DNA of 64,000 nt from Amphiscolops sp. MND2022 (taxonomy: Eukaryota): positions 11,160,001 through 11,224,000 of the forward strand of contig OZ076410.1 in assembly GCA_964187785.1 (NCBI GenBank), read 5' to 3'. The notes beneath the pieces were generated by a model. The model was given only the letters and a program-made list of their open reading frames with translations. It was not told where the DNA came from and did not search any database. Both the position numbers and the translations under genes were made by a program. This document shows positions 1 to 64,000 of this stretch, in pieces; the stretch's first letter is position 1, and every line of letters begins with the position of its first letter.

Positions 1-329
1 CACAATTGAAATCTTCCGGCCGATATTGAAAAATTTTGATTCACATGCTGAATGCTTCAATATTTTAGGAAAATTCTCGATTTATTGAAACGAAAAGTCA
101 AAGAAGAGGGGCTGCTTACTCTGGGTTAGGCGAGACATTGCAATTCAGTGATAGATTTCACTTTTTTCTGTCGTAAGAAAGTGACATTTACTAGTACAAC
201 TTTGAGCCCTTACTTCTCGTTCTCTATAATGGGTACGCGTTTTGCTTTTTCAAAAAAAATCGACACCACTCTCGACTACCTTCCAGTAGAAGTGTAGGTT
301 TGCCGACGTATGGTCAAACAATATCTCGG

Positions 330-520
330 CTACTATTATCTTCGAACCATTCGATACACTGGCATGGGTAATTACTTTTCAACAGTGCACTCCCGGGACC
401 TTCTCGTGGAAAACATTCACCTATTATTAATCCTCAATTTTTGAAAGAAGACATTCCTCGATCAAGGGCGACATTTGGCGCCTTCTTGGTTTTCTAACAC
501 CTCCATCATCGAGAGTATTT
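330..520 (-). pseudogene. Degenerate remnant of an unidentified small-ORF family (copy 1 of 3)
   Basis: Shares ordered nucleotide blocks with 16480-16640: AGGCGACATTTG-like (~465 vs ~16612), CCTTCTC(G/T)TGGAA (~399 vs 16537 and 19669) and ACTGGCATG..TACTTTT (~358 vs 16493). Multiple stops. Confidence 0.4.
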
Positions 521-675
521 TTGATGCAAAAACGTTTTCTCTGAAACATTCCCGAGGCGATTGTTCAAGTTCTATTAAATCGAGTGCTCAATCAGAGCAG
601 CCTCCATAAGAATCGTATTTACTGAGAATTGGTCGGTTGAAATCTCATTTTAGCCTAATTGTTGAGGTTACCAGT

Positions 676-1219
676 CACGGCTTTATACCATTTGGCTTAA
701 TTTTTTCGTCGAGTCATTTGGCTTAAAAATTTTAAGCCAAGTGACCACAAAATTAAGCCAAATCCATTCCAATTCAAGGAATAAATATGTCAACTACCGG
801 AAATATCATAAAGTGGGGCATATGCGGTGTATGCACGCTCGCCCTCACCGTCGCAAAGACCAGCTCCCACTACGATCGCTTCGCGATCTTCGTTCCCGCT
901 AGGTCTTTGCTCCTGTTCGACCTCGCTTAGCAAGATGGAAATATAAGCGGCCCCAAGGGGCCGCAGGGCACTAGAGGAAATGGGGACATACCCGAGGGGT
1001 ACTTGATATGACATGTTATAATAATACGCTGACTACGTTATAAAGATAAATTCGACAAAATCTGCCACGTGTTTTCAACTAAGTGGTTTTAAGTCAAATG
1101 ACTTTTTAAGCCAACTGACCAATACCCGAGACACTTAGCTTAAAAAAATTAAGCCAAGTGACCAATTGTATTAAGCCAAGTGACTTTAAGCCAAATGGCA
1201 TTATGCCAAGTGACCATTT
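676..1219. mobile_element. Foldback/MITE-like element with subterminal arrays of AAGCCAA(G/A)TGAC motifs
   Basis: Inverted arms (CATTTGGCTTAA on the left, TTAAGCCAAGTGACC on the right). A homologous copy with the same arm order lies at ~17140-17580. No TSD identified. Confidence 0.55.
800..995 (+). repeat. GC-rich core module; inverted copy at ~12075-12250
   Basis: GTGTATGCACGCTCGCCC..GACCAGCTCCCACT..CGATCGCTTCGCGATCT..GGCACTAGAGG is the reverse complement of 12075-12250 with scattered substitutions. Confidence 0.8.
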
Positions 1220-1265
1220 ACCGGCGAAAGGAGCGAAGCGACCGAGCCATACAACAAATACGATA

Positions 1266-1359
1266 AAATTCGACCGCATTCCATTCGATCCCTGCAATTC
1301 GATCAAAAGGTTCAACCTGTCCTTTCGACCAGAAAAATTCGACCTATTTACAGCCACCC
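1266..1359 (+). repeat. ~95-bp dispersed direct repeat (TTCGACC-rich MITE arm); second copy 12335-12430
   Basis: AAATTCGACCGCATTCCATTCGATCCCTGCAATTCGAT..TTCGACCAGAAAAATTCGACCTATTTACAGCCACC occurs at both sites. Confidence 0.85.
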
Positions 1360-1742
1360 TTATCGTCCAATAAGATTTCAGAAATCCAGCGCAAAAAATA
1401 CTTAGCACTGTATAATGCTCTGCAACCTGATTGGCTGACGCGGGCGGACCGGAACGAAGTGCCTTAAAAGATTTGAAAAATGAAGTTTTTTCCCGAGTCT
1501 GCTCTGAGATGTTCACATACTCCTAGTACCCTAAATGCAGGAGCGAAGCGAAGCGACGTGCCATATGGCCATGACTCAATGTTGCTACATGGCGAAGGGA
1601 GCGGAGCGACCGAGGCATACAACAAATATGATAAGTATTTTTCGGACTTGTGCAACCCAAATTTATTTTCGGACTTGTGCAACCCAAAATTATTTTCTGA
1701 CTTGTGCAACCCAAATTTATTTTCGAACGTGTGAATAGCCGC
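1359..1742 (+). repeat. Dispersed non-autonomous repeat with internal 3 x 27-bp TTTTCGGACTTGTGCAACCCAAATTTA array; inverted copy ~62565-62930, partial copy ~56230-56345
   Basis: Colinear reverse-complement match to 62565-62930 (CCTAAATGCAGGAGCGAAGCG..CCATATGGCCATG..TCAATGTTGCTAC..GCGACCGAG..TACAACAAATATG). Confidence 0.85.
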
Positions 1743-1754
1743 CAATTTTGAGAC

Positions 1755-2630
1755 ATGGGTCGTTTTTTGAACATCATACCACAAAATTCCACATGGAATT
1801 TCACTATGGAATCCATGAAAAAAGACCTAATAACTATCAAACTCAAGGTTGACAACCCAACATCAGCTAGGCCTCACGAGAACTATGAGGGTAAAGTAAA
1901 AACTAATCGAAACGAAACTCAAACGAAATGTACAACATACATCAGAAGTGGAACAAGACAAAATCGTGATCCTCGCAACTTTTTGCTCATCAAGACAAAT
2001 CAGAAATTCCGAGACAGTATCGAAATCAAAAAAGCGTTTGCTTCCATTTCTCCAAGCAAAAAATTACAATACGCTTTTATTACAGCACGTGGTAGTATAC
2101 ATCTTGAGTTTACAACATCAGAGGAGGCTGACTGTGTTTTGCAGGGATGGAGGGCTGAGTTATTTGACGGCGACTCGTCAGCTCGGAGACCTAGTGACAG
2201 GAATGAACAGCACAGCGCTGTAATACGGGGAGTTCCATTAGAAGTGTCCGACTCGGACTTGACTTCAGCTCTTACGGATAATTTTCCAGGTGTCAGAATC
2301 AGACGCTTTGTCAAAAGCGATGGAAAATCACTGCAAACTGTCAAACTGACGTTTCCCTCAAAAGCCCAGTTTGACAAGGCAACAACCGACGGGATTTTCA
2401 TTGACCATTTGTACTATCAACCAGTCGAATTCATACAGCAAGGAATACGAATAATCCGCTGCTACCGATGTCAGAAATTCGGACACGTCAGTTCCAATTG
2501 CCATTCGAAAGTGTCTTGCAAACATTGTTCCGGCGAGCACTCTATCGACAACTGCAGCGGTAATCAGCCTGCCAATTGCAGCGGAAGGCACGAAGCTGAT
2601 TCTTTTGACTGCCCAACTTATATTAAATAG
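1755..2630 (+). CDS. LINE ORF1 (gag-like nucleic-acid-binding protein, RRM-like region plus zinc knuckles)
   Basis: AVIRGVP..RIRRF..TVKLTF, then CYRCQKFGHVSSNC and CKHCSGEHSIDNC, plus a degenerate third knuckle (ANCSGRHEADSFDCP). Confidence 0.88.
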   Translation: MGRFLNIIPQNSTWNFTMESMKKDLITIKLKVDNPTSARPHENYEGKVKTNRNETQTKCTTYIRSGTRQNRDPRNFLLIKTNQKFRDSIEIKKAFASISPSKKLQYAFITARGSIHLEFTTSEEADCVLQGWRAELFDGDSSARRPSDRNEQHSAVIRGVPLEVSDSDLTSALTDNFPGVRIRRFVKSDGKSLQTVKLTFPSKAQFDKATTDGIFIDHLYYQPVEFIQQGIRIIRCYRCQKFGHVSSNCHSKVSCKHCSGEHSIDNCSGNQPANCSGRHEADSFDCPTYIK

Positions 2631-2761
2631 AAGCAAACAGTTCATGAGGCACAAGGTCTTTAAGCGCCGACTTTGAGAAACCCTTTGTCAAAAAATGATG
2701 GCTAACCCTGGTTTCACCTTCGATAAATATATGCGGCCTGAGTGATCATAGTAAAATAGCA

Positions 2762-4359
2762 TTGAATCAAAACTTAAAACAAACCAAAGCTGATATCGTT
2801 TTTCCTAATGAAACCCAGACACAAATTAGCGCAAATCCATTCGACAATTACACCATAATCTCTTCTATAGGTGGAAGTTCTGGGGGCGTCGCAGTTTTGT
2901 TGAAAAATCACATCCCCTACTCAAGACTTAATCAACTCGAAGACATCTCTGTTGATAATGTTGATTTGACTGTTAGGCTAAGCGGAATTAGGTTAGTTGT
3001 GTCCACTGCATATTGCAGACCCGAAGACTTCGAAGGATTGAGAAGTACAATAAAAGTTATACAGAGTTGCAAAACGTATGGTCATCTTTTCTGTGGAACG
3101 AGTTCAAGAATCTGCTGCACGAAGCTTCCCTTGGTCATATACCCCTCAAATGTGTTTCAAATCATAGCAACCGTTTTGGAACTCAGACTTGACAGACGCA
3201 AGCAATGAACTCCGATTTTTACGCAAAAAGTTCAAGTACAAATCAAATTTTGAAGATGGACAAAAGCTACAGGCAGCGAAGGAACGTTTCAAAATTCTAC
3301 TCAACAAAAGTGTAACTGAATGGATGGAAAACTGTCTGTCATCGCTTGGGCATAAAAGAGGGAGAGAATTTTGGACTTCTTACAAGTCCTTAATCAACAC
3401 TAAACATGAAGAAGTTGTTCTAATACGCAGTACGGAAGGGAGACTCTTTTAATGCTCCCTAGGAAATTAGCAAAGAAATCGAAACCATGTTCTTCAGAGG
3501 AGAACATCTGAAAAAGGAAATTTTCAACGATGCAACACAACTACAAGTAGGAGCCAAATTAAATCAACTACATGATGGTCCTGAACATGATATTGAAGTA
3601 TTTCATGATGAAATTACTTTCGATGAATTGAAGAATGCCATTTTGAAATCAAGCATTACTAAACCTTTTGATATTGATGGTCTCCATTTGACAATGATAA
3701 AGAATTTGGGAACTAAAGCACTCCTTTTTCTGCTGAATATTTTCAAAGCTTGCTGGGGGTATCATGTGTGGCCATGGACGGAGTCACGAGTCGTATTCAT
3801 ACGCATGAATGCGCTTCATATCGACCACTCTCAATCTTCAGTCATATCGGCAAAACGTTGGAAAGAATACTTGCAACCAGAATCCAATCACATCTCGATG
3901 TGAATGGACTGCTTGGTGACAAACAAGAGGGTTTCAGATCGAAAAGAAACACCACTCGATCGCTCTACAGACTATATCTCATGCTGGAAAATGCCAAACG
4001 ATCACGTTTACCGACGGTTCTGCTTAACATTGACCTCGAAAAGGCTTTCGATAGCGTGTGGGTGGATGGCCTTCTCTTTAAACTGTTGGAACACAATATT
4101 TCCGGCGAAATGTATCTGATAATAGAATCGTTCTTAAAAACAAGAGTCGCATCAATTGAACTGATATGGATATCAATCGCCGAAGTTCCAGATTGACATT
4201 GGCGTTCCACAGGGAAATGTGTTGTCACCATTACTCTTCATCATCTTCCTAAACGACTTCCTCAGTAATCAAGCTCAAAAATTCAAGTTTGCAGACGATA
4301 GTTCTCTCATTGCCACTGGCAAGGATCCGTCAGAATTATCTGCCATCCTTCGAAAAACC
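2762..4359 (+). pseudogene. LINE ORF2 copy 1 (internally deleted APE plus RT to just past FADD)
   Basis: Frameshifted APE/RT fragments; jumps back to the APE sequence at 4358-4364. Confidence 0.85.
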
Positions 4360-6503
4360 TTCTGGGGGCGTCGCAGTTTTGTTGAAAAATCACATCCCCT
4401 ACTCAAGACTTAATCAACTCGAAGACATCTCTGTTGATAATGTTGATTTGACTGTTAGGCTAAGCGGAATTAGGTTAGTTGTGTCCACTGCATATTGCAG
4501 ACCCGAAGACTTCGAAGGATTGAGAAGTACAATAAAAGTTATACAGAGTTGCAAAACGTATGGTCATCTTTTCTGTGGAACGAGTTCAAGAATCTGCTGC
4601 ACGAAGCTTCCCTTGGTCATATACCCCTCAAATGTGTTTCAAATCATAGCAACCGTTTTGGAACTCAGACTTGACAGACGCAAGCAATGAACTCCGATTT
4701 TTACGCAAAAAGTTCAAGTACAAATCAAATTTTGAAGATGGACAAAAGCTACAGGCAGCGAAGGAACGTTTCAAAATTCTACTCAACAAAAGTGTAACTG
4801 AATGGATGGAAAACTGTCTGTCATCGCTTGGGCATAAAAGAGGGAGAGAATTTTGGACTTCTTACAAGTCCTTAATCAACACTAAACATGAAGAAGTTGT
4901 TCTAATACGCAGTACGGAAGGGAGACTCTTTTATGCTCCAGAGGAAATTAGCAAAGAAATCGAAACCATGTTCTTCAGAGGAGAACATCTGAAAAAGGAA
5001 ATTTTCAACGATGCAACACAACTACAAGTAGGAGCCAAATTAAATCAACTACATGATGGTCCTGAACATGATATTGAAGTATTTCATGATGAAATTACTT
5101 TCGATGAATTGAAGAATGCCATTTTGAAATCAAGCATTACTAAACCTTTTGATATTGATGGTCTCCATTTGACAATGATAAAGAATTTGGGAACTAAAGC
5201 ACTCCTTTTTCTGCTGAATATTTTCGATGCTTGCTGGGGGTATCATGTGTGGCCATGGACGGAGTCACGAGTCGTATTCATACGCATGAATGCGCTTCAT
5301 ATCGACCACTCTCAATCTTCAGTCATATCGGCAAAACGTTGGAAAGAATACTTGCAACCAGAATCCAATCACATCTCGATGTGAATGGACTGCTTGGTGA
5401 CAAACAAGAGGGTTTCAGATCGAAAAGAAACACCACTCGATCGCTCTACAGACTATATCTCATGCTGGAAAATGCCAAACGATCACGTTTACCGACGGTT
5501 CTGCTTAACATTGACCTCGAAAAGGCTTTCGATAGCGTGTGGGTGGATGGCCTTCTCTTTAAACTGTTGGAACACAATATTTCCGGCGAAATGTATCTGA
5601 TAATAGAATCGTTCTTAAAAACAAGAGTCGCATCAATTGAACTGATATGGATATCAATCGCCGAAGTTCCAGATTGACATTGGCGTTCCACAGGGAAATG
5701 TGTTGTCACCATTACTCTTCATCATCTTCCTAAACGACTTCCTCAGTAATCAAGCTCAAAATTCAAGTTTGCAGACGATAGTTCTCTCATTGCCACTGGC
5801 AAGGATCCGTCAGAATTATCTGCCATCCTTCGAAAAACTTGTTCTGACATCGAGAAGTGGTGTGCCGATTGGAGGATGTTAGTGAACGAAGGAAAAACTG
5901 AATTAATCCTTTTCAATTGCGAAGAGAATGACTTCGAACTCCCGTGCTGCAATGGTGATATATGTCAGGTTAAAAAAACAACAAAGTCTTTCGGAGTAAC
6001 TATCGATAGCAAGCTCAACTACCGGGTCATTCTTCTAAAACTATCGAGAGAGCAAAGCGAAATTGGAATATAATCAAGTCGTTATGCAATAAAAAATGGA
6101 GCCTTGCAGTTCCAACGTTAGTTCTGTTGTACAAAACCACTATCTTACCCTCACTTTTTTATGCAGCACCAATTTGGCTTGGGAAAAACCTCAAATACGT
6201 CACAGCAGTACACAAAAATTTCATGAGGACAGTTTTTAGACACGGATTTTCGCCGAATATCGACTCATGTCAAGTTCTGCTAGGAACGCCGCCTCTTGAT
6301 CGTCTGAGTACAGCCATCAACGTCAAATTTCTCTCGAAGCTCAAACTAGAAGACGATTTACTACATTGGACCCATGATGCATCTTCATCTTTTCCGGACA
6401 GTGTTGCTAACCTCCTCGAGAGTCATGTTACCAGATTTGGAAATTTTTTGAGAAATCACAAATGTACGAGATATAAACAGCAAGATGTCAACCTTTCATT
6501 AAC
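4360..6503 (+). pseudogene. LINE ORF2 copy 2
   Basis: Repeats copy 1 at an offset of 1481-1482 bp and continues through the RT C-terminal region. Confidence 0.88.
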
Positions 6504-6519
6504 CAAAACCTTTCATGTC

Positions 6520-8760
6520 AACCAAAGCTGATATCGTTTTTCCTAATGAAACCCAGACACAAATTAGCGCAAATCCATTCGACAATTACACCATAATCTC
6601 TTCTATAGGTGGAAGTTCTGGGGGCGTCGCAGTTTTGTTGAAAAATCACATCCCCTACTCAAGACTTAATCAACTCGAAGACATCTCTGTTGATAATGTT
6701 GATTTGACTGTTAGGCTAAGCGGAATTAGGTTAGTTGTGTCCACTGCATATTGCAGACCCGAAGACTTCGAAGGATTGAGAAGTACAATAAAAGTTATAC
6801 AGAGTTGCAAAACGTATGGTCATCTTTTCTGTGGAACGAGTTCAAGAATCTGCTGCACGAAGCTTCCCTTGGTCATATACCCCTCAAATGTGTTTCAAAT
6901 CATAGCAACCGTTTTGGAACTCAGACTTGACAGACGCAAGCAATGAACTCCGATTTTTACGCAAAAAGTTCAAGTACAAATCAAATTTTGAAGATGGACA
7001 AAAGCTACAGGCAGCGAAGGAACGTTTCAAAATTCTACTCAACAAAAGTGTAACTGAATGGATGGAAAACTGTCTGTCATCGCTTGGGCATAAAAGAGGG
7101 AGAGAATTTTGGACTTCTTACAAGTCCTTAATCAACACTAAACATGAAGAAGTTGTTCTAATACGCAGTACGGAAGGGAGACTCTTTTATGCTCCCTAGG
7201 AAATTAGCAAAGAAATCGAAACCATGTTCTTCAGAGGAGAACATCTGAAAAAGGAAATTTTCAACGATGCAACACAACTACAAGTAGGAGCCAAATTAAA
7301 TCAACTACATGATGGTCCTGAACATGATATTGAAGTATTTCATGATGAAATTACTTTCGATGAATTGAAGAATGCCATTTTGAAATCAAGCATTACTAAA
7401 CCTTTTGATATTGATGGTCTCCATTTGACAATGATAAAGAATTTGGGAACTAAAGCACTCCTTTTTCTGCTGAATATTTTCGATGCTTGCTGGGGGTATC
7501 ATGTGTGGCCATGGACGGAGTCACGAGTCGTATTCATACGCATGAATGCGCTTCATATCGACCACTCTCAATCTTCAGTCATATCGGCAAAACGTTGGAA
7601 AGAATACTTGCAACCAGAATCCAATCACATCTCGATGTGAATGGACTGCTTGGTGACAAACAAGAGGGTTTCAGATCGAAAAGAAACACCACTCGATCGC
7701 TCTACAGACTATATCTCATGCTGGAAAATGCCAAACGATCACGTTTACCGACGGTTCTGCTTAACATTGACCTCGAAAAGGCTTTCGATAGCGTGTGGGT
7801 GGATGGCCTTCTCTTTAAACTGTTGGAACACAATATTTCCGGCGAAATGTATCTGATAATAGAATCGTTCTTAAAAACAAGAGTCGCATCAATTGAACTG
7901 ATATGGATATCAATCGCCGAAGTTCCAGATTGACATTGGCGTTCCACAGGGAAATGTGTTGTCACCATTACTCTTCATCATCTTCCTAAACGACTTCCTC
8001 AGTAATCAAGCTCAAAAATTCAAGTTTGCAGACGATAGTTCTCTCATTGCCACTGGCAAGGATCCGTCAGAATTATCTGCCATCCTTCGAAAAACTTGTT
8101 CTGACATCGAGAAGTGGTGTGCCGATTGGAGGATGTTAGTGAACGAAGGAAAAACTGAATTAATCCTTTTCAATTGCGAAGAGAATGACTTCGAACTCCC
8201 GTGCTGCAATGGTGATATATGTCAGGTTAAAAAAACAACAAAGTCTTTCGGAGTAACTATCGATAGCAAGCTCAACTACCGGGTCATTCTTCTAAAACTA
8301 TCGAGAGAGCAAAGCGAAATTGGAATATAATCAAGTCGTTATGCAATAAAAAATGGAGCCTTGCAGTTCCAACGTTAGTTCTGTTGTACAAAACCACTAT
8401 CTTACCCTCACTTTTTTATGCAGCACCAATTTGGCTTGGGAAAAACCTCAAATACGTCACAGCAGTACACAAAAATTTCATGAGGACAGTTTTTAGACAC
8501 GGATTTTCGCCGAATATCGACTCATGTCAAGTTCTGCTAGGAACGCCGCCTCTTGATCGTCTGAGTACAGCCATCAACGTCAAATTTCTCTCGAAGCTCA
8601 AACTAGAAGACGATTTACTACATTGGACCCATGATGCATCTTCATCTTTTCCGGACAGTGTTGCTAACCTCCTCGAGAGTCATGTTACCAGATTTGGAAA
8701 TTTTTTGAGAAATCACAAATGTACGAGATATAAACAGCAAGATGTCAACCTTTCATTAAC
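6520..8760 (+). pseudogene. LINE ORF2 copy 3
   Basis: Near-identical unit at an offset of 2256 bp; ORFs 6515, 6927, 7487 and 8384 mirror neighbouring copies. Confidence 0.88.
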
Positions 8761-8776
8761 CAAAACCTTTCATGTC

Positions 8777-11392
8777 AACCAAAGCTGATATCGTTTTTCC
8801 TAATGAAACCCAGACACAAATTAGCGCAAATCCATTCGACAATTACACCATAATCTCTTCTATAGGTGGAAGTTCTGGGGGCGTCGCAGTTTTGTTGAAA
8901 AATCACATCCCCTACTCAAGACTTAATCAACTCGAAGACATCTCTGTTGATAATGTTGATTTGACTGTTAGGCTAAGCGGAATTAGGTTAGTTGTGTCCA
9001 CTGCATATTGCAGACCCGAAGACTTCGAAGGATTGAGAAGTACAATAAAAGTTATACAGAGTTGCAAAACGTATGGTCATCTTTTCTGTGGAACGAGTTC
9101 AAGAATCTGCTGCACGAAGCTTCCCTTGGTCATATACCCCTCAAATGTGTTTCAAATCATAGCAACCGTTTTGGAACTCAGACTTGACAGACGCAAGCAA
9201 TGAACTCCGATTTTTACGTAAAAAGTTCAAGTACAAATCAAATTTTGAAGATGGACAAAAGCTACAGGCAGCGAAGGAACGTTTCAAAATTCTACTCAAC
9301 AAAAGTGTAACTGAATGGATGGAAAACTGTCTGTCATCGCTTGGGCATAAAAGAGGGAGAGAATTTTGGACTTCTTACAAGTCCTTAATCAACACTAAAC
9401 ATGAAGAAGTTGTTCTAATACGCAGTACGGAAGGGAGACTCTTTTATGCTCCAGAGGAAATTAGCAAAGAAATCGAAACCATGTTCTTCAGAGGAGAACA
9501 TCTGAAAAAGGAAATTTTCAACGATGCAACACAACTACAAGTAGGAGCCAAATTAAATCAACTACATGATGGTCCTGAACATGATATTGAAGTATTTCAT
9601 GATGAAATTACTTTCGATGAATTGAAGAATGCCATTTTGAAATCAAGCATTACTAAACCTTTTGATATTGATGGTCTCCATTTGACAATGATAAAGAATT
9701 TGGGAACTAAAGCACTCCTTTTTCTGCTGAATATTTTCGATGCTTGCTGGGGGTATCATGTGTGGCCATGGACGGAGTCACGAGTCGTATTCATACGCAT
9801 GAATGCGCTTCATATCGACCACTCGCAATCTTCAGTCATATCGGCAAAACGTTGGAAAGAATACTTGCAACCAGAATCCAATCACATCTCGATGTGAATG
9901 GACTGCTTGGTGACAAACAAGAGGGTTTCAGATCGAAAAGAAACACCACTCGATCGCTCTACAGACTATATCTCATGCTGGAAAATGCCAAACGATCACG
10001 TTTACCGACGGTTCTGCTTAACATTGACCTCGAAAAGGCTTTCGATAGCGTGTGGGTGGATGGCCTTCTCTTTAAACTGTTGGAACACAATATTTCCGGC
10101 GAAATGTATCTGATAATAGAATCGTTCTTAAAAACAAGAGTCGCTTCAATTGAACTGATATGGATATCAATCGCCGAAGTTCCAGATTGACATTGGCGTT
10201 CCACAGGGAAATGTGTTGTCACCATTACTCTTCATCATCTTCCTAAACGACTTCCTCAGTAATCAAGCTCAAAAATTCAAGTTTGCAGACGATAGTTCTC
10301 TCATTGCCACTGGCAAGGATCCGTCAGAATTGTCTGCCATCCTTCGAAAAACTTGTTCTGACATCGAGAAGTGGTGTGCCGATTGGAGGATGTTAGTGAA
10401 CGAAGGAAAAACTGAATTAATCCTTTTCAATTGCGAAGAGAATGACTTCGAACTCCCGTGCTGCAATGGTGATATATGTCAGGTTAAAAAAACAACAAAG
10501 TCTTTCGGAGTAACTATCGATAGCAAGCTCAACTACCGGGTCATTCTTCTAAAACTATCGAGAGAGCAAAGCGAAATTGGAATATAATCAAGTCGTTATG
10601 CAATAAAAAATGGAGCCTTGCAGTTCCAACGTTAGTTCTGTTGTACAAAACCACTATCTTACCCTCACTTTTTTATGCAGCACCAATTTGGCTTGGGAAA
10701 AACCTCAAATACGTCACAGCAGTACACAAAAATTTCATGAGGACAGTTTTTAGACACGGATTTTCGCCGAATATCGACTCATGTCAAGTTCTGCTAGGAA
10801 CGCCGCCTCTTGATCGTCTGAGTACAGCCATCAACGTCAAATTTCTCTCGAAGCTCAAACTAGAAGACGATTTACTACATTGGACCCATGATGCATCTTC
10901 ATCTTTTCCGGACAGTGTTGCTAACCTCCTCGAGAGTCATGTTACCAGATTTGGAAATTTTTTGAGAAATCACAAATGTACGAGATATAAACAGCAAGAT
11001 GTCAACCTTTCATTAACAATCTTTGGAACCTCTGGTGGACAAATAATGACAACAAGTCATTTCTGAAATGTTACACCAGAACCCCACCAATTTGTAACAC
11101 TTTATCGCCCCTTTTCAACCTTCAAAGGTATGAAGCCATCAATACTTGTCAAATGCTGATCTGCAATTCCTTCGCTTTAGCCGATTACGCTTGGAAAAAT
11201 TGGCAGACGGAATCTCCGATGTGTCATTGTGGCAAAAGTGAAGAGACTACAGAACATTTCGTTCTGACATGTGGCCTATACCAAGACATCAGACCTGAAG
11301 ACATTGACTCATCGAATCTCCTTGACCCTGAAGATTGCAATGCCATTGTCGACTACACCTCATATTCAACGAAGTTACAAGGAATCGTATAG
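8777..11392 (+). pseudogene. LINE ORF2 copy 4 plus the native 3' end with CCHC knuckle
   Basis: Offset 2257 bp; after 11018 the sequence continues uniquely to CHCGKSEETTEHFVLTC (ORF 11153-11392). Confidence 0.88.
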
Positions 11393-11899
11393 CGCTCATC
11401 ATTAAATCCTAACTTAACTTTAACCAACTCTCAATCCTCTCTTTGTACTGTTTACCGCAATCGAAAAAATTGAAGACCTTGACGTCGAAGTGGTCGCCGG
11501 TCATAGGTACAGGATCAGTCATCAGCTCAAGGGATTTCTGCGAGAAATTCTTTCATGAAAAATCCAAAGAACATAATGAACTCATGGGAAAATTAGCAAA
11601 GCATGCAGAATATACCCTCAAAATGTTTAAAAATGCCTTAACACACCAGTACAACAATTGGATTTCATCTGTGAAACAACACCCGAAAGTGAAAGCATAT
11701 TGGAAAAATCTGAAAATCTGGTTAGAAAATGCTACCAGCAAACCTACTTGATACCGAAGCCAACTTGACAAAGTTTATAACAAGTTTCTCTCTGCCAGAG
11801 CGTACCGGATGACTGAATATCACGCTCCCCGAGGACAGCGCTCACTAAAACGAAAGATCGAAAGCAATGTCATAGAGTCCGCAGCACGGGTCGAATTGA

Positions 11900-12430
11900 A
11901 AGTGTGGGCGGAAATAGGTCGAAGGAACGAGTTCGAAAATCAGAGTTAGTCCTCGGGTCGACATACCAAATTTTTGAATGGGATTGAATTAACTCGGATC
12001 GAAATTTTAATTTTTGGGAAACAAATCGAATTGCCGCAGATAGAACCTTGTAGAAAAGTATAAAACGTGTCTCGGATATGTCCCCATATCCTCTAGTGCC
12101 CCGCGGCCCCTTGAGGCCGCTTATGTTCCCATCTTGCTAAGCGAGGTCGACCAGGAGCAAAGACCTAGCGGGGACGGAGATCGCGAAGCGATCGCAGTGG
12201 GAGCTGGTCTTTTCGACGGTGGGGGCGAGCGTGCATACACAGCATATGTTTCACCTTATTATAGTCAAACGACTTGAGGAGACGTTTTTATAGTTATTAT
12301 AGTCAAACTCGACCGATCAAAGAAGGCTTCAATCAAATTCGACCGCATTCCATTCGATCCCTGCAATTCGATGAAAAGGTTGGACCTCTGTGCTTTCGAC
12401 CAGAAAAATTCGACCTATTTACAGCCACCC
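11900..12430. mobile_element. MITE-like element with imperfect TIRs (GGCGGAAATAGGTCGAA / TTCGACCTATTTACAGCC) enclosing the GC-rich core
   Basis: Inverted termini and subterminal TCGA-rich repeats; the core is an inverted copy of 800-995. Confidence 0.5.
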
Positions 12431-13248
12431 GAATTGGAGCAGAGGAGCTCTGGTCTCTCGATCTCGCAGCGGAAAAAGGATCATCATGTTGGTTGAATGT
12501 CTTACCAATCAAACGTTATCTTTTCAATTTGAATGAGTCAGAATTTCGCGAGGCTAATGCTCTCACATATGGCTGGGAACCACGACATCGGCCAGCCATC
12601 CGCCCCTGTGGTCAAATGTTGTCAGTTTCGCACGCCTTTCATTGCCCCAAAGGAGATTATACACATATGATACACGAAACCATCCGAGATACCTTTGCTG
12701 AGCGCATGAACGAAGTTTGCTACAATGTCGAAATCAAACAATATCTTCAATCGTTACAAGGCGAGTCTCTTCATCATCGAACCACGACCACTGAAGATGA
12801 AGCTCGACTGTACATAAAAGAAATTGAAGTGTGGGGGACTCGGTTTAGCAAAATCTACTTTGATGTGAAGATCTTTAACCCCTCGGCAAAGAGCTGCCTG
12901 GAGTCAATTCCTGATGCCTCTACATTCCATGAGTTTCAAAAACGGCTGAAATATGAGCAAAGAATCATCAAAGTCGGAAATTCAAACGTCAACCCTTTTA
13001 TCTTTGCGTACACAGGAGGCGCGGGACCGACAGCAACCAGGGTTATGAAACGTCTCGCTGCGAAATTTTACGAGCATAAGGACGCGAGTAATGCAGACGG
13101 TATCGCATACATCAGAACAGAGCTAAGCTTTGCACTGCTCCGAAGCACGATCATCTGCATTAGAGAATGCAGGTCGACAAAAATATGTCCTAACCAATTT
13201 GTTGATTCCACAATTGATGCCATCATTGAGGCAAAAAGACTGTCTTAA
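12431..13248 (+). pseudogene. 3' fragment of a CRE-like non-LTR retrotransposon (restriction-enzyme-like endonuclease)
   Basis: SSCWLNVLP..EFREA, CG..SHAFHCPKG, H..IRD, D..IFNP, K..KY, PFIF..TGG.G, LSFALLRS..C.R. The first ~50 codons of the called ORF come from the MITE. Confidence 0.8.
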
Positions 13249-14028
13249 ACGAACTATTGCACCGACTTCTTGAAAAATAATTGAGGTATATGCCTGGAAA
13301 GGTAAATTTTCTTGACGAGATCTCATTGCAAATCTGCAAGCAGAAAATGCCAAAAAACCTTTCTGGATAAGTTCTCTAAACACTCAAGGAAAGGGCAATT
13401 CCTTAGTAACAGCCCAACCGAACGAATAATTTTTTGGAAACACTGCTTCCGGACAAAACCCAGGCTAATAACTCCCATTTTAACAAATATCCTTGAAGTA
13501 TATAGTTTTAGACTAATGTTTCCGTCAAATCTTCAAATTAATTTGCGATAACATTTTATTTGAGACAACTGGACGACATCTCTGACACTGTTTTGTTGGT
13601 TTGTCGCTGTACTTGGGCTGAAAGAACTATCACAACCCAGCGAGATAATTCCTGGTATATTTCATTCTATCAATCCAAGGTTCTGTTTCATATACGGATT
13701 GCTTCACTGTGGTTGTTGTTTTTTGGGGAGATTGGCACACACCCAAATGTCGCATTCCTGCATTTTTCAAGGTTGCGAGGTTGAGTTTTGATGAAAAAGA
13801 ATGCCACATGTAACGCTCGGAAGTGTCTTAAGCCCTCAGGGTTGACAGACTGGGTTAATTGTAGGCTTTGCAATAGATGGCTTCAAATATAATGCGCCAA
13901 TTTGTCAAGAACGGAAGCCCGGAGCCTTGCCGAATTTAACTGTTGTAGGTGCTCCTAATAAACACGATCCCACTGTGTAAAGATGATAACTTTAGACCAG
14001 ATGCCCTTTTAATTCAGGCGTTGTTCAC

Positions 14029-16200
14029 ATGAAGAGAGTTCCTAAAAAGTCACGGATCCCCCTAGCTGAAAACTCATACCCAAAATTATTATTTGTGAAA
14101 CCCCGTCAAACATCGCTTTGTGGTGCTTATTGCACTCCTCTCCAAGCTGTATGTTTCGGACAAAAACCACCTCTAGGGGGTAAACGTCAGAGGTCATCAC
14201 TCAGTGCAATTATCAACAAGCGTATTCGGGATGGCGTCTATTTCCCCCACGCAATTGTTATTGAGAAAAACCCGAAACGCGACAAAAAACCGCAACAGAA
14301 CAGCGAGTTACATCGACGACTGCGTTTCATTTGCACTAAATTAGAAGAAAGTAATGGTAAAGCCGGAACCAGGATGGTAATAGGCGACGACAAGATTCCA
14401 GATATCACGGTCGACAGACAACTACGCGGCGGTCAAGTTGAAACATCCGCAGAGCGTATCTTGCTCTGTTCTGGACCCACAGATGTCGATTGTTTTTCAA
14501 CTCGGGAGTCTTCGTCGACAAGACTCTAAGGTCATTCCCAAACGGCTCTAGTGCAGATTTGGAAGGCGTTTCATCCTAAGTTTTGAAAGATTTGACAAAC
14601 GGGCAAACTGGACTGAATTTTCTCGGAGCCTTAAAAGATGGTGGAAGACTTTGTCTTATAGCTGTAGGCAATAATTCCGACGGTTTTCCGCAAAATGTGC
14701 CAGATACCATGTCTTCGAATCTCGTCAAACGTGGATCGGAAGTTGACAAGTAGGTGTAGGCACTTAAAGGGGCACTGAAATAGCCTCACATGTTTTCCGT
14801 TGTTTGAAAGAAAGCCCCTAGCCCAAAGAAGCAGTAATCATGAAAATTGACTTGGAAAATGCTTCCCATTTGATGGAGCGACATTTCATGCTAAGAAAAT
14901 TTTCGAGATACACGCTGAAAAATATAAGTAGTCACATTCGCCGTACAGTCAGCCAAGTTTTTTTCTGTTAATCAGTAACCAAATCTTGTGAAGGGGTCAA
15001 GCAAAGATATCCTGAGTCTCCAGTTTGTTTTCGAATACCATTCCCGATCTGATTGACAGGTTGGAGTCGAATATAACTTTTTGGTAACGCGACTATAGAA
15101 ATTTAAATGACGATTAAAGAACCGTTTTGAAAGATCTCAGAAAAAATGTTGTAGCAAAAAAACGCTTGTTTCAAAATTAAACCAACGAATTGCAAATTTT
15201 TCCCTTGCTGACATCACTGAAAGACGACGATTGACAATTCACCATCTTTCCAAGAAATATTTCCGTGCCAAACACCAAAGACAAATGAACTTATTATTCT
15301 TTATTTTTTGCTCGGGCCGAAATCGCAGGCTAACGTATTAGAAAAAAATGATGAACTGTAAAAAATTAAGTGAAAAACTTTGGTGAAAAACTAGATGCAC
15401 AATATGGTTTTTTTATGTTGGAACATTGATTCAGTTGCCTTCCCACGACAATTCCTCGGAAAACTTGTTCCGCGAGCGCTTGAGAATTGGTTGACTTTGT
15501 CCAATGAACATGAAATTTCTCTTAATGGATTTCCCGAAAAATGGGACCCAAACCTGTGTACGTCAAAACCGCCCAGGATTTGATTTCTAGAATGGATGAC
15601 AAAGGTTCAAAAGTTATTTACGTTCAAAGCCAATTCGTGTCTCAGATGCTGAACGTCGTTCCTTACTAAAACCTAGGCCTGAAACCTGATGATCAGCAGC
15701 ATCGGATTTGAACATATTTACGTCTCGGAGCCAACATCTGTGTTGCGCATACGTGCCACTGTGGTAAAAGAAATGAACGCGACGCTTTACACGGGCTTTC
15801 TTGTACCAAGAGTGCTAGTAGCTTCTCAAGTCATGGTACTCTCAATTCTATCATAAAGCTGACGTTGGGATCTCTCGCCTTACTTTCAAGGCTCGAGCAG
15901 CGTTGACTGTACCAAACTGATGGCAAACGCCCAGACGTTGTTACCAAGCTTCTTCGGGAACAGGGTAAACAGCTGTTGTGGGATGTCACTGTTGTGGATG
16001 ATCCAGTGAATTTTTTTTCAACACGCTTCTCTGTAAAATGCTGTCGTTCGCACGATGATCAACGAGCTGGCAGCTTTTGTAAGCAACGGATCTCAACGGC
16101 TCTTCAGATCGGGAATGCGGCCTGTGTTCTAGAAACTGTGAGCGACAGGAACTGAGAGACGCTTTGGAAAAAAATTTATTACAAACAGTTTATTATTAAA
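14029..16200 (+). pseudogene. Heavily degenerate CRE-like non-LTR retrotransposon (RT plus REL endonuclease)
   Basis: KLEESNGKAG near the start; degenerate RT (KIDLENA ~14845, GVKQ..PESP ~15000); REL block CAHTCHCG..HGLSC..DGKRPD..QGKQLLWDVTVVD (~15740-16000); QIGNAACVL end. Confidence 0.7.
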
Positions 16201-16329
16201 AACTTGTATATCATCATCACTTTTTAAAAGTTTGTTTCTACCGATCGACTGGGATAGTGGCTGGTATGAGTAATTTATTGGTTGTTTTTTGTTGTTATTG
16301 CTTTACTGGCATAGTGGCGGGTATGGACT

Positions 16330-16660
16330 CTCCTCCGTTCGTTGTAGACGTTTCGGTGTGTGTCTTCTACCCCGAACATGATGATACACATGGAACTTGA
16401 TTAATGAAGAAGATCCATGATAACTGATAATCTGTTGAATTTGAAATCCCATTTCCAACAAGTTGGCCACTATCTCGGGAACCCTTCACGGTACTGGCAT
16501 GATCGGTATATACTTTTTCACGATGTAAAGCTCGTCCTTCTCTTGGAATTATTTTCATCCACGTACTGTTGCTCCTCAGTGCAATTTTTGACGAAAGATA
16601 TTACCTCATCAAAGGCGACATTTGAGACTAATTGGTTTTCTAAGGCCTAATTCTTTGAGA
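16330..16660 (-). pseudogene. Remnant of the unidentified small-ORF family (copy 2)
   Basis: Reads NVAFDEVISFVKNCTEEQQYVDENNSKR; nucleotide similarity to 330-520 and 19660-19720. Confidence 0.45.
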
Positions 16661-17139
16661 AAACTTATGATGAAAAAAAACGTCTCCTCTGAATGATGCT
16701 CGAAGCATTTGTTCTTGCTTTAGTGCTCGAGTGTTCAGCTAGAACATCCACCATCGGAGTCGTTCTTCGTGAGTAATTAACGTCGCTTAATCCCATTTCA
16801 AGCCAACTGGTTACTAGTATCTACGAATTCATTCTAGCTCATTTTTTAAGGTGCAGCCCTGGAGCCTTCTCATGGATCTATTTTCACCCCCTAATGTTGC
16901 TTCATAGTGAAAAACTTGACAAACAGTTTCCGAGATTTTGGGCGGCGATGTTTCAGCATCTTTTGTTTTTCAAAGCCTATATTTCCGAGAGTATATGTGA
17001 TGCAGTGAAGATTTTCCTCTGAAATAGGCCCGACGCTAATGCATCTGTTCTAGTGGTCGAGTCTTCCAAAAGAGCAGTCGTATTCTGCGAGAAAAAAGGT
17101 CAATCGAGTTGTGAAACCCTGAATTCAGCGGTCACAAGT

Positions 17140-17580
17140 CACATGGCCTAAAGCCATTTGGCTTAGTTTTTTCGTCAAGTCAATTGCATTAAAATTTTAA
17201 AGCCAAATGACCACAAAATTAAACCAAGTATATTCTAACTCAAGGAATGGTTAACACAATCTTTTCCAGATCAAAACTGAAGTTAATTTTTAACGAAATA
17301 GTATAGAAACGAACAATGTTACGGAATGTTTAGCATATTTGTTGTATGACTCGGTCGCTTCCCACATTTATGGCACTAGAGGTATATGAAAATAGCTAAC
17401 TACGTTATAATGACAGTTTCGATTACGCGTTTTCAACTTAGAGATTTTAAGCCAAATGGCTTCAAGCCAAGTGACCACAACCCGAGACATTTGGCTTTTG
17501 AAAAATTAGGCTAGGTGACCAAATAAATTAAACCAAATAACTTTACGCCAAGCGACCAATTACCAATTATGCCAGTTGAC
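17140..17580. mobile_element. Second foldback/MITE copy (family of 676-1219)
   Basis: Same arm motifs (GCCATTTGGCTTAG; AAGCCAAGTGACCACAA; CCCGAGACA; TTATGCCAG) with a different, shorter centre that contains CATATTTGTTGTATG..CTCGGTCGCTTC. Confidence 0.6.
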
Positions 17581-17962
17581 TACTAATATCTGTGGAACCA
17601 TGCAAAATACTGGTATGATGGTTTTCATGGTGCAGCTTCGGACGCCTTCTTGTGGAACTCTTTCAAACCCCTAATTTTGCTCCCCACTGAATTTGTCAGA
17701 CAAAATGTTTGTTACACAAAGGCAACAAATTAAAGAACTTAGTTTTTAAAGGCATAAATCTACAGGGGTATTTGTGATACAGTAACAAGTCATCCTCGAA
17801 AAGGAGCAATGTTGCATTTGTTCTAGTGCTAGAGAGTGCAACCAGAGCAGTCTCCATCACAGACGTATTTCGTGAGAAGAGATGGTCGGTTGTGTTTGAA
17901 ACCCTATTTTCCATGCAGTTGGCTTCTAATAACTCGGAGAATTTTTCGAAAAAGTTTCATGA

Positions 17963-18821
17963 GGGAAGGACTAAGGTCCTCCGGTGTCGTTCTGATGAAA
18001 GGCAGACCTACAATCCTTTTTTGTAATTTTAGATTTAAACCCAGTTGTTCTGTCATCATTTCCCTGATTGTATGATGACGAACCTGACTCACTGTCCCTG
18101 TTTCCTGAAGACAATGAACTCACCACACTTTGAATTCTGGTATTACTCTTTCAGCTGTTGCAGAGTTCGTGGCTCTATTAATTTGCGAGTGCATCATGGA
18201 CATCGTGGAGTCCATTTCTTGAGACAGTCTCAAAGTAGTTTCTTTTGTGAATGTTTCCATACATTCCAAGAATCTATCCTGTCTAGGAATTGCGTTTTCA
18301 TTACCAAAATCTCTAAATTCATTCTTCTGGGAAGAATTTCCAATAGGATAAGAATTGGACTCATTGTCAAATTGGTTTACTGATCCCTCAATTGTATTTG
18401 TTACTTCCCTTTCAATAGGATTTTTGTTTTCGTTTCCTATTATTATTTCTAGATTATCGAGATCAGAAATCATGTCCATTTCTCTAGATTTACTTGCTTC
18501 TGCTTTCTGTCTTCTTGTTGAAGGCATAAGAAATTGTTACAAGGGAAGATTTCATTTTATTCTGTCTTGAAAATCAAAGTTTTGTTTTAACTGAACGTAA
18601 CAAGTACGTAAATGAGAATAGTCCCCGTGACTAGATGTATCGAGTTCATATACCCAAATCCACATGACACTCAACATATGGAAAATTATGAGGCTACTTT
18701 CAGAACAAAGGGTGTGAAAAAGTAAAAAAAAAGTAATGCAACGTGTCACTACAAATACCTGGTGACGTAATTTGCCATTCTATTTTGAGTATCAAAGCCT
18801 CGCCGGCCCAATTTGTTTACA
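17963..18821 (-). mobile_element. Probable old solo LTR of a relative of element A, containing the gag N-terminus
   Basis: ORF 18120-18527 (MPSTRRQKAEASKSREMDMISDLDNLEIIIG) is clearly homologous to element A gag (MPSTRKQKAKERRSRQLDMLSDVENVDIMLG). A TGTAA start is possible at 18821; coding similarity fades near 17965 with no further gag or pol. Boundaries are inferred. Confidence 0.5.
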
Positions 18822-19299
18822 GTGACGTTGAAGCTTTCAAATAGCGGCAACACGTACTCTAAATTTTTCCATATAATAACAAACGTATTTTAGATGCTTA
18901 AGTATTAATTAAAGACACTAAGGCGAATACGTCCATCACACAGAGCAACAGGAACAAACTACTAATAATTTGCATGTGAATTAGGAGAAACTCGGTACAC
19001 GGCCTTCATGTCCTTCTTCTCTTAGGGGGACCAAAATCCAAGGAAGGGGGAGAATACTCGTTAGCAAAGTGAATTCAAGCCCAAGGCCTTAGTCTCAATG
19101 GCAGAGACGTAATACTACATTGAGAAGCATCGATTAAAAGTATACTTTAGCTACTTTACAACAACACTTCAATCACTAAGTAAAAAGCACTACTCTAAAT
19201 GAATGAGAGCCACAGTGGCTTGCCGTCCGAGAAGAATGTTAATGAGTACCGCTTGGCCAGCTAGTCTTTAATATTACTAATAGCGCACAGTCATTAAAA

Positions 19300-19800
19300 G
19301 CACAAAATGGCGGCACCTGATTGGTTGAGAATGAAAGAGACGGCTTGTTTAAGGCGACAGGCAAGAAAATACTTGCACACGTTTCCTTTGCCTGTTCGCC
19401 TTGGTGTCCAATACTGCTTCAAATTGTATAAATAATCACTTTTGCATATGAAAATAATAAACTTACATGACTGTTTTTCAAAATGCTGGAGTTTTGATCC
19501 AAAAGTTTGTAGATTATTGGCGGAAATCCATTGTGTTTTTCTCAATCAAGGGGGTTTGTCACATGGAGAGTTTTGTTGTAGTCGTAAGCGATGGAGTACA
19601 CGTTGCCATCGCAGGCATTAGCCTGCGACACTTGAAATTTAAATACCTTGTCATTGTGCTCTCTTGGTGCCTTCTCGTGGAATTATTTTCATCGCAAAGT
19701 TGCTACATAGTAAAGTTTAGACAGAAACGTTCGATGATCAAATGCGAAAGTTTAGCATTTTTAGTACCTACGGCCGATATCTTCGAGGCTGTTTCTGTTG
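19300..19800 (-). pseudogene. Remnant of the unidentified small-ORF family (copy 3) plus a second Cys-containing remnant ORF
   Basis: DENNSTRRHQE..YLNF / VSQANACDGNVYSIAY (frameshifted), followed by LQHFEKQSCKFIIFICKSDYLYNLK. A similar LQH..C.C...D.C sequence is present at ~17700-17830. Confidence 0.45.
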
Positions 19801-20406
19801 CAGTGTGATTTTGTCCTCTTAAAAATGCCTAAATAATGACTTCTGTTCTAATGCGTAGTCGTGGAAAAAGGCAAGTGACTAGTAAGTGAGCCGGTTGAAT
19901 TGGAACCTTTCATCCACCTTCCTTTCTTGTTACACCTTTCACTCAATTCTTTACTAATATACTGAACTCTCAAGTATTAAATTCCCAAGACATCTTTCAA
20001 TTAAAGAAAAATTCCTGATGGCCATTGCCCAGACATTGCCGACGTCAATGCGACTGCTGATGACATTGTGAACATCAAGGTCACTTTGGAAAGCAGAGCA
20101 TTTACAATCCACTCTCTAGTACCTGATGATTGCCGACTATTCCTCCCTCAAAACTTAGTACACCTTCTTTTGATGCATTTTACAAAAAAACAGGTTTCCA
20201 GTGAACCATAACAGTGCGGTACTTTAAAAAACTCGATCGATCACTGGGCTGTAAATGACGGAATTCTGAGTAATCTAAGTGTAGATATTCAAGTGAGAGA
20301 CGTTTACGTAAAACAAGCTGGGAACGGCTCAAGTCGGCGCCATGTCTAAGGCTCAACAAATTATGTGAAAGTTAGCGGAAAAAATTGGAAAAATTGGGTA
20401 AAAATG

Positions 20407-20597
20407 AAAACGTTTTATCCGAACTTTGAAAACGATACATCCGAACTTTGAAAACGTTATATCCGAACTTTGAAAACGTTATACCCGAACTTTGAAAACG
20501 TTACATCCGAACTTTGAAAACGTTGCACGTGAACTTTGAAAATGTTACATCCGAGCTTTGGAAAACGTTATATTTGAACTTTGAAAACGTTATATCC
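20407..20597 (+). repeat. 22-bp minisatellite (AAAACGTTATATCCGAACTTTG), ~8.5 copies
   Basis: Directly visible tandem units. It lies just downstream of the AACAAG..CAAGTCGGCGCC terminus (20311) shared with the 47.9 kb and 55.5 kb repeats. Confidence 0.92.
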
Positions 20598-21329
20598 TTT
20601 TGGTCCTGTTGAGTTTCTTAGATCATGTAAATTACGTTGCAAGCCTCTATGCAATATGAAATGCAAGATGAAAATTATACGAAAAGTGGACCACACAGAG
20701 TAATACAGTCAGCTGAAAAAAACAAGGTTTTTATATCCCTTCAATAATCTGGTAAAAACTGATAAACCAAAACAATGTTTTCGTTTTTATCAATGTGAGT
20801 GTCCAAGCAGAACGCTTTGAAGAGGGGTCACCCGAGCTCCCGACAACAACATCTTCCTGGAGATGACACCACTTTGCGTTACATGATTATGCGGTCTCCT
20901 TGCGCATATTCATGTGCAGCGAAACAATGTCACCCGATCTCAATTAGTCCTCAAGATGACCAATCACGCTTGGTTTAGGAAGGACATTGCTTCAAGGGGT
21001 GACGACAGCTATACCCTCAAAAATTACAAGAGAAACCACAAATAGGACAGTCGGGTTGCCACACCCAATTTTTTCGCTCTGACGTGCTTGGGCCCACTGG
21101 CCCCTGAACGAAGTACAAGACAATAACAAACAACGAAAAAGAAACAGTCAGACAGCCAATCAAATAAACCAACAATAGAAATAAATCAGTCAGTTAGCGA
21201 TACATTTGTGGATGCAAGAAAGAAAGGAAGGAAACGTTTCTGAAATGCAAAAAAATTAAACGGTAAACAAAAAAGTTTGAACAGCTGAAAGTTATGAAAA
21301 AAACTATTGGAAGTATATACAGAGAAAAC

Positions 21330-21640
21330 CTAAATTGCTTTGGAGAAAAATGTTTTCGAAAAGTCCCACAATGCCAAAAAAGGGACCGTTTGGCTTTTTT
21401 AACATTCGATGTGTTGCAAAACATAAAAAAATTGAAGCGGGGCTTTTGGAGACAATAAAAACTTTGGCCAAAATCTTTGCACAGTGTCGAAAAAAATTGA
21501 AAAAAATTTCCGAAGTATGATGCGTTTCGGAGGCATTTGTTTAGTTGAACCAGCTCAACCAAAATTTCGTCGCTTCGAGTCTCTTGGAAGAAAAAACGAG
21601 TAACTGTCGCGCTCTTTTATTTGAGAAAGCGTCGACTAAA
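21330..21640 (+). repeat. Dispersed AT-rich repeat family (AAAAGTC(T/C)CACAATGCC..TTCAACAT(C/T)C..TGTTGCAAAAC); other copies ~47480-47970 and ~54870-55580 on the minus strand
   Basis: Shared internal subrepeats. The 47.9 kb and 55.5 kb copies end in GATATGGCGCCGA..GGCTTGTT, the reverse complement of 20311-20350. Possibly a Helentron/DINE-like non-autonomous element (inference). Confidence 0.65.
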
Positions 21641-23018
21641 AACATGATCACGCGTTTGAAATTGAACGATCATTGTTGAACTAATTGCAGCACCAATGAC
21701 ATTGCCTCATCAAATTACAGTGGGTGTCACTCAATACTCAAAAAATCCTTGTTTCTCGGAAAATTCTCTTGCCCTTGACTTTTTCCACTTTTTTATAGGG
21801 ACCCGAACTCAGACTCACTGGCCGCTAGGTCGTTTCCTCTGACTTGCAACCCGGTTTGGAAATCGGCGGACCGTAGCTCTCAACCAGCCAGCCGCGTTCT
21901 GTGGTTTCGGATACATTCATGAGAAAAAAGTTTGTTTCTGCGTCGAAGCTTTCTTTCAGTGTTTTCGGTGAGCGCTTTTCCTCTCCGGTAGTTTGTTCCA
22001 TTTATAGCTTTGATTTCTTCAACAATTATTCTCACAGTTAATTCAATGTAGCCAACCATGGATAAGTTTGTATATGGTGTTGATTGTTTGTCAAAGTCAA
22101 GGTTCTTCCACCTGATTGAAAAAGGAGAAACTGATTGAAAAAGGAACTTGAAGTCAGCTGAATCTAAAAGAAATTTTTTGTCTTGTCAGCGGAATCGTGT
22201 TGCCTGTTGATGTGTTAGTTCAAGTGGGAATCAGCTTACGTAACCAGAAAACGATTTTCTCACGTCCATCTAGAGCGTTAGAGGTGTTCGGTTCCCATTT
22301 CCCATTTATTTTTGGTAATTTGGAAGGTGCGATCATGAAGAAAATGTTTTACAGTGACATCTGAAAGCGTGGTAGTGGAGTTTGGGGTAGTTGAGGTCGG
22401 CTTGCGGTGAACGGATGCGAAGAGCAAGCTTTCACTTTGCAGTCTGATAAAAACATACAGTAACTCGTCAAACTGGGTTTGTGTCTTGAAGGTTGTAGTC
22501 AAGATCGTCAATCAAATTGGGTCACTTTATTTTACCTTTGTCTGCTGTTTCAGGTCCAATGGTTTCATGTTGTATGATGAGATCTGTGTTTTGACAGCGG
22601 TAAACTGGTTTTCTTGGGTATCTGTTTTGGTTTTCTAATAGCTATAGCATGCATCAATATGTTTCCATGCTATATTCTTTGTAAAATCTACACTTTGCGT
22701 CGCTTGTCGAGGTGTCAACAATACTGATCGAAAGAATGATGTTTTCGCTTCTCTACTTTCGTATTTGTTTTCCCTCAAATAATGTGCATACAGTCTCCAG
22801 TCTCATGCTCTAAGAGAGTTTCCCTCTCGCGATTAATTTTCTGGTATCACGTTCTTTCACTAATTGGTTGGGTCTAATTTTCAGTACTCGGATGCGTCCT
22901 GTTGTTTTTTGAATTTTTTTTGGCTGTAATTGACTGGAGATTTAGATAAGGAAGGTGAATTAAAAGTAGTATATATCAACACAAAGTTTAATGCAAGATC
23001 ATGTAAACTGATAGCTAG

Positions 23019-24625
23019 TGTCGCAGGCTGCCGCCTGCGATGGCAATTTTTATCAAATTACGTTGGAAGGAGATAACTCTAACCCTCCGCCAGGAGTCCT
23101 TCCTATATAAACACTGACAAAGACCAAAAGGTCATTTAAACTACATGTAATTTATTACTATGTACAGTATTTTGAATTTTACCATGAAAGACCTGTGGTC
23201 CTTGCGGCCTCAGTGCAATTGATTATTTTAGTCCGCGAGGATGTATTTTACTATTTAGTAAATTATTTTGTGCCTGTTTTGTAATCTGAATGTTGGTGTA
23301 ATTAATAGAAAACGTGTAAATCAATGAATTAATATGATGTAATAGCATGTAGAAGAGGAAACGCGTTCAAATGAACGCCTCTTCTAATTCACTGTACTCG
23401 CTGTACCAGTATTTTGCACCAATCAAAATGCAGTATATTAGTGACGCTCCGTGGACAGAATGTCTGCCACGGTGAAATTAACGCACAAGTGCTGCTAGTG
23501 CTGTAATTGACTGTGGCTACGTGGACTTAACGTCCGCTATGGTGAAATGCTGTAATAACATGAAATCATGTATTTTGAAAGCATGTAATGTTGTAGATTA
23601 ATTCTGAATGTACTTACAGGCCAATATAAACGTTTTCTCTTTGTCGGCTTAACCGTCAAAATCCCCCCCATATGGCTCTTTGATGTATTGACGTCATGCT
23701 GACGTAACCATATTTGACGCTATTTTTAGTTTATCATAACTATATTTAGTAACATGACGCCTGTAAATTTGCTTGTCATGCAGATCAGGGTATATATAGG
23801 ACGGCCCAAGAGACCGTGGGGACCAATCTTTTGGAAGCTCAACTCGAAGTCACAATTCAACTCGAACTGTATTCAATTACAATTGAAACTTTACTTTCAG
23901 TACCATCTGTACATTTCACTCATTGACCATATAAACTTTAGTCTGTATTGCCAATTCATTGTTGTTGTGTTAATTTTCTTCAATGCCTTCAACGAGAAAG
24001 CAAAAGGCTAAAGAGAGACGCTCTAGACAGTTAGACATGCTGTCAGATGTAGAAAACGTTGACATAATGTTAGGTAGTTACTCTAGAGATGATGAAGAGA
24101 ATAATATTAGTGAAAATGAAGTGAATTTAGACTCAGGGTCTAGCAGGCCACAGCAAAGTTCAAACGTCTTAGGAGAGGATTTTAGGTCATTACCAAACAC
24201 AAATAGTAGAGAAAATAGTGAATTCACGATTGAGACTACAAGACTAATTAACGAAGAAATTTCCAGTCAAATGTCAAGAGAACTGATTGAGATTAAAACT
24301 AGTTTGAATTCCCAAATCCAAGAAGCAATTACTGACGCAATAACAAGTACAGTGCTTCCTTCTATTCAAAATGCACTAGAAATGCAGGGGAGACCTAATT
24401 TCACCATGGTGGACCGAAGGTCTGACGGGCTACATCTTAGCCCAAGGTCGACCGAATTCACCATAACGGACCAAAGGTCCAGTGGGCTACAACGGAACGC
24501 CGAAGTAGGAAATTCACAGAAAACGAAGGAAAATCGCCACAAAACGTGTTTCACTCAAGAAAATAGTAGACTGAGGTCTAGAGAGAGTTCAACAGACTCA
24601 AATAACAGCGAACAAATTCGCGACA
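23019..24625 (+). repeat. Element A 5' LTR (1607 bp)
   Basis: Matches 36130-37735 with about 11 substitutions and one indel counted by eye (~99%); 6-bp terminal inverted repeat TGTCGC/GCGACA. Confidence 0.97.
23689..23800 (+). promoter_or_regulatory. Candidate U3 promoter: palindromic TGACGTCA (CRE/ATF-like), TGACGTAA and a TATATATA box
   Basis: TGACGTCA 23689-23696, TGACGTAA 23700-23707 and TATATATA 23791-23798, ~190 nt upstream of the gag ATG. Motif match only. Confidence 0.4.
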
Positions 24626-24637
24626 TGGTGACAGGAG
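24626..24637 (+). promoter_or_regulatory. Element A primer-binding site, embedded in the gag reading frame
   Basis: TGGTGACAGGAG immediately follows the LTR-terminal CA. It has one mismatch to the TGGTGTCAGGAG tRNA-Leu-type PBS; the tRNA assignment is tentative. Confidence 0.75.
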
Positions 24638-25739
24638 CCAACCCTACCCCACATATGGTTCCTGAGTTCCTCACTGGACGTCCCATGCAATCCTGTGAAC
24701 CCCTGCAACGTCAACATTCCAACAATAACGAGTCTCAGGATACAATCCCCCAGGTTTCTGAGACTACAACACCTACTACCGGTTCTGACCCCATTAACCG
24801 TCTAGCTGAAGTATTGGTTGGCATGAACAATCGTCCATCAGCACAAACGCTAATGGTACGACCTGTCAGCTCCACCACACTGACTTTTGACGGTAAATCT
24901 GAGAAATTTGAACTTTTCGAAGATCTGTTTCATACAATGATAAAAATGCAGCCTGATATGACCGAAGCAATGAAAATCAATCATTTTCATTCCTTGTTAC
25001 GAAAAAATGCCCTCCAAACTTTTCGTAATATTAACACGGCAAATAGGCAAACATTAGAGGACATCCTAGCAGTATTTCGTAGGAAATACGTCAAACTAGA
25101 GTCCCAGGCGACCGCCAAACACAAATGGCACAGATTGGTGTTTGATCCAAATACCATGAAACTGCCAGACTTCCTTGAGGAATTAAATCAAGGAGCCGAA
25201 AAAGCGTTTGGCGAGAACGCCCAGGCCATGATCGATAGTCTCCTCTACGCCAAGTTACCCCCAAAACTGAAACGCTCAGTCAATATGGCTAGACTAGAAA
25301 ATGCAACTTATGAGGAAATAGTTACTCATCTACAATGAGAATTAGAACTCAACGGACTTGAGGAGGGTGACGACATTCCAGTCCCAACAATGTCTACGGC
25401 CCCGACAGCAACACGACCGGGTACAGGCCTTCTTTCCTATGGAATCGACCCGGGAATTACTTGCAATTATTGCAAAAAACCAGGTCATACAAAGGACGAT
25501 TGCCGCAAACTGAAACGGAAAGAAGAACAAAAACGCAACGACGGCCAGAATACCAGAAAAGAGTATCCAAAGTGCCCGACTTGTGACAAAACGAATCACC
25601 CGGCGGAACGGTGTTGGAAATGCGCAGGAGCCCACCTCAAACCTAAAAACCTCAAACTAGAGGACTCCAAAACCGACGACCCGTCCACTAGTAATAATGA
25701 TGTCCAAAACAAACAAACAACCTCTATCCTGAAAAACCC

Positions 25740-25746
25740 AAAAAAC
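25740..25746 (+). promoter_or_regulatory. Probable -1 ribosomal frameshift heptamer A AAA AAC at the gag end
   Basis: Immediately precedes the gag TAG; the downstream pol ORF (25881) is in the -1 frame relative to gag. Confidence 0.7.
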
Positions 25747-25749
25747 TAG

Positions 25750-28700
25750 ATTTGCCACGACTCCAATTTAATACAAAACTTCGTGTCCGACAATACATAA
25801 TATCAGACCCTTCAAACATATGATATACTGAATATTATACCTCTCTTAAAGAAACATCATCAGCTGACTGGCAGCAGCAGATGAAGACTCCTCCTACTTC
25901 TCACACCACTCTGGACCCTATGTCCAACAGACTACAAAATGATACTTCGACTATACGTCTCATACCTCTTGTGGATGACTATAACCCATACTACCCGGAC
26001 CCGGACTATGGTTTTGATCCCTATTGGGACGCTAATTGCTACAATCAACATCATCTATACTTCTACCGTAATTTCCACAAACCAAATCACATCAGAGAAC
26101 CAGATTCTTATGAAATTGATCGAGCCTTGAATATGGTTCTTGTGAAAGCCAAAGTCGATCCATGGCAACATGACACACCACAGAGATCTCAAGTCACTCA
26201 GGCTGAGCCCGACGATGAATTTCACCGTGCGGGACCCCAGGTCTCACTGGCCACAGCAGTTGCTGCCCGTTTTGCGACCACCCTAATCACAAGAACAGGT
26301 GAACCAGACTATGTACCGCTGACAACTAATCTTGGCCTCAAATATAAGAGACGAATGCTCTATTTTCCGATGGATTTTGGCGAACATTAGATGGCCTTGT
26401 AGACACGGGAGCCCTATCTAGCGCAATCCCAGAAGCTGATCTACGTAAAATCCGATTACTAGCCCTTCAGTCGATTGTCAAAGAGGGCCCGGCTCCTGGA
26501 TTCCAAATTATGGTTGCTAATGGACAGCTGGAGACTCCAAAGAGCACTGTCGAACTGAAATTTGAAGTCGGCGATATTGAATTTTACGAAATATTCATAG
26601 TCATGGAAAAACTCACCAGTCCATTGATTGGTCTTTCGTTCCTTCAGAGGAACAACACCATTCTGGATATGCGACAAGGTGTCCTGAATTTCCCATTCTT
26701 CTCAATGCAGTTAAAAACTGCAGATCACAAATACACAAATGTCATGGAGCCCATTTGCATTAGGGAGGATGTAACCATCCCACCTAATGACCGACAATCG
26801 GTCCTACTGGCGACACAACTGTACGAGAACACTACAGTTACTGGGATCCTTCAACCGAGCAACAACCTTACGGAAGATGGCGATATTGCTTTCTGTGCTG
26901 CTCTAGTCACATTGACCAATGGTCAAGCTTCAGTTCATTTGAATAATTTTACGGACAGTCCTTACACCCTCAAAAGGGGCACACAAGTTGCTACGTTCAC
27001 TGTTCTCACGCCAGAACAAATGTAATATGTCAAACCTATCGACCCGGTAACCACATGGCACCTGTTACAGGACAACCCTGAAAACGCTGCTTACTATGCA
27101 AGTAGCTTGATCAAATCCACCAAACCTGAGGACTTCAAGGAAAACTATTGGTTCCCAACACCAGAGAACCCAGGAGATACTCAGAATCATACACCTATCC
27201 AGAAAAGAATTTTATCAGAGCTCGTCAATCTTCAGGAACTGGAAAAACTTAATCCTCAGGACGACCCTGAGTCCAGACGTCAATTCCTATCCAACTTTGA
27301 TTGGACTGACTCTATGCTCCAACCCGCTGAAATTGCCCGCATAGAGGACTTGCTTGTTGAATTTCACGATATCTTCGCTAGGCATCGCTTCGACATAGGC
27401 ATGAACGAAGACTTCAAGGTCAAATTAACCCCGAAAGATGACTCCCCGGCCTATAGTCAAAGTTTGCCAACTCCAATCAATCTCAAGGAGGACATCCTTG
27501 TGGAATTGGCCTTACTCCACCGATATGGGATAATTACAACTCTACCATTCTCCAAATACGCCAGTCCCATTTTCGCACAAAAGAAACCCAATGGCAAATT
27601 GAGACTTCTAGTCGATTTGCGCAAAATTAACAACCTGATTTCGGATGACTATATTAACAACAATCATCCAGTGAGTACACTTTCTGATGCAGCCCAACAT
27701 ATGGCCGGAAAGAAGCTATTCTGTAAACTGGATTGCTCGCAAGCTTACCACTGTCTACAAATGGCTGACCAAAGGTCTATCGAAATGCTTGCCTTCAACT
27801 TCGCCAGCAGAACCTTTGCGTACAGAAGGCTAGCACAAGGACTTAGCAGAGCCCTATCGGCCTTTTCTAGCTTCATGCGCGAATATTTGGACAAAGTCAT
27901 CAAAGCCGACCAATGTGCCCAATATGTTGATGATATCGGAATAGCTGCTAATGATGCCGAACACTTTATCAAAAACCTTAGGGCCACATTTCAATGCATC
28001 CAAAAAGCCGGACTGAAACTTACAATGCATAAATGTCACTTTGGCGCAACCGAAATTGATTTCCTGGGTCGCACTATCACCCCGGCGGGAGTGAAGCCAC
28101 AACGACCACGGGTCCAAAATTTTCTGGAAAATACGAAATTTCCAAAATCAAAGAAAGCACTTCAGCGTTACTTGGGGTTCCTGAACTATTACAGGAACTA
28201 CATCCCAAGGCTATCAGAAAAACTAACACCGTTTTTCAAATTGCTTACGAAGGATGAAAAGGTCCTGGTCACACCGGACCTCCTGGAGAAATTCACCGAG
28301 ATAAGTAAGGCTCTTGATCGATGTTGTGAATTGGCACTCAAACAACCCCTTCCGAACAAGCAAATAGCACTTATGACTGACGCTAGCTTTTCGGCCGCAG
28401 GGTACGCAGTCCTCATCGAAGACGATCCCCACGAGAAATATACATCTACGAGGAAAGCCTTCGCACCAGTAGCTTATGGATCCAAGACCTTTAGTCCTAC
28501 CCAATTGAAAATGTCCATCTATGCAAAGGAATTCTTGGCCATTTTCTTTGCCTTCAAGGAATTTGGGCATATATTTTGGGGAACTCCAAAACCGGTGATA
28601 ATACTTACGGACAACAAATCAGTCACACGATTTTTTCAGACAAAAATTATTCCACCAACACTATGGAACGCATGTGACTATGTTATTCAGTTTAATTTCA

Positions 28701-30762
28701 CAATTGCCCATATACCAGGCAAAAACAACACCGCCGCAGACTATCTGTCCCGGCTCGAAACCTCTCCAAAAGAAAAATTGATCCTCAGGATACGAGAAGA
28801 TATCCCAACAACACCGATTGAACTACATGTCCAATCGGCGGGAGTGTCGGAAGAGGAACAAATTTTCTACACGGAGGATGACGACGAGACAGAAGAACAA
28901 ATTCTACAACGCAAAAAGGACGCAAGACACGATCCAGCAAATCAACTACCAGATATCTCATTCGAAAAATTCACTACACATAAAAGCGATTATCACAAAC
29001 TAACAACAATTCAAAAATTATCTTATACAAACACTATCGCAATCGAACAGAACAACGACGTCATCTTACAGCAATTGCGCCTTAAAATTCTGAAAGAAAA
29101 CTACTCCGAGACCATATTAATGCAAGACAATCGATACCAACATTACTGTCGCCAAATGGACCGGCTGTCTGTCATGGATGAAATTATCACTAGACAGTAT
29201 TTTGATGAAACAGGCTCTGTTAAATACAATCAAGTACTCTTACCTAAGCACTTAATTACAGAACTACTTGAATCTTTACACGGGAAAGCAAATAAACACC
29301 CGGGAATATCAAAAATGCTTATTGAAATTCGACAAAAATATTACTACCCTGGAATTGCGAAAATTGTTAAAAAATGGGTTCAGGGATGTGAAACTTGTAT
29401 CAAGGACAAAAGAATTCCAAATGCCTCTATCACCCCTGAACTCCTTAATTTGCCTGAATGGGACCTTGGACCAGAGGATGCAATGCAAATTGATCTGTTA
29501 CCAAATTTACCACCAAGTGGCGGATACGAAAATATCATCACCGCACTGGACGTGTTTTCAAGATATCTTTTTGCATATCCAGTCACGGATGCTTCGGCCA
29601 CAAATACGGCAAAAGTCATCATAGACATTATGACTAAACACACTTACCTGCCTACTACTTTGATTACTGACAAAGGTTCGGCCTTTACGTCCAAGCTAGT
29701 GGCTGAAATTGCTCAAATCTTGGGAATCCAAATAAAATGCGCAACTACAAAACACCCACAGACGATTGGTAAATTAGAAAGAACACATGCTAGTCTCAAA
29801 ACGAACCTCAAAATGGCCTCAGGGGACTACAGGCGACAGTGGCATAAATATCTGCCGTTAGCCGTATTGAACTACAATACAACTTATCATGCCACCCTGG
29901 GATGTGAACCATCTAGAATTTTCCACGGACGGATCCCATATAACATATTGGATCACAAATTGGGCCTTAATCCTATCCCTAAAGTCCTACCGACTACGGA
30001 TTTTGCAGACGAATTTCAGCGACGCACGCAAATATTACTAGATTCCACGAAGAAAAACATCATGCAGTCATATTTGAAGTACGAAGAATACTATGACCGG
30101 AAGGCCAAAGCGGCTCCTTTGAAACAGAATGACTATTGTTTTATACTACAACCTATTGCTGATTAGTTAGAAAACTCAATTCCAACAAAACGCAACTCCT
30201 ACACCGCATCAGGCTGCGCAAATATGAACCGAACACCGTCTTACAGGACATCAGACCGGAAGGCAATTTGCACCCGGACGACGAAATTATTATACCGCAA
30301 GACGATTTATATGTCATTACCTGGGAAACAAATTTTGGAGAATTTCGCAATTCCGCTGATACACATGCAATTCCCATGTGCCAAGATGACCTAGACAATT
30401 CTAGTAACTTTGACAATGATACCGCAACGCAAGACGAGATTTTCACCGACGTGGACCTTACGTCCATCGGGCCCACCATGAAAAGGGTGCCAGGGCCCCC
30501 GATAACAATTTCACCAGCGAGGACCTTGAGTCCCCCGGGCTACACGAAAATGACAATTTTGATATGATTCAAGAAACCTGCTCAGATCGCTTAAATGAAC
30601 AAATTGATGATCCTGAATCATAAGGAGGGAGCGATACTATCGTGCCCGAAGTATTAGACGATGAAAATGATGATGTGCTAGTAGACAATAAAAGTCCTAG
30701 GGGAGGAAAATACAACCTTCGTCCTAACCCCACCCCCAACTTCACTGATGAATACAGATACT
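25750..30762 (+). pseudogene. Element A pol: protease, RT, RNase H, integrase (disrupted)
   Basis: LVDTGALSS (~26400, after a frameshift at ~26385); stop at 27023-27025; RT (LRLLVDLRK, KLDCSQAY, YVDD); RNase H (TDAS, ELL/EFL region); IN HHCC and D,D35E (QIDL, ITDKG, KLER); deletion at ~30160; tail ends KYNLRPNPTPNFTDEYRY*. Confidence 0.95.
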
Positions 30763-30919
30763 AGACAAACTCTAAATTATCGCCCCTTTTTGAATAAATA
30801 CTTTAGCAGGGACTGAACTAACTTGCGAACTAAAGACATAATACGAATAATGAGAACGAATAAACAAAACGAAATATATACAAAAGAAAGACTACTGCAC
30901 ATGTATACATACAGTACAA

Positions 30920-32058
30920 TTATAGTTTAGATGTGCTTCCACTCGAATCACAAGACTTGGAAATTGGTGCCTCATCGGCCTCAGTAGCACTACGTTGGGA
31001 AGAGGGCTTGCCAGGGGATATACGGACCACCTTTGGAGATTTGCCTGAAGTAGACCGACCAGTCCCAGACACGGATGATATTCTTAGGCTAGAACTTAGG
31101 GTCTCTCTAATCTGTTGCCGACCAAAATGGTTGAAGCTGTCCCAAGGACTGTAGGTGCTTTCCAGACCAGTACCACCAAAGGTCGGCTCCAGATGTAGGA
31201 ATCGAGAAATGGAAGCTTCAGATGTGAGAGCGTCAAGTCCACGGGAAACGCTGCCGAGAAACGACTGTATGGGTGCCACAACATCAAACATGCTGCAAGT
31301 AGGATCATCGGTCCTCGCGGAATCAAATCGGACACCAGGGAAACTGAACCTGGGTTCGTCCAAGCAAAGGCAACAAAGGCGAAAGATTCTCGTGAGGCGA
31401 CGTCTGGTTTTGAGTGCCTCTTGACTTGATATGAATGTGGTAGCATCGGCAATAAGTAATTTCGGCTGCTGGACACCGGGATGGAGACGACGTAATTCAT
31501 CGATGAATGAAAGGTATTCTTCTGTGTACACTGGCTCTTCTCCTGGGTCCACGACCCCACGGAGCCTAAAACTGGAAAAAAGCTGCTTGAAACAATACAT
31601 GGCTTGTTCCACCGGGTCCACGAGAAGAACCTCCAGGTCAAAAGAGCCAAGCCCGCGCACAATATCGGAAGTGAAACGGTTGAGCTTCTGAGTGGCTCCA
31701 ACTAAATAAGCCACATACCCCCGGGCAGACCTACCGAACTCCTCACGATTGTTAGCAGTGATTTCTTCAAGGCTCAAGTTTTTGTTGTCCCCTTCATTGC
31801 GCTCTTTTTCGGCCTTTTGTTTGCAACCAATATCGAGACGGTGTCCGAGTTTGGAGCGGGTTATGAAGTCGTCTACCACCAGGGCTTTGGCTTCGGGGAA
31901 AGAGAATTGCAAAATACCATGATTGTCGTTGTCAGCAGGCAGACTACTAGGACGGATGCACCTGCGGGCAAGTTTGAAGAGGAATTGGCACAATTCCTTG
32001 TAAACGTGGAAACCTCTGTCCCGGCGCGACTTCAAGTTCAGTGTAAAACTGTTGGTGT
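30920..32058 (-). CDS. Antisense accessory gene, last exon (phase 1 entry; ~378 aa to TAA)
   Basis: The acceptor TTCCTTTTTAG at 32059 puts the preceding exon in frame with the 420-aa ORF. Confidence 0.8.
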
Positions 32059-32128
32059 CTAAAAAGGAATACATTGCGAAAAGCCCGATTATCACAGGAA
32101 TGAACAAACCGTCAAAAAACCCACTTAC

Positions 32129-32210
32129 AATCCTGGACCAGCCGGTAAAAAAGCTCAAGTCGGCTAGGGAAAAGGCAGTCATACACGATCGACCACTCCA
32201 GGTTCTGCGG
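32129..32210 (-). CDS. Antisense accessory gene, 82-nt exon (PQNLEWSIVYDCLFPSRLELFYRLVQD)
   Basis: Flanked by TTGTTCTAG (32211) and GTAAGT (32128); phases 0 and 1 are compatible with both neighbouring exons. Confidence 0.78.
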
Positions 32211-32281
32211 CTAGAACAATGGGAAACTTATGCACATATGGACTTGCGGTACCAGAAGCCACAAAGAAGTAGGATACTTAC

Positions 32282-32416
32282 TTGTCTTCGGACTCCTTGG
32301 TACTCTTGTGTCGGCGCATTCTTGCTCAAGTAAGAGTGGACTTTAGACCAATTGTCGAGGAGTTCTCTACACAAAGCAGGCAGTCCACAGATGTCCAACT
32401 GGCAAGTACGGATGGC
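32282..32416 (-). CDS. Antisense accessory gene, 135-nt exon (AIRTCQLDICGLPALCRELLDNW..VRRQ); may instead start at 32500 with one in-frame TAG
   Basis: Acceptor CTAAC..GTTTTAG at 32417 (alternative GAATAG at 32501); donor GTAAGT at 32281; phase 0 on both sides. Confidence 0.7.
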
Positions 32417-32548
32417 CTAAAACATGGCAATGGAAGTGTTAGGTCCATTGATTTCAGTCGATAACTTAGTGCATAGCTGCAGTGCTAACGTGTATCGCAA
32501 CTATTCAAAACTAAAGCTTAAGAACAGGGAGAATTAAGATCAGCATAC

Positions 32549-33034
32549 CCTTGATAATTCTGGCGAGAGCAGCACCCAACCCAGCTCCAGAAATCCTCCC
32601 AATGAAACCACAAGGTAACGCAGAGTGGAGAAGAAGTCCACACGCCCGAAAACACTCTGGCTCTTTCGGTGCATTAGTTGTGGCAATGACAATTCTTCAA
32701 ATCTGGAGGGACTTTGGACGCTGAAGGAACTGTACGGACTTAGATCCATCAATTGAATTGTCCTCATACTACAGCCAGTGCAGCTGATGAGTTTGGGAGT
32801 GGTGGAAATTGCCGCCATGATGTATGCAATCAGACAAATTTCGGCATCGGTCTGTCCTTGCAGCCTGCTGGTCCGTTTCAGTAAGACACGGCAAAGTTCG
32901 TCTTGGTACCAGAAGCGGACAAAAGCAAGCATGAAGACCCCATCACTCGCAAACTCCACGGCATATTCACCATTCGCGTTGATCTGGGCCGCTATGTGGT
33001 TGACGAGTTCACAAAACATGTGATGGAACAAAAC
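32549..33034 (-). CDS. Antisense accessory gene, 486-nt exon
   Basis: Acceptor TTTCATTGTTTAG at 33035 and donor GTATGC at 32548; exactly 162 codons. Confidence 0.78.
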
Positions 33035-33126
33035 CTAAACAATGAAACAATTTTGCGATCTAACCTGCTAGAACATCAGTTTAGTCAAAGTCATGGTACT
33101 TGGAATGGTTTTACGGGAAGACTTAC

Positions 33127-33678
33127 AGTCAATCGCTCTCGGCCCCAGTTGAAATCGGTGAAAAGAGCCTGGTGGTTCACTATGACTCCCACGTCATTCC
33201 AGAAAGCCTTTAACACTTCCAGGTCGCCATAATGTGTTAGGAATCGTCCAAGAACAGACAGTTGGATTCGTGCCCTGTTGTCCGACGAGGAAGCCATGTA
33301 GTCCGTACCCGACATATACTCCTCATAGAATGGGAGTTTCTGCCCGATCTCAACCAACACTTCGTGCCTGAATTTAGGAAGCTCCAATTCCAATTGATAG
33401 GGAGTCAAGGTCTTTCCATCTTTTCCTCTGACCTGATGTATTTTGGCCTTGGTGACTGGATCCACTTTATACAGGTGTTCGTACCTCCACCTCTGATCCT
33501 TGCGGAGATGTTTCTCGGTGGAGTGATGTCGAAGGATCTCCCTTGCCCCTTTTCCGTAAATCGATACGTTGGACTTACAAATCTGGCAGTAGAACTTGTA
33601 CGGGTTCCAACGTGTGTCTACTGGTCCAGATACGAAGGTGCGGTTCCAGTCGAGGGAACGGGAACAATCACCGGGGAC
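33127..33678 (-). CDS. Antisense accessory gene, zinc-finger exon (FYCQICKSNVSIYGKGAREILRHHSTEKH)
   Basis: Open for 184 codons in the frame of ORF 33091-33465; ends at a phase-0 GTAAGT (33126); CxxC..H..H at 33588-33508. Confidence 0.78.
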
Positions 33679-34250
33679 TCAGACAATTTTGGTCTTTCAG
33701 TTTCTGGTGGTAAATTGGGGGAAGAACTTAGTTGGATTGGCTCACTGACGCTACATTTCGCCTGTCGACCACTGGGTCCGGGTTCGCCTTCTACCTCAGC
33801 TCGTGTTTCAAGTTTACGGGTGAGATAGGCCTGTATGCTTTCTCCGGAACTGCTCCCATCCGTTCCAAGCAAATTAAGCAATGAGGGAGAGTAGTCAGGT
33901 GACTGTAGTCCCGGGGCACCAGTGTCCATTTCGGTCATGGCAGCAGGGGACAATCCACCTCCCGTTCCTTGAGTACCCGAAGCCTGGGAAGACCCTTCTT
34001 CAATTATCTCTATAGCAGTAGGCAGCACATTTACAAGAGGCAGTTGGCCAGAAGCTTGGGGAATTGGGGCATCTGAGCTTCTCTCCACCCCATGACCAAG
34101 GGTCTCATTGGCCGCCGCGTCTTCAGTGATTCCAGTACCACTGCTCATGTTGTTACTCTCAGCAGCTGTTTGGTTTGGTTGGCCGTTTGGTTCCTTTTCT
34201 AAATAGAAAGGAATAAATTCGCGCGGTTCACTTCCTGCATAAGAATCCAT
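33618..34250 (-). CDS. Low-complexity S/G/E/P-rich ORF; probable N-terminus of the antisense gene, joined by a frameshift or a small intron
   Basis: Good ATG context (CTAGATGG); overlaps the zinc-finger frame by ~60 nt in a different frame. Confidence 0.55.
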   Translation of the reverse strand: MDSYAGSEPREFIPFYLEKEPNGQPNQTAAESNNMSSGTGITEDAAANETLGHGVERSSDAPIPQASGQLPLVNVLPTAIEIIEEGSSQASGTQGTGGGLSPAAMTEMDTGAPGLQSPDYSPSLLNLLGTDGSSSGESIQAYLTRKLETRAEVEGEPGPSGRQAKCSVSEPIQLSSSPNLPPETERPKLSESPVIVPVPSTGTAPSYLDQ

Positions 34251-35402
34251 CTAGCCGCTTTTGAAAATCTTCCGGAAGTAAAGTTCATTTCATTCAACCC
34301 AATGTGAAAACATTTCATGATGGAGGAAGTAAAGTAGTCAAGCCTAAACCCTGATCAAGTTTAGTCAAGACAAATTAAAAGAACCAACCTGATGCAATTT
34401 CCATGACGGGGAAGCAGAATTCTTTTACTCCAAAATCGGCTGATTGGGGGTACAATTCCGAGGGAGGGACAGTGAGATTCTGGAAGACTCCTTTAGAAGA
34501 TTGACGGCTGTGAGTTTAGCTGTTACTGTAGCCAATGCGACTTAAAGTCCATGCCTCGCGTTGGGGAATTGGATACTCAATGGGATAATTAAGCAATTCA
34601 AGTATTGAATGAGAAAAGGAGTGAAGAATACTGGATCACAGACACAGAAAGTGAATTATTGTATAATACTAATACTTGTACTTTTCAACTTTACTAGACT
34701 TACAGTCAAGTTACGCAATATCTTAAGCCTCGAACACTATCAATTACTTATTATCTTACTTGGACGTCGTGGTCTACTGACTACTTCTTTCATTTATAAT
34801 TATATACCAATTATGCCATATTCCCTTATTACATTTAGTCAATTATAATCCCTTTTAGCATGGATTGAGACTGCCAGTGATATTCATGTCTTTATTCAAT
34901 TATGGAAATCATTTCTCCGTTTAGAGCAGTATTAGTTTAGAAAATCGTCAGTTTCATTCATTTTTCATCCATTTTCATCATTCATTTATCAACGACACCT
35001 CATTGGCTACTTAACTTGATGTAGCCGAGCGGACCGAAGGTCTTTGATGGTGGATTTATTTACTGACGGTTAACTTGAGTTAACACTTATTACACCTTTT
35101 CACTACTATCAAGTAGTTGTGCAAACAACTACAAGGCCCTTCATAGACCAATTAACAAGAAGTTTACCTTACTTATGATTTCTGGAACTTCGGCAAAATC
35201 TACTTATATGGAATGTTTAGTAAAGATTTAGGGAAGATCAGAAAACCGTTTCCCCGCCAGGAAACCCCGCGAAAATGAGAAGACCGGCAGTCCAAGTAGC
35301 TAGAAGAGAAATCATTCATCACAATTTGAAAAGTGCAAATCAGTTGAATAAAGAAACCTCAGAATTGCGAAGAAAATCTTTCTTAGTAGATTTCGAAATA
35401 AG

Positions 35403-36221
35403 ATGGAAATGAATCTACCGTTCATCCTAGACGACCTCTCAGTTCTCCCGGTCAGTCCTAGTTACTACTCTTCTGACGAAGAAATGGATGTGGACATTCA
35501 GTCAGTCAGTGCTACCAGAGACGACACTGAAGATAGTGATATAGAGGTTATCGCGTGTTACCGACAAGTGCCGATCCAGTCAGAAGGGCAAGTTGCAGGA
35601 CGTAAAATGACTGTGGAGTTGACTGAAGGTACAGAGGACACTTACTCAGATTTTCCTTGGGAAGATTTTGATAGTATGATGCGATTGGTCGACAGTCAGG
35701 CCGACCCTCTGGACAGGGGAGCAGGGCCAAGTACTGCTACCCAAAGCAGTAGTCCACCCATAAAATATTGTGGGAGTCTAACGCCTATAGTCGACTCACC
35801 GCAATCTCCCCCGCCACACGAACGTGGGCCGACTTATGGTCCGAGCGACAATAACTTGTCCCCGCAGCTTAATCAGCCGCTACCGCTGAGTTCACATATA
35901 CAAGGGATCAGCGTGAGAATGGCCTCCCATTGTGGACAGCCTAATTCGGCAATAAATGGGGACTGTATTGTTTGTGGACGCAGTTACGAACAAATAAAAG
36001 AAACAGCAGTACTAGACTTCCTAGAAAGCACGACCTACAGAGGTGAGAATTACGCAGACCGATTGAGAAGGAGAGCAGCCTACTTAGCCGGAATGGACCA
36101 GGGGACAGTGCTCTTCATCCCTAGGGGAGTGTCGCAGGCTGCCGCCTGCGATGGCAATTTTTATCAAATTACGTTGGAAGGAGATAACTCTAACCCTCCG
36201 CCAGGAGTCCTTCCTATATAA
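35403..36221 (+). CDS. Sense accessory ORF (272 aa; acidic disordered N-terminus, HC..CxxC C-terminal domain) overlapping the PPT and 3' LTR
   Basis: Intact ATG-to-TAA ORF; crosses AGGGGAG|TGTCGC at 36129/36130 and ends 92 nt inside the LTR. No env-like transmembrane segment is visible. Confidence 0.72.
   Translation: MEMNLPFILDDLSVLPVSPSYYSSDEEMDVDIQSVSATRDDTEDSDIEVIACYRQVPIQSEGQVAGRKMTVELTEGTEDTYSDFPWEDFDSMMRLVDSQADPLDRGAGPSTATQSSSPPIKYCGSLTPIVDSPQSPPPHERGPTYGPSDNNLSPQLNQPLPLSSHIQGISVRMASHCGQPNSAINGDCIVCGRSYEQIKETAVLDFLESTTYRGENYADRLRRRAAYLAGMDQGTVLFIPRGVSQAAACDGNFYQITLEGDNSNPPPGVLPI
36121..36129 (+). promoter_or_regulatory. Element A polypurine tract
   Basis: CTAGGGGAG abuts the 3' LTR start TGTCGC; the purine run is short. 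Confidence 0.7.
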
Positions 36222-37735
36222 ACACTGACAAAGACCAAAAGGTCATTTAAACTACATGTATTTTTTTACTATGTACACTATTTTGAATTTTACCATGAAA
36301 GACCTGTGGTCCTTGCGGCCTCAGTGCAATTGATTATTTTAGTCCGCGAGGATGTATTTTACTATTTAGTAAATTATTTTGTGCCTGTTTTGTAATCTGA
36401 ATGTTGGTGTAATTAATAGAAAACGTGTAAATCAATGAATTAATATGATGTAATAGCATGTAGAAGAGGAAACGCGTTCAAATGAACGCGTCTTCTAATT
36501 CACTGTACTCGCTGTACCAGTATTTTGCACCAATCAAAATGCAGTATATTAGTGACGCTCCGTGGACAGAATGTCTGCCACGGTGAAATTAACGCACAAG
36601 TGCTGCTAGTGCTGTAATTGACTGTGGCTACGTGGACTTAACGTCCGCTATGGTGAAATGCTGTAATAACATGAAATCATGTATTTTGAAAGCATGTAAT
36701 GTTGTAGATTAATTCTGAATGTACTTACAGGCCAATATAAACGTTTTCTCTTTGTCGGCTTAACCGTCAAAATCCCCCCATATGGCTCTTTGATGTATTG
36801 ACGTCATGCTGACGTAACCATATTTGACGCTATTTTTAGTTTATCATAACTATATTTAGTAACATGACGCCTGTAAATTTGCTTGTCATGCAGATCAGGG
36901 TATATATAGGACGGCCCAAGAGACCGTGGGGACCAATCTTTTGGAAGCTCAACTCGAAGTCACAATTCAACTCGAACTGTATTCAATTACAATTGAAACT
37001 TTACTTTCAGTACCATCTGTACATTTCACTCATTGACCATATAAACTTTAGTCTGTATTGCCAATTCATTCTTGTTGTGTTAATTTTCTTCAATGCCTTC
37101 AACGAGAAAGCAAAAGGCTAAAGAGAGACGCTCTAGACAGTTAGACATGCTGTCAGATGTAGAAAACGTTGACATAATGTTAGGTAGTTACTCTAGAGAT
37201 GTTGAAGAGAATAATATTAGTGAAAATGAAGTGAATTTAGACTCAGGGTCTAGCAGGCCACAGCAAAGTTTAAACGTCTTAGGAGAGGATTTTAGGTCAT
37301 TACCAAACACAAATAGTAGAGAAAATAGTGAATTCACGGTTGAGACTACAAGACTAATTAACGAAGAAATTTCCAATCAAATGTCAAGAAAACTGATTGA
37401 GATTAAAACTAGTTTGAATTCCCAAATCCAAGAAGCAATTACTGACGCAATAACAAGTACAGTGCTTCCTTCTATTCAAAATGCACTAGAAATGCAGGGG
37501 AGACCTAATTTCACCATGGTGGACCGAAGGTCTGACGGGCTACATCTTAGCCCAAGGTCGACCGAATTCACCATAACGGACCAAAGGTCCAGTGGGCTAC
37601 AACGGAACGCCGAAGTAGGAAATTCACAGAAAACGAAGGAAAATCGCCACAAAACGTGTTTCACTCAAGAAAATAGTAGACTGAGGTCTAGAGAGAGTTC
37701 AACAGACTCAAATAACAGCGAACAAATTCGTGACA
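36130..37735 (+). repeat. Element A 3' LTR (1606 bp), including a duplicate gag N-terminus (37093-37740) that is stopped by the TAG of the TSD
   Basis: Direct repeat of 23019-24625. Confidence 0.97.
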
Positions 37736-37844
37736 GCTAGACTGTATCGTATGTAGCAACTTCCATGAATGTTCGTACAGTATGGTCTATGTTAGCAGTT
37801 GGCAGGTACTAAGAACTTAAAAGCCATAGTGGCATCTTCTCTCA

Positions 37845-37855
37845 TTCCCCCCTTT
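37845..37855 (-). promoter_or_regulatory. Element B polypurine tract
   Basis: AAAGGGGGGAA on the minus strand, adjoining the 3' LTR. Confidence 0.85.
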
Positions 37856-38169
37856 GTAGTTCAGGGAAACCATTGCTGACCCTCTGTAGGCTCCCATTTG
37901 ATCAGGGTTTCGGCTTGTGCACTTTCTCTCTTGATTTTCGGGAAAGGATGTCGCAGAAATCGTTGGAGTGGGCTGGAGAACTCTAAACGACTTAATTAAA
38001 TTAAAAATACTCTACCCCTCCTAATTTCACGGTTCGCTTAGCGTCCTTTATTCTATTAAATCTACGAAGATCTGCTGATGGTTCAATTGGTTTTTTGTGA
38101 TTTTTTGGTTCCTTTTTTTCTATTGTTTTTAAGTTACCTTTTCTGGGGCTTGTTGTTCTTTCTTCGGCG

Positions 38170-41100
38170 TTACTTCGGCGCTGACGGTTGCGCGTATCGG
38201 TGTTTGTAGTTCGCCTTCCGGTTGAGTCGGGTGCGTACCGCAGCTAGTGGCGGCAGCGTGTTTACTTCTTGCGTGTTTTCCTCTTCGGTCGGTTGTGTTT
38301 CCGTCACGGTGATTGTTGTGTTCGTCTGTGGTTCATTTTTCTCCGCTGGTTCGTCTTGTTTGTTTGGGCTGTCCGACTCTGTGTCGGTAACGGTGATGTC
38401 GCCGTAAGTCGACCTTTTTTCTGGCATTGTCGGGAGAGTGTAGCTGCAACTTGGTTCATCTGTGTCTTTTGCGAGCCCATATAATCTTTTGTGCGTGTCA
38501 CAGTAGTTCTCTTGACTGAACTTTCCGCACCTGATGCAGCGGTTAGTTCTTCTTTGGTCTTCTATTCTCTTCCGGTTTCTTTGACAACTGAAATTTTATC
38601 GGTTTTGACGCTAACTTTTTATGTATTATTTTTCCTTCGGACGTGGTTACGGGTATGCTTAGGTTCATTTACGGCTGTTAGTATTTTGTTGGTTTTGAAT
38701 CTACATTTCATTGCATTGGGTTTGTTTTCCTTTTCAAAAATTGGTATTGTTTAAATTCCCGTCTTACCGATCTAGCTCTTTTCTTTGAGTCGTTAAGAAC
38801 CAAATAGTCTGCCATTTCTCCCTCTGAGTCGTTAATCGTAAACATTTGCAGCTCAGTGGGTGTGCTAGAACGTAATTGGTCAATGTCTTTTTCCAATTAG
38901 AGAGAAGACATTCTGATCGACCGATTAGATTGGTTATCGCCGTGCGTGGTTTGCGTCCAAAGTGAATTTGGAATGGCGTCATGTTCAATTTACTATGTGG
39001 AGTCTGTCTGATTGTTTTAGTCGCTAAATTAACACCCTCTTCAAATGTTAAGCCGTCCGCCATATTTGCTCTAGTTAATGACTTAATTGTCCCTATGGTT
39101 CTTTCCACTTGGCCGGTACCCGTATGTAAATTCGGTGTGCATCGGATGCGCTTCATGTTTTCTTGGTTACAAAATTCTTTAAATTCGTTACTTTTAAAAC
39201 AACTACAGTTGTCGGTACGTATGCTCAGTGGTGTTCCGTTATCTGAACAATATTTCGTTAAAAATTTTAAAACTGTCCGCGAGTCGGTATTTTTACAAAT
39301 TTGGGCCATTGGCCATTTACCAAAACGATCGACTGTGACTAAAATATATACATCGCCGCGAGTCTTTGTTTTATTGGACCAGCGAAGTCCAATTGGATCT
39401 CTTGGTTCGGTTCGGACAAAATTTCTAGATTGTTTTTCTCCGTTGACGGTAATTGTGATGTTAAGTTCTTACCTGACGCCCTGCAGCTCGGGCAGTTTTC
39501 GGCTTTCTCTCTTATTTCCCGGTACAAGCCAGGCCACCAGAATGCTGTGGATGATTGATCCATCTTAGTGGCTGAAGGATGTCCTTGATGGAGCATGGCG
39601 ATAATTGTAGTTCTCATTGCTTCGGGTATGACAATCTTGTCGTTATAAAAGAGTAGGCCGAATCGGGTTGTTAGACGATATCTATGTGGTCGATAAGGAT
39701 AAAAGACTTCTTCGATTTGATTTCTTTCAATAGCGGTAATGGCGTTTAAAATTTTCACGTCTCTCGCTGTATCTTCTACTAGCATGGGTAGATCGAGTGC
39801 GAAGTCGTTTTCAGCTCTTTTAATTGTGTCTTCGGTCCGTTCATTGTGCTCATCGTTCAAAGTGTTCGTTTTGACGGTTTGTTTCAGCCGGATTAGATTG
39901 ACGGTCTCGTGCTTTCGGAACTTCTTAATAGCATTTGTGGGGCATTTTTTTGTCTGATATTGCTGGTTTGACTTTCGGTATCGGCCGATTGTGTGATCCA
40001 CGACTCGTGATTGTTTAGTTGAAATTCTTTCAATGGTGTCGTTCCCAGCGTTTCGCAGAAGCTGAAGAATCTATTGAACATTTGTAGGTTCAGTTCCACG
40101 ATTCTTTTTCGGACCTGTTGTGAAGGTCGGTATTCCTGCAGTCTCTCATTGTCAGTTCGTTTGCCAACAATTCTCATCTTTTTAGGTTTCAGGAGTCTTT
40201 TCCGTTCTGTCCAGAGCCTGAGGGTATCTGGTGAATGTTCTCTCTTCTTGAAGATGAAATGCATGTCTATGCCATTTACTTTGTCCATTTTTGATGTTGT
40301 TGCGGATTTATTTAAATGTTTTTTGGACAAGATTTGATTAACGCCGTTCAGTGGTATTGAAGTTTTGAGCAAATGAGTTTGTTTATTTTGTTCACGCTTG
40401 CATGTGCCGCGCTGTGGTTGGTCTGTTTTTTGTTTCGGTTTGGTTCGTTCTGTGAATCTTTTTATGCTTCCGTTCGTTTGAATGAAATCGAATAGGCCGT
40501 GTATTTGATTTATCACGAACTCCTCCTCGGATTCCGCTTCGTTTTGACAGCTAAAATTGTTCCCTGCTGCGTTCTCACCGGTGTTTACGATCGGATGCCG
40601 GCTTAAGTATTCCGTCAGCGGAATGTTTCTACCAGCTGTATATTGAACGTTAACATCGAAATGGCTCAATCTGTCTAGCCACCGTGTTAATCTAGCGCTG
40701 TATTGTTTGTGCGCCCTACTTCTTTTTAACAACGGTTGTAGCGCTTGGTTGTCCGTTAACAAATTTACCCTCTTTCCGTAAACGTAAGACCTGAAGTACT
40801 CTAGCCCCCACAGCGCTCCTAGTAATTCTAGTTCATTAATGGCGTATTTTCTCTCACAATCCGTGAAGAATCTACTAGGTAACGCAATTGGTCTGAAGAG
40901 TTCCTCCTCTTTCTGCCACAATGTCGCTCCGAGTCCCGTGTTGCAAGCATCAGTCGTCACATAATTTTCCTTCTTCGGGTCGAAGTGAGCCAAGAATGGT
41001 GATTCAGTCATTTCTTTTTTCAGGTTTTTGAAATCTTCAGGCGTCCATTCCCAACGGGCCTCTTTTTTCAACAATCTTCTAATTCTATCGGTTTTCTTGG

Positions 41101-42300
41101 ATAGAATATTGATGAATTTTGACAGGTGTTGTATTGAGCCTAGAGAGGACTTGAGTTCTTTAGCGTTCTTTGGGACATTCAGTTTTGTTATCGCTTCTGT
41201 CTTGTCCTTTATTGGTTTTTACTCCGTTTTGATCGATGTGGTAGCCCGGCCAAGTTATCTCCTGTTTGAATAATTCGGTTTTCCTCTCACTCGCCCTGTA
41301 TCCGGCGTTTTGTAATTTTGTGAGTACTTCTCGAACTTCACGTTCGTATTCGTCCATTGTTCCGTTGGTTACGCAAATAATGTCGTCCAACCAGACCGGT
41401 GTTTTGAATTCCAGCACCTTGTCAATGTGCTCCTGGAACACGGTGGGGATATCCGACAGCCGGTAAAATCCCTTCTTGAACCGATAATGACCGGTGAAGT
41501 CGCCGCCAATTATCGAGAAGACACAGTGTTTTGCTGCTTCCACGGTTAATTTCGCTTGTCCGTAAGCGTAGTCCAAGTCAATCTTTGACATCCAAATTTC
41601 CCCACTATTACGGGTGATCTCCACCGATATTTTGCAAATTAGTTCCTCCATATTTGGCATTGCCGCTTTCCTCTTGACGCATGCCTCATTCAATTTTCTC
41701 GAATCAAGAGCTATTTTTACGGACTTATCTTTCTTTATTGCTATGACAGCCGGTGAGACGAAACAGTTTTCCGTAGTGTTGTCTGCTTTTTCCAGATGTC
41801 CACTTTCGATTAGCTTTTCTAACTCTTTCTTGACCGTCTTTTGAAAATGTATCGGACCCGGTCGTCCTTTTTGTTGTATCGGCTTTGTGTCCTTTTTCAG
41901 TTGAATGTCAATGGCTAAATCTTTGATAGTGTGATTGTTTTTGAATAGATCTTTGTATTCATTTACAATCTTCTGTCGTCTTTCATCTGTTTCGATGTGT
42001 CGGATGATTTTCGTGTTCGTGTTCCCTTGTAGTCCAATTTCTAGTATATCTAGCCAATCCAGTCCCAGCAAGGGTTGGGTGTTTTTGTTCTCGGTTATCA
42101 GTATGGGATGTGTTGATTTGCTTTTTTCCGTTTTCACTTCAACCATAGTCTCACCTTGAACTTTATTGGATCTGTATTTACGTCTACGAAGCTTTTTGTG
42201 GTTTTGTGTAATTCCGCTGTATTAATTATAGGCGGTATTATCGTTACTGGAGAGCCAGTGTCAATGATAAATCCCTATTGGCTGTCCTTGAACCAATAAT
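38170..42300 (-). pseudogene. Element B pol (PR, RT, RNase H, IN), multiply frameshifted
   Basis: IIDTGSP (~42260); RT (KIALDSRKLN, SKIDLDYAY, WLDDI); RNase H (TTDACNTGLG, NELE); IN (HQGHP..C.SC, QLDFAGP, IRTDN, GQVER). Confidence 0.92.
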
Positions 42301-42325
42301 ATCGCTTTGTAGAAATCAATCCGGT

Positions 42326-43265
42326 TTATGCTGTTGACGGATTATATATCATTAATCTCGGGCCATGACTCGGTGTTACTGTCCGTTGATGGTTCTTTTT
42401 GTATCCGGTTAACGTTTTGGATTTGCACACTTTGGCAAAATGTCCCATTTTCTTGCAGTTGTTACACTGTGCTCGCCGTCCTGGGCGAATATGTTCCAAT
42501 GACCAGTTTGGTTTATTGCAGAAATGACAGTTACGGTTTGGCATTTTTTTCTTCCCCGTTTCTACTATTTTTCGTTTCCGTGCTGGCTGTGTGTGTGCGA
42601 CTTGTTCTTCGCTTGATGAGCTTTCCAGCTGGAGTTTTCGGTATTTTTTGTTTGTTTTTTTTGTCTCCTTATTTGCGGTTGTAATTGTCTTGTTCGATGG
42701 TTTCAAGGACCATTTGGAGTTTCAGTGGCCCTTTCATGAGTTTGTCTTGGGCTTTTTTGTCGTTAATAGTTGCTGCAAACTTGGAAGTGATAATTTCTTC
42801 CGGTGTAATGCTGTTGAATTCGCATTTTTTCTCAAATTCCACCAGTCTTTTCCAATATTCATCTAGCGTTTCGGTTTCTTCTTGTTGGATTTTGAAGAAT
42901 TGTGCTCGGCTGTGAAATACATTTCTTGCAGGTATGAACGTTTTCTTGAATAGCTTCAGCAGTTCTGGGAGATCAATGTCTTTTAACTCTTTGCCCCATT
43001 GGCCTCTCATTATTTCGTGTTTGGCCTTGGGACCTAGTGCCCCAATGACGTCTCCTTTGACATGATACACTGTATGTGGATCTATTCGATCGATACCTTG
43101 ATCCATCAGTTCGTCCAAATTTCGGTTATATGTAAGGTGTATATACTCCGAAATTTGTTCCCACCACATTCGTGGGTTTGTTTTGGTCAGGTCTGTCTCT
43201 CTGTCCGATAAAATCGGTATTTTGTATTTATTCTTCTCCAGTCGGTCTGCTGTCGTCTGGTTCAT
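42326..43265 (-). pseudogene. Element B gag with CCHC knuckle, disrupted
   Basis: ORFs 42669-43265 and 42326-42706 (CNNCKKMGHFAKVC). Confidence 0.85.
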
Positions 43266-43340
43266 TATCGTTTGGTTTGCGGCCGGTTGGCCGGATTGGA
43301 TTGTTCCGAGGTACTCGGGTCTGAATTGTTGTCCATTAAA

Positions 43341-43355
43341 TTGCTGACTGCGCCA
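43341..43355 (-). promoter_or_regulatory. Element B primer-binding site (tRNA-Ser-like)
   Basis: TGGCGCAGTCAGCAA directly after the LTR-terminal ATTACA on the minus strand. Confidence 0.8.
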
Positions 43356-43553
43356 TGTAATTGACTGGAGATTTAGATAAGAAAGGTGAAATAAAAGTAG
43401 TATATATCAACACAAAGTTTAATGCAAGATCATGTAAACTGATAGCTAGACTGTATCGTATGTAGCAACTTCAATGAATGTTCGTACAGTAAGGTCTATG
43501 TTAGCAGTTGGCAGGTACTAAGAACTTAATAGACATAGTGGCATCTTCTCTCA
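43356..43553 (-). repeat. Element B 5' LTR (198 bp)
   Basis: Six substitutions versus the reassembled 3' LTR (~3%). Confidence 0.95.
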
Positions 43554-44920
43554 TTGGCAATTTCCACGGCAGTACTGTTTTCATATTTGTTGAGTTGTCT
43601 CGTTTCATAGTGTTATGAGTGGTTTTATCGACAACATCGCAGTTCAGGTCAAACACATTCAAGAGATTTTTAAGAGTGACCAGTTCTTCTCCCTGCGTTC
43701 AACGTCGCGTTCAATGAAATTTTTGGCTGCTCTATGTAAAACGAAGGTTTTATTAGTTTCTCCTTCTTCCTTTCGAATAATGTTTCGAGCTATATGTGTT
43801 TCAATGGTTCGACAGGTAAGTTTCCTGTTTTGGTCCGTTTGTTATTTTCTGACCCCACAAAGGGGAGGAAAATTATAATCTGTGTTGCGTTTTTTCTTAC
43901 CAATTCTGCCAAATCTCCACGATCTCCATCAGCTTCAGTTGGTTACTAATTCAGTTACTTTGGCTCAGTTGGTACCGCATACGCCTATCAGAGAGTATAT
44001 AAATATATAGGCAACAATACAAAAATCAAGAAATGTAATCATTGTGAAAATGTGAGTCATTTTGGTCTTTGGTCGTGTCTGCAGAAGCAAGCAACGTATG
44101 AGATTGTAAAATTGTAAAATCGGCAGTGATAGGTCAATTGTGTTGACGGAGGATCCAATGAAGAAAGTAATGGAGGAATTGTGGACAAACTCAAAGCTGA
44201 GCAAGACACATTTCAATTTTATGATGGTTTCAGGCTCTCCAGTAATCAACAAATGATCTCAATCTCCAGTGACGATAATTGTTTATGATGAACTAGAGCG
44301 TTCCTAAGCGTTCAAATCGTCCATCAGCAGGTATTAGATATCTCAGCCCGCAAATCTCACTGTCAGTGCCTTATGTAGATACAATACTTACGTACGTCTA
44401 CTAGCTCAGATCGTCTCTCTGTGAAAGATACTGTGTGAAGCTGTTATTCCTAACAGGAGGCATCAAAATTATGAGAATGTTATGAGCAACAAAAATTTCC
44501 GCACAACCACTGCACTTCTTTTCTACTCTAGTTTGAGTGGGCATCAAAATTTCGTGAGGTCATGTGATTTTCCAACCGCACTGGTTGATTCATGTGGTCT
44601 TTTGAAGTGTTTTTATTTTTTTTCATGCAAAAGTCAATCGAAATTCAGCCATTGACAACTAGCGGTTGATTGTAGCTAAAAGGAATTCCAATGAATTTCG
44701 GCACGAGTGATATTTAGATCTAGTAAGGAAAATTTTATAAATCGCTTCCTCTAGCTAAGAAGCCTTCAATTTTCAATCTCCCACAAACATGTCAATTTTC
44801 AATCTCCCACAAACTTGTCTATGTCCTTTTAATTCTGAGTTAACACAAACTGTGAAAACCGAATTACTCAAAATACATAGAAGGAATAAACTTCTCAAAA
44901 TTTTTCAAGTATTACAAAAA

Positions 44921-44926
44921 TTTATT
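44921..44926 (-). terminator. Candidate poly(A) signal of the host gene
   Basis: AATAAA on the minus strand, ~180 nt after the stop at 45105. Confidence 0.4.
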
Positions 44927-45104
44927 ACTCTGTAAGGATTATATAATTCCATCATTTTTTGAGGATTCAGAAACTGTTACATTCATAGCTGAAGAGGTAC
45001 AAAATAATTGATCCGAAATTTACCATTTTAACAATTAGATGTAAACATTTTCCATGGCAAAAGAATGTTGCCGGGATCTATATGTGTAAAAGATCTCGAA
45101 ACTG

Positions 45105-45851
45105 TCACCGTTTTGAGCTCAGCCCATTAGCAAAGGGTGATCTTGAACTCGGCGGGGCGTGAGATCTGGATTCGGAATCTCTGGTTTTGAGGTCTGCTGA
45201 GGTTCTGCTGTCTAAATGTGAGAAATCTGGTTTTGAAATAGATGGATGATACTTGGAAGTTGAATTGAAAGGAGTCGAGTCGAAACCCAGATTGGACTGG
45301 GACAACCCAGGTATTGCTGTCTGTGTCAAGTATCTATTTGTGGTGTCGTTTTCGGCACTGATTTTTGGGTTCCGGTTAGTAAACTTCGGATCCTTGGGAT
45401 CCCTGGATGGAGGGGTTTCGAAACTACCCTTTAGTCTTGAGGAGTCGTTTGACTGATGATTGGGGTTCGGTTCCGAACCAAAGCGGTTCAGTTTTGTGGG
45501 GTTGACAAAGTCTGTGGGATAATTAGGCCGATCATTCCAACTGGTGAGAGGGAAAATGGTCCCAGGAGGTACTTTGTACTTGTCTTTGTTCTTCGAATAA
45601 CTCGGTTCTAGATCTAGTGATAAATTGGTTTCGGGTTCATTGCTGTTGACTGTGTAAGTCTCGCTGAAATCCGCGTCCATGTACTCCTGAAATGTATTAT
45701 TATTGCTTTTAGAGTTTGCTGAAGGTGAAAATGACGGCAGTTGTGTCGGTTTCTGTTGTGACGTCATTCGGTTAGCGAGTCGGTGGCTCGGAGTGAAGGC
45801 TGTAGAAGACACAGGATTGGCTGACGAGGTTGGTTTTGCCATCGCCGCAGA
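45105..45851 (-). CDS. Host coiled-coil protein gene, terminal exon (S/P/N-rich tail); acceptor either 45852 (ATGAG) or 45909 (ACTAG)
   Basis: 245-aa open frame; both acceptors are phase 0, matching the upstream donor at 48858. Confidence 0.6.
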   Translation of the reverse strand, partial: SAAMAKPTSSANPVSSTAFTPSHRLANRMTSQQKPTQLPSFSPSANSKSNNNTFQEYMDADFSETYTVNSNEPETNLSLDLEPSYSKNKDKYKVPPGTIFPLTSWNDRPNYPTDFVNPTKLNRFGSEPNPNHQSNDSSRLKGSFETPPSRDPKDPKFTNRNPKISAENDTTNRYLTQTAIPGLSQSNLGFDSTPFNSTSKYHPSISKPDFSHLDSRTSADLKTRDSESRSHAPPSSRSPFANGLSSKR

Positions 45852-48800
45852 CTCATGAAACAGAAACAGATTAGTATGCGTGATACCAGGTTTATTAACA
45901 TCACAAGACTAGTACAAAAAACTAACAATATGTTTTTTAAGAACTTGAAAACAAACTATACTTATTTCTATAAACTAAATGTTAATAATGATGATCATCA
46001 ATGAAAATGTTATCAACTATTAACTATAATGGTGATCAATTGGATTAATACGATGACCCAAGGAATAATTTTTGTCGAAATGGCATAAAAATACATTTCA
46101 CGAGTATGAATATGCACCAATAGGAGGATTCAGCTTTATGACACCGTTGTGTTTACAATAACGGAAAACATTATGTTTTATACTATCAATAATAGAGGCG
46201 CAAATACGGTATTCGGAATACCATCTCAAAGTGTTTCGGGATTAACCCCATTTATCATCGTGGTACGTATTTGCACCACTTAAGATCTGCAAACTTCTAA
46301 AGGCACCAGCTGACCGTATGGTAAAGAAAACTCGGGTTGTTGATTTGATGTCTCCAAAATCGAAAAATAGGACCAAAAATAAAAAAAATGATCGCAAAAT
46401 TTCCATTTTCCCTGTTTTCTTGTGTGGCCTCTTTATCCCACTGGGGACAAGATTGGTTCAAATATACACTAGCATGTTTTGAAACATGCTGAAATGCAAT
46501 CAGAGACACGATGCGTGCAAAGTTTTGGCGCAAAGCCCGGAACCAGTGCGTCGAAACCGCACGCCAGCGGATGACTTCACGCAAAAAACTTTGCACGCGA
46601 GCCCGGGAGTTTAAAAATCAAAACGAAAGCCCTAGTTGTCTTCTTCCGCACGCGCTAAAATTGTTTGTCGGACTTAAATACTTCTGCAGATATTGCGGTT
46701 TAAAATTTAAGCACCAGATTTTTAGGTGGAGCCCGAAAATTCATTCTCCATTCCGGGGTGAAGTCTAGAGGAATATTATCTCAAATTCAATGTATTAAGA
46801 TTGGGAATGAGCATGACTTGGTGTTACACATTATTCGTTGGACGTTATTTTCGCTCGCCTACCAGTAAATTTAAAGTTGAAAATCATTCCCGCGGGCGGG
46901 TGTACCAACCAAAAATTACTTTTTGCCCAAAGTGTCACGGTGTCGAAAATATATTAAAGCCTTGCCGAAGCTATTCCCTATCTTTATATATTGGCGAAGC
47001 TAACGGACCTCTCAATGCATTGGCAACGAATCGGCTCTAGATTTTTATACATTGAGACGAGTCGTCAGCCAATCACAATCGAGCACGATACGAGTCGCCG
47101 GCCAATCAGAATTGAGCACTAGTGACACAAACTGAGCCTAAATATCTCTGACTCCTGACAAAATTAAAAATGTAGGTTACATACAGTGAAACATTACAGG
47201 GATCAATACCTATCAAACCGAGTATTTCATGACGGTCAGTACATAACCCAGTACATAAGGTTGATTGTCCAGAACTATATCCGGAATTGCTGAATGGTCT
47301 CTGAAATCTGGGACTCAAAGGTGACAGAGATTCGTTAGTCTGGATTCAATGAGTGTAGACTGAAAACTGTTCCTAACTCCACCCTCCCGGAGACCGGTAC
47401 CCCAATAAATACTAATTACCGTCTGGTGGTGATTTTTTCTCAGTCACTACCAGGACTTTCGAGCGAATCACAAATTCAATGATCGCTGAAAAACCTATTT
47501 TTAGTCGGCTCTTTTCTTGAAAAGAGCCGACTATAATCGTGGCTTTTCGTCAGTGTTTTTTAATTATTTTTTTCGATACACCTGAAGTGACCAAAATAGT
47601 TCTACCAAAAGTTCTACAAAGTTTTAAATTGCCCCTGTTGGCCCAGGGAACTAAACAAAAAGGTTTCCCGTGTAACATACAATACCGGACGAGGCCAAAG
47701 GGTCCCCTTTCAGTTTTTTGACATTGAGAGACTTTTTTCGGAAAAAAATTCCCCAAAGTGTCCATCCTTTAGTTTTTTGGAGTTTTGCGACAGAATGGAT
47801 GTTGAAAAATCACAAAGGGTCCCCCCTTTCAATTTTTTTTTCGGCATTGTGAGATTTTCGAGTTTTTTTCCGGTGCTGTAGAAGAGAATACTTTGACACT
47901 TTGAAGTCCTTTTGCAATTTTTGAGCTTTGGATATGGCGCCGATATGGGCCGCTCCTGGCTTGTTAAGTCATTCTTTAGCATCAAGTCGTATTTTCTTCA
48001 GGTCACTGTTTTGTTAGTTTGGGCTCGAGTTGTCGTTCCATTATCTCGTATCGCGGGCTATTAACCTGTCATGTCGGTACCCAGGCGAAAAAGTGCACGG
48101 GGTGCCAAAAAGAAATATTATTTTTCGTGTGCCCTGAGTGCGAATGAATTTGGTGCAAATGATTTGATGCATTACCTCATCTTTTGAAGACAGCTGTTAT
48201 TAAGAAGCATTTTGAATTGTGAATGTTCAATGTACTGTAACACTTGATGCTCATACTAGGCGAACCAAAAAACAACGGAACGAGCTGAATATTCGCTCTT
48301 CAAAATGGTAGTTTTGGTTAACAAGACAGCAATAATCTTTCACTTTCTCTGTCAATCATCCTCTCATTACGTAATCAAAACTTCAACAAAGAATGATCCG
48401 AACCTTCAGAAAAAGTCCAGACGTCTTTACCAGTCACTTTGTTCACACTTCTGATGTGTGAAAGTTTCTTGGCTTCGACGAAAAGTTGTCAAAGTGAATG
48501 ACTGACAAGTTGAATTGCAATGTTCAGAGTTGTGTTGAAACATTTGTTGACAAATATTTGAAACTTGGAGATATAAAAAATTTTCAATGGTTTCCGTTAT
48601 CTATGGTTCGTTCACCTACAAAATCAAGGAAGTTAGCGTGGAATACAGACATCAGACGACCTTTAGCAACCGTCTGAACTAAACTGTAGTTTGGTGTGAA
48701 AACCTCAGACTTGCAGCTGAACAAATTCTAAAGCCTGAACCGTCATTCATGCTTATGATGTGGGAAATTGGTTCTTCCCACAGGCTCGGGCAAGCTAAGA

Positions 48801-48858
48801 CATCATTTTTCGAGCAAATTGAGTTTTTTTTAAAACGAGAAGGAACAAGAACACCTAC

Positions 48859-48949
48859 CTCTAAATCGTGAACTTTCTTCCTCAGAGCTTCAATTTCTTC
48901 CGACTTCGCTTTCAGAGTTCGTTTCAAGTCATCATATTCGTTTCCTTTA
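48859..48949 (-). CDS. Host gene exon (KGNEYDDLKRTLKAKSEEIEALRKKVHDLE)
   Basis: TTGCAG acceptor (phase 2) and GTAGGT donor (phase 0). Confidence 0.78.
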
Positions 48950-49809
48950 CTGCAACATTGTACATTATCATGAGTCATCCACTTCAATCACATTCCCAAA
49001 TTACTATTGTCTTAGGTTTCATTAGTACCCTGGTTGAAACTGCTTGGACTTTTTACATGCTTTTGTAGGTTGCCAAGCTGATTTTTCATGATTTTATAAA
49101 ATTCTCAAGGAAACTTCCATGCATGTAAACTTCACTAATTCAATTTTATTTTATCAAGCTGCTGATAAGATGCATCCTAGTTTTGGCAGCAATTTCGAGC
49201 CGCGGTGTTTTGCAGGTTTCTGCAGCTTTTTGAAAGCAGCAAAGACCTTATTAATTTTACCGGGATTTCAATGCATTTAAATTTCAGTCACATTATAAGT
49301 TCCAAGGTAGCGTCATATTGAGCGTGCTAACGGTGATTACATAAGTTATTTACTTGAGAAATTTATGCGTGAGAACAAAATGTTTCCTCTCTGTTTTTCA
49401 AAATGTATGCTCTCTGGATTTTCCATGTTTTGTAAAAAATATTTAGTCTGCATGTTTCCATGTAGCATTTTAAAAGTTCAAGCAAGTTCGACTAGCGTAG
49501 GCAATTGAAACTCAAGTGTAAATTATAACGTTTTGTGTCTCGTGTCAACCCCAGGATGGAGCATTAGTTGGAACAATTTCTTTCCCATCTATTATTGTTG
49601 GAAAACTAATTGCGTGTTATTGTTGTTTAAAAAAACGTAGGACAACTCGTGAAGAAAAAATTGATAAGCATGTTCGAAGTTTCAAAATTTGAGAACCTGT
49701 TGCAATAGTTTGATCTTTTGAAAGAAAAAACTTTAAATTTATTTGTATGAAACATTTACCACGAGTAGTTTGTGTTATGATTTTATTTTAGCATTATATA
49801 TCACATTAT

Positions 49810-50000
49810 TGTTTTCCGCCCCCACAATTTATTGTGTAGAGGAGGAAAATTATAATCTGAGTTGCGTTTTTTTAATCAATTCCGCCAAATCTCCACAATC
49901 TCCGTCGACTTCAGTTAGTTACTAATTTCTCCATTTTGGCTCAGTTGATAGCGCATCCGCCTATCAGGCAGTAGACTCTGGGTTCGAATCTCGCCTTCAC
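49810..50000 (+). repeat. Dispersed repeat ending in a degenerate tRNA-like segment (A box 49937-49948, B box 49981-49990); truncated copy 43855-43995
   Basis: TGGCTCAGTTGA and GGTTCGAATC; stems are mismatched; the two copies share GGAGGAAAATTATAATCTG..CCAAATCTCCAC..TTTGGCTCAGTTG. Confidence 0.6.
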
Positions 50001-50044
50001 CGTACTTTTCTAAAAAGTCGGAAAATATGCGGGTGCTTAGCGGG

Positions 50045-50405
50045 CAGGGTTTTGACATCGCTAATTTTTTCCACTAATCGCTAAACCGCTAATTTGAAAA
50101 TCGCTATTTCACTGAAAAGCTTTTTCTGCAAACTATTAAATGTTTAGCTTCAACTATGTTTCAAATTAACTTATTCGGTTTTTGGAAGAAAAAAGACTAG
50201 AATTTTTTATACTGTGCATGTTTTATAAGGGTAAGAGTTGGAATTTTACCGAAATTCATTTTAAAACACCGTCTATACACAGAAGAAATTTTGAATTTGG
50301 AGGGTCTGTTAGTTACCGCTAATTTGAATCGCTAATAAAATCACTGAAAAATTCCTGCGCGGCCGCTAATTCGCTAAATCGCTGATTAGCGGTGTCAAAA
50401 CTCTG
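50045..50405. mobile_element. hAT-type MITE
   Basis: TIR CAG(G/A)GTTTTGACA(T/C)CGCTAAT; perfect 8-bp TSD TTAGCGGG (50037-50044 and 50406-50413). Confidence 0.9.
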
Positions 50406-50868
50406 TTAGCGGGCGTCTTGTAAAACCAAAATTCGTTTTGTAGCAAGCGCATCCAAAAATGACGAGAAATGAGCACTAGTGGTCTTCGAGCCCTCGCTCA
50501 GCAAAACAATTTTAAAGACTAGGGGTGATGTTTCGGTCGGTTCATCGAAGATAACGGTTCTTTTGTTTTCCCCCACCACCGTTTTTTTTCAAAAATCAGT
50601 GAAACTATCAAAACAAAAAACTGAATACGAAACCAAATTTGAAATTCAATTCCAAGGTGTCAATTTACTATCCAGATATGAAATTTGTTCACATTAATTT
50701 TGATGAAGTCACTGATTTTTGATTCAAACAAAAAACTATTCCAGTAGAAGATAACGTTCTCTTATGCAAAAAGATTTTATTTTCAATTAAGCGGTTAGGA
50801 AAACGTTTAAAAATTCGTTCATTCCAAAATAAAGTCCAGGGGAAACAGAAAAAAGCGACATAACTAAC

Positions 50869-51029
50869 GCTTTGAGGTCCATTTTCATCTTGGAACTAGC
50901 GTCATCTATCTCGTTCAGTTCTGACTTGAGCTGTCTGTTTTTCTCTTTGATCTCTTCCTGGATCTTTTCCTGCTGTTGCTCCAAAGACTTCCTCTTGGAC
51001 CTTTCCTCTCCCAGCTCCGCCTCTTTTCT
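50869..51029 (-). CDS. Host gene exon (RKEAELGEERSKRKSLEQQQEKIQEEIK..DLKA)
   Basis: TGTTTAG acceptor (phase 0) and GTTAGT donor (phase 2); heptad-like sequence. Confidence 0.8.
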
Positions 51030-51578
51030 CTAAACACCCATCGCCAAATGACACTTTAGTGCCATACATTTGCCAGAAATGTTTGAAAATGAAGTCTGTG
51101 TTCTTGCTTTTTGGTTAAAAGCATGAATAAAATTCAGAAGAATGTTTAAAAAACATGAGTTTATTATACATATAGTAATACACAGGTGCTTTTCATGAAT
51201 TTGTTTGGGTTCTTTTCTGCCCCCATCCCCTCCACAGCAAAAAGTTTTAAAAGAACTTTTTAAAAAAGAATGAGACTAGCCTCATTGAAAATTGAAACCT
51301 TCTTCCGTAACACGAAGTCTACGTCTATTACAATAGTTTTTTTGTTTGAACAAAACATTTTTCACACCTTTTGACTATAATTATGTTCGAATTAACTGTT
51401 TTTTTACTCAAAACAGAAGGCTGTTCATTTGCTATTCAAAAATGAGTGACTTCATAGGCAAAAACAGCGTGAACAAAGTTCGTATCTCAATTTTAAACTG
51501 TCACCCTGAAAAAAATTTCTGGTTTGGTTTCAAGTATTTTTGTTATAATATTTTCACTAATTTTTCCAAAAAAACATT

Positions 51579-51803
51579 GGTGAAGGCGGCTCTACGACAA
51601 TTCGGACCAAAGACAGATTCGGACCAAAATACAAATTCGGACCAAAGCCAGATTCGGATCAAATATATAAATTCGGACCAAATTACTCTTGGTTAAGAAT
51701 ATATAAACTTGGTCCGAATATATAAATTTGGTCCAAATTTAATATTTGGTCCGAATCTGTCTTTGGTCCGAATTCGGCGCGTGGTCCGAATTGTCGCTTC
51801 ACC
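51579..51803. mobile_element. Small foldback MITE with ATTCGGACCA / TGGTCCGAAT subrepeats
   Basis: Inverted arms GGTGAAG..CGACAATTCGGACCA and TGGTCCGAATTGTCGCTTCACC. Confidence 0.7.
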
Positions 51804-51811
51804 GGTGAAGG

Positions 51812-52155
51812 CAGTGATGTCCCTTTTTAATTTTTTGAAGGATTTTTTATATTAAAGGATCAGCCTTAAAATTTAAAGGATCCTTTAAAGGATTAGAAAA
51901 AACATATTTCAACAAATACTTTAATGGGAACGTCATACAGACATAATGTAATACACATCTAATTTTCAAACAGCAGAATGTTTATGTTGTAATCTGATTG
52001 GCTGAAATTTGCTGTCAAATTTCCTTTTTATTTTGTTTAAAGGAAAAAGGATCCTTTAAAGGAAAATCCTTTTAAAGGATCGATGTTTAAAGCAAGGATT
52101 TTTTAAAGGATCCTTTATAGGATCCTTTTAAGGAAAGTAAAAATGGACATCACTG
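51812..52155. mobile_element. hAT-type MITE
   Basis: TIR CAGTGATGTCC/GGACATCACTG; perfect 8-bp TSD GGTGAAGG (51804-51811 and 52156-52163); internal AAGGATCCTTTAAAGG repeats. Confidence 0.9.
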
Positions 52156-52215
52156 GGTGAAGGGGGAAAGAAAAGAGCCGTTGTTTGATTGACGCCATTG
52201 CATCATCATGCCAAC

Positions 52216-52411
52216 CTTGAGTTCCTTCTTTAGAGCTTCGATTTCTTTCTGGAGATTGTTCACTTCGTTTTTGACGTCACTAGCTGATGACGTAAGTTGT
52301 CTCTGTTTATTGAGGTCTGATTTCTTGGAATCGAACTGCTTTTTCAAGTCAGAGATGTCTTTCTTTAATTTCTCTATTTCCTCTTTACTTTCTTCGCCCT
52401 CACGCTCTTGC
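52216..52411 (-). CDS. Host gene exon (QEREGEESKEEIEKLKKDISDLKKQ..ALKKELK)
   Basis: TTTCTACAG acceptor (phase 2, completes AGG) and AAG|GTTGGC donor (phase 0). Confidence 0.8.
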
Positions 52412-52676
52412 CTGTAGAAAAAAAACAAGAAAAAAGTAAGAAAAAATTGTTAATTGTTCTCAAAAAGGCACTAAAATGCAATTTTCCATTGAAAATAGCG
52501 ACTGCATCAACGTGATATTTGAATACCTCGAAAATTTCTAACGGGCTAATACCCAGGTGAGAAAAAACCATTATGTATTTTTTCGGCACTGCGAGATTTC
52601 ATCATTTTTCAATGATTTTGTAGAATATCAACTAAAAAAGAACCTGGATGGGCTGTCTACCAGTTAATTGCTACAA

Positions 52677-53659
52677 TAGAGATGCACCGGACTAAAAAAA
52701 TTTCCGTCCCTCCGGACAACCGGACAGAACTGATTGAAGCCGGATACAGGCCGGACCGGACCGGACCGGACCTTATCCTCAACTATAAGCGATGTCAGAC
52801 TGTTTTCAGATTGGGCAATGATTATAACGAAAAACAAAGTGAACGTTTATTCCAAAATTGTTGGGAAATAATTCTATTTCTTCTAAAATCAAAGTGCGTA
52901 AATTTTCAAAAAATTAAAATTTTGGCCTTTTCAAACTCTTTAATCCGAGATATGCGATCAGTTGCTAAGATATTTGTCCGGCCTGATTCCATCAAAAGTC
53001 AGACAGAATACCGGACCGGACATTTTTCCGAAATCCGGCCGGATACCGGACCGGACATTTTTCCGAAATTCGGCTAAAAAACGGACCGGAAATTTTCCGA
53101 AACGCAGCCAGAAACCGGACCGGATATTTTTCCGAAAACCGGTCGGATACCGGACTGGACATTTTTCCGAAAACCGGCCGGATACCGGACTGGACATTTT
53201 TCCGAAAACCGGCCGGATACCGGACTGGACATTTTTCCGAAAACCGGCCGGATACCGGACTGGACATTTTTCCGAAAACCGGCCGGATACCGGACTGGAC
53301 ATTTTTCCGAAATCCGGTCGGATACCGGACCGGACATTTTTCCGAAATTCGGCTAAAAAACGGACCGGAAATTTTCCGAAACGCAGCCAGAAACCGGACC
53401 GGATATTTTTCCGAAAACCGGTCGGATACCGGACTGGACATTTTTCCGAAAACCGGCCGGATACCGGACTGGACATTTTTCCGAAAACCGGCCGGATACC
53501 GGACTGGACATTTTTCCGAAAACCGGCCGGATACCGGACTGGACATTTTTCCGAAATCCGGTCGGATACCGGACCGGACATTTTTCCGAAAACCGGCCGG
53601 ATACCGGACTGGGCATTTTTCCGAAATCCGGACCAGACTTGTTATCCGGTGCACCCCTA
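52677..53659. mobile_element. TIR element (TAG(A/G)G(A/G)TGCACCGGA) containing a 35-bp tandem array
   Basis: Inverted termini at 52677 and 53659; no TSD recognised. Confidence 0.65.
53003..53635 (+). repeat. 35-bp minisatellite (GGACATTTTTCCGAAAACCGGCCGGATACCGGACT), ~18 units, with a 279-bp higher-order repeat
   Basis: The variant block GAAATTCGGCTAAAAAACGGACCGGAAATTTTCCGAAACGCAGCC recurs 279 bp apart (~53066 and ~53345). Confidence 0.92.
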
Positions 53660-53816
53660 ATTTTCGGTAAAAAGTAGTTCCCCGTTAAAAGGCGAGCTAT
53701 TTAAAAAAGGGAAGGAAAGTACTAAAAATCTAAGAAAAATGCTGAAATCAATCTAGGGAAAATGAAAACCAGACAAAAGGATATAAGATGTTTTGCCTCG
53801 AGATCTCTGAACCTAC

Positions 53817-54088
53817 CTTCGTATGGTATCTTCTAGTTCCTTTTTGGTCATGGCGACCAGATCTTTGTTGAAGGTTTGTTCCCTTTTCTTGGCGTCCAAT
53901 TCCTCGATTTGCTGGTCTTTTAGTCTGTCTTCGTTCTGCAACTCCTTGAAGTCCTCCTTCAGCCGGTCTGTCTGGATGTCTCTCTCCCGGATCTGCGCAA
54001 TCAGCTCCTTGTTCACCCAGTACAACTTATCCAGCTGTCGCTTCAGGTTGTCATGTTTCATTTCTTCCTCCAGAGTTTTCAGTCTTTG
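53817..54088 (-). CDS. Host gene exon (QRLKTLEEEMKHDNLKRQLDKL..LEDTIR)
   Basis: TTTCTTTCCAG acceptor (phase 0) and GTAGGT donor (phase 2); 272 nt. Confidence 0.82.
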
Positions 54089-54365
54089 CTGGAAAGAAAA
54101 TAAAAACTATGTGAAAATGGAAAAATATGAAGAAAAAATAGCAAAAGTTTGCAAAAAATGTTGAAAAAAAAACACACTGAATCCCTAAAAACCCAGGTTT
54201 TGGGAGCCTTGATTAAAAAAGTCAGTTTTTATCAAATTTTCATCTGGTTTGAACGGCAAAAATGTAATTCGCAGAAATGTTGTAAAAGATATTGAAGATA
54301 TCAAAACGAAATTTTCAAACTTTTGAAAATTGGTTCCGAAAAGTTGGAGAAAAAATCGAACTCAC

Positions 54366-54416
54366 CCTTAATTCTTTGTTCTCTGCTTTTACTGTCTCCA
54401 ATTCTTTGAGATCTTC
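54366..54416 (-). CDS. Host gene exon (EDLKELETVKAENKELR)
   Basis: TATTTTCAG acceptor and GTGAGT donor; 51 nt, phase 0 on both sides. Confidence 0.75.
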
Positions 54417-55795
54417 CTGAAAATATCAACATCTAATTGTATTCAATCCCAGTATTCAAAGCCCTAGTTGGAATTCCTTAAACTTTTTACATGTTTTTCA
54501 AAGTTGCCAGCAACGTTTATTATGATCTTCTAAAACTCTTACAGAAAAAGCTCTCAGCGTGCTATTCGAGAAGCGGTGATCATATCAAAAGAGTAGTTGA
54601 GAGAACAAAGTGTAGTGTGAAAACAACGTGATCGTGTCGGTAACGAAGTGGTATTATTTTTCAAATTTAATTGTGGTTGTGGAAAATGCAGTAGTGTAAT
54701 TCAAGAAGATTTACCACCGGAACTTTGCTGAATTTTCTGTTTTATGAAAAATCACCCTGCACGCAGGCCTGAGGCATAAACAAAGTTCCAGCAGTATCAA
54801 CTAGGGAAGTAGAACCGAAACTTCCAAATACTTTTTTGCCTGTCAATTGCATAAAAAAGTTCTTTTCGAAGTAATGATGCACAATTTAACGAAAAACCTT
54901 CGTTAGAAACACTGACAAAGGAATCTACTGCCGAGTTTTGACGAAACAAAGTTTCGTTTGTCTGCAATGCTGTAAAACCATTAATTGTTTTCCTAAAAAA
55001 CACGAAATGGTTTTTTTAGTCGGCGCTTCATGAAATGAAACGCAACTATTATAGTGACTTTTTTCAATCCACATAAACCGACCAAAATGGTCCTTAAAAG
55101 TTCTACAAAATTTTATGGCCCCAAAATGAATCATTTGGCCTAGCGAACTGAACCAAAAAGGATTTTCCTCTTTTTTTCCGCGTAACATATACAATACCGG
55201 GAGAGACTAAAAAAAGCCTCCCTTTCAGTTTTTTGGCATTGTGAGACTTTTCTTCGAAAAAATTTTCCCCAAAGGGCCCTCCTTCAATTTTTTGATGTTT
55301 TGCGACAGAATGCATGTTGAAACATCCATCCCGAAGGGTCCACCCTTTCAATTTTTTTTCGGCTTTGTGAAACTTCAAAAAAACATTTTTCTCACTTCAA
55401 CTTTTGATGGTTTACAACAATGAATTTTAAAAAATGCGAAAAAGTCCGCCTTTTTAGCGCTCCAGTTTGGTCCAACTTTTGAGGTTTTTGGGTACTGTAA
55501 AAAATATTAGACACTTTCAAATCCGTTTGCTATTTTTGAGCCTTAGATATGGCGCCGACTTGCGAAGGTCCCGGCTTGTTCCTTGTTCCTTTAATCTCGC
55601 TTTAAACGTTTTCGATTTAATTTTTGTACCACTTCAGGAAATCGAATTTTTGAGGCCTTTTTTTAGTTCTGACTTCAGCTGGAGTCAAGTGTGAAAAATG
55701 AGGTGTGGTTTATTTTTCAGCGCCTGAGAAGTTTGTTCAGTCTTAACATTTATTGAAAGGATCAAATCAAAATATGGAAAGAAGTTCGAAGAGGG

Positions 55796-56757
55796 AAGTG
55801 ATGTCCGTTATTAATAATATAAATGATTTTTCATGATTTAAATTACGAGAAAATAATTGCGATAATATAAATTATCATGCAATTATAAATCAGTGCCAAA
55901 AAGAATTAGTAGATCCTTTAAGGTACTCATTTTGAGTTGTTTTTGTTTCTGCCGGACGACATAAAGGACGCCTTGGAAAAACCACGCTCAGCAACTGCTG
56001 GTGAAGGTAGAATACACGGAGTGGTTCCATTATTCCGAAAATAAAATTACCGTTCCTTTATTCCGAAAATAAACTTTGAGTTCCAAAATTCCGAACCATT
56101 TTACACGCAGTAAATACTGCGAGTCATAGTCCTGTGGTAAAAATTTCATTCGATGAACCAATCATATTCCAAAAAAATAATTACAGCACAGGCGGTGAAC
56201 TAATTACGATAATGTAATCAGCTATGCCCACTGCACCTAATGCCCTAAATGCAGGAGCGAAGCGGAGCGACGTGCCAAATGGCCATGCCTCAATGTTGCT
56301 ACTTGGCGAAGGGAGCGAAGCGACCGAGCAATAGAACGAATATGCTAACCTTTTCAAATACTACTTTTCGGAATAATGGAACGGTAAATTCATTTTCGAA
56401 ATAATGAATAGCAATCAAATACACAGTATTTTGCTTGCCTTTTCACTTGTCTGGGGAATTTGTTTTGGACTTGAAAAACACATACGCCGTCATGTTTGAA
56501 TGAACGTTCAAGAAGTTGTCAGCTTCTTTTTGTAGTGTGAAGTTTTATATTCTTGGCTGTTTCGCCGGTTTCAGCACGATATTAGAAATTAGTGTGCAAA
56601 CACGCATCAAATTTGAACCGAGTACCATTTTTATTGACCCTCAAATTGACGCATAAGTTGAATTCCCGATAGTTTATTCTATTGTAGTTATGCCTACTTT
56701 AAGTTAAATTTACTATTTAAATTCTATTTAAATTATGAATGAAAATGGACATCACTG
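55796..56757. mobile_element. hAT-type element of the same TIR family as 51812-52155, with a nested TIR element (~56022-56410)
   Basis: (A)AGTGATGTCC / GGACATCACTG; 8-bp flanks GAAGAGGG and GAAGAAGG (7 of 8 match). Confidence 0.72.
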
Positions 56758-56942
56758 GAAGAAGGAATGTAAAAAGAGTTTAGAATTTAGTCCGTATTTC
56801 AAAACACTTTGAGCATTTGTGGCAATGATATCACAACAAAATCTTCAAAAAAGAACGTTAATGAAAACGCATCAAACTTTGTAGATCTTTTTTCTTCAGA
56901 TTGTAACTTCATTGAAAACCGGTTGCGGACCATGTTTCTTAC

Positions 56943-57104
56943 AGCAAACTCCTGGTACACCTTGTTTCTTATTTCATAAACACCTTCATAAAAAACCTCT
57001 TGGGAGGATGAGAGAATTTGACATGGCTATAAATACTAAGAGGATTGTCTCTAGAGTTGTTTCGACACTTGCAGCAGAAATGATCCTGATTTTTTGATAT
57101 TTTC
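56943..57104 (-). CDS. Tentative upstream host exon with a C2H2-like finger (HFCCKCRNNSRDNPLSIYSHVKFSH)
   Basis: TTTTTGTCAG acceptor. It needs either a weak AAG|GTGTTT donor or a 1-nt indel to reach the GTAAGA donor at 56942. Confidence 0.35.
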
Positions 57105-59079
57105 CTGACAAAAAAAGCGAAAAATTCACCCCTGGAACATGCTAAAATTGTATAGGAACGCCCTTATTTTAACGCAATTTTTTTTCGCCATAAATTAAAA
57201 TGACCAACTTTTAACTATGAATCAATGTAAAAGTTAGGATTATGCCGACTTCAATCATTTTATTGGACCAAAATTTCAACACAAACGATGTCGACATAAT
57301 GGTATTTCAACCAAGTTTCTTATTCCACCCTCGCTGCCGCTTGGGGGATAAGAAACATTGTCCCCGGTTGCAAACAGGGCTTGAATATTTGACCGTTTGA
57401 ACTTTCGATGCATTCAGAATTATTTCGCATTCTCATACAAAAAGCTGCAGGCATGAATATTAAATTCTGTTTGCATCACGTTCAATTTAAAAGCGGTCGA
57501 AAATTTGTATTCGCACAAAATTTGACCAAAACTTTCGAGAGCCTCTCGAAAGAATGAGCAATAAAACGATTTATCAAATCAACAAAGGCATCATTAATTC
57601 ATTATTTAATAAAGTATATGTAGAATGAATATTTTTCAATATAATTGAGCTGTGGCTTTTGTGTTGTCAGTTCAAACTCTCCAAACTTTAATTTAATTTT
57701 TGTACGTTTGAGAGTACCAAAGATACCATGTTACTCTATTGAAACTAAGTTATACCAAATGATAATTGGCACTATCAGCAGTTTTGACATTGGTGTTAAT
57801 TTGCAATTTGGCAATTCGATTCTATTAGCATTTTGAAGGTTTGAAAGTACACATATACATTTCAATCGGTTTTGCTGATAAAAATTCAATCGCAATGAAA
57901 TTTCACATATTCAATCGAAACAAAAAGCCCAAAACCAAAACTTTCTCGAATTTCGATCAGAATTACAGGGGTATTTTTTATTTTGAAATGAAAGAAAAGT
58001 TACAAAAGTTACAAAACTTGTTTTTGACATTAGGGATTTTATGAAATTTACAATTCTGCAACTTCGGAAACTTCTTTTCGTAAAAAAATCCTTCAACAAA
58101 CTTCGATTTGAACTTTCGATTCAAATTTATAACTATTGACTTCAGCACATTTTCTGTGAACGCCTTCCTCAAAAATTTTCTCCACAAAATGATCACACCG
58201 TAAAATATTAATAATATTATTTAGAAGGATTCACAACTGTTTTTGATTGTTCATTTTTCCAGAAAAAGTGTTAAATATTAAAATTAAAGAACAGTGTCAA
58301 GGTTACAAACATGATGGAGGGTTCTTCAGACCAATAGTTTTCGAGATAATTATAAGGAAATCCAAAATTATTCACAATACCCTGTGATATAACTTTTAAA
58401 ATTTTAAGTCGTTTTCGAACAAAAAAATACCGTTGTAAATCTGATCATAAACAAGACGCCCGCTGAGCAGCGAGATATTTTCCGCCCGAACTGTTCTACA
58501 ACTACATAAATTTGAGGCTCAAGTATAACTAATGCACTATAAAAACGCTAAGAAGTTCGAAGAAAAGAAAGCTTCGATTTATCTTTGCCCAATTGTGAAG
58601 GAAACACCTTTATTTTAGTATTTCTGTGATAGCTGTTCAGTTTTCGTAATTTCGACACTATGCGACTTACCGAGTGAATTTTTTCATTTTTTTCGCAAAC
58701 AATTTTTCTCTAAAGGCCGACTGAAATAAGCGTTCAATCCTTGTTGAACCTTTGCCATCGTTCTGAATCCAAAACGCTTCAAAATGTAGACATGAGTTGC
58801 TTAAAAACGATGATGTTGAAAGCAAAAAAATGTTGGTGTTTTTGAAGGAAAACGCTGCAACTTTCTCTTCAAAAAATGTATTGCATAGCTCGTTCTTTCG
58901 TTGTTGAGCGTTATGGAACTAATAACGAAGACTTTCGGGAATTGTACGGAAATTGCATCAAAAACGACAAAATCGTCGAATTTTTCGACTACTTCAAGGT
59001 CAATTTCAAGCACTTTTGACTTAGAAATTGTTCTTATCTGTTGTCGAAAGCTTACAGAGACAACAACTTTCTCATTGTT

Positions 59080-60680
59080 TAGGGGTTTTAACATTCTAGT
59101 TCACAAAGTCTATCGATAGTTTGGCAATAATTGAAGAAAAATGATGAAAATAGAAAATTTTGAAATTTTTCCTTTTTCGATGTCAATTCCAGACATTTTT
59201 CATTTGAAAAGCTGCATTTATCGTTCCACTAAGCATACGGGACAACATTTGTTCCTTGTTGAACCTTTCCAAGATTCCAAACTCCGGAGTTTGTTGAAAA
59301 TTTTAAAGAAAAACTGCATAAAACTTTGAAAACTGAAAAATTTTGGGATTTCCGTCAATTTCGATGTCAAGTTGAGACTTTTTCATTCGAAAACTGAAAC
59401 TATCTCATCCTTAAAGACTACCGGACAACAAACTGCTACCTTGGTGAACGTTTTCATTATTCCACACTACGGAGTTTGTCGAAATCGTGACAGAAAGTGC
59501 ATAAAAACATCGAAATTAGGAAAATTTTGGGTTTTGTCGATTTTGGTGCCATATTGAGATTTTCTTCATCTAGAAAACTGCATTAAATTCTTCGGAAAAA
59601 CTTTTTGGACCAATACTGTTCCTTGCTTACGCTTCGCAACATTCTGATCTACGAAGTCTGACGAAAATGTGACAAAAATTGCATAAAAAATTCGAAAAAT
59701 AGAAAGTTTTGGGTTTTTTGTCATTTTCGGTTTCAATTTGAGACCTTTTTCATTTAGAAAATAGAAATAATCTTTTCGGAAAAGCCTACTGGACAGCTAA
59801 TACGGGCCACTTTGACCGTTTTCAACGTTCTAATCAACGAAGTCCCACTAAAATTCGACAAAAATTGAATAAAATCGTTAAAAATCGTGAAATTTTTGGA
59901 ATTTTGATCATTTATTGGGTCAATTTTCTCTAACAAAACCGCTTTTATCTCTTCCTAGAAAACTATTGGACATCAACATCGTGCCTTGTTGAACGTTTGC
60001 AACATTCTAAGTTGCGATGTCTATCAAAAAATTGACAAAAAACGCATGAAAACGGTAAAAATTGAGAAATTTTGGAGTTTTTGTTTTTTTTTCGGGGCCA
60101 ATTTGAGATATTTTCATTAAGAAAACTGCAATAAATTCTTTAGAAAAGCCTACTGGACTAATACGTTTCCCTTGCTGACGCTTCTCAACATTCTAATCTA
60201 CGAAGTCTGTCGAAAACTTGACAAAAATGCTATTAAAAATTTGAAAAATGGAAAGTTTTGGGTTTTTTTTGTTATTTTCGGTATCAATTTGAGACCTTTT
60301 TCCTTTGGAAAAAAGCAATTATCTTTTCTGAAAAGCCTACCGCACAGCAAATGCGTGCCATGTTGAGCGTTCTCAACATTTTAATTAACGAAGTATGTCG
60401 AAAATTTGACAAAAATTGCTTAAAATTGTTAAAAATCAGAAAATTTTGGAAATTTTGTCATTTTTGGGGTCAATTTTTTGGTACAAAATCGCATTTATCT
60501 CTTCATGGAAGACTATTGGAGAATGAATTCGTGCCCTGTTGAACGTTTCCAACATTCTAATTCGCGGTGTCTCTCAAAAAAATGACAAAACTTGCATGAA
60601 AACGTTAAAAAATTGAGAAATTTGGGAATTTTTGTCATTTCGGGGTCATTTCGTCATTAAGGGGTCATTTTCGTCATTTA
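59080..60680 (+). repeat. Diverged ~183-bp satellite (~8-9 monomers, possibly extending left to ~58500) with a ~550-bp trimeric higher-order repeat
   Basis: Anchor motif TG(T/C)TGA(A/C)CG(T/C)TT at 59257, 59442, 59624, ~59810, 59987, 60173, 60361 and 60537. Confidence 0.8.
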
Positions 60681-61256
60681 GAAAAAACCTCCAAAAATCT
60701 CTACAAAAACATATCGCACGAAGCTCAATTTACGTGAGTTGAATTCTATGGATAACACCCTTAAAGTTAAACATAAATAAATTCTTGGCAAATTTTGTAA
60801 AAAAAACCCGTTTGATTTAAATATTTTCTTTTCCCATATATGAAATATGGGCGGAAAATAATAATTTGAGAGTCCTTCTGCTCTTACAACTTTTTGTAAA
60901 ATGGATAAATTAAAAGATATTGGGCTTTTAAAGCTTTCGTTTGCCAAATCGAGTGTCTTTAGTTTTTGATTCCATCGTGTATCTCCAAACAAACAAACCT
61001 AGGTCTTTTATAGTGTTCGCGCTAAAGTTTATCAAGCAAATAATTTTTTTTCGAAAACTTTTTCAGTCTTCAGATACATGCAAATTCACCAGGGTTTTTG
61101 ATGGAAATTGGAACGAAAACCTATTTGATTTACACATGAAATTCACAATGATTAATGTCCATGGAATTGAGTATGTTTCCGTTCAGATAGTTGTTCAAGT
61201 AGCAGCACCTTATCTTTTTGCGGATAATCATGTATGGTTTCACCAGAAAATTGCAT

Positions 61257-61950
61257 ATCCCGTACTGAGATCCCATCGCAGTTCATCGATGGTCATCGCT
61301 GTCCCATTGATGACCCATCGATGGGAATCGAAATTTTCGATCACAAAAATTCGTTCGACTTAAGTGGCCATGTTCAAAATTTCAACAAAACTCTCGCCAT
61401 TTAAGTTTTTCAGTCTATTTAAGTTTTGTTTGGGATTTCGAGGATGCCCAAATATTTTATTCGGAAATGAAGTTATACATAGTTATCCCATATTATTTAT
61501 TTTTGTGAAAAACCGAATTCTGTTGATTTTCCAAGGAAAAAAACACCACTTTTTTGATACAAAAACTTATTTTCAGAGTCAAATTTCAGCATATTTCAAA
61601 TCTTTTTTCTTCTTACAAGCAGATGGTTTTCTCAGCATTGAAGCTCGATTCCGTTGCATTTTCATGGGAATAATTGCCCGTTTTGCCAGGTTTTTCATTT
61701 TTTTTTCAAACAATTCCAGGACAAGGCTCCAAAATAAGTGATTCTCAGGCTCGAGAAAGCTTACTCAGGCCCAAAAGGAAATGAGAGTAAGTTAAAATTA
61801 GATATATTTAACCCTAAAATGCTCCACAAGTGCCCCCATGCGCTGGGCGGTAATTCAAATTCCATCGATGGCCATCGATGGTCCATCGATGCCCATCGGA
61901 AAAAGTTGCGATGGCCATCGATGGGATTGAATGGAGTCTCAGTACGGGAT
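61257..61950. mobile_element. MITE with a 14-bp TIR (ATCCCGTACTGAGA) and subterminal CCATCGATGG palindromes
   Basis: Perfect inverted repeat at 61257-61270 and 61937-61950; TSD unresolved. Confidence 0.75.
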
Positions 61951-62564
61951 GCTATAAATTCAACTTTGAGTCTGTGGTACAGTGAATTAATCTTGAAAGA
62001 TTGAGATGAACCAAATAGAAAACTGCTTGTCAGTCAAGCGGATTGCAATTAGAATGACAAACTGTCTATCTTTTTTGAATGAAAACACACCAATTAACGA
62101 AAAAGCGTAGTTTTATTGAAGCAGAACAGTTTTGTCGCGTTTTGTTATCATAGCTTTTGATTATTTAAGCATAGCATTCATCTAAAGGTTCAGGTGAAAA
62201 TATGAATGAAAATGGGCTACTGTACCAATTGGATATATATACTCCAAAACAAAGGTTATAACTAACTGCATTACAACAAACCATCTAAATAAAGATACCG
62301 TACTTTAATACAGATCAATTTGAACATTTGAGGAAAAAGGTGATGAAAGTTTCATTGGATCTCTTTCACTATGTCCCCCCTTACAGCAAAAAGGGGGACA
62401 AAGTGAAACACTATTAAATACAAGTATTGCACATTCTAATAGCTCAGATTTCCTCTTATTTAACAACGCTTCTGATTGGCTGAGTGGGGATTTTGATAAG
62501 AGCCAATAAAAAGTGTCGATAGTTATGACGAGATCAATTGATTGACAGAAATGCATGAGAGATT

Positions 62565-62930
62565 AGGGCGGCTATTCACAAGTCCGAAAAAAAATTTGGG
62601 TTGCACAAGTCCGAAAATAAATTTGGGTTGCACTAGTCCGAAAAAAATACCTTCATATTTGTTGTATGGCTCGGTCGCTTCGCTCCCTTTGCCAAGTAGC
62701 AACATTGAGGCATGGCCATATGGCACATCGCTCCGCTTCGCTTCGCTCCTGCATTTAGGGCGCTAGGAGTATGTGAACAAAGCTGACTAGGGGAAATTGA
62801 AAAATTCATTTTTTAAAATTTTGAACCGACTTCGTTCCGGTCCGCTCGCGTCAGCCAATCAGATTGCAGAGAATTATACATTATACGTTTCAACGACGCT
62901 GAGATTTCTCAAATCTTATTGGACGATAAA
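62565..62930 (-). repeat. Inverted copy of the 1359-1742 repeat
   Basis: Colinear reverse-complement similarity, including the 27-bp subrepeats. Confidence 0.85.
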
Positions 62931-64000
62931 AATTTAATTTTGTTCTTTCGGACTTGTTACCCGACACCGAAATTAGCCATTAGGAGATGAATATAAATGA
63001 GCCACAGACATTCCTTTTATCTAGGGGGACATTGTGTAACGAGTGATAAAGGGGGTACATAGTGAAAGAGATCCGTTTCATTTTATCGCTTGTCAACCAA
63101 TCAAAAACAATCAGGTTGGAAAACAACATCAGACCGATTCGGCTTATGTATGAATCAAGAAGTCGCCATCTCTTCGGTCAGAGATTTTTTTTTGTGAGCG
63201 GTGATGTCAAACCTGAAATCCTTGCTTCACAGTCATTCGCTTTATCCACTAAGCCAAGTTGCTTCGGAAGGGATTGAAGTGAAGTTATAGAAAGTATTAT
63301 AGAACCTGTGTCAGTTCAGTGTGCGTGAACCTGTGTGCGAACCAGTGTCAGTTCGCTGGTCTTCAGAAGCCACTACAAAGGTCTGCATTTTCTAACGAAA
63401 GTTCCGACTGAAACTTGAGAATGCAAGTTGCACCTTTAAATCGACAGCTCAACTTGATTTCACTTCATTACGACAAGCATTCTGATGTCTTTTTTTAGTC
63501 ATACTTGTTTTTTTTTCGATTCGGGCACAAAAATGCATGTGACCTTCCATGGATATCTTAGTTGCATCTTGACAAGATTTTGCCAAGATCTTGGAAAAAT
63601 CTTAGCTAAGATCTTGCCAAGAATTGCAATATGTCATGGTAAGATTTTATCAAGAGAGCCATGTTTCCAAGAAAAACTCTATTGTAAAATCCTATTTGAC
63701 CAGAAAAAATTCTGAAAGGAAGTCAACAAAATCAACATCTATTGCAGATATACATTGTTAGACATGATTTTCTGTCAGCAAGGTATAAACTTTAATTGGA
63801 GAGTCTTGATGTTGCTTATTTTGGGAGGCACTGATTAAATTGTTCTATCAATTACAATACAGTCGCCAACAACGGCGCCAGAAAAGCCTCGAGCTGAATC
63901 ATTGCTCAAACAGGGACAATGACCACCAATTCAAGCAGTAATACGGCTGCTCAAACAGGCTCTAAGGAAGACGGAAATATAAATGTACAAAAATTTTCCG

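Follow-up and report, generated by a model that had tools for sequence, protein, structure and literature searches.

The window, that is, the whole 64,000-nucleotide stretch of DNA analysed here, contains a decayed copy of a very abundant ~15.7-kb Ty3/gypsy clade. We consider it likely that this clade carries a selected five-exon gene on its antisense strand, expressed from its own promoter and encoding a trans-acting factor of probable hAT origin. The copy in the window, element A, is a Ty3/gypsy LTR retrotransposon (Metaviridae). A preliminary description of this DNA had recognised a Gypsy element, and this identification is borne out by paired LTRs, a GCTAG duplication, and Gag, PR/dUTPase and RT-RH-IN on the plus strand. 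The LTRs (23019-24625 and 36130-37735) are ~1607 nt long and 99.25% identical, and self-BLAST returned them as a 1609-nt repeat. By reading of the sequence, a PBS-like TGGTGACAGG... begins at 24626 and a PPT-like AGGGGAG lies at 36123-36129. The first 214 codons of gag are repeated in the 3' LTR. The pol ORF matches the Pfam families RVT_1, RT_RNaseH, RT_RNaseH_2, Integrase_H2C2 and rve. The Pfam matches of the element run in the order PR-RT-RNase H-integrase, and in the relative L045 the PR-dUTPase-RT-RH-IN region is one ORF of 1720 aa. The parts of element A other than the antisense gene are as follows.

23014-23018 (left) and 37736-37740 (right), no strand: 5-bp target-site duplication GCTAG, read at the LTR ends
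23019-24625, plus strand: 5' LTR with TG..CA ends, from self-BLAST and reading of the ends
23983-25338, plus strand: gag ORF, 451 aa, DUF1759, starting within the LTR
24626-24643, directly 3' of the 5' LTR: PBS-like TGGTGACAGGAGCCAACC, read from the sequence
25881-27025, plus strand: protease/dUTPase region, two ORFs in the window copy, with weak Pfam matches to gag-asp_proteas and dUTPase
27107-30166, plus strand: pol, 1019 aa, with RT, RNase H and integrase (Pfam)
30167-30919, minus strand: convergent spacer of ~750 nt between the pol stop and the antisense stop
34251-34440, minus strand: conserved block upstream of the antisense ATG, a candidate promoter/5' UTR with GGAA (ETS-type) motifs
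35403-36221, plus strand: second accessory ORF, 272 aa, entering the 3' LTR
36130-37735, plus strand: 3' LTR, on the same basis as the 5' LTR

The second accessory ORF is 79% identical at the amino acid level in L039 and 41-46% identical in L044, L045 and L048.

The antisense gene lies between pol and the 3' LTR. Its four minus-strand introns fall exactly where the preliminary description had placed them; all are GT..AG, with phases 0, 0, 0 and 1, and the lengths given there for exons 3 and 4 (135 and 82 nt) are likewise correct. In the direction of transcription the gene is composed of the following parts, all on the minus strand.

34250-33638: exon 1, 5' part, with the ATG at 34250-34248 and a low-complexity N-terminal region
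33651-33638: deletion junction within exon 1, the site of a 994-nt copy-specific deletion with a frameshift and ~330 codons gone
33651-33127: exon 1, 3' part, with a C2H2 (BED-like) zinc finger at 33588-33508
33126-33035: intron 1, 92 nt, GTAAGT..GTTTAG, phase 0, from comparison of copies
33034-32549: exon 2, 162 codons, first half of an RNase H-like domain (AlphaFold, Foldseek, VIA-align)
32548-32417: intron 2, 132 nt, GTATGC..TTTTAG, phase 0, 66-141 nt long in other lineages
32416-32282: exon 3, 135 nt, from comparison of copies
32281-32211: intron 3, 71 nt, GTAAGT..TTCTAG, phase 0, from comparison of copies
32210-32129: exon 4, 82 nt, 63-96% amino acid identity across lineages
32128-32059: intron 4, 70 nt, GTAAGT..TTTTAG, phase 1, from comparison of copies
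32058-30920: exon 5, 379 codons plus the stop at 30922-30920, all-alpha C-terminal region (copies, AlphaFold)

A 48-nt version of intron 2 (ending at 32501), which had been offered as an alternative, was rejected because it reads straight into a TGA stop codon; it is also not conserved in other copies. All exon-1 ORFs of relatives diverge directly past the ...RL(T/S)|VS donor, and the read-through ORFs P0374 and P0396 pass through a variable intron 2 and then a conserved exon 3.

The copy in the window is a pseudogene, unable to make the protein. It has lost 994 nt of exon 1, the deletion lying between imperfect 14-nt repeats, and all other copies found have about 980 extra nt at this place. 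Because of this deletion the frame is broken: the ORF that begins at 34250 stops at 33620-33618, and the zinc finger is read in a different frame, in an ORF that runs from 33678. The single joined reading frame that had been proposed thus stands as regards the introns and their phases, but not for the ORF starting at 34250. The proposed length of ~800-1000 aa has to be corrected too. The window copy gives ~204 plus 797 codons, out of frame, and another natural copy from the same genome, L032, splices in silico to an open frame of 1,319 codons. Logan contigs from four DNA-like runs present only the undeleted form at the junction and are uninformative for or against the deletion.

The evidence for a functional gene comes from other copies of the element. 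In every copy and lineage examined the gene has the same location, antisense between pol and the 3' LTR; this covers ~20 close copies, subfamilies at 80% and 70% DNA identity, and lineages at 39-61% protein identity. Exon-5-like sequence gave 7,694 first-look candidates in the genome, and of the 108 that were scored most are open. The relatives found are all from one species. The coding sequence is under purifying selection, judging from the pattern of substitutions: dN/dS is 0.068 against L039 (dS 1.15) and 0.19-0.25 against closer subfamilies, and changes at third codon positions are 4-5 times commoner than at the other positions. The introns change at about twice the rate of the exons, in length and in sequence, and their borders are kept. 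Over 17 other copies, with intron divergence of up to 39%, GT is retained at 67 of 68 donors and AG at all 68 acceptors. In L018, introns 1 to 4 differ by 36, 39, 16 and 33%, versus 12-19% for the exons, with GT/AG kept. Intron position and phase are identical in lineages with only 39-50% protein identity, with lengths ranging from 66 to 203 nt. Judged on these comparisons, conservation of the introns is far above chance. The alignment of copies that the preliminary description had proposed as a check (exons with dN/dS below 1, and introns accumulating indels with GT/AG kept) turned out in its favour. Its core idea, an intron-bearing cargo gene propagated by lying antisense, is upheld by the comparison of copies: the gene is a stable, selected part of the family, with introns passed through retrotransposition.

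Splicing itself can be predicted from the same comparisons. The sequence L048 has no intron 4 at the DNA level and reads ...RLVRDYVNSF..., which is the predicted junction. The six sequences lacking intron 4 cluster in a single clade (99/99 support) that lies within the intron-bearing diversity. An intron loss as exact as this is indirect evidence for splicing where it is predicted. In the four DNA-like runs, contigs traverse the introns unspliced, and the joints listed are short-sided and do not match the introns. The earlier designation of element A as a 'two-transcript element' is plausible from the sequence, and we infer it on that basis.

The region upstream of the ATG could be the promoter of the antisense gene. 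The block at 34251-34440 is 87-97% identical to L039, whereas the introns differ by 33-39%, and it includes a GGAA palindrome, ACTTCCGGAAG, at 34269-34279. L045 and L048 retain the GGAA motifs, and L044 retains part of them. The motifs of the block are unique within the window, and its word depth is ~10 times that of the gene body. At the other end of the gene, the spacer at 30167-30919 is presumed to comprise the 3' UTR and poly(A) region. A part of it (30721-30900) is 82-90% identical to L039, which belongs to the 80% lineage; no AATAAA or ATTAAA was found on the minus strand downstream of the antisense stop.

As seen in L032, the protein opens with a long N-terminal region of low complexity that contains conserved islands. 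A basic stretch follows, then the zinc finger, the RNase H-like domain and a conserved all-alpha C-terminal region. Searches and folding were made exon by exon, on separate pieces of the protein. In the zinc finger (W..YKFYCxxC...H..x5..H), C553, C556 and H573 are invariant and H579 is at least 90% conserved. Pfam gave weak matches of this region to zf-C2H2_ZN292 in 22 of 24 members and none to zf-BED. The AlphaFold model of exon 2 (pLDDT 70) has the RNase H topology b1-b2-b3-a1-b4-a2, with half of the domain modelled. E27 is nearly invariant in b1, G87 is invariant after b4, and D97 is invariant in a2. By position in the model, and at a level coarser than a residue-by-residue alignment, the second catalytic D appears to be replaced by the invariant glycine. 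No recognisable acidic catalytic triad was found in the exon 2 model and alignment, and the DDE triad looks lost. Homology searches and an exhaustive profile search yielded nothing but unnamed ENA ORF fragments, 93-808 aa long, and no full-length gene model, and no named protein corresponds to the antisense gene in the databases searched. Profile searches of the protein pieces against PDB gave no match, and a scan of the genome with DUF4371 returned nothing. The exon-5 model found no convincing match in PDB, AFDB or by VIA-align, and an ESM Atlas features search with exon 5 gave no usable match.

This protein probably descends from a captured hAT transposase, as suggested by one partial-domain model at pLDDT 70. 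When exon 2 was compared with AFDB by Foldseek, every named cluster in the top 30 was hAT-derived (E about 1e-4), the names being DUF4371, TTF-type, ZMYM1-like and ZBED5/8-like. Against the Hermes transposase the Foldseek probability is 0.94-0.99, and VIA-align superposes residues 153-264, i.e. the helix and b1-b4 of the catalytic domain, with Z 6.3 and rmsd 2.7 A. The order of zinc finger, RNase H-like domain and long helical region is also hAT-like, and one weak fold match of exon 5 carries the annotation of a hAT C-terminal dimerisation domain. A selected gene whose product is instead a generic RNase H-like zinc-finger protein, captured from another transposase or integrase or from a host gene, is the strongest competing reading; we regard it as rather unlikely, yet with enough in its favour to be taken seriously. 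TM-scores of exon 2 are 0.4-0.5, and VIA-align Z values of 6-6.7 are also obtained for unrelated RNase H/ASKHA folds; Pelota/eRF1, sugar kinases, RT RNase H and integrases score equal to or higher than Hermes, and retroviral integrase cores head the Foldseek PDB list. Pfam hAT, DUF4371 and zf-BED had no match in 76 sequences from the three alignments, window pieces included, Dimer_Tnp_hAT (PF05699) had none in 24 exon-5 sequences at E <= 1, although this model has 150 scored matches elsewhere in the genome, and the C-terminal model has no assignable fold match. The named AFDB clusters, the Hermes alignment, the order of domains and the exon-5 match speak against such a generic origin.

That the antisense unit acts mainly as an RNA, regulating the family through e.g. 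dsRNA or small RNAs with the protein being secondary, seems to us improbable. The gene and pol are convergent, with the 750-nt spacer between them, and antisense regulatory RNAs have been discussed for other LTR elements (PMC7264820). However, a role as RNA leaves unexplained the dN/dS values of 0.07-0.25, the third-position excess, the mostly open scored copies, the invariant zinc ligands and the conservation of intron phase. Least probable by far is a recent nested hAT insertion or host-gene fragment peculiar to the window copy, or a chance set of ORFs and splice sites: many ordinary hAT elements do exist in this genome (150 scored Dimer_Tnp_hAT matches out of 2,215 candidates), but nesting is refuted by the shared location in all copies and lineages examined and by the lack of hAT termini (the inverted repeats around the gene are at chance level, and an 8-bp target duplication is missing), and chance is excluded because of selection and the conserved introns.

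Our preferred reading, an antisense gene for a trans-acting protein, would work as follows. An internal promoter, namely the GGAA-motif block immediately before the ATG, would drive the gene; the transcript would be spliced four times and would end in the spacer facing the end of pol. In the sense genomic RNA the introns read CT..AC and so would not be removed, which would let them survive reverse transcription and be inherited by every new copy. Retrotransposition removes an intron only if it has the orientation of the genomic RNA. Engineered antisense-intron indicator cassettes exploit this fact: a reporter intron placed antisense to the element stays unspliced in the element RNA; in contrast to these cassettes, the arrangement described here is natural and long-lived and involves four introns. 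Most likely the protein would be a trans-acting, non-catalytic accessory factor that binds DNA in the nucleus and serves regulation or targeting, a function that is conjectural throughout. More tentatively, and with somewhat less than even confidence, we suggest that the clade adopted a DNA-transposase-derived protein needed for its success, for example by directing integration, activating LTR transcription or counteracting silencing, and that the loss of intron 4 records reverse transcription of spliced mRNA by the machinery of the element.

The preliminary description saw here an undescribed system, which is too strong a statement: Gypsy elements of plants and fungi have antisense ORFs in this place (PMC7264820), and deltaretroviruses have spliced antisense genes (PMC3185765). 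An antisense ORF between pol and the 3' LTR, aORF-3R, is present in maize Grande (gene23), rice RIRE2, Silene Retand, Phaseolus PvRetro13 and fungal Boty; for Grande its own internal promoter has been shown, and the function of aORF-3R is thought to be regulatory (PMC7264820). The gene described here has the same place and orientation, and like aORF-3R it is a conserved antisense coding region, between pol and the 3' LTR, in most copies of its family; the likeness is one of description and location. The plant and fungal cases are described as ORFs, introns being unmentioned, and what they encode does not clearly resemble known proteins (PMC7264820), whereas here the host is an animal and the gene has five exons and four phase-conserved introns, its ~1,300-aa product combining a zinc finger with an RNase H-like domain. 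Deltaretroviral HBZ (HTLV-1) and APH-2 (HTLV-2) are minus-strand coding genes with a spliced polyadenylated mRNA and a nuclear regulator as product (PMC3185765); our gene, for which splicing and a nuclear role are predicted, resembles them as a minus-strand coding gene of a retroelement. HBZ starts in the 3' LTR and has one intron and a bZIP product of ~200 aa, while the candidate promoter of the antisense gene is internal, ~1.9 kb away from the 3' LTR, and the gene has four introns and encodes an unrelated protein of ~1,300 aa. Bdelloid rotifer LTR retrotransposons, which captured extra ORFs (env, DEDDy, GDSL, CC, TM), are also animal elements that keep acquired genes downstream of pol, but their ORF3s are on the sense strand and introns are unmentioned in the paper (PMC5408684). 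With Hermes and the hAT-derived ZBED5, ZBED8 and ZMYM1-like proteins (DUF4371/TTF-type or BED fingers) the protein shares domain order and the half-core fold. It differs from them in that no hAT Pfam match, acidic triad, dimerisation domain or terminal inverted repeats were detected, and in that the gene is housed in a retrotransposon and not in a DNA transposon or among host genes. No multi-intron antisense gene in a Gypsy element was found in our literature search. The part without a described parallel in the literature searched is the five-exon antisense gene for a transposase-like protein.

If this reading is true, a retroelement stably propagates a multi-intron gene whose probable origin is a DNA transposase of another transposon class, and element A and its relatives would do in nature what the antisense-intron trick does in retrotransposition assays. 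For annotation, it means that gene predictors and ORF callers catch such an antisense gene only as fragments. This large and diverse clade, within one genome, offers many independent lineages for asking what accessory genes do, and these lineages also suit the study of intron loss and retention under reverse transcription and of the recombination of modules between elements.

Element A, the Ty3/gypsy LTR retrotransposon copy that carries the antisense gene, was delimited by self-comparison, and a second accessory ORF was found at its 3' end.

23019-24625, 5' LTR, about 1.6 kb, TG..CA ends
36130-37735, 3' LTR, about 1.6 kb, TG..CA ends
35403-36221, plus strand, second accessory ORF, 272 aa, extending into the 3' LTR, without Pfam match

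The two LTRs are 99.25% identical and are flanked by a 5-bp duplication (GCTAG). A PBS-like TGG... is located directly 3' of the 5' LTR, and a purine run lies just 5' of the 3' LTR. The plus strand encodes gag (DUF1759), a protease/dUTPase region and an RT-RNase H-integrase of the Ty3/gypsy type. This copy is decayed, as its pol is broken into several ORFs. The gag ORF starts within the LTR (23983-24625), and its first 214 codons therefore recur in the 3' LTR (37093-37734). The gag of another copy, L045, likewise overlaps the LTR (gag 16527-18323, LTR start 17674). A weak dUTPase match is present between protease and RT (26510-27025); in L045 a single ORF of 1720 aa (11362-16524) encodes PR-dUTPase-RT-RH-IN. 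Upstream of element A, on the opposite strand, a stretch with weak gag similarity (18129-18527, minus strand, 29% over 133 aa) is probably the remnant of another element. An ORF with Ribosomal_S5 domains within the pol region of copy L048 (13695-14258) may be an inserted retrocopy.

The preliminary description had proposed an antisense gene with four introns. GT..AG introns are indeed present on the minus strand at 33126-33035, 32548-32417, 32281-32211 and 32128-32059 (phases 0, 0, 0 and 1), as are the two small exons, exon 3 (135 nt) and exon 4 (82 nt). The alternative 48-nt intron 2 can be discarded, since a TGA is met at once. The proposal of one joined reading frame holds for the introns and their phases but not for the start of this copy: the ORF from 34250 is closed by a stop codon at 33618-33620, and that of the zinc finger, from 33678, is in a different frame. 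In a search of its own genome, the query was interrupted at 33638-33651 in every other copy, with about 980 extra bases there, and in copy L024 exon 1 stays open in one frame for more than 704 codons, starting at the same ATG and including the zinc finger. We therefore infer that the window copy has lost 994 nt by a deletion between imperfect 14-nt repeats, which shifts the frame. At the junction, Logan contigs of four DNA-like runs contain only the undeleted form. The window's own copy of the antisense gene is broken, and in one natural copy, L032, the spliced frame is open over 1,319 codons.

The case for a spliced gene comes from the comparison of copies, the runs found being DNA-like and crossing the introns unspliced at multi-copy depth. 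In 17 close copies (80-99% identity), the introns have accumulated differences at about twice the rate of the exons; in L018, for example, the introns differ by 36, 39, 16 and 33% and the exons by 12-19%. As anticipated in the preliminary description, the splice dinucleotides are kept in these copies, with GT in 67 of the 68 donor sites and AG in every one of the 68 acceptor sites, and changes in the splice signals leave them intact (for example GTATGC to GTACGT, TTTTAG to TTTCAG). Its expectation of an exon dN/dS below 1 was also borne out: 0.068 against the lineage with 80% DNA identity (dS 1.15) and 0.19-0.25 against closer lineages. For subfamilies with about 70% DNA identity, dS is saturated and dN is 0.13-0.15; at the protein level their exons have 66-93% identity, and the matches end at the predicted exon boundaries. 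Where a fragment from the ORF caller continues through an intron, a variable stretch is bordered by conserved exon sequence on either side. More distant lineages were found in a second assembly, ERZ25074608, which belongs to the same species: L045 has a flank that matches a single locus of the window's genome at 97-99% identity, and P0042 is 100% identical at seven loci. Their proteins are 39-61% identical, with all four introns at the same codon and phase, while the intron sequences are unrelated and vary in length (91-153, 66-141, 69-192 and 68-203 nt for introns 1 to 4). Together, these comparisons make a strong case for a real, intron-bearing gene.

Exons 4 and 5 are fused in six sequences. 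The DNA of L048 lacks intron 4 and reads ...RLVRDYVNSF..., which is the predicted junction, with introns 1-3 kept. With midpoint rooting, the six sequences form one clade (99/99 support) nested among intron-bearing lineages, and a single precise loss is the simplest reading. The usual explanation for a precise intron loss is recombination with a cDNA copied from spliced mRNA.

Sequence searches with the antisense protein returned only unnamed ENA ORF fragments and none from a named proteome. The sole Pfam match was a weak C2H2 at the finger, and PDB profile searches gave no match. Exon 1 encodes a conserved start (MDSYSGSEPRxFISF), low-complexity stretches, a conserved island (SRALIKEYF...VADET), a basic run and then the finger (WNxYKFYCQICK...REILRHHxTExH), in which both C ligands and the first H are invariant and the last H is at least 90% conserved. 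The exon 2 model (28 homologues, pLDDT 70) has the order helix-b1-b2-b3-a1-b4-a2, the start of an RNase H-like domain, and such a domain is likely. All named clusters among its top 30 AFDB matches are hAT-derived (TTF-type, DUF4371, ZMYM1-like, ZBED5- and ZBED8-like; E about 1e-4), and the match to the hAT transposase Hermes has a probability of 0.94-0.99. In VIA-align, model residues 1-110 superpose on Hermes 153-264 (Z 6.3, rmsd 2.7 A), although unrelated RNase H and ASKHA folds score equally. The exon 5 model is all-alpha (pLDDT 64); structure searches with it gave nothing convincing, one weak match being a hAT dimerisation protein. Descent from hAT is plausible and on balance favoured, with several of its defining features failing or open; the main rival on origin is an RNase H-fold protein from outside hAT. 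Ordinary hAT elements are numerous in the genome (150 scored matches to Dimer_Tnp_hAT, of 2,215 candidates), and possible donors of a captured gene are therefore present in the host. After b4, where one would expect the second catalytic aspartate, there is an invariant glycine, and the protein is unlikely to be an active transposase. As to function, the main rival, a regulatory role of the RNA only, is at odds with the coding constraints.

In every lineage examined, the gene is antisense and follows pol, and the stretch from it to the 3' LTR holds the accessory sense ORF (35403-36221 in the window), about 270 aa long and conserved (79% aa identity in L039, 41-46% in L044, L045 and L048). A recent nested hAT insertion is ruled out, because neither inverted repeats nor an 8-bp duplication were found in the flanks of the gene. 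Deletion derivatives without RT-IN and with identical LTRs still carry it. Among them, L046 and L047, both ERZ25074608 contigs, have 100% identical LTRs, lack RT-RH-IN and are 2.9 and 3.8 kb shorter than L045; gag, a portion of the protease region and the antisense gene remain in them, and their exon-5 product is identical. The element clade is very large: exon-5-like sequence gave 7,694 first-look candidates, and most of the 108 scored are open. Pol is far better conserved than the gene (85-87% versus 39-50% for L044 and L045); in L040-L042, pol is 80-86% and the antisense protein 75-78% identical to the window. The ranking of lineages by pol differs from that by the 3' module, which hints at recombination between lineages or unequal rates.

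Over the 190 nt that precede the ATG, the window shares 87-97% identity with L039, compared with a 33-39% divergence of the introns. This block includes TTACTTCCTCC as well as a palindrome, ACTTCCGGAAG, and CAGGAAGTG lies in the first codons; L045 and L048 retain these motifs, and L044 retains them in part. We take its GGAA cores to resemble ETS-type sites. In the four DNA-like runs, word depth at 34188-34400 is 2,400-8,500, versus 150-900 elsewhere in the gene (about 10-fold), and this stretch corresponds to the conserved block with the GGAA motifs plus the first codons. We read the block as common to many more lineages than the gene body, and it is a candidate promoter. Downstream of the stop, the minus strand showed no canonical poly(A) signal.

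Antisense ORFs of unknown function between pol and the 3' LTR have been reported in plant and fungal Gypsy elements, in a review that mentions no introns in them (PMC7264820). Deltaretroviruses have spliced antisense genes (PMC3185765), and animal LTR elements are known to acquire additional ORFs in sense orientation (PMC5408684). Our literature search found no description of a Gypsy element with an antisense gene of five exons that encodes a transposase-like protein. Judged from genome copies of one species, the finding is real and interesting.

A selected, intron-bearing gene is part of this element. Its introns pass through reverse transcription because they read CT..AC in the genomic RNA. 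The gene would be driven by an internal promoter and its transcript spliced four times, and the product may be a nuclear DNA-binding accessory protein that would act in trans on the element family.

What the first reader, a model, noticed from the sequence alone, without database searches (positions are those of the whole stretch)
35403..36221. Second accessory ORF reads through the PPT into U3 of the 3' LTR (nef/sag-like geometry)
Seen: an intact 272-aa sense ORF whose last ~30 codons (VSQAAACDGNFYQITLEG..) are the first 92 nt of the LTR, with the PPT encoded in I-P-R-G. The protein has an acidic disordered N-terminus with a SIM-like DSDIEVI motif and a HC..CIVC putative metal site. It has no signal peptide or transmembrane segment, so it is not an env. 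Established: HIV nef and MMTV sag overlap U3; this arrangement is unusual for Gypsy elements. Inference: a regulatory or counter-silencing accessory protein that stays intact while gag and pol have decayed.
Basis: partly seen in the sequence, partly recalled or inferred. Interest (0 to 1): 0.7.

Follow-up and report, generated by a model that had tools for sequence, protein, structure and literature searches.

The report
Accessory gene written into retrotransposon LTR
A large family of jumping genes carries an old, strongly conserved extra protein gene whose end is written into the element's terminal repeat, as with HIV nef; it likely starts at an unusual non-AUG codon from its own predicted promoter and likely works in the nucleus to help the element resist silencing.

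Summary
The ORF (35403-36221) and its 92-nt overlap with the 3' LTR are real. It is a conserved accessory gene of a large Gypsy clade with hundreds of copies in this genome, at about 32-98% protein identity. All 50 fetched copies end in the same LTR-encoded tail, and dN/dS is about 0.1, including the U3 codons. Corrections: it is not more intact than gag-pol (0.38 vs 0.43 lesions/kb); the PPT is 7 nt; the 'HC' half of the metal site is not conserved. New here: (1) the coding frame extends upstream of the AUG to a conserved ATT/ATA codon in a YTCAAA-ATW-GC context, a likely non-AUG start at 35364; (2) an Inr-like TCATTC and a CAGT at fixed spacing predict an internal promoter; (3) one young family keeps the reading frame but has no purine tract before the LTR; (4) distant families carry a textbook phospho-SIM where the window's clade carries DSDIEVI instead. 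No homolog or fold was identified. The likely role is a SUMO-binding nuclear regulator, untested.

The parts
23019..24625 (+). 5' LTR (1607 nt); TATA at ~23791; carries the first 214 codons of gag
23014..23018 (+). target-site duplication GCTAG (second copy 37736-37740); the element is nested in the repeat of an older minus-strand element
23983..25746 (+). gag (DUF1759, zinc knuckle), ATG inside the LTR; in-frame stop at 25336 in this copy
24626..24634 (+). PBS-like TGGTGACAG, read through by gag; primer tRNA not determined
25752..30761 (+). pol: PR, dUTPase-like, RT, RNase H, integrase (Gypsy order); several stops and frameshifts in this copy
30923..34250 (-). first accessory gene: antisense, with apparent GT-AG introns and a C2H2/BED-like finger; ~0.97-kb internal deletion in this copy
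34269..34279 (-). ACTTCCGGAAG palindrome (ETS-like, label recalled) upstream of the antisense ATG; CTTCCGGAA core in 12 of 13 family representatives printed
35312..35317 (+). Inr-like TCATTC, predicted TSS of the sense accessory gene
   Evidence: the same motif lies ~30 nt after the LTR TATA in several families
35341..35346 (+). CAGTTG at fixed 28-29 nt from the Inr-like motif (DPE-like, label recalled)
35364..35402 (+). likely non-AUG start ATT and 13-codon basic amphipathic extension IAKKIFLSRFRNK
35403..36221 (+). 272-aa accessory ORF (285 aa from ATT)
35532..35552 (+). SIM-like DSDIEVI (aa 44-50)
35769..35771 (+). conserved C123, candidate zinc ligand
35964..35975 (+). conserved CxxC (C188, C191)
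35985..36098 (+). confidently predicted helical hairpin (aa 195-210, 217-232)
36123..36129 (+). short PPT AGGGGAG, inside codons R-G-V
36130..36153 (+). 10-bp stem-loop/inverted repeat at the LTR start, overlapping codons SQAAACD including C249
36130..37735 (+). 3' LTR (1606 nt); first 92 nt coding

Best explanation
This is a selected accessory protein gene of a Gypsy retrotransposon clade that reads through the PPT into U3, is likely transcribed from its own internal promoter, likely begins at a non-AUG (ATT/ATA) codon, and likely encodes a nuclear SUMO-binding regulator that helps the element stay expressed. SHOWN: geometry, conservation, protein-level purifying selection (including the U3 tail and the pre-AUG extension), no TM segment, no advantage in intactness over gag-pol. 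INFERRED: a TATA-less Inr/DPE-type promoter at ~35312, back-to-back with the antisense gene's promoter, gives an unspliced mRNA that ends in the 3' LTR. Ribosomes start at ATT 35364 (long form with a basic amphipathic N-terminus, probably a targeting signal) or scan on to AUG 35403 (short form). The acidic, serine-rich SIM binds SUMO on chromatin silencing factors, and the C-terminal helical domain (four conserved Cys, one encoded in U3) binds a partner, blunting SUMO-dependent silencing of the element.
For: Copies: 106 of 142 matches to the window protein have no internal stop, down to 53-57% identity; three further families of similar size. All 50 fetched copies end in the same tail; the LTR start is fixed directly by the LTR pair in 41 of 50, overlap 92 nt in near families and 86-89 nt in distant ones, with the stop codon varying TAA/TAG/TGA at one position. 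dN/dS 0.10-0.16 in the 4 pairs with usable dS; U3 codons 252-272 give 0.00-0.30 in 7 of 10 pairs, the other 3 saturated. Extension: [KRE]IA[KR][KR] in frame in 46 of 51 copies; 8 of these have neither AG nor AUG between the previous stop and the motif; pS 0.76 vs pN 0.19 and 0 stops in frame, against 2 and 8 stops in the other frames and pN>pS just upstream; context C-4 16/17, A-3 16/17, G+4 17/17. Promoter pair present in 15 of 17 family representatives against 0.49 hits per 10 kb in shuffles. SIM: 13 distant proteins carry [VI]IxISSD/PIYLSSD, 17 near proteins carry DxDI[EQ]V[ILF], none carries both; shuffle rates 0.8% and 0.2%. IEVI fits the published core V/I-x-V/I-V/I with acidic and CK2 flanks (PMC2808386). 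SUMO is needed for TE silencing (PMC9406493).
Against: Nothing here shows what the protein does. SIM-like motifs occur by chance often (PMC2808386), my patterns were written after seeing the alignment, and the SIM switch is a single event on the tree, not repeated convergence. The promoter pattern was also derived from these sequences, and its downstream motif sits one base off the recalled Drosophila DPE position. The hairpin shows no compensatory changes, so part of the SQAAACD/C249 invariance may be a DNA-level (att/hairpin) constraint. The antisense cassette is exchanged (65-67% DNA identity) in copies whose ORF is 93-97% identical, which argues against a tight, specific partnership with the antisense protein. 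dS is near saturation, so the ratios are approximate.
Confidence: 0.5

Rival explanations
1. A Tas/Tat-like transactivator: the acidic, aromatic-rich N-terminal half is an activation domain and the Cys/helical domain binds DNA or a host factor at the LTR or internal promoters; the SIM is only regulatory.
For: Acidic N-terminal 100 aa; predicted internal promoter as for foamy tas/bet; conserved SPxSPP phospho-sites.
Against: The C-terminal part is not basic (16 D/E vs 12 K/R); the best-conserved N-terminal features are the SIM-like motifs.
Confidence: 0.2
2. A particle or replication factor acting at reverse transcription or integration (for example tethering the integration complex to SUMO-rich chromatin, or aiding plus-strand priming where the PPT is minimal).
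For: The purine run is only 6-8 nt, and 2 nt in a family with 99.3-100% identical LTRs; a SIM could serve targeting.
Against: Separate promoter rather than Gag/Pol fusion; the loss of the purine tract can follow from coding constraint alone; insertion preference was not tested.
Confidence: 0.15
3. A self-restriction factor that dampens the element's own activity (copy-number control) by recruiting SUMO-dependent repressors.
For: The same SIM would serve recruitment as well as sequestration.
Against: Families carrying it are young and abundant, over 100 matches each.
Confidence: 0.1
4. Not a gene: an ORF kept open by chance or by the cis-signals (PPT, att, hairpin) it overlaps.
For: TCG and GCC codons in the hairpin are nearly invariant and the stem pairs in 98% of cells.
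Against: dN/dS about 0.1 over the whole ORF and beyond the hairpin; synonymous turnover in the GVLPI tail; three stop codons at one position.
Confidence: 0.02

Closest known systems
HIV-1 nef and MMTV sag (PMC12789967, passages)
   Same: 3' accessory ORF whose coding sequence lies partly (nef) or wholly (sag) in U3; MMTV also has a promoter just before the 3' LTR that gives unspliced sag mRNA.
   Different: Gypsy element without env; no sequence similarity found; no Gly2 (Nef myristoylation recalled) and no TM segment (Sag); overlap only 86-92 nt; likely non-AUG start.
Foamy virus tas/bet (PMC6950176, passages)
   Same: Accessory genes next to the 3' LTR driven by an internal promoter; in FFV a U3 miRNA cassette overlaps the 3' end of bel2/bet.
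   Different: No homology found; predicted unspliced single ORF; paired back-to-back with an antisense gene.
[quoted passage not shown]
   Same: [quoted passage not shown]
   Different: Those are antisense (or env-like when sense); the passages read describe no overlap with the PPT or LTR; here a sense and an antisense gene coexist.
Bdelloid Juno/Vesta/TelKA ORF3s (PMC5408684 passages), Oikopleura Tor env (PMC4402516 passages)
   Same: Invertebrate LTR elements with a third gene; dUTPase in pol (bdelloids); internal promoter for the third gene (Tor3b/4b).
   Different: Their ORF3s are env, TM or coiled-coil proteins, or enzymes (GDSL, DEDDy); this one is none of these by Pfam and hydropathy, and it runs into the LTR.

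Membership tests
Ty3/Gypsy LTR retrotransposon | TG..CA LTR pair with target-site duplication | tested here: met
   (5-bp TSD GCTAG)
Ty3/Gypsy LTR retrotransposon | pol order PR-RT-RH-INT | tested here: met
Ty3/Gypsy LTR retrotransposon | polypurine tract before the 3' LTR (8-49 nt per PMC7264820) | tested here: inconclusive
   7 nt in the window, 6-8 nt in 14 of 17 family representatives, 2 nt in 3
Ty3/Gypsy LTR retrotransposon | assignment to a named clade by RT phylogeny | tested here: inconclusive
env / env-like ORF3 | transmembrane anchor or hydrophobic signal | tested here: not met
   max KD19 0.75
Nef / Sag | coding sequence overlaps U3 | tested here: met
Nef / Sag | sequence homology (Pfam, PDB profiles) | tested here: not met
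   0 Pfam families for the window protein; 0 PDB sequences
Nef / Sag | shared fold | tested here: inconclusive
   only a helical hairpin is confidently modelled
Nef / Sag | Gly2 (Nef, recalled) or type II TM segment (Sag) | tested here: not met
   N-termini MEM/MAK
Foamy tas/bet-type accessory gene | internal promoter | tested here: inconclusive
   conserved Inr-like + CAGT pair; activity not testable here
SIM-containing protein | core V/I-x-V/I-V/I with acidic/CK2 flank | tested here: met
   IEVI with DSD upstream; forward SIM in distant families
SIM-containing protein | binds SUMO, lost on core mutation | not testable with these tools
   no single-exon SUMO identified in the genome search, so no complex prediction was run
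Zinc-binding domain | four conserved, spatially adjacent Cys/His | tested here: inconclusive
Non-AUG-initiated eukaryotic ORF | near-cognate codon in strong context with coding conservation starting there | tested here: met
Non-AUG-initiated eukaryotic ORF | initiation shown by ribosome profiling or N-terminal peptide | not testable with these tools
   no such data on hand

The most novel reading that the evidence does not exclude
An env-less animal Gypsy clade has independently evolved a complex-retrovirus layout: a back-to-back pair of accessory genes, coding sequence in both U3 and U5, and an ATT-initiated SUMO-binding anti-silencing factor whose reading frame has overwritten the polypurine tract, so that one young family transposes with no purine tract and must prime plus-strand DNA another way (perhaps guided by the hairpin at the LTR start).
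Probability: 0.25. Interest if true: 0.88.

Novelty: new variant of a known kind. Interest (0 to 1): 0.66.

Why it matters
Retrotransposon-encoded regulators of host silencing are poorly known in animals. This is an unnamed protein family kept by selection across a clade with hundreds of copies, with specific, cheap tests (TSS at ~35314, ATT start, SIM core, four Cys). It shows nef/sag-like coding overlap with U3 outside retroviruses. The family with no purine tract makes the sequence rules for plus-strand priming testable. For annotation, AUG-only ORF callers would miss the conserved N-terminus.

Tried and rejected
Preferential intactness of the ORF: rejected. HC..CIVC site as drawn: rejected. 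Splice acceptor as the source of the pre-AUG peptide: rejected for 8 copies with no AG after the in-frame stop. CAGT as a 3' splice site: disfavoured (no pyrimidine tract, fixed spacing, in-frame stop after it in the window). Full-length fold: pLDDT 44. C-domain fold searches gave no match: PDB and BFVD none at E<=0.001; VIA best Z 5.3, rmsd 2.4, 45 aligned, a generic helical hairpin; this shows neither novelty nor difference. Pfam and PDB profiles: nothing. The Atlas could not read the sequence. Sequencing runs: no RNA holder listed, which is no evidence on expression. Hairpin covariation: none on both sides, 273/500 shuffles as high. hAT origin of the antisense gene: my Pfam/PDB profile tests gave nothing useful, so it remains a resemblance by eye plus earlier notes. 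SIM-SUMO complex prediction not run (no single-exon SUMO identified). P0066, P0216 and P0248 were not found in G000 at strict thresholds; they may come from other genomes, not shown. The host taxon was not established. Literature searches without a report of this arrangement in a Gypsy element: (open-access library only; supplements not read).

Full report
OBSERVATION. The ORF 35403-36221 (272 aa) is as described. It lies in an LTR element at 23019-37735: LTRs of 1607/1606 nt with 12 differences, TG..CA ends and TSD GCTAG. Pol has the Gypsy order PR, dUTPase-like, RT, RNase H, integrase. The 3' LTR starts at 36130, inside codon V243, so 92 nt including the stop are LTR. The purine run before it is AGGGGAG, 7 nt. 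There is no hydrophobic segment (max KD19 0.75).

IT IS A SELECTED GENE. The window protein matches 142 scored places in the own genome, 106 without an internal stop (hits are ranked by score, so this favours intact copies). Three more distant queries each return 139-146 further places. A profile search finds 631 relatives at E<=0.001; the 10 clusters looked up carry no names. I fetched 50 copies chosen across families, not at random. All 50 end in the same tail (S[QP]xAACD..[GN]xLP[ILTF]) with a stop at the equivalent place. The LTR pair fixes the overlap directly in 41 of 50: 92 nt in 31 near copies, 86-89 nt in 10 distant ones; the other 9 lack a complete 5' LTR match. Window versus 10 family representatives: dN/dS 0.10-0.16 in four pairs, 0.38 in one, saturated in five. 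Codons 252-272, inside U3 and beyond the hairpin, give 0.00-0.30 in seven pairs and are saturated in three, and the stop varies among TAA, TAG and TGA. RT and integrase give 0.01-0.04 in unsaturated pairs, with one at 0.14. So the LTR-encoded tail is under protein-level selection.

In 16 sister copies the ORF has 5 lesions in 13.1 kb and gag-pol 28 in 65.7 kb (0.38 vs 0.43 per kb, p=1.0); an 819-nt ORF escapes damage about 70% of the time at that rate. Selection acted during replication of the lineage, not on this copy. H176 is not conserved and the H176/C177 segment is absent from distant families. The conserved cysteines are C123, C188, C191 and C249, the last encoded in U3; zinc binding by these four is an inference.

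A LONGER N-TERMINUS. An in-frame [KRE]-I-A-[KR]-[KR] precedes the first AUG in 46 of 51 copies; the 5 misses are damaged or have one substitution. The Ile codon is always ATT or ATA and lies 5-13 codons before the AUG. Over ten codons pS is 0.76 and pN 0.19 with no stops in 10 near families (0.79 and 0.27 in all 17), while the other frames hold stops and the six codons upstream show pN>pS. Eight copies have no AG and no AUG between the previous stop and the motif, which excludes a splice or an upstream AUG there. The context is YTC-AAA-ATW-GC (C-4 16/17, A-3 16/17, G+4 17/17), with no ATG in the leader in 17 of 17; its likeness to the invertebrate CAAA-ATG context is recalled. I infer non-AUG initiation at 35364, adding a basic amphipathic peptide, with leaky scanning to the AUG giving a second form.

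EXPRESSION. TCATT[CT] and CAGT lie 28-29 nt apart, 50-78 nt before the ATT, in 15 of 17 family representatives, against 0.49 hits per 10 kb in shuffles (pattern derived from these sequences). A similar TCATTC lies about 30 nt after the LTR TATA in several families (by eye), which supports reading it as an initiator. The Inr/DPE labels are recalled. The antisense gene begins 1.1 kb away on the other strand with a different conserved motif set, so the spacer looks like a divergent promoter pair. Transcription itself is untested.

PPT AND LTR START. The purine run is 6-8 nt in 14 of 17 representatives and only AG in 3, which read CTTTTCATTGC[TA]CCCGCAG|TGTCG. The 5 copies fetched from that family have LTR pairs 99.3-100% identical, so recent insertions lack a purine tract while keeping the frame. 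The first 24 nt of the LTR form a 10-bp stem (98% of cells paired, G-U tolerated, no compensatory change), so SQAAACD is probably under dual constraint.

PROTEIN. AlphaFold gives a poor full-length model and a confident helical hairpin at aa 195-232 from a 111-sequence alignment. No family was identified. Of 30 full-length proteins selected for a tree (from 39 surveyed, dropping near-duplicates and those without either motif), 13 carry a forward phospho-SIM-like motif such as LVIISSDDEE and 17, the window's clade, carry DxDI[EQ]V[ILF]; none has both. The switch is one branch (100/99), and shuffles give 0.8% and 0.2%. IEVI fits the published core, but the same paper warns that such motifs arise by chance (PMC2808386, passages). 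SUMO is required for TE silencing in flies and mammals (PMC9406493, passages).

MECHANISM. Most likely (0.5) a nuclear adaptor that binds SUMO on silencing factors and keeps the element expressed. Rivals are a Tas-like transactivator (0.2), a particle or integration factor (0.15), self-restriction (0.1) and no gene (0.02). That it is a real selected gene is about 0.97; non-AUG start about 0.8; internal promoter about 0.75. Against a fixed partnership with the antisense protein: that cassette is 65-67% identical in DNA in 6 of 12 compared copies whose ORF is 93-97% identical to the window.

COMPARISON. U3 overlap is known for nef and sag (PMC12789967, passages); internal promoters for foamy tas/bet (PMC6950176, passages) and Tor env (PMC4402516, passages); extra ORFs between pol and the LTR in plants (PMC11963269, abstract and Background; PMC7264820, passages) and bdelloids (PMC5408684, passages; PMC6431247, passages). 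It works like these in layout but is not a member of Nef, Sag or env (no homology, no TM segment). Searches listed no report of a Gypsy sense ORF reading through the PPT into U3; I saw most hits only as listings, the library is open-access only, and no supplements were read. Earlier scan notes describe the antisense gene as a dead hAT transposase, gag starting in the LTR, and an unnamed 'ORF Z' that may be this family; a sequence look-up found no note.

VERDICT. Real, ancient within its clade, and a new variant of a known kind. The non-AUG start, the erosion of the PPT and the SIM switch raise its interest; the function is inferred. Interest 0.66.

Noticed in passing
window 23983-24625 and 37093-37735: gag starts inside the LTR: 214 codons lie in the LTR under purifying selection (dN/dS 0.06-0.29), and gag reads through the PBS; so the LTR is coding at both ends.
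   Followed up: partly
window 30923-34250 (-): Antisense gene with apparent GT-AG introns and a BED-like finger, present in every family; resembles a hAT transposase by eye, not confirmed by my Pfam/PDB tests; ~0.97-kb deletion in this copy.
   Followed up: partly
L052, L064, L066, L068, L070, L072: Mosaic copies: gag-pol 84-97% and ORF 93-97% identical to the window, antisense cassette only 65-67%.
   Followed up: partly
L132, L134, L136, L138, L140 (just before the 3' LTR): Young family with no polypurine tract; the junction is pyrimidine-rich and ends in CAG|TG.
   Followed up: partly
L062: Internally deleted copy: LTR - accessory ORF - LTR only, lacking gag-pol, the antisense gene and the Inr.
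   Followed up: partly
G000:C2:3067448, 3070832 and 3085272 (L124, L126): Copies of the distant ORF family 3.4 kb apart, possibly a tandem LTR-ORF array.
   Followed up: no
window 34269-34279 and upstream (-): Conserved ACTTCCGGAAG palindrome, ACTTCCT and TTGATCAGG motifs at the antisense gene's promoter.
   Followed up: partly
window 26753-26995: dUTPase-like domain between protease and RT (Pfam E 0.0035, below cut-off), as in bdelloid and planarian Gypsy elements.
   Followed up: no
window 22925-23018, 37731-37846, 43356-43555: The element is inserted into one terminal repeat of an older minus-strand LTR element spanning ~37736-43555.
   Followed up: partly
window 2782-10571: Near-perfect tandem duplication with ~2257-nt period; also 35-nt (52938-53670), ~182-nt (59073-60633) and 22-nt (20383-20586) tandem arrays.
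   Followed up: no
ORF aa 131-137: Conserved [DEY]-[ST]-P-x-S-P-P motif, YSPLSPP in some families; possible proline-directed kinase or Pin1 site, or Pol II CTD-like mimic (labels recalled).
   Followed up: no
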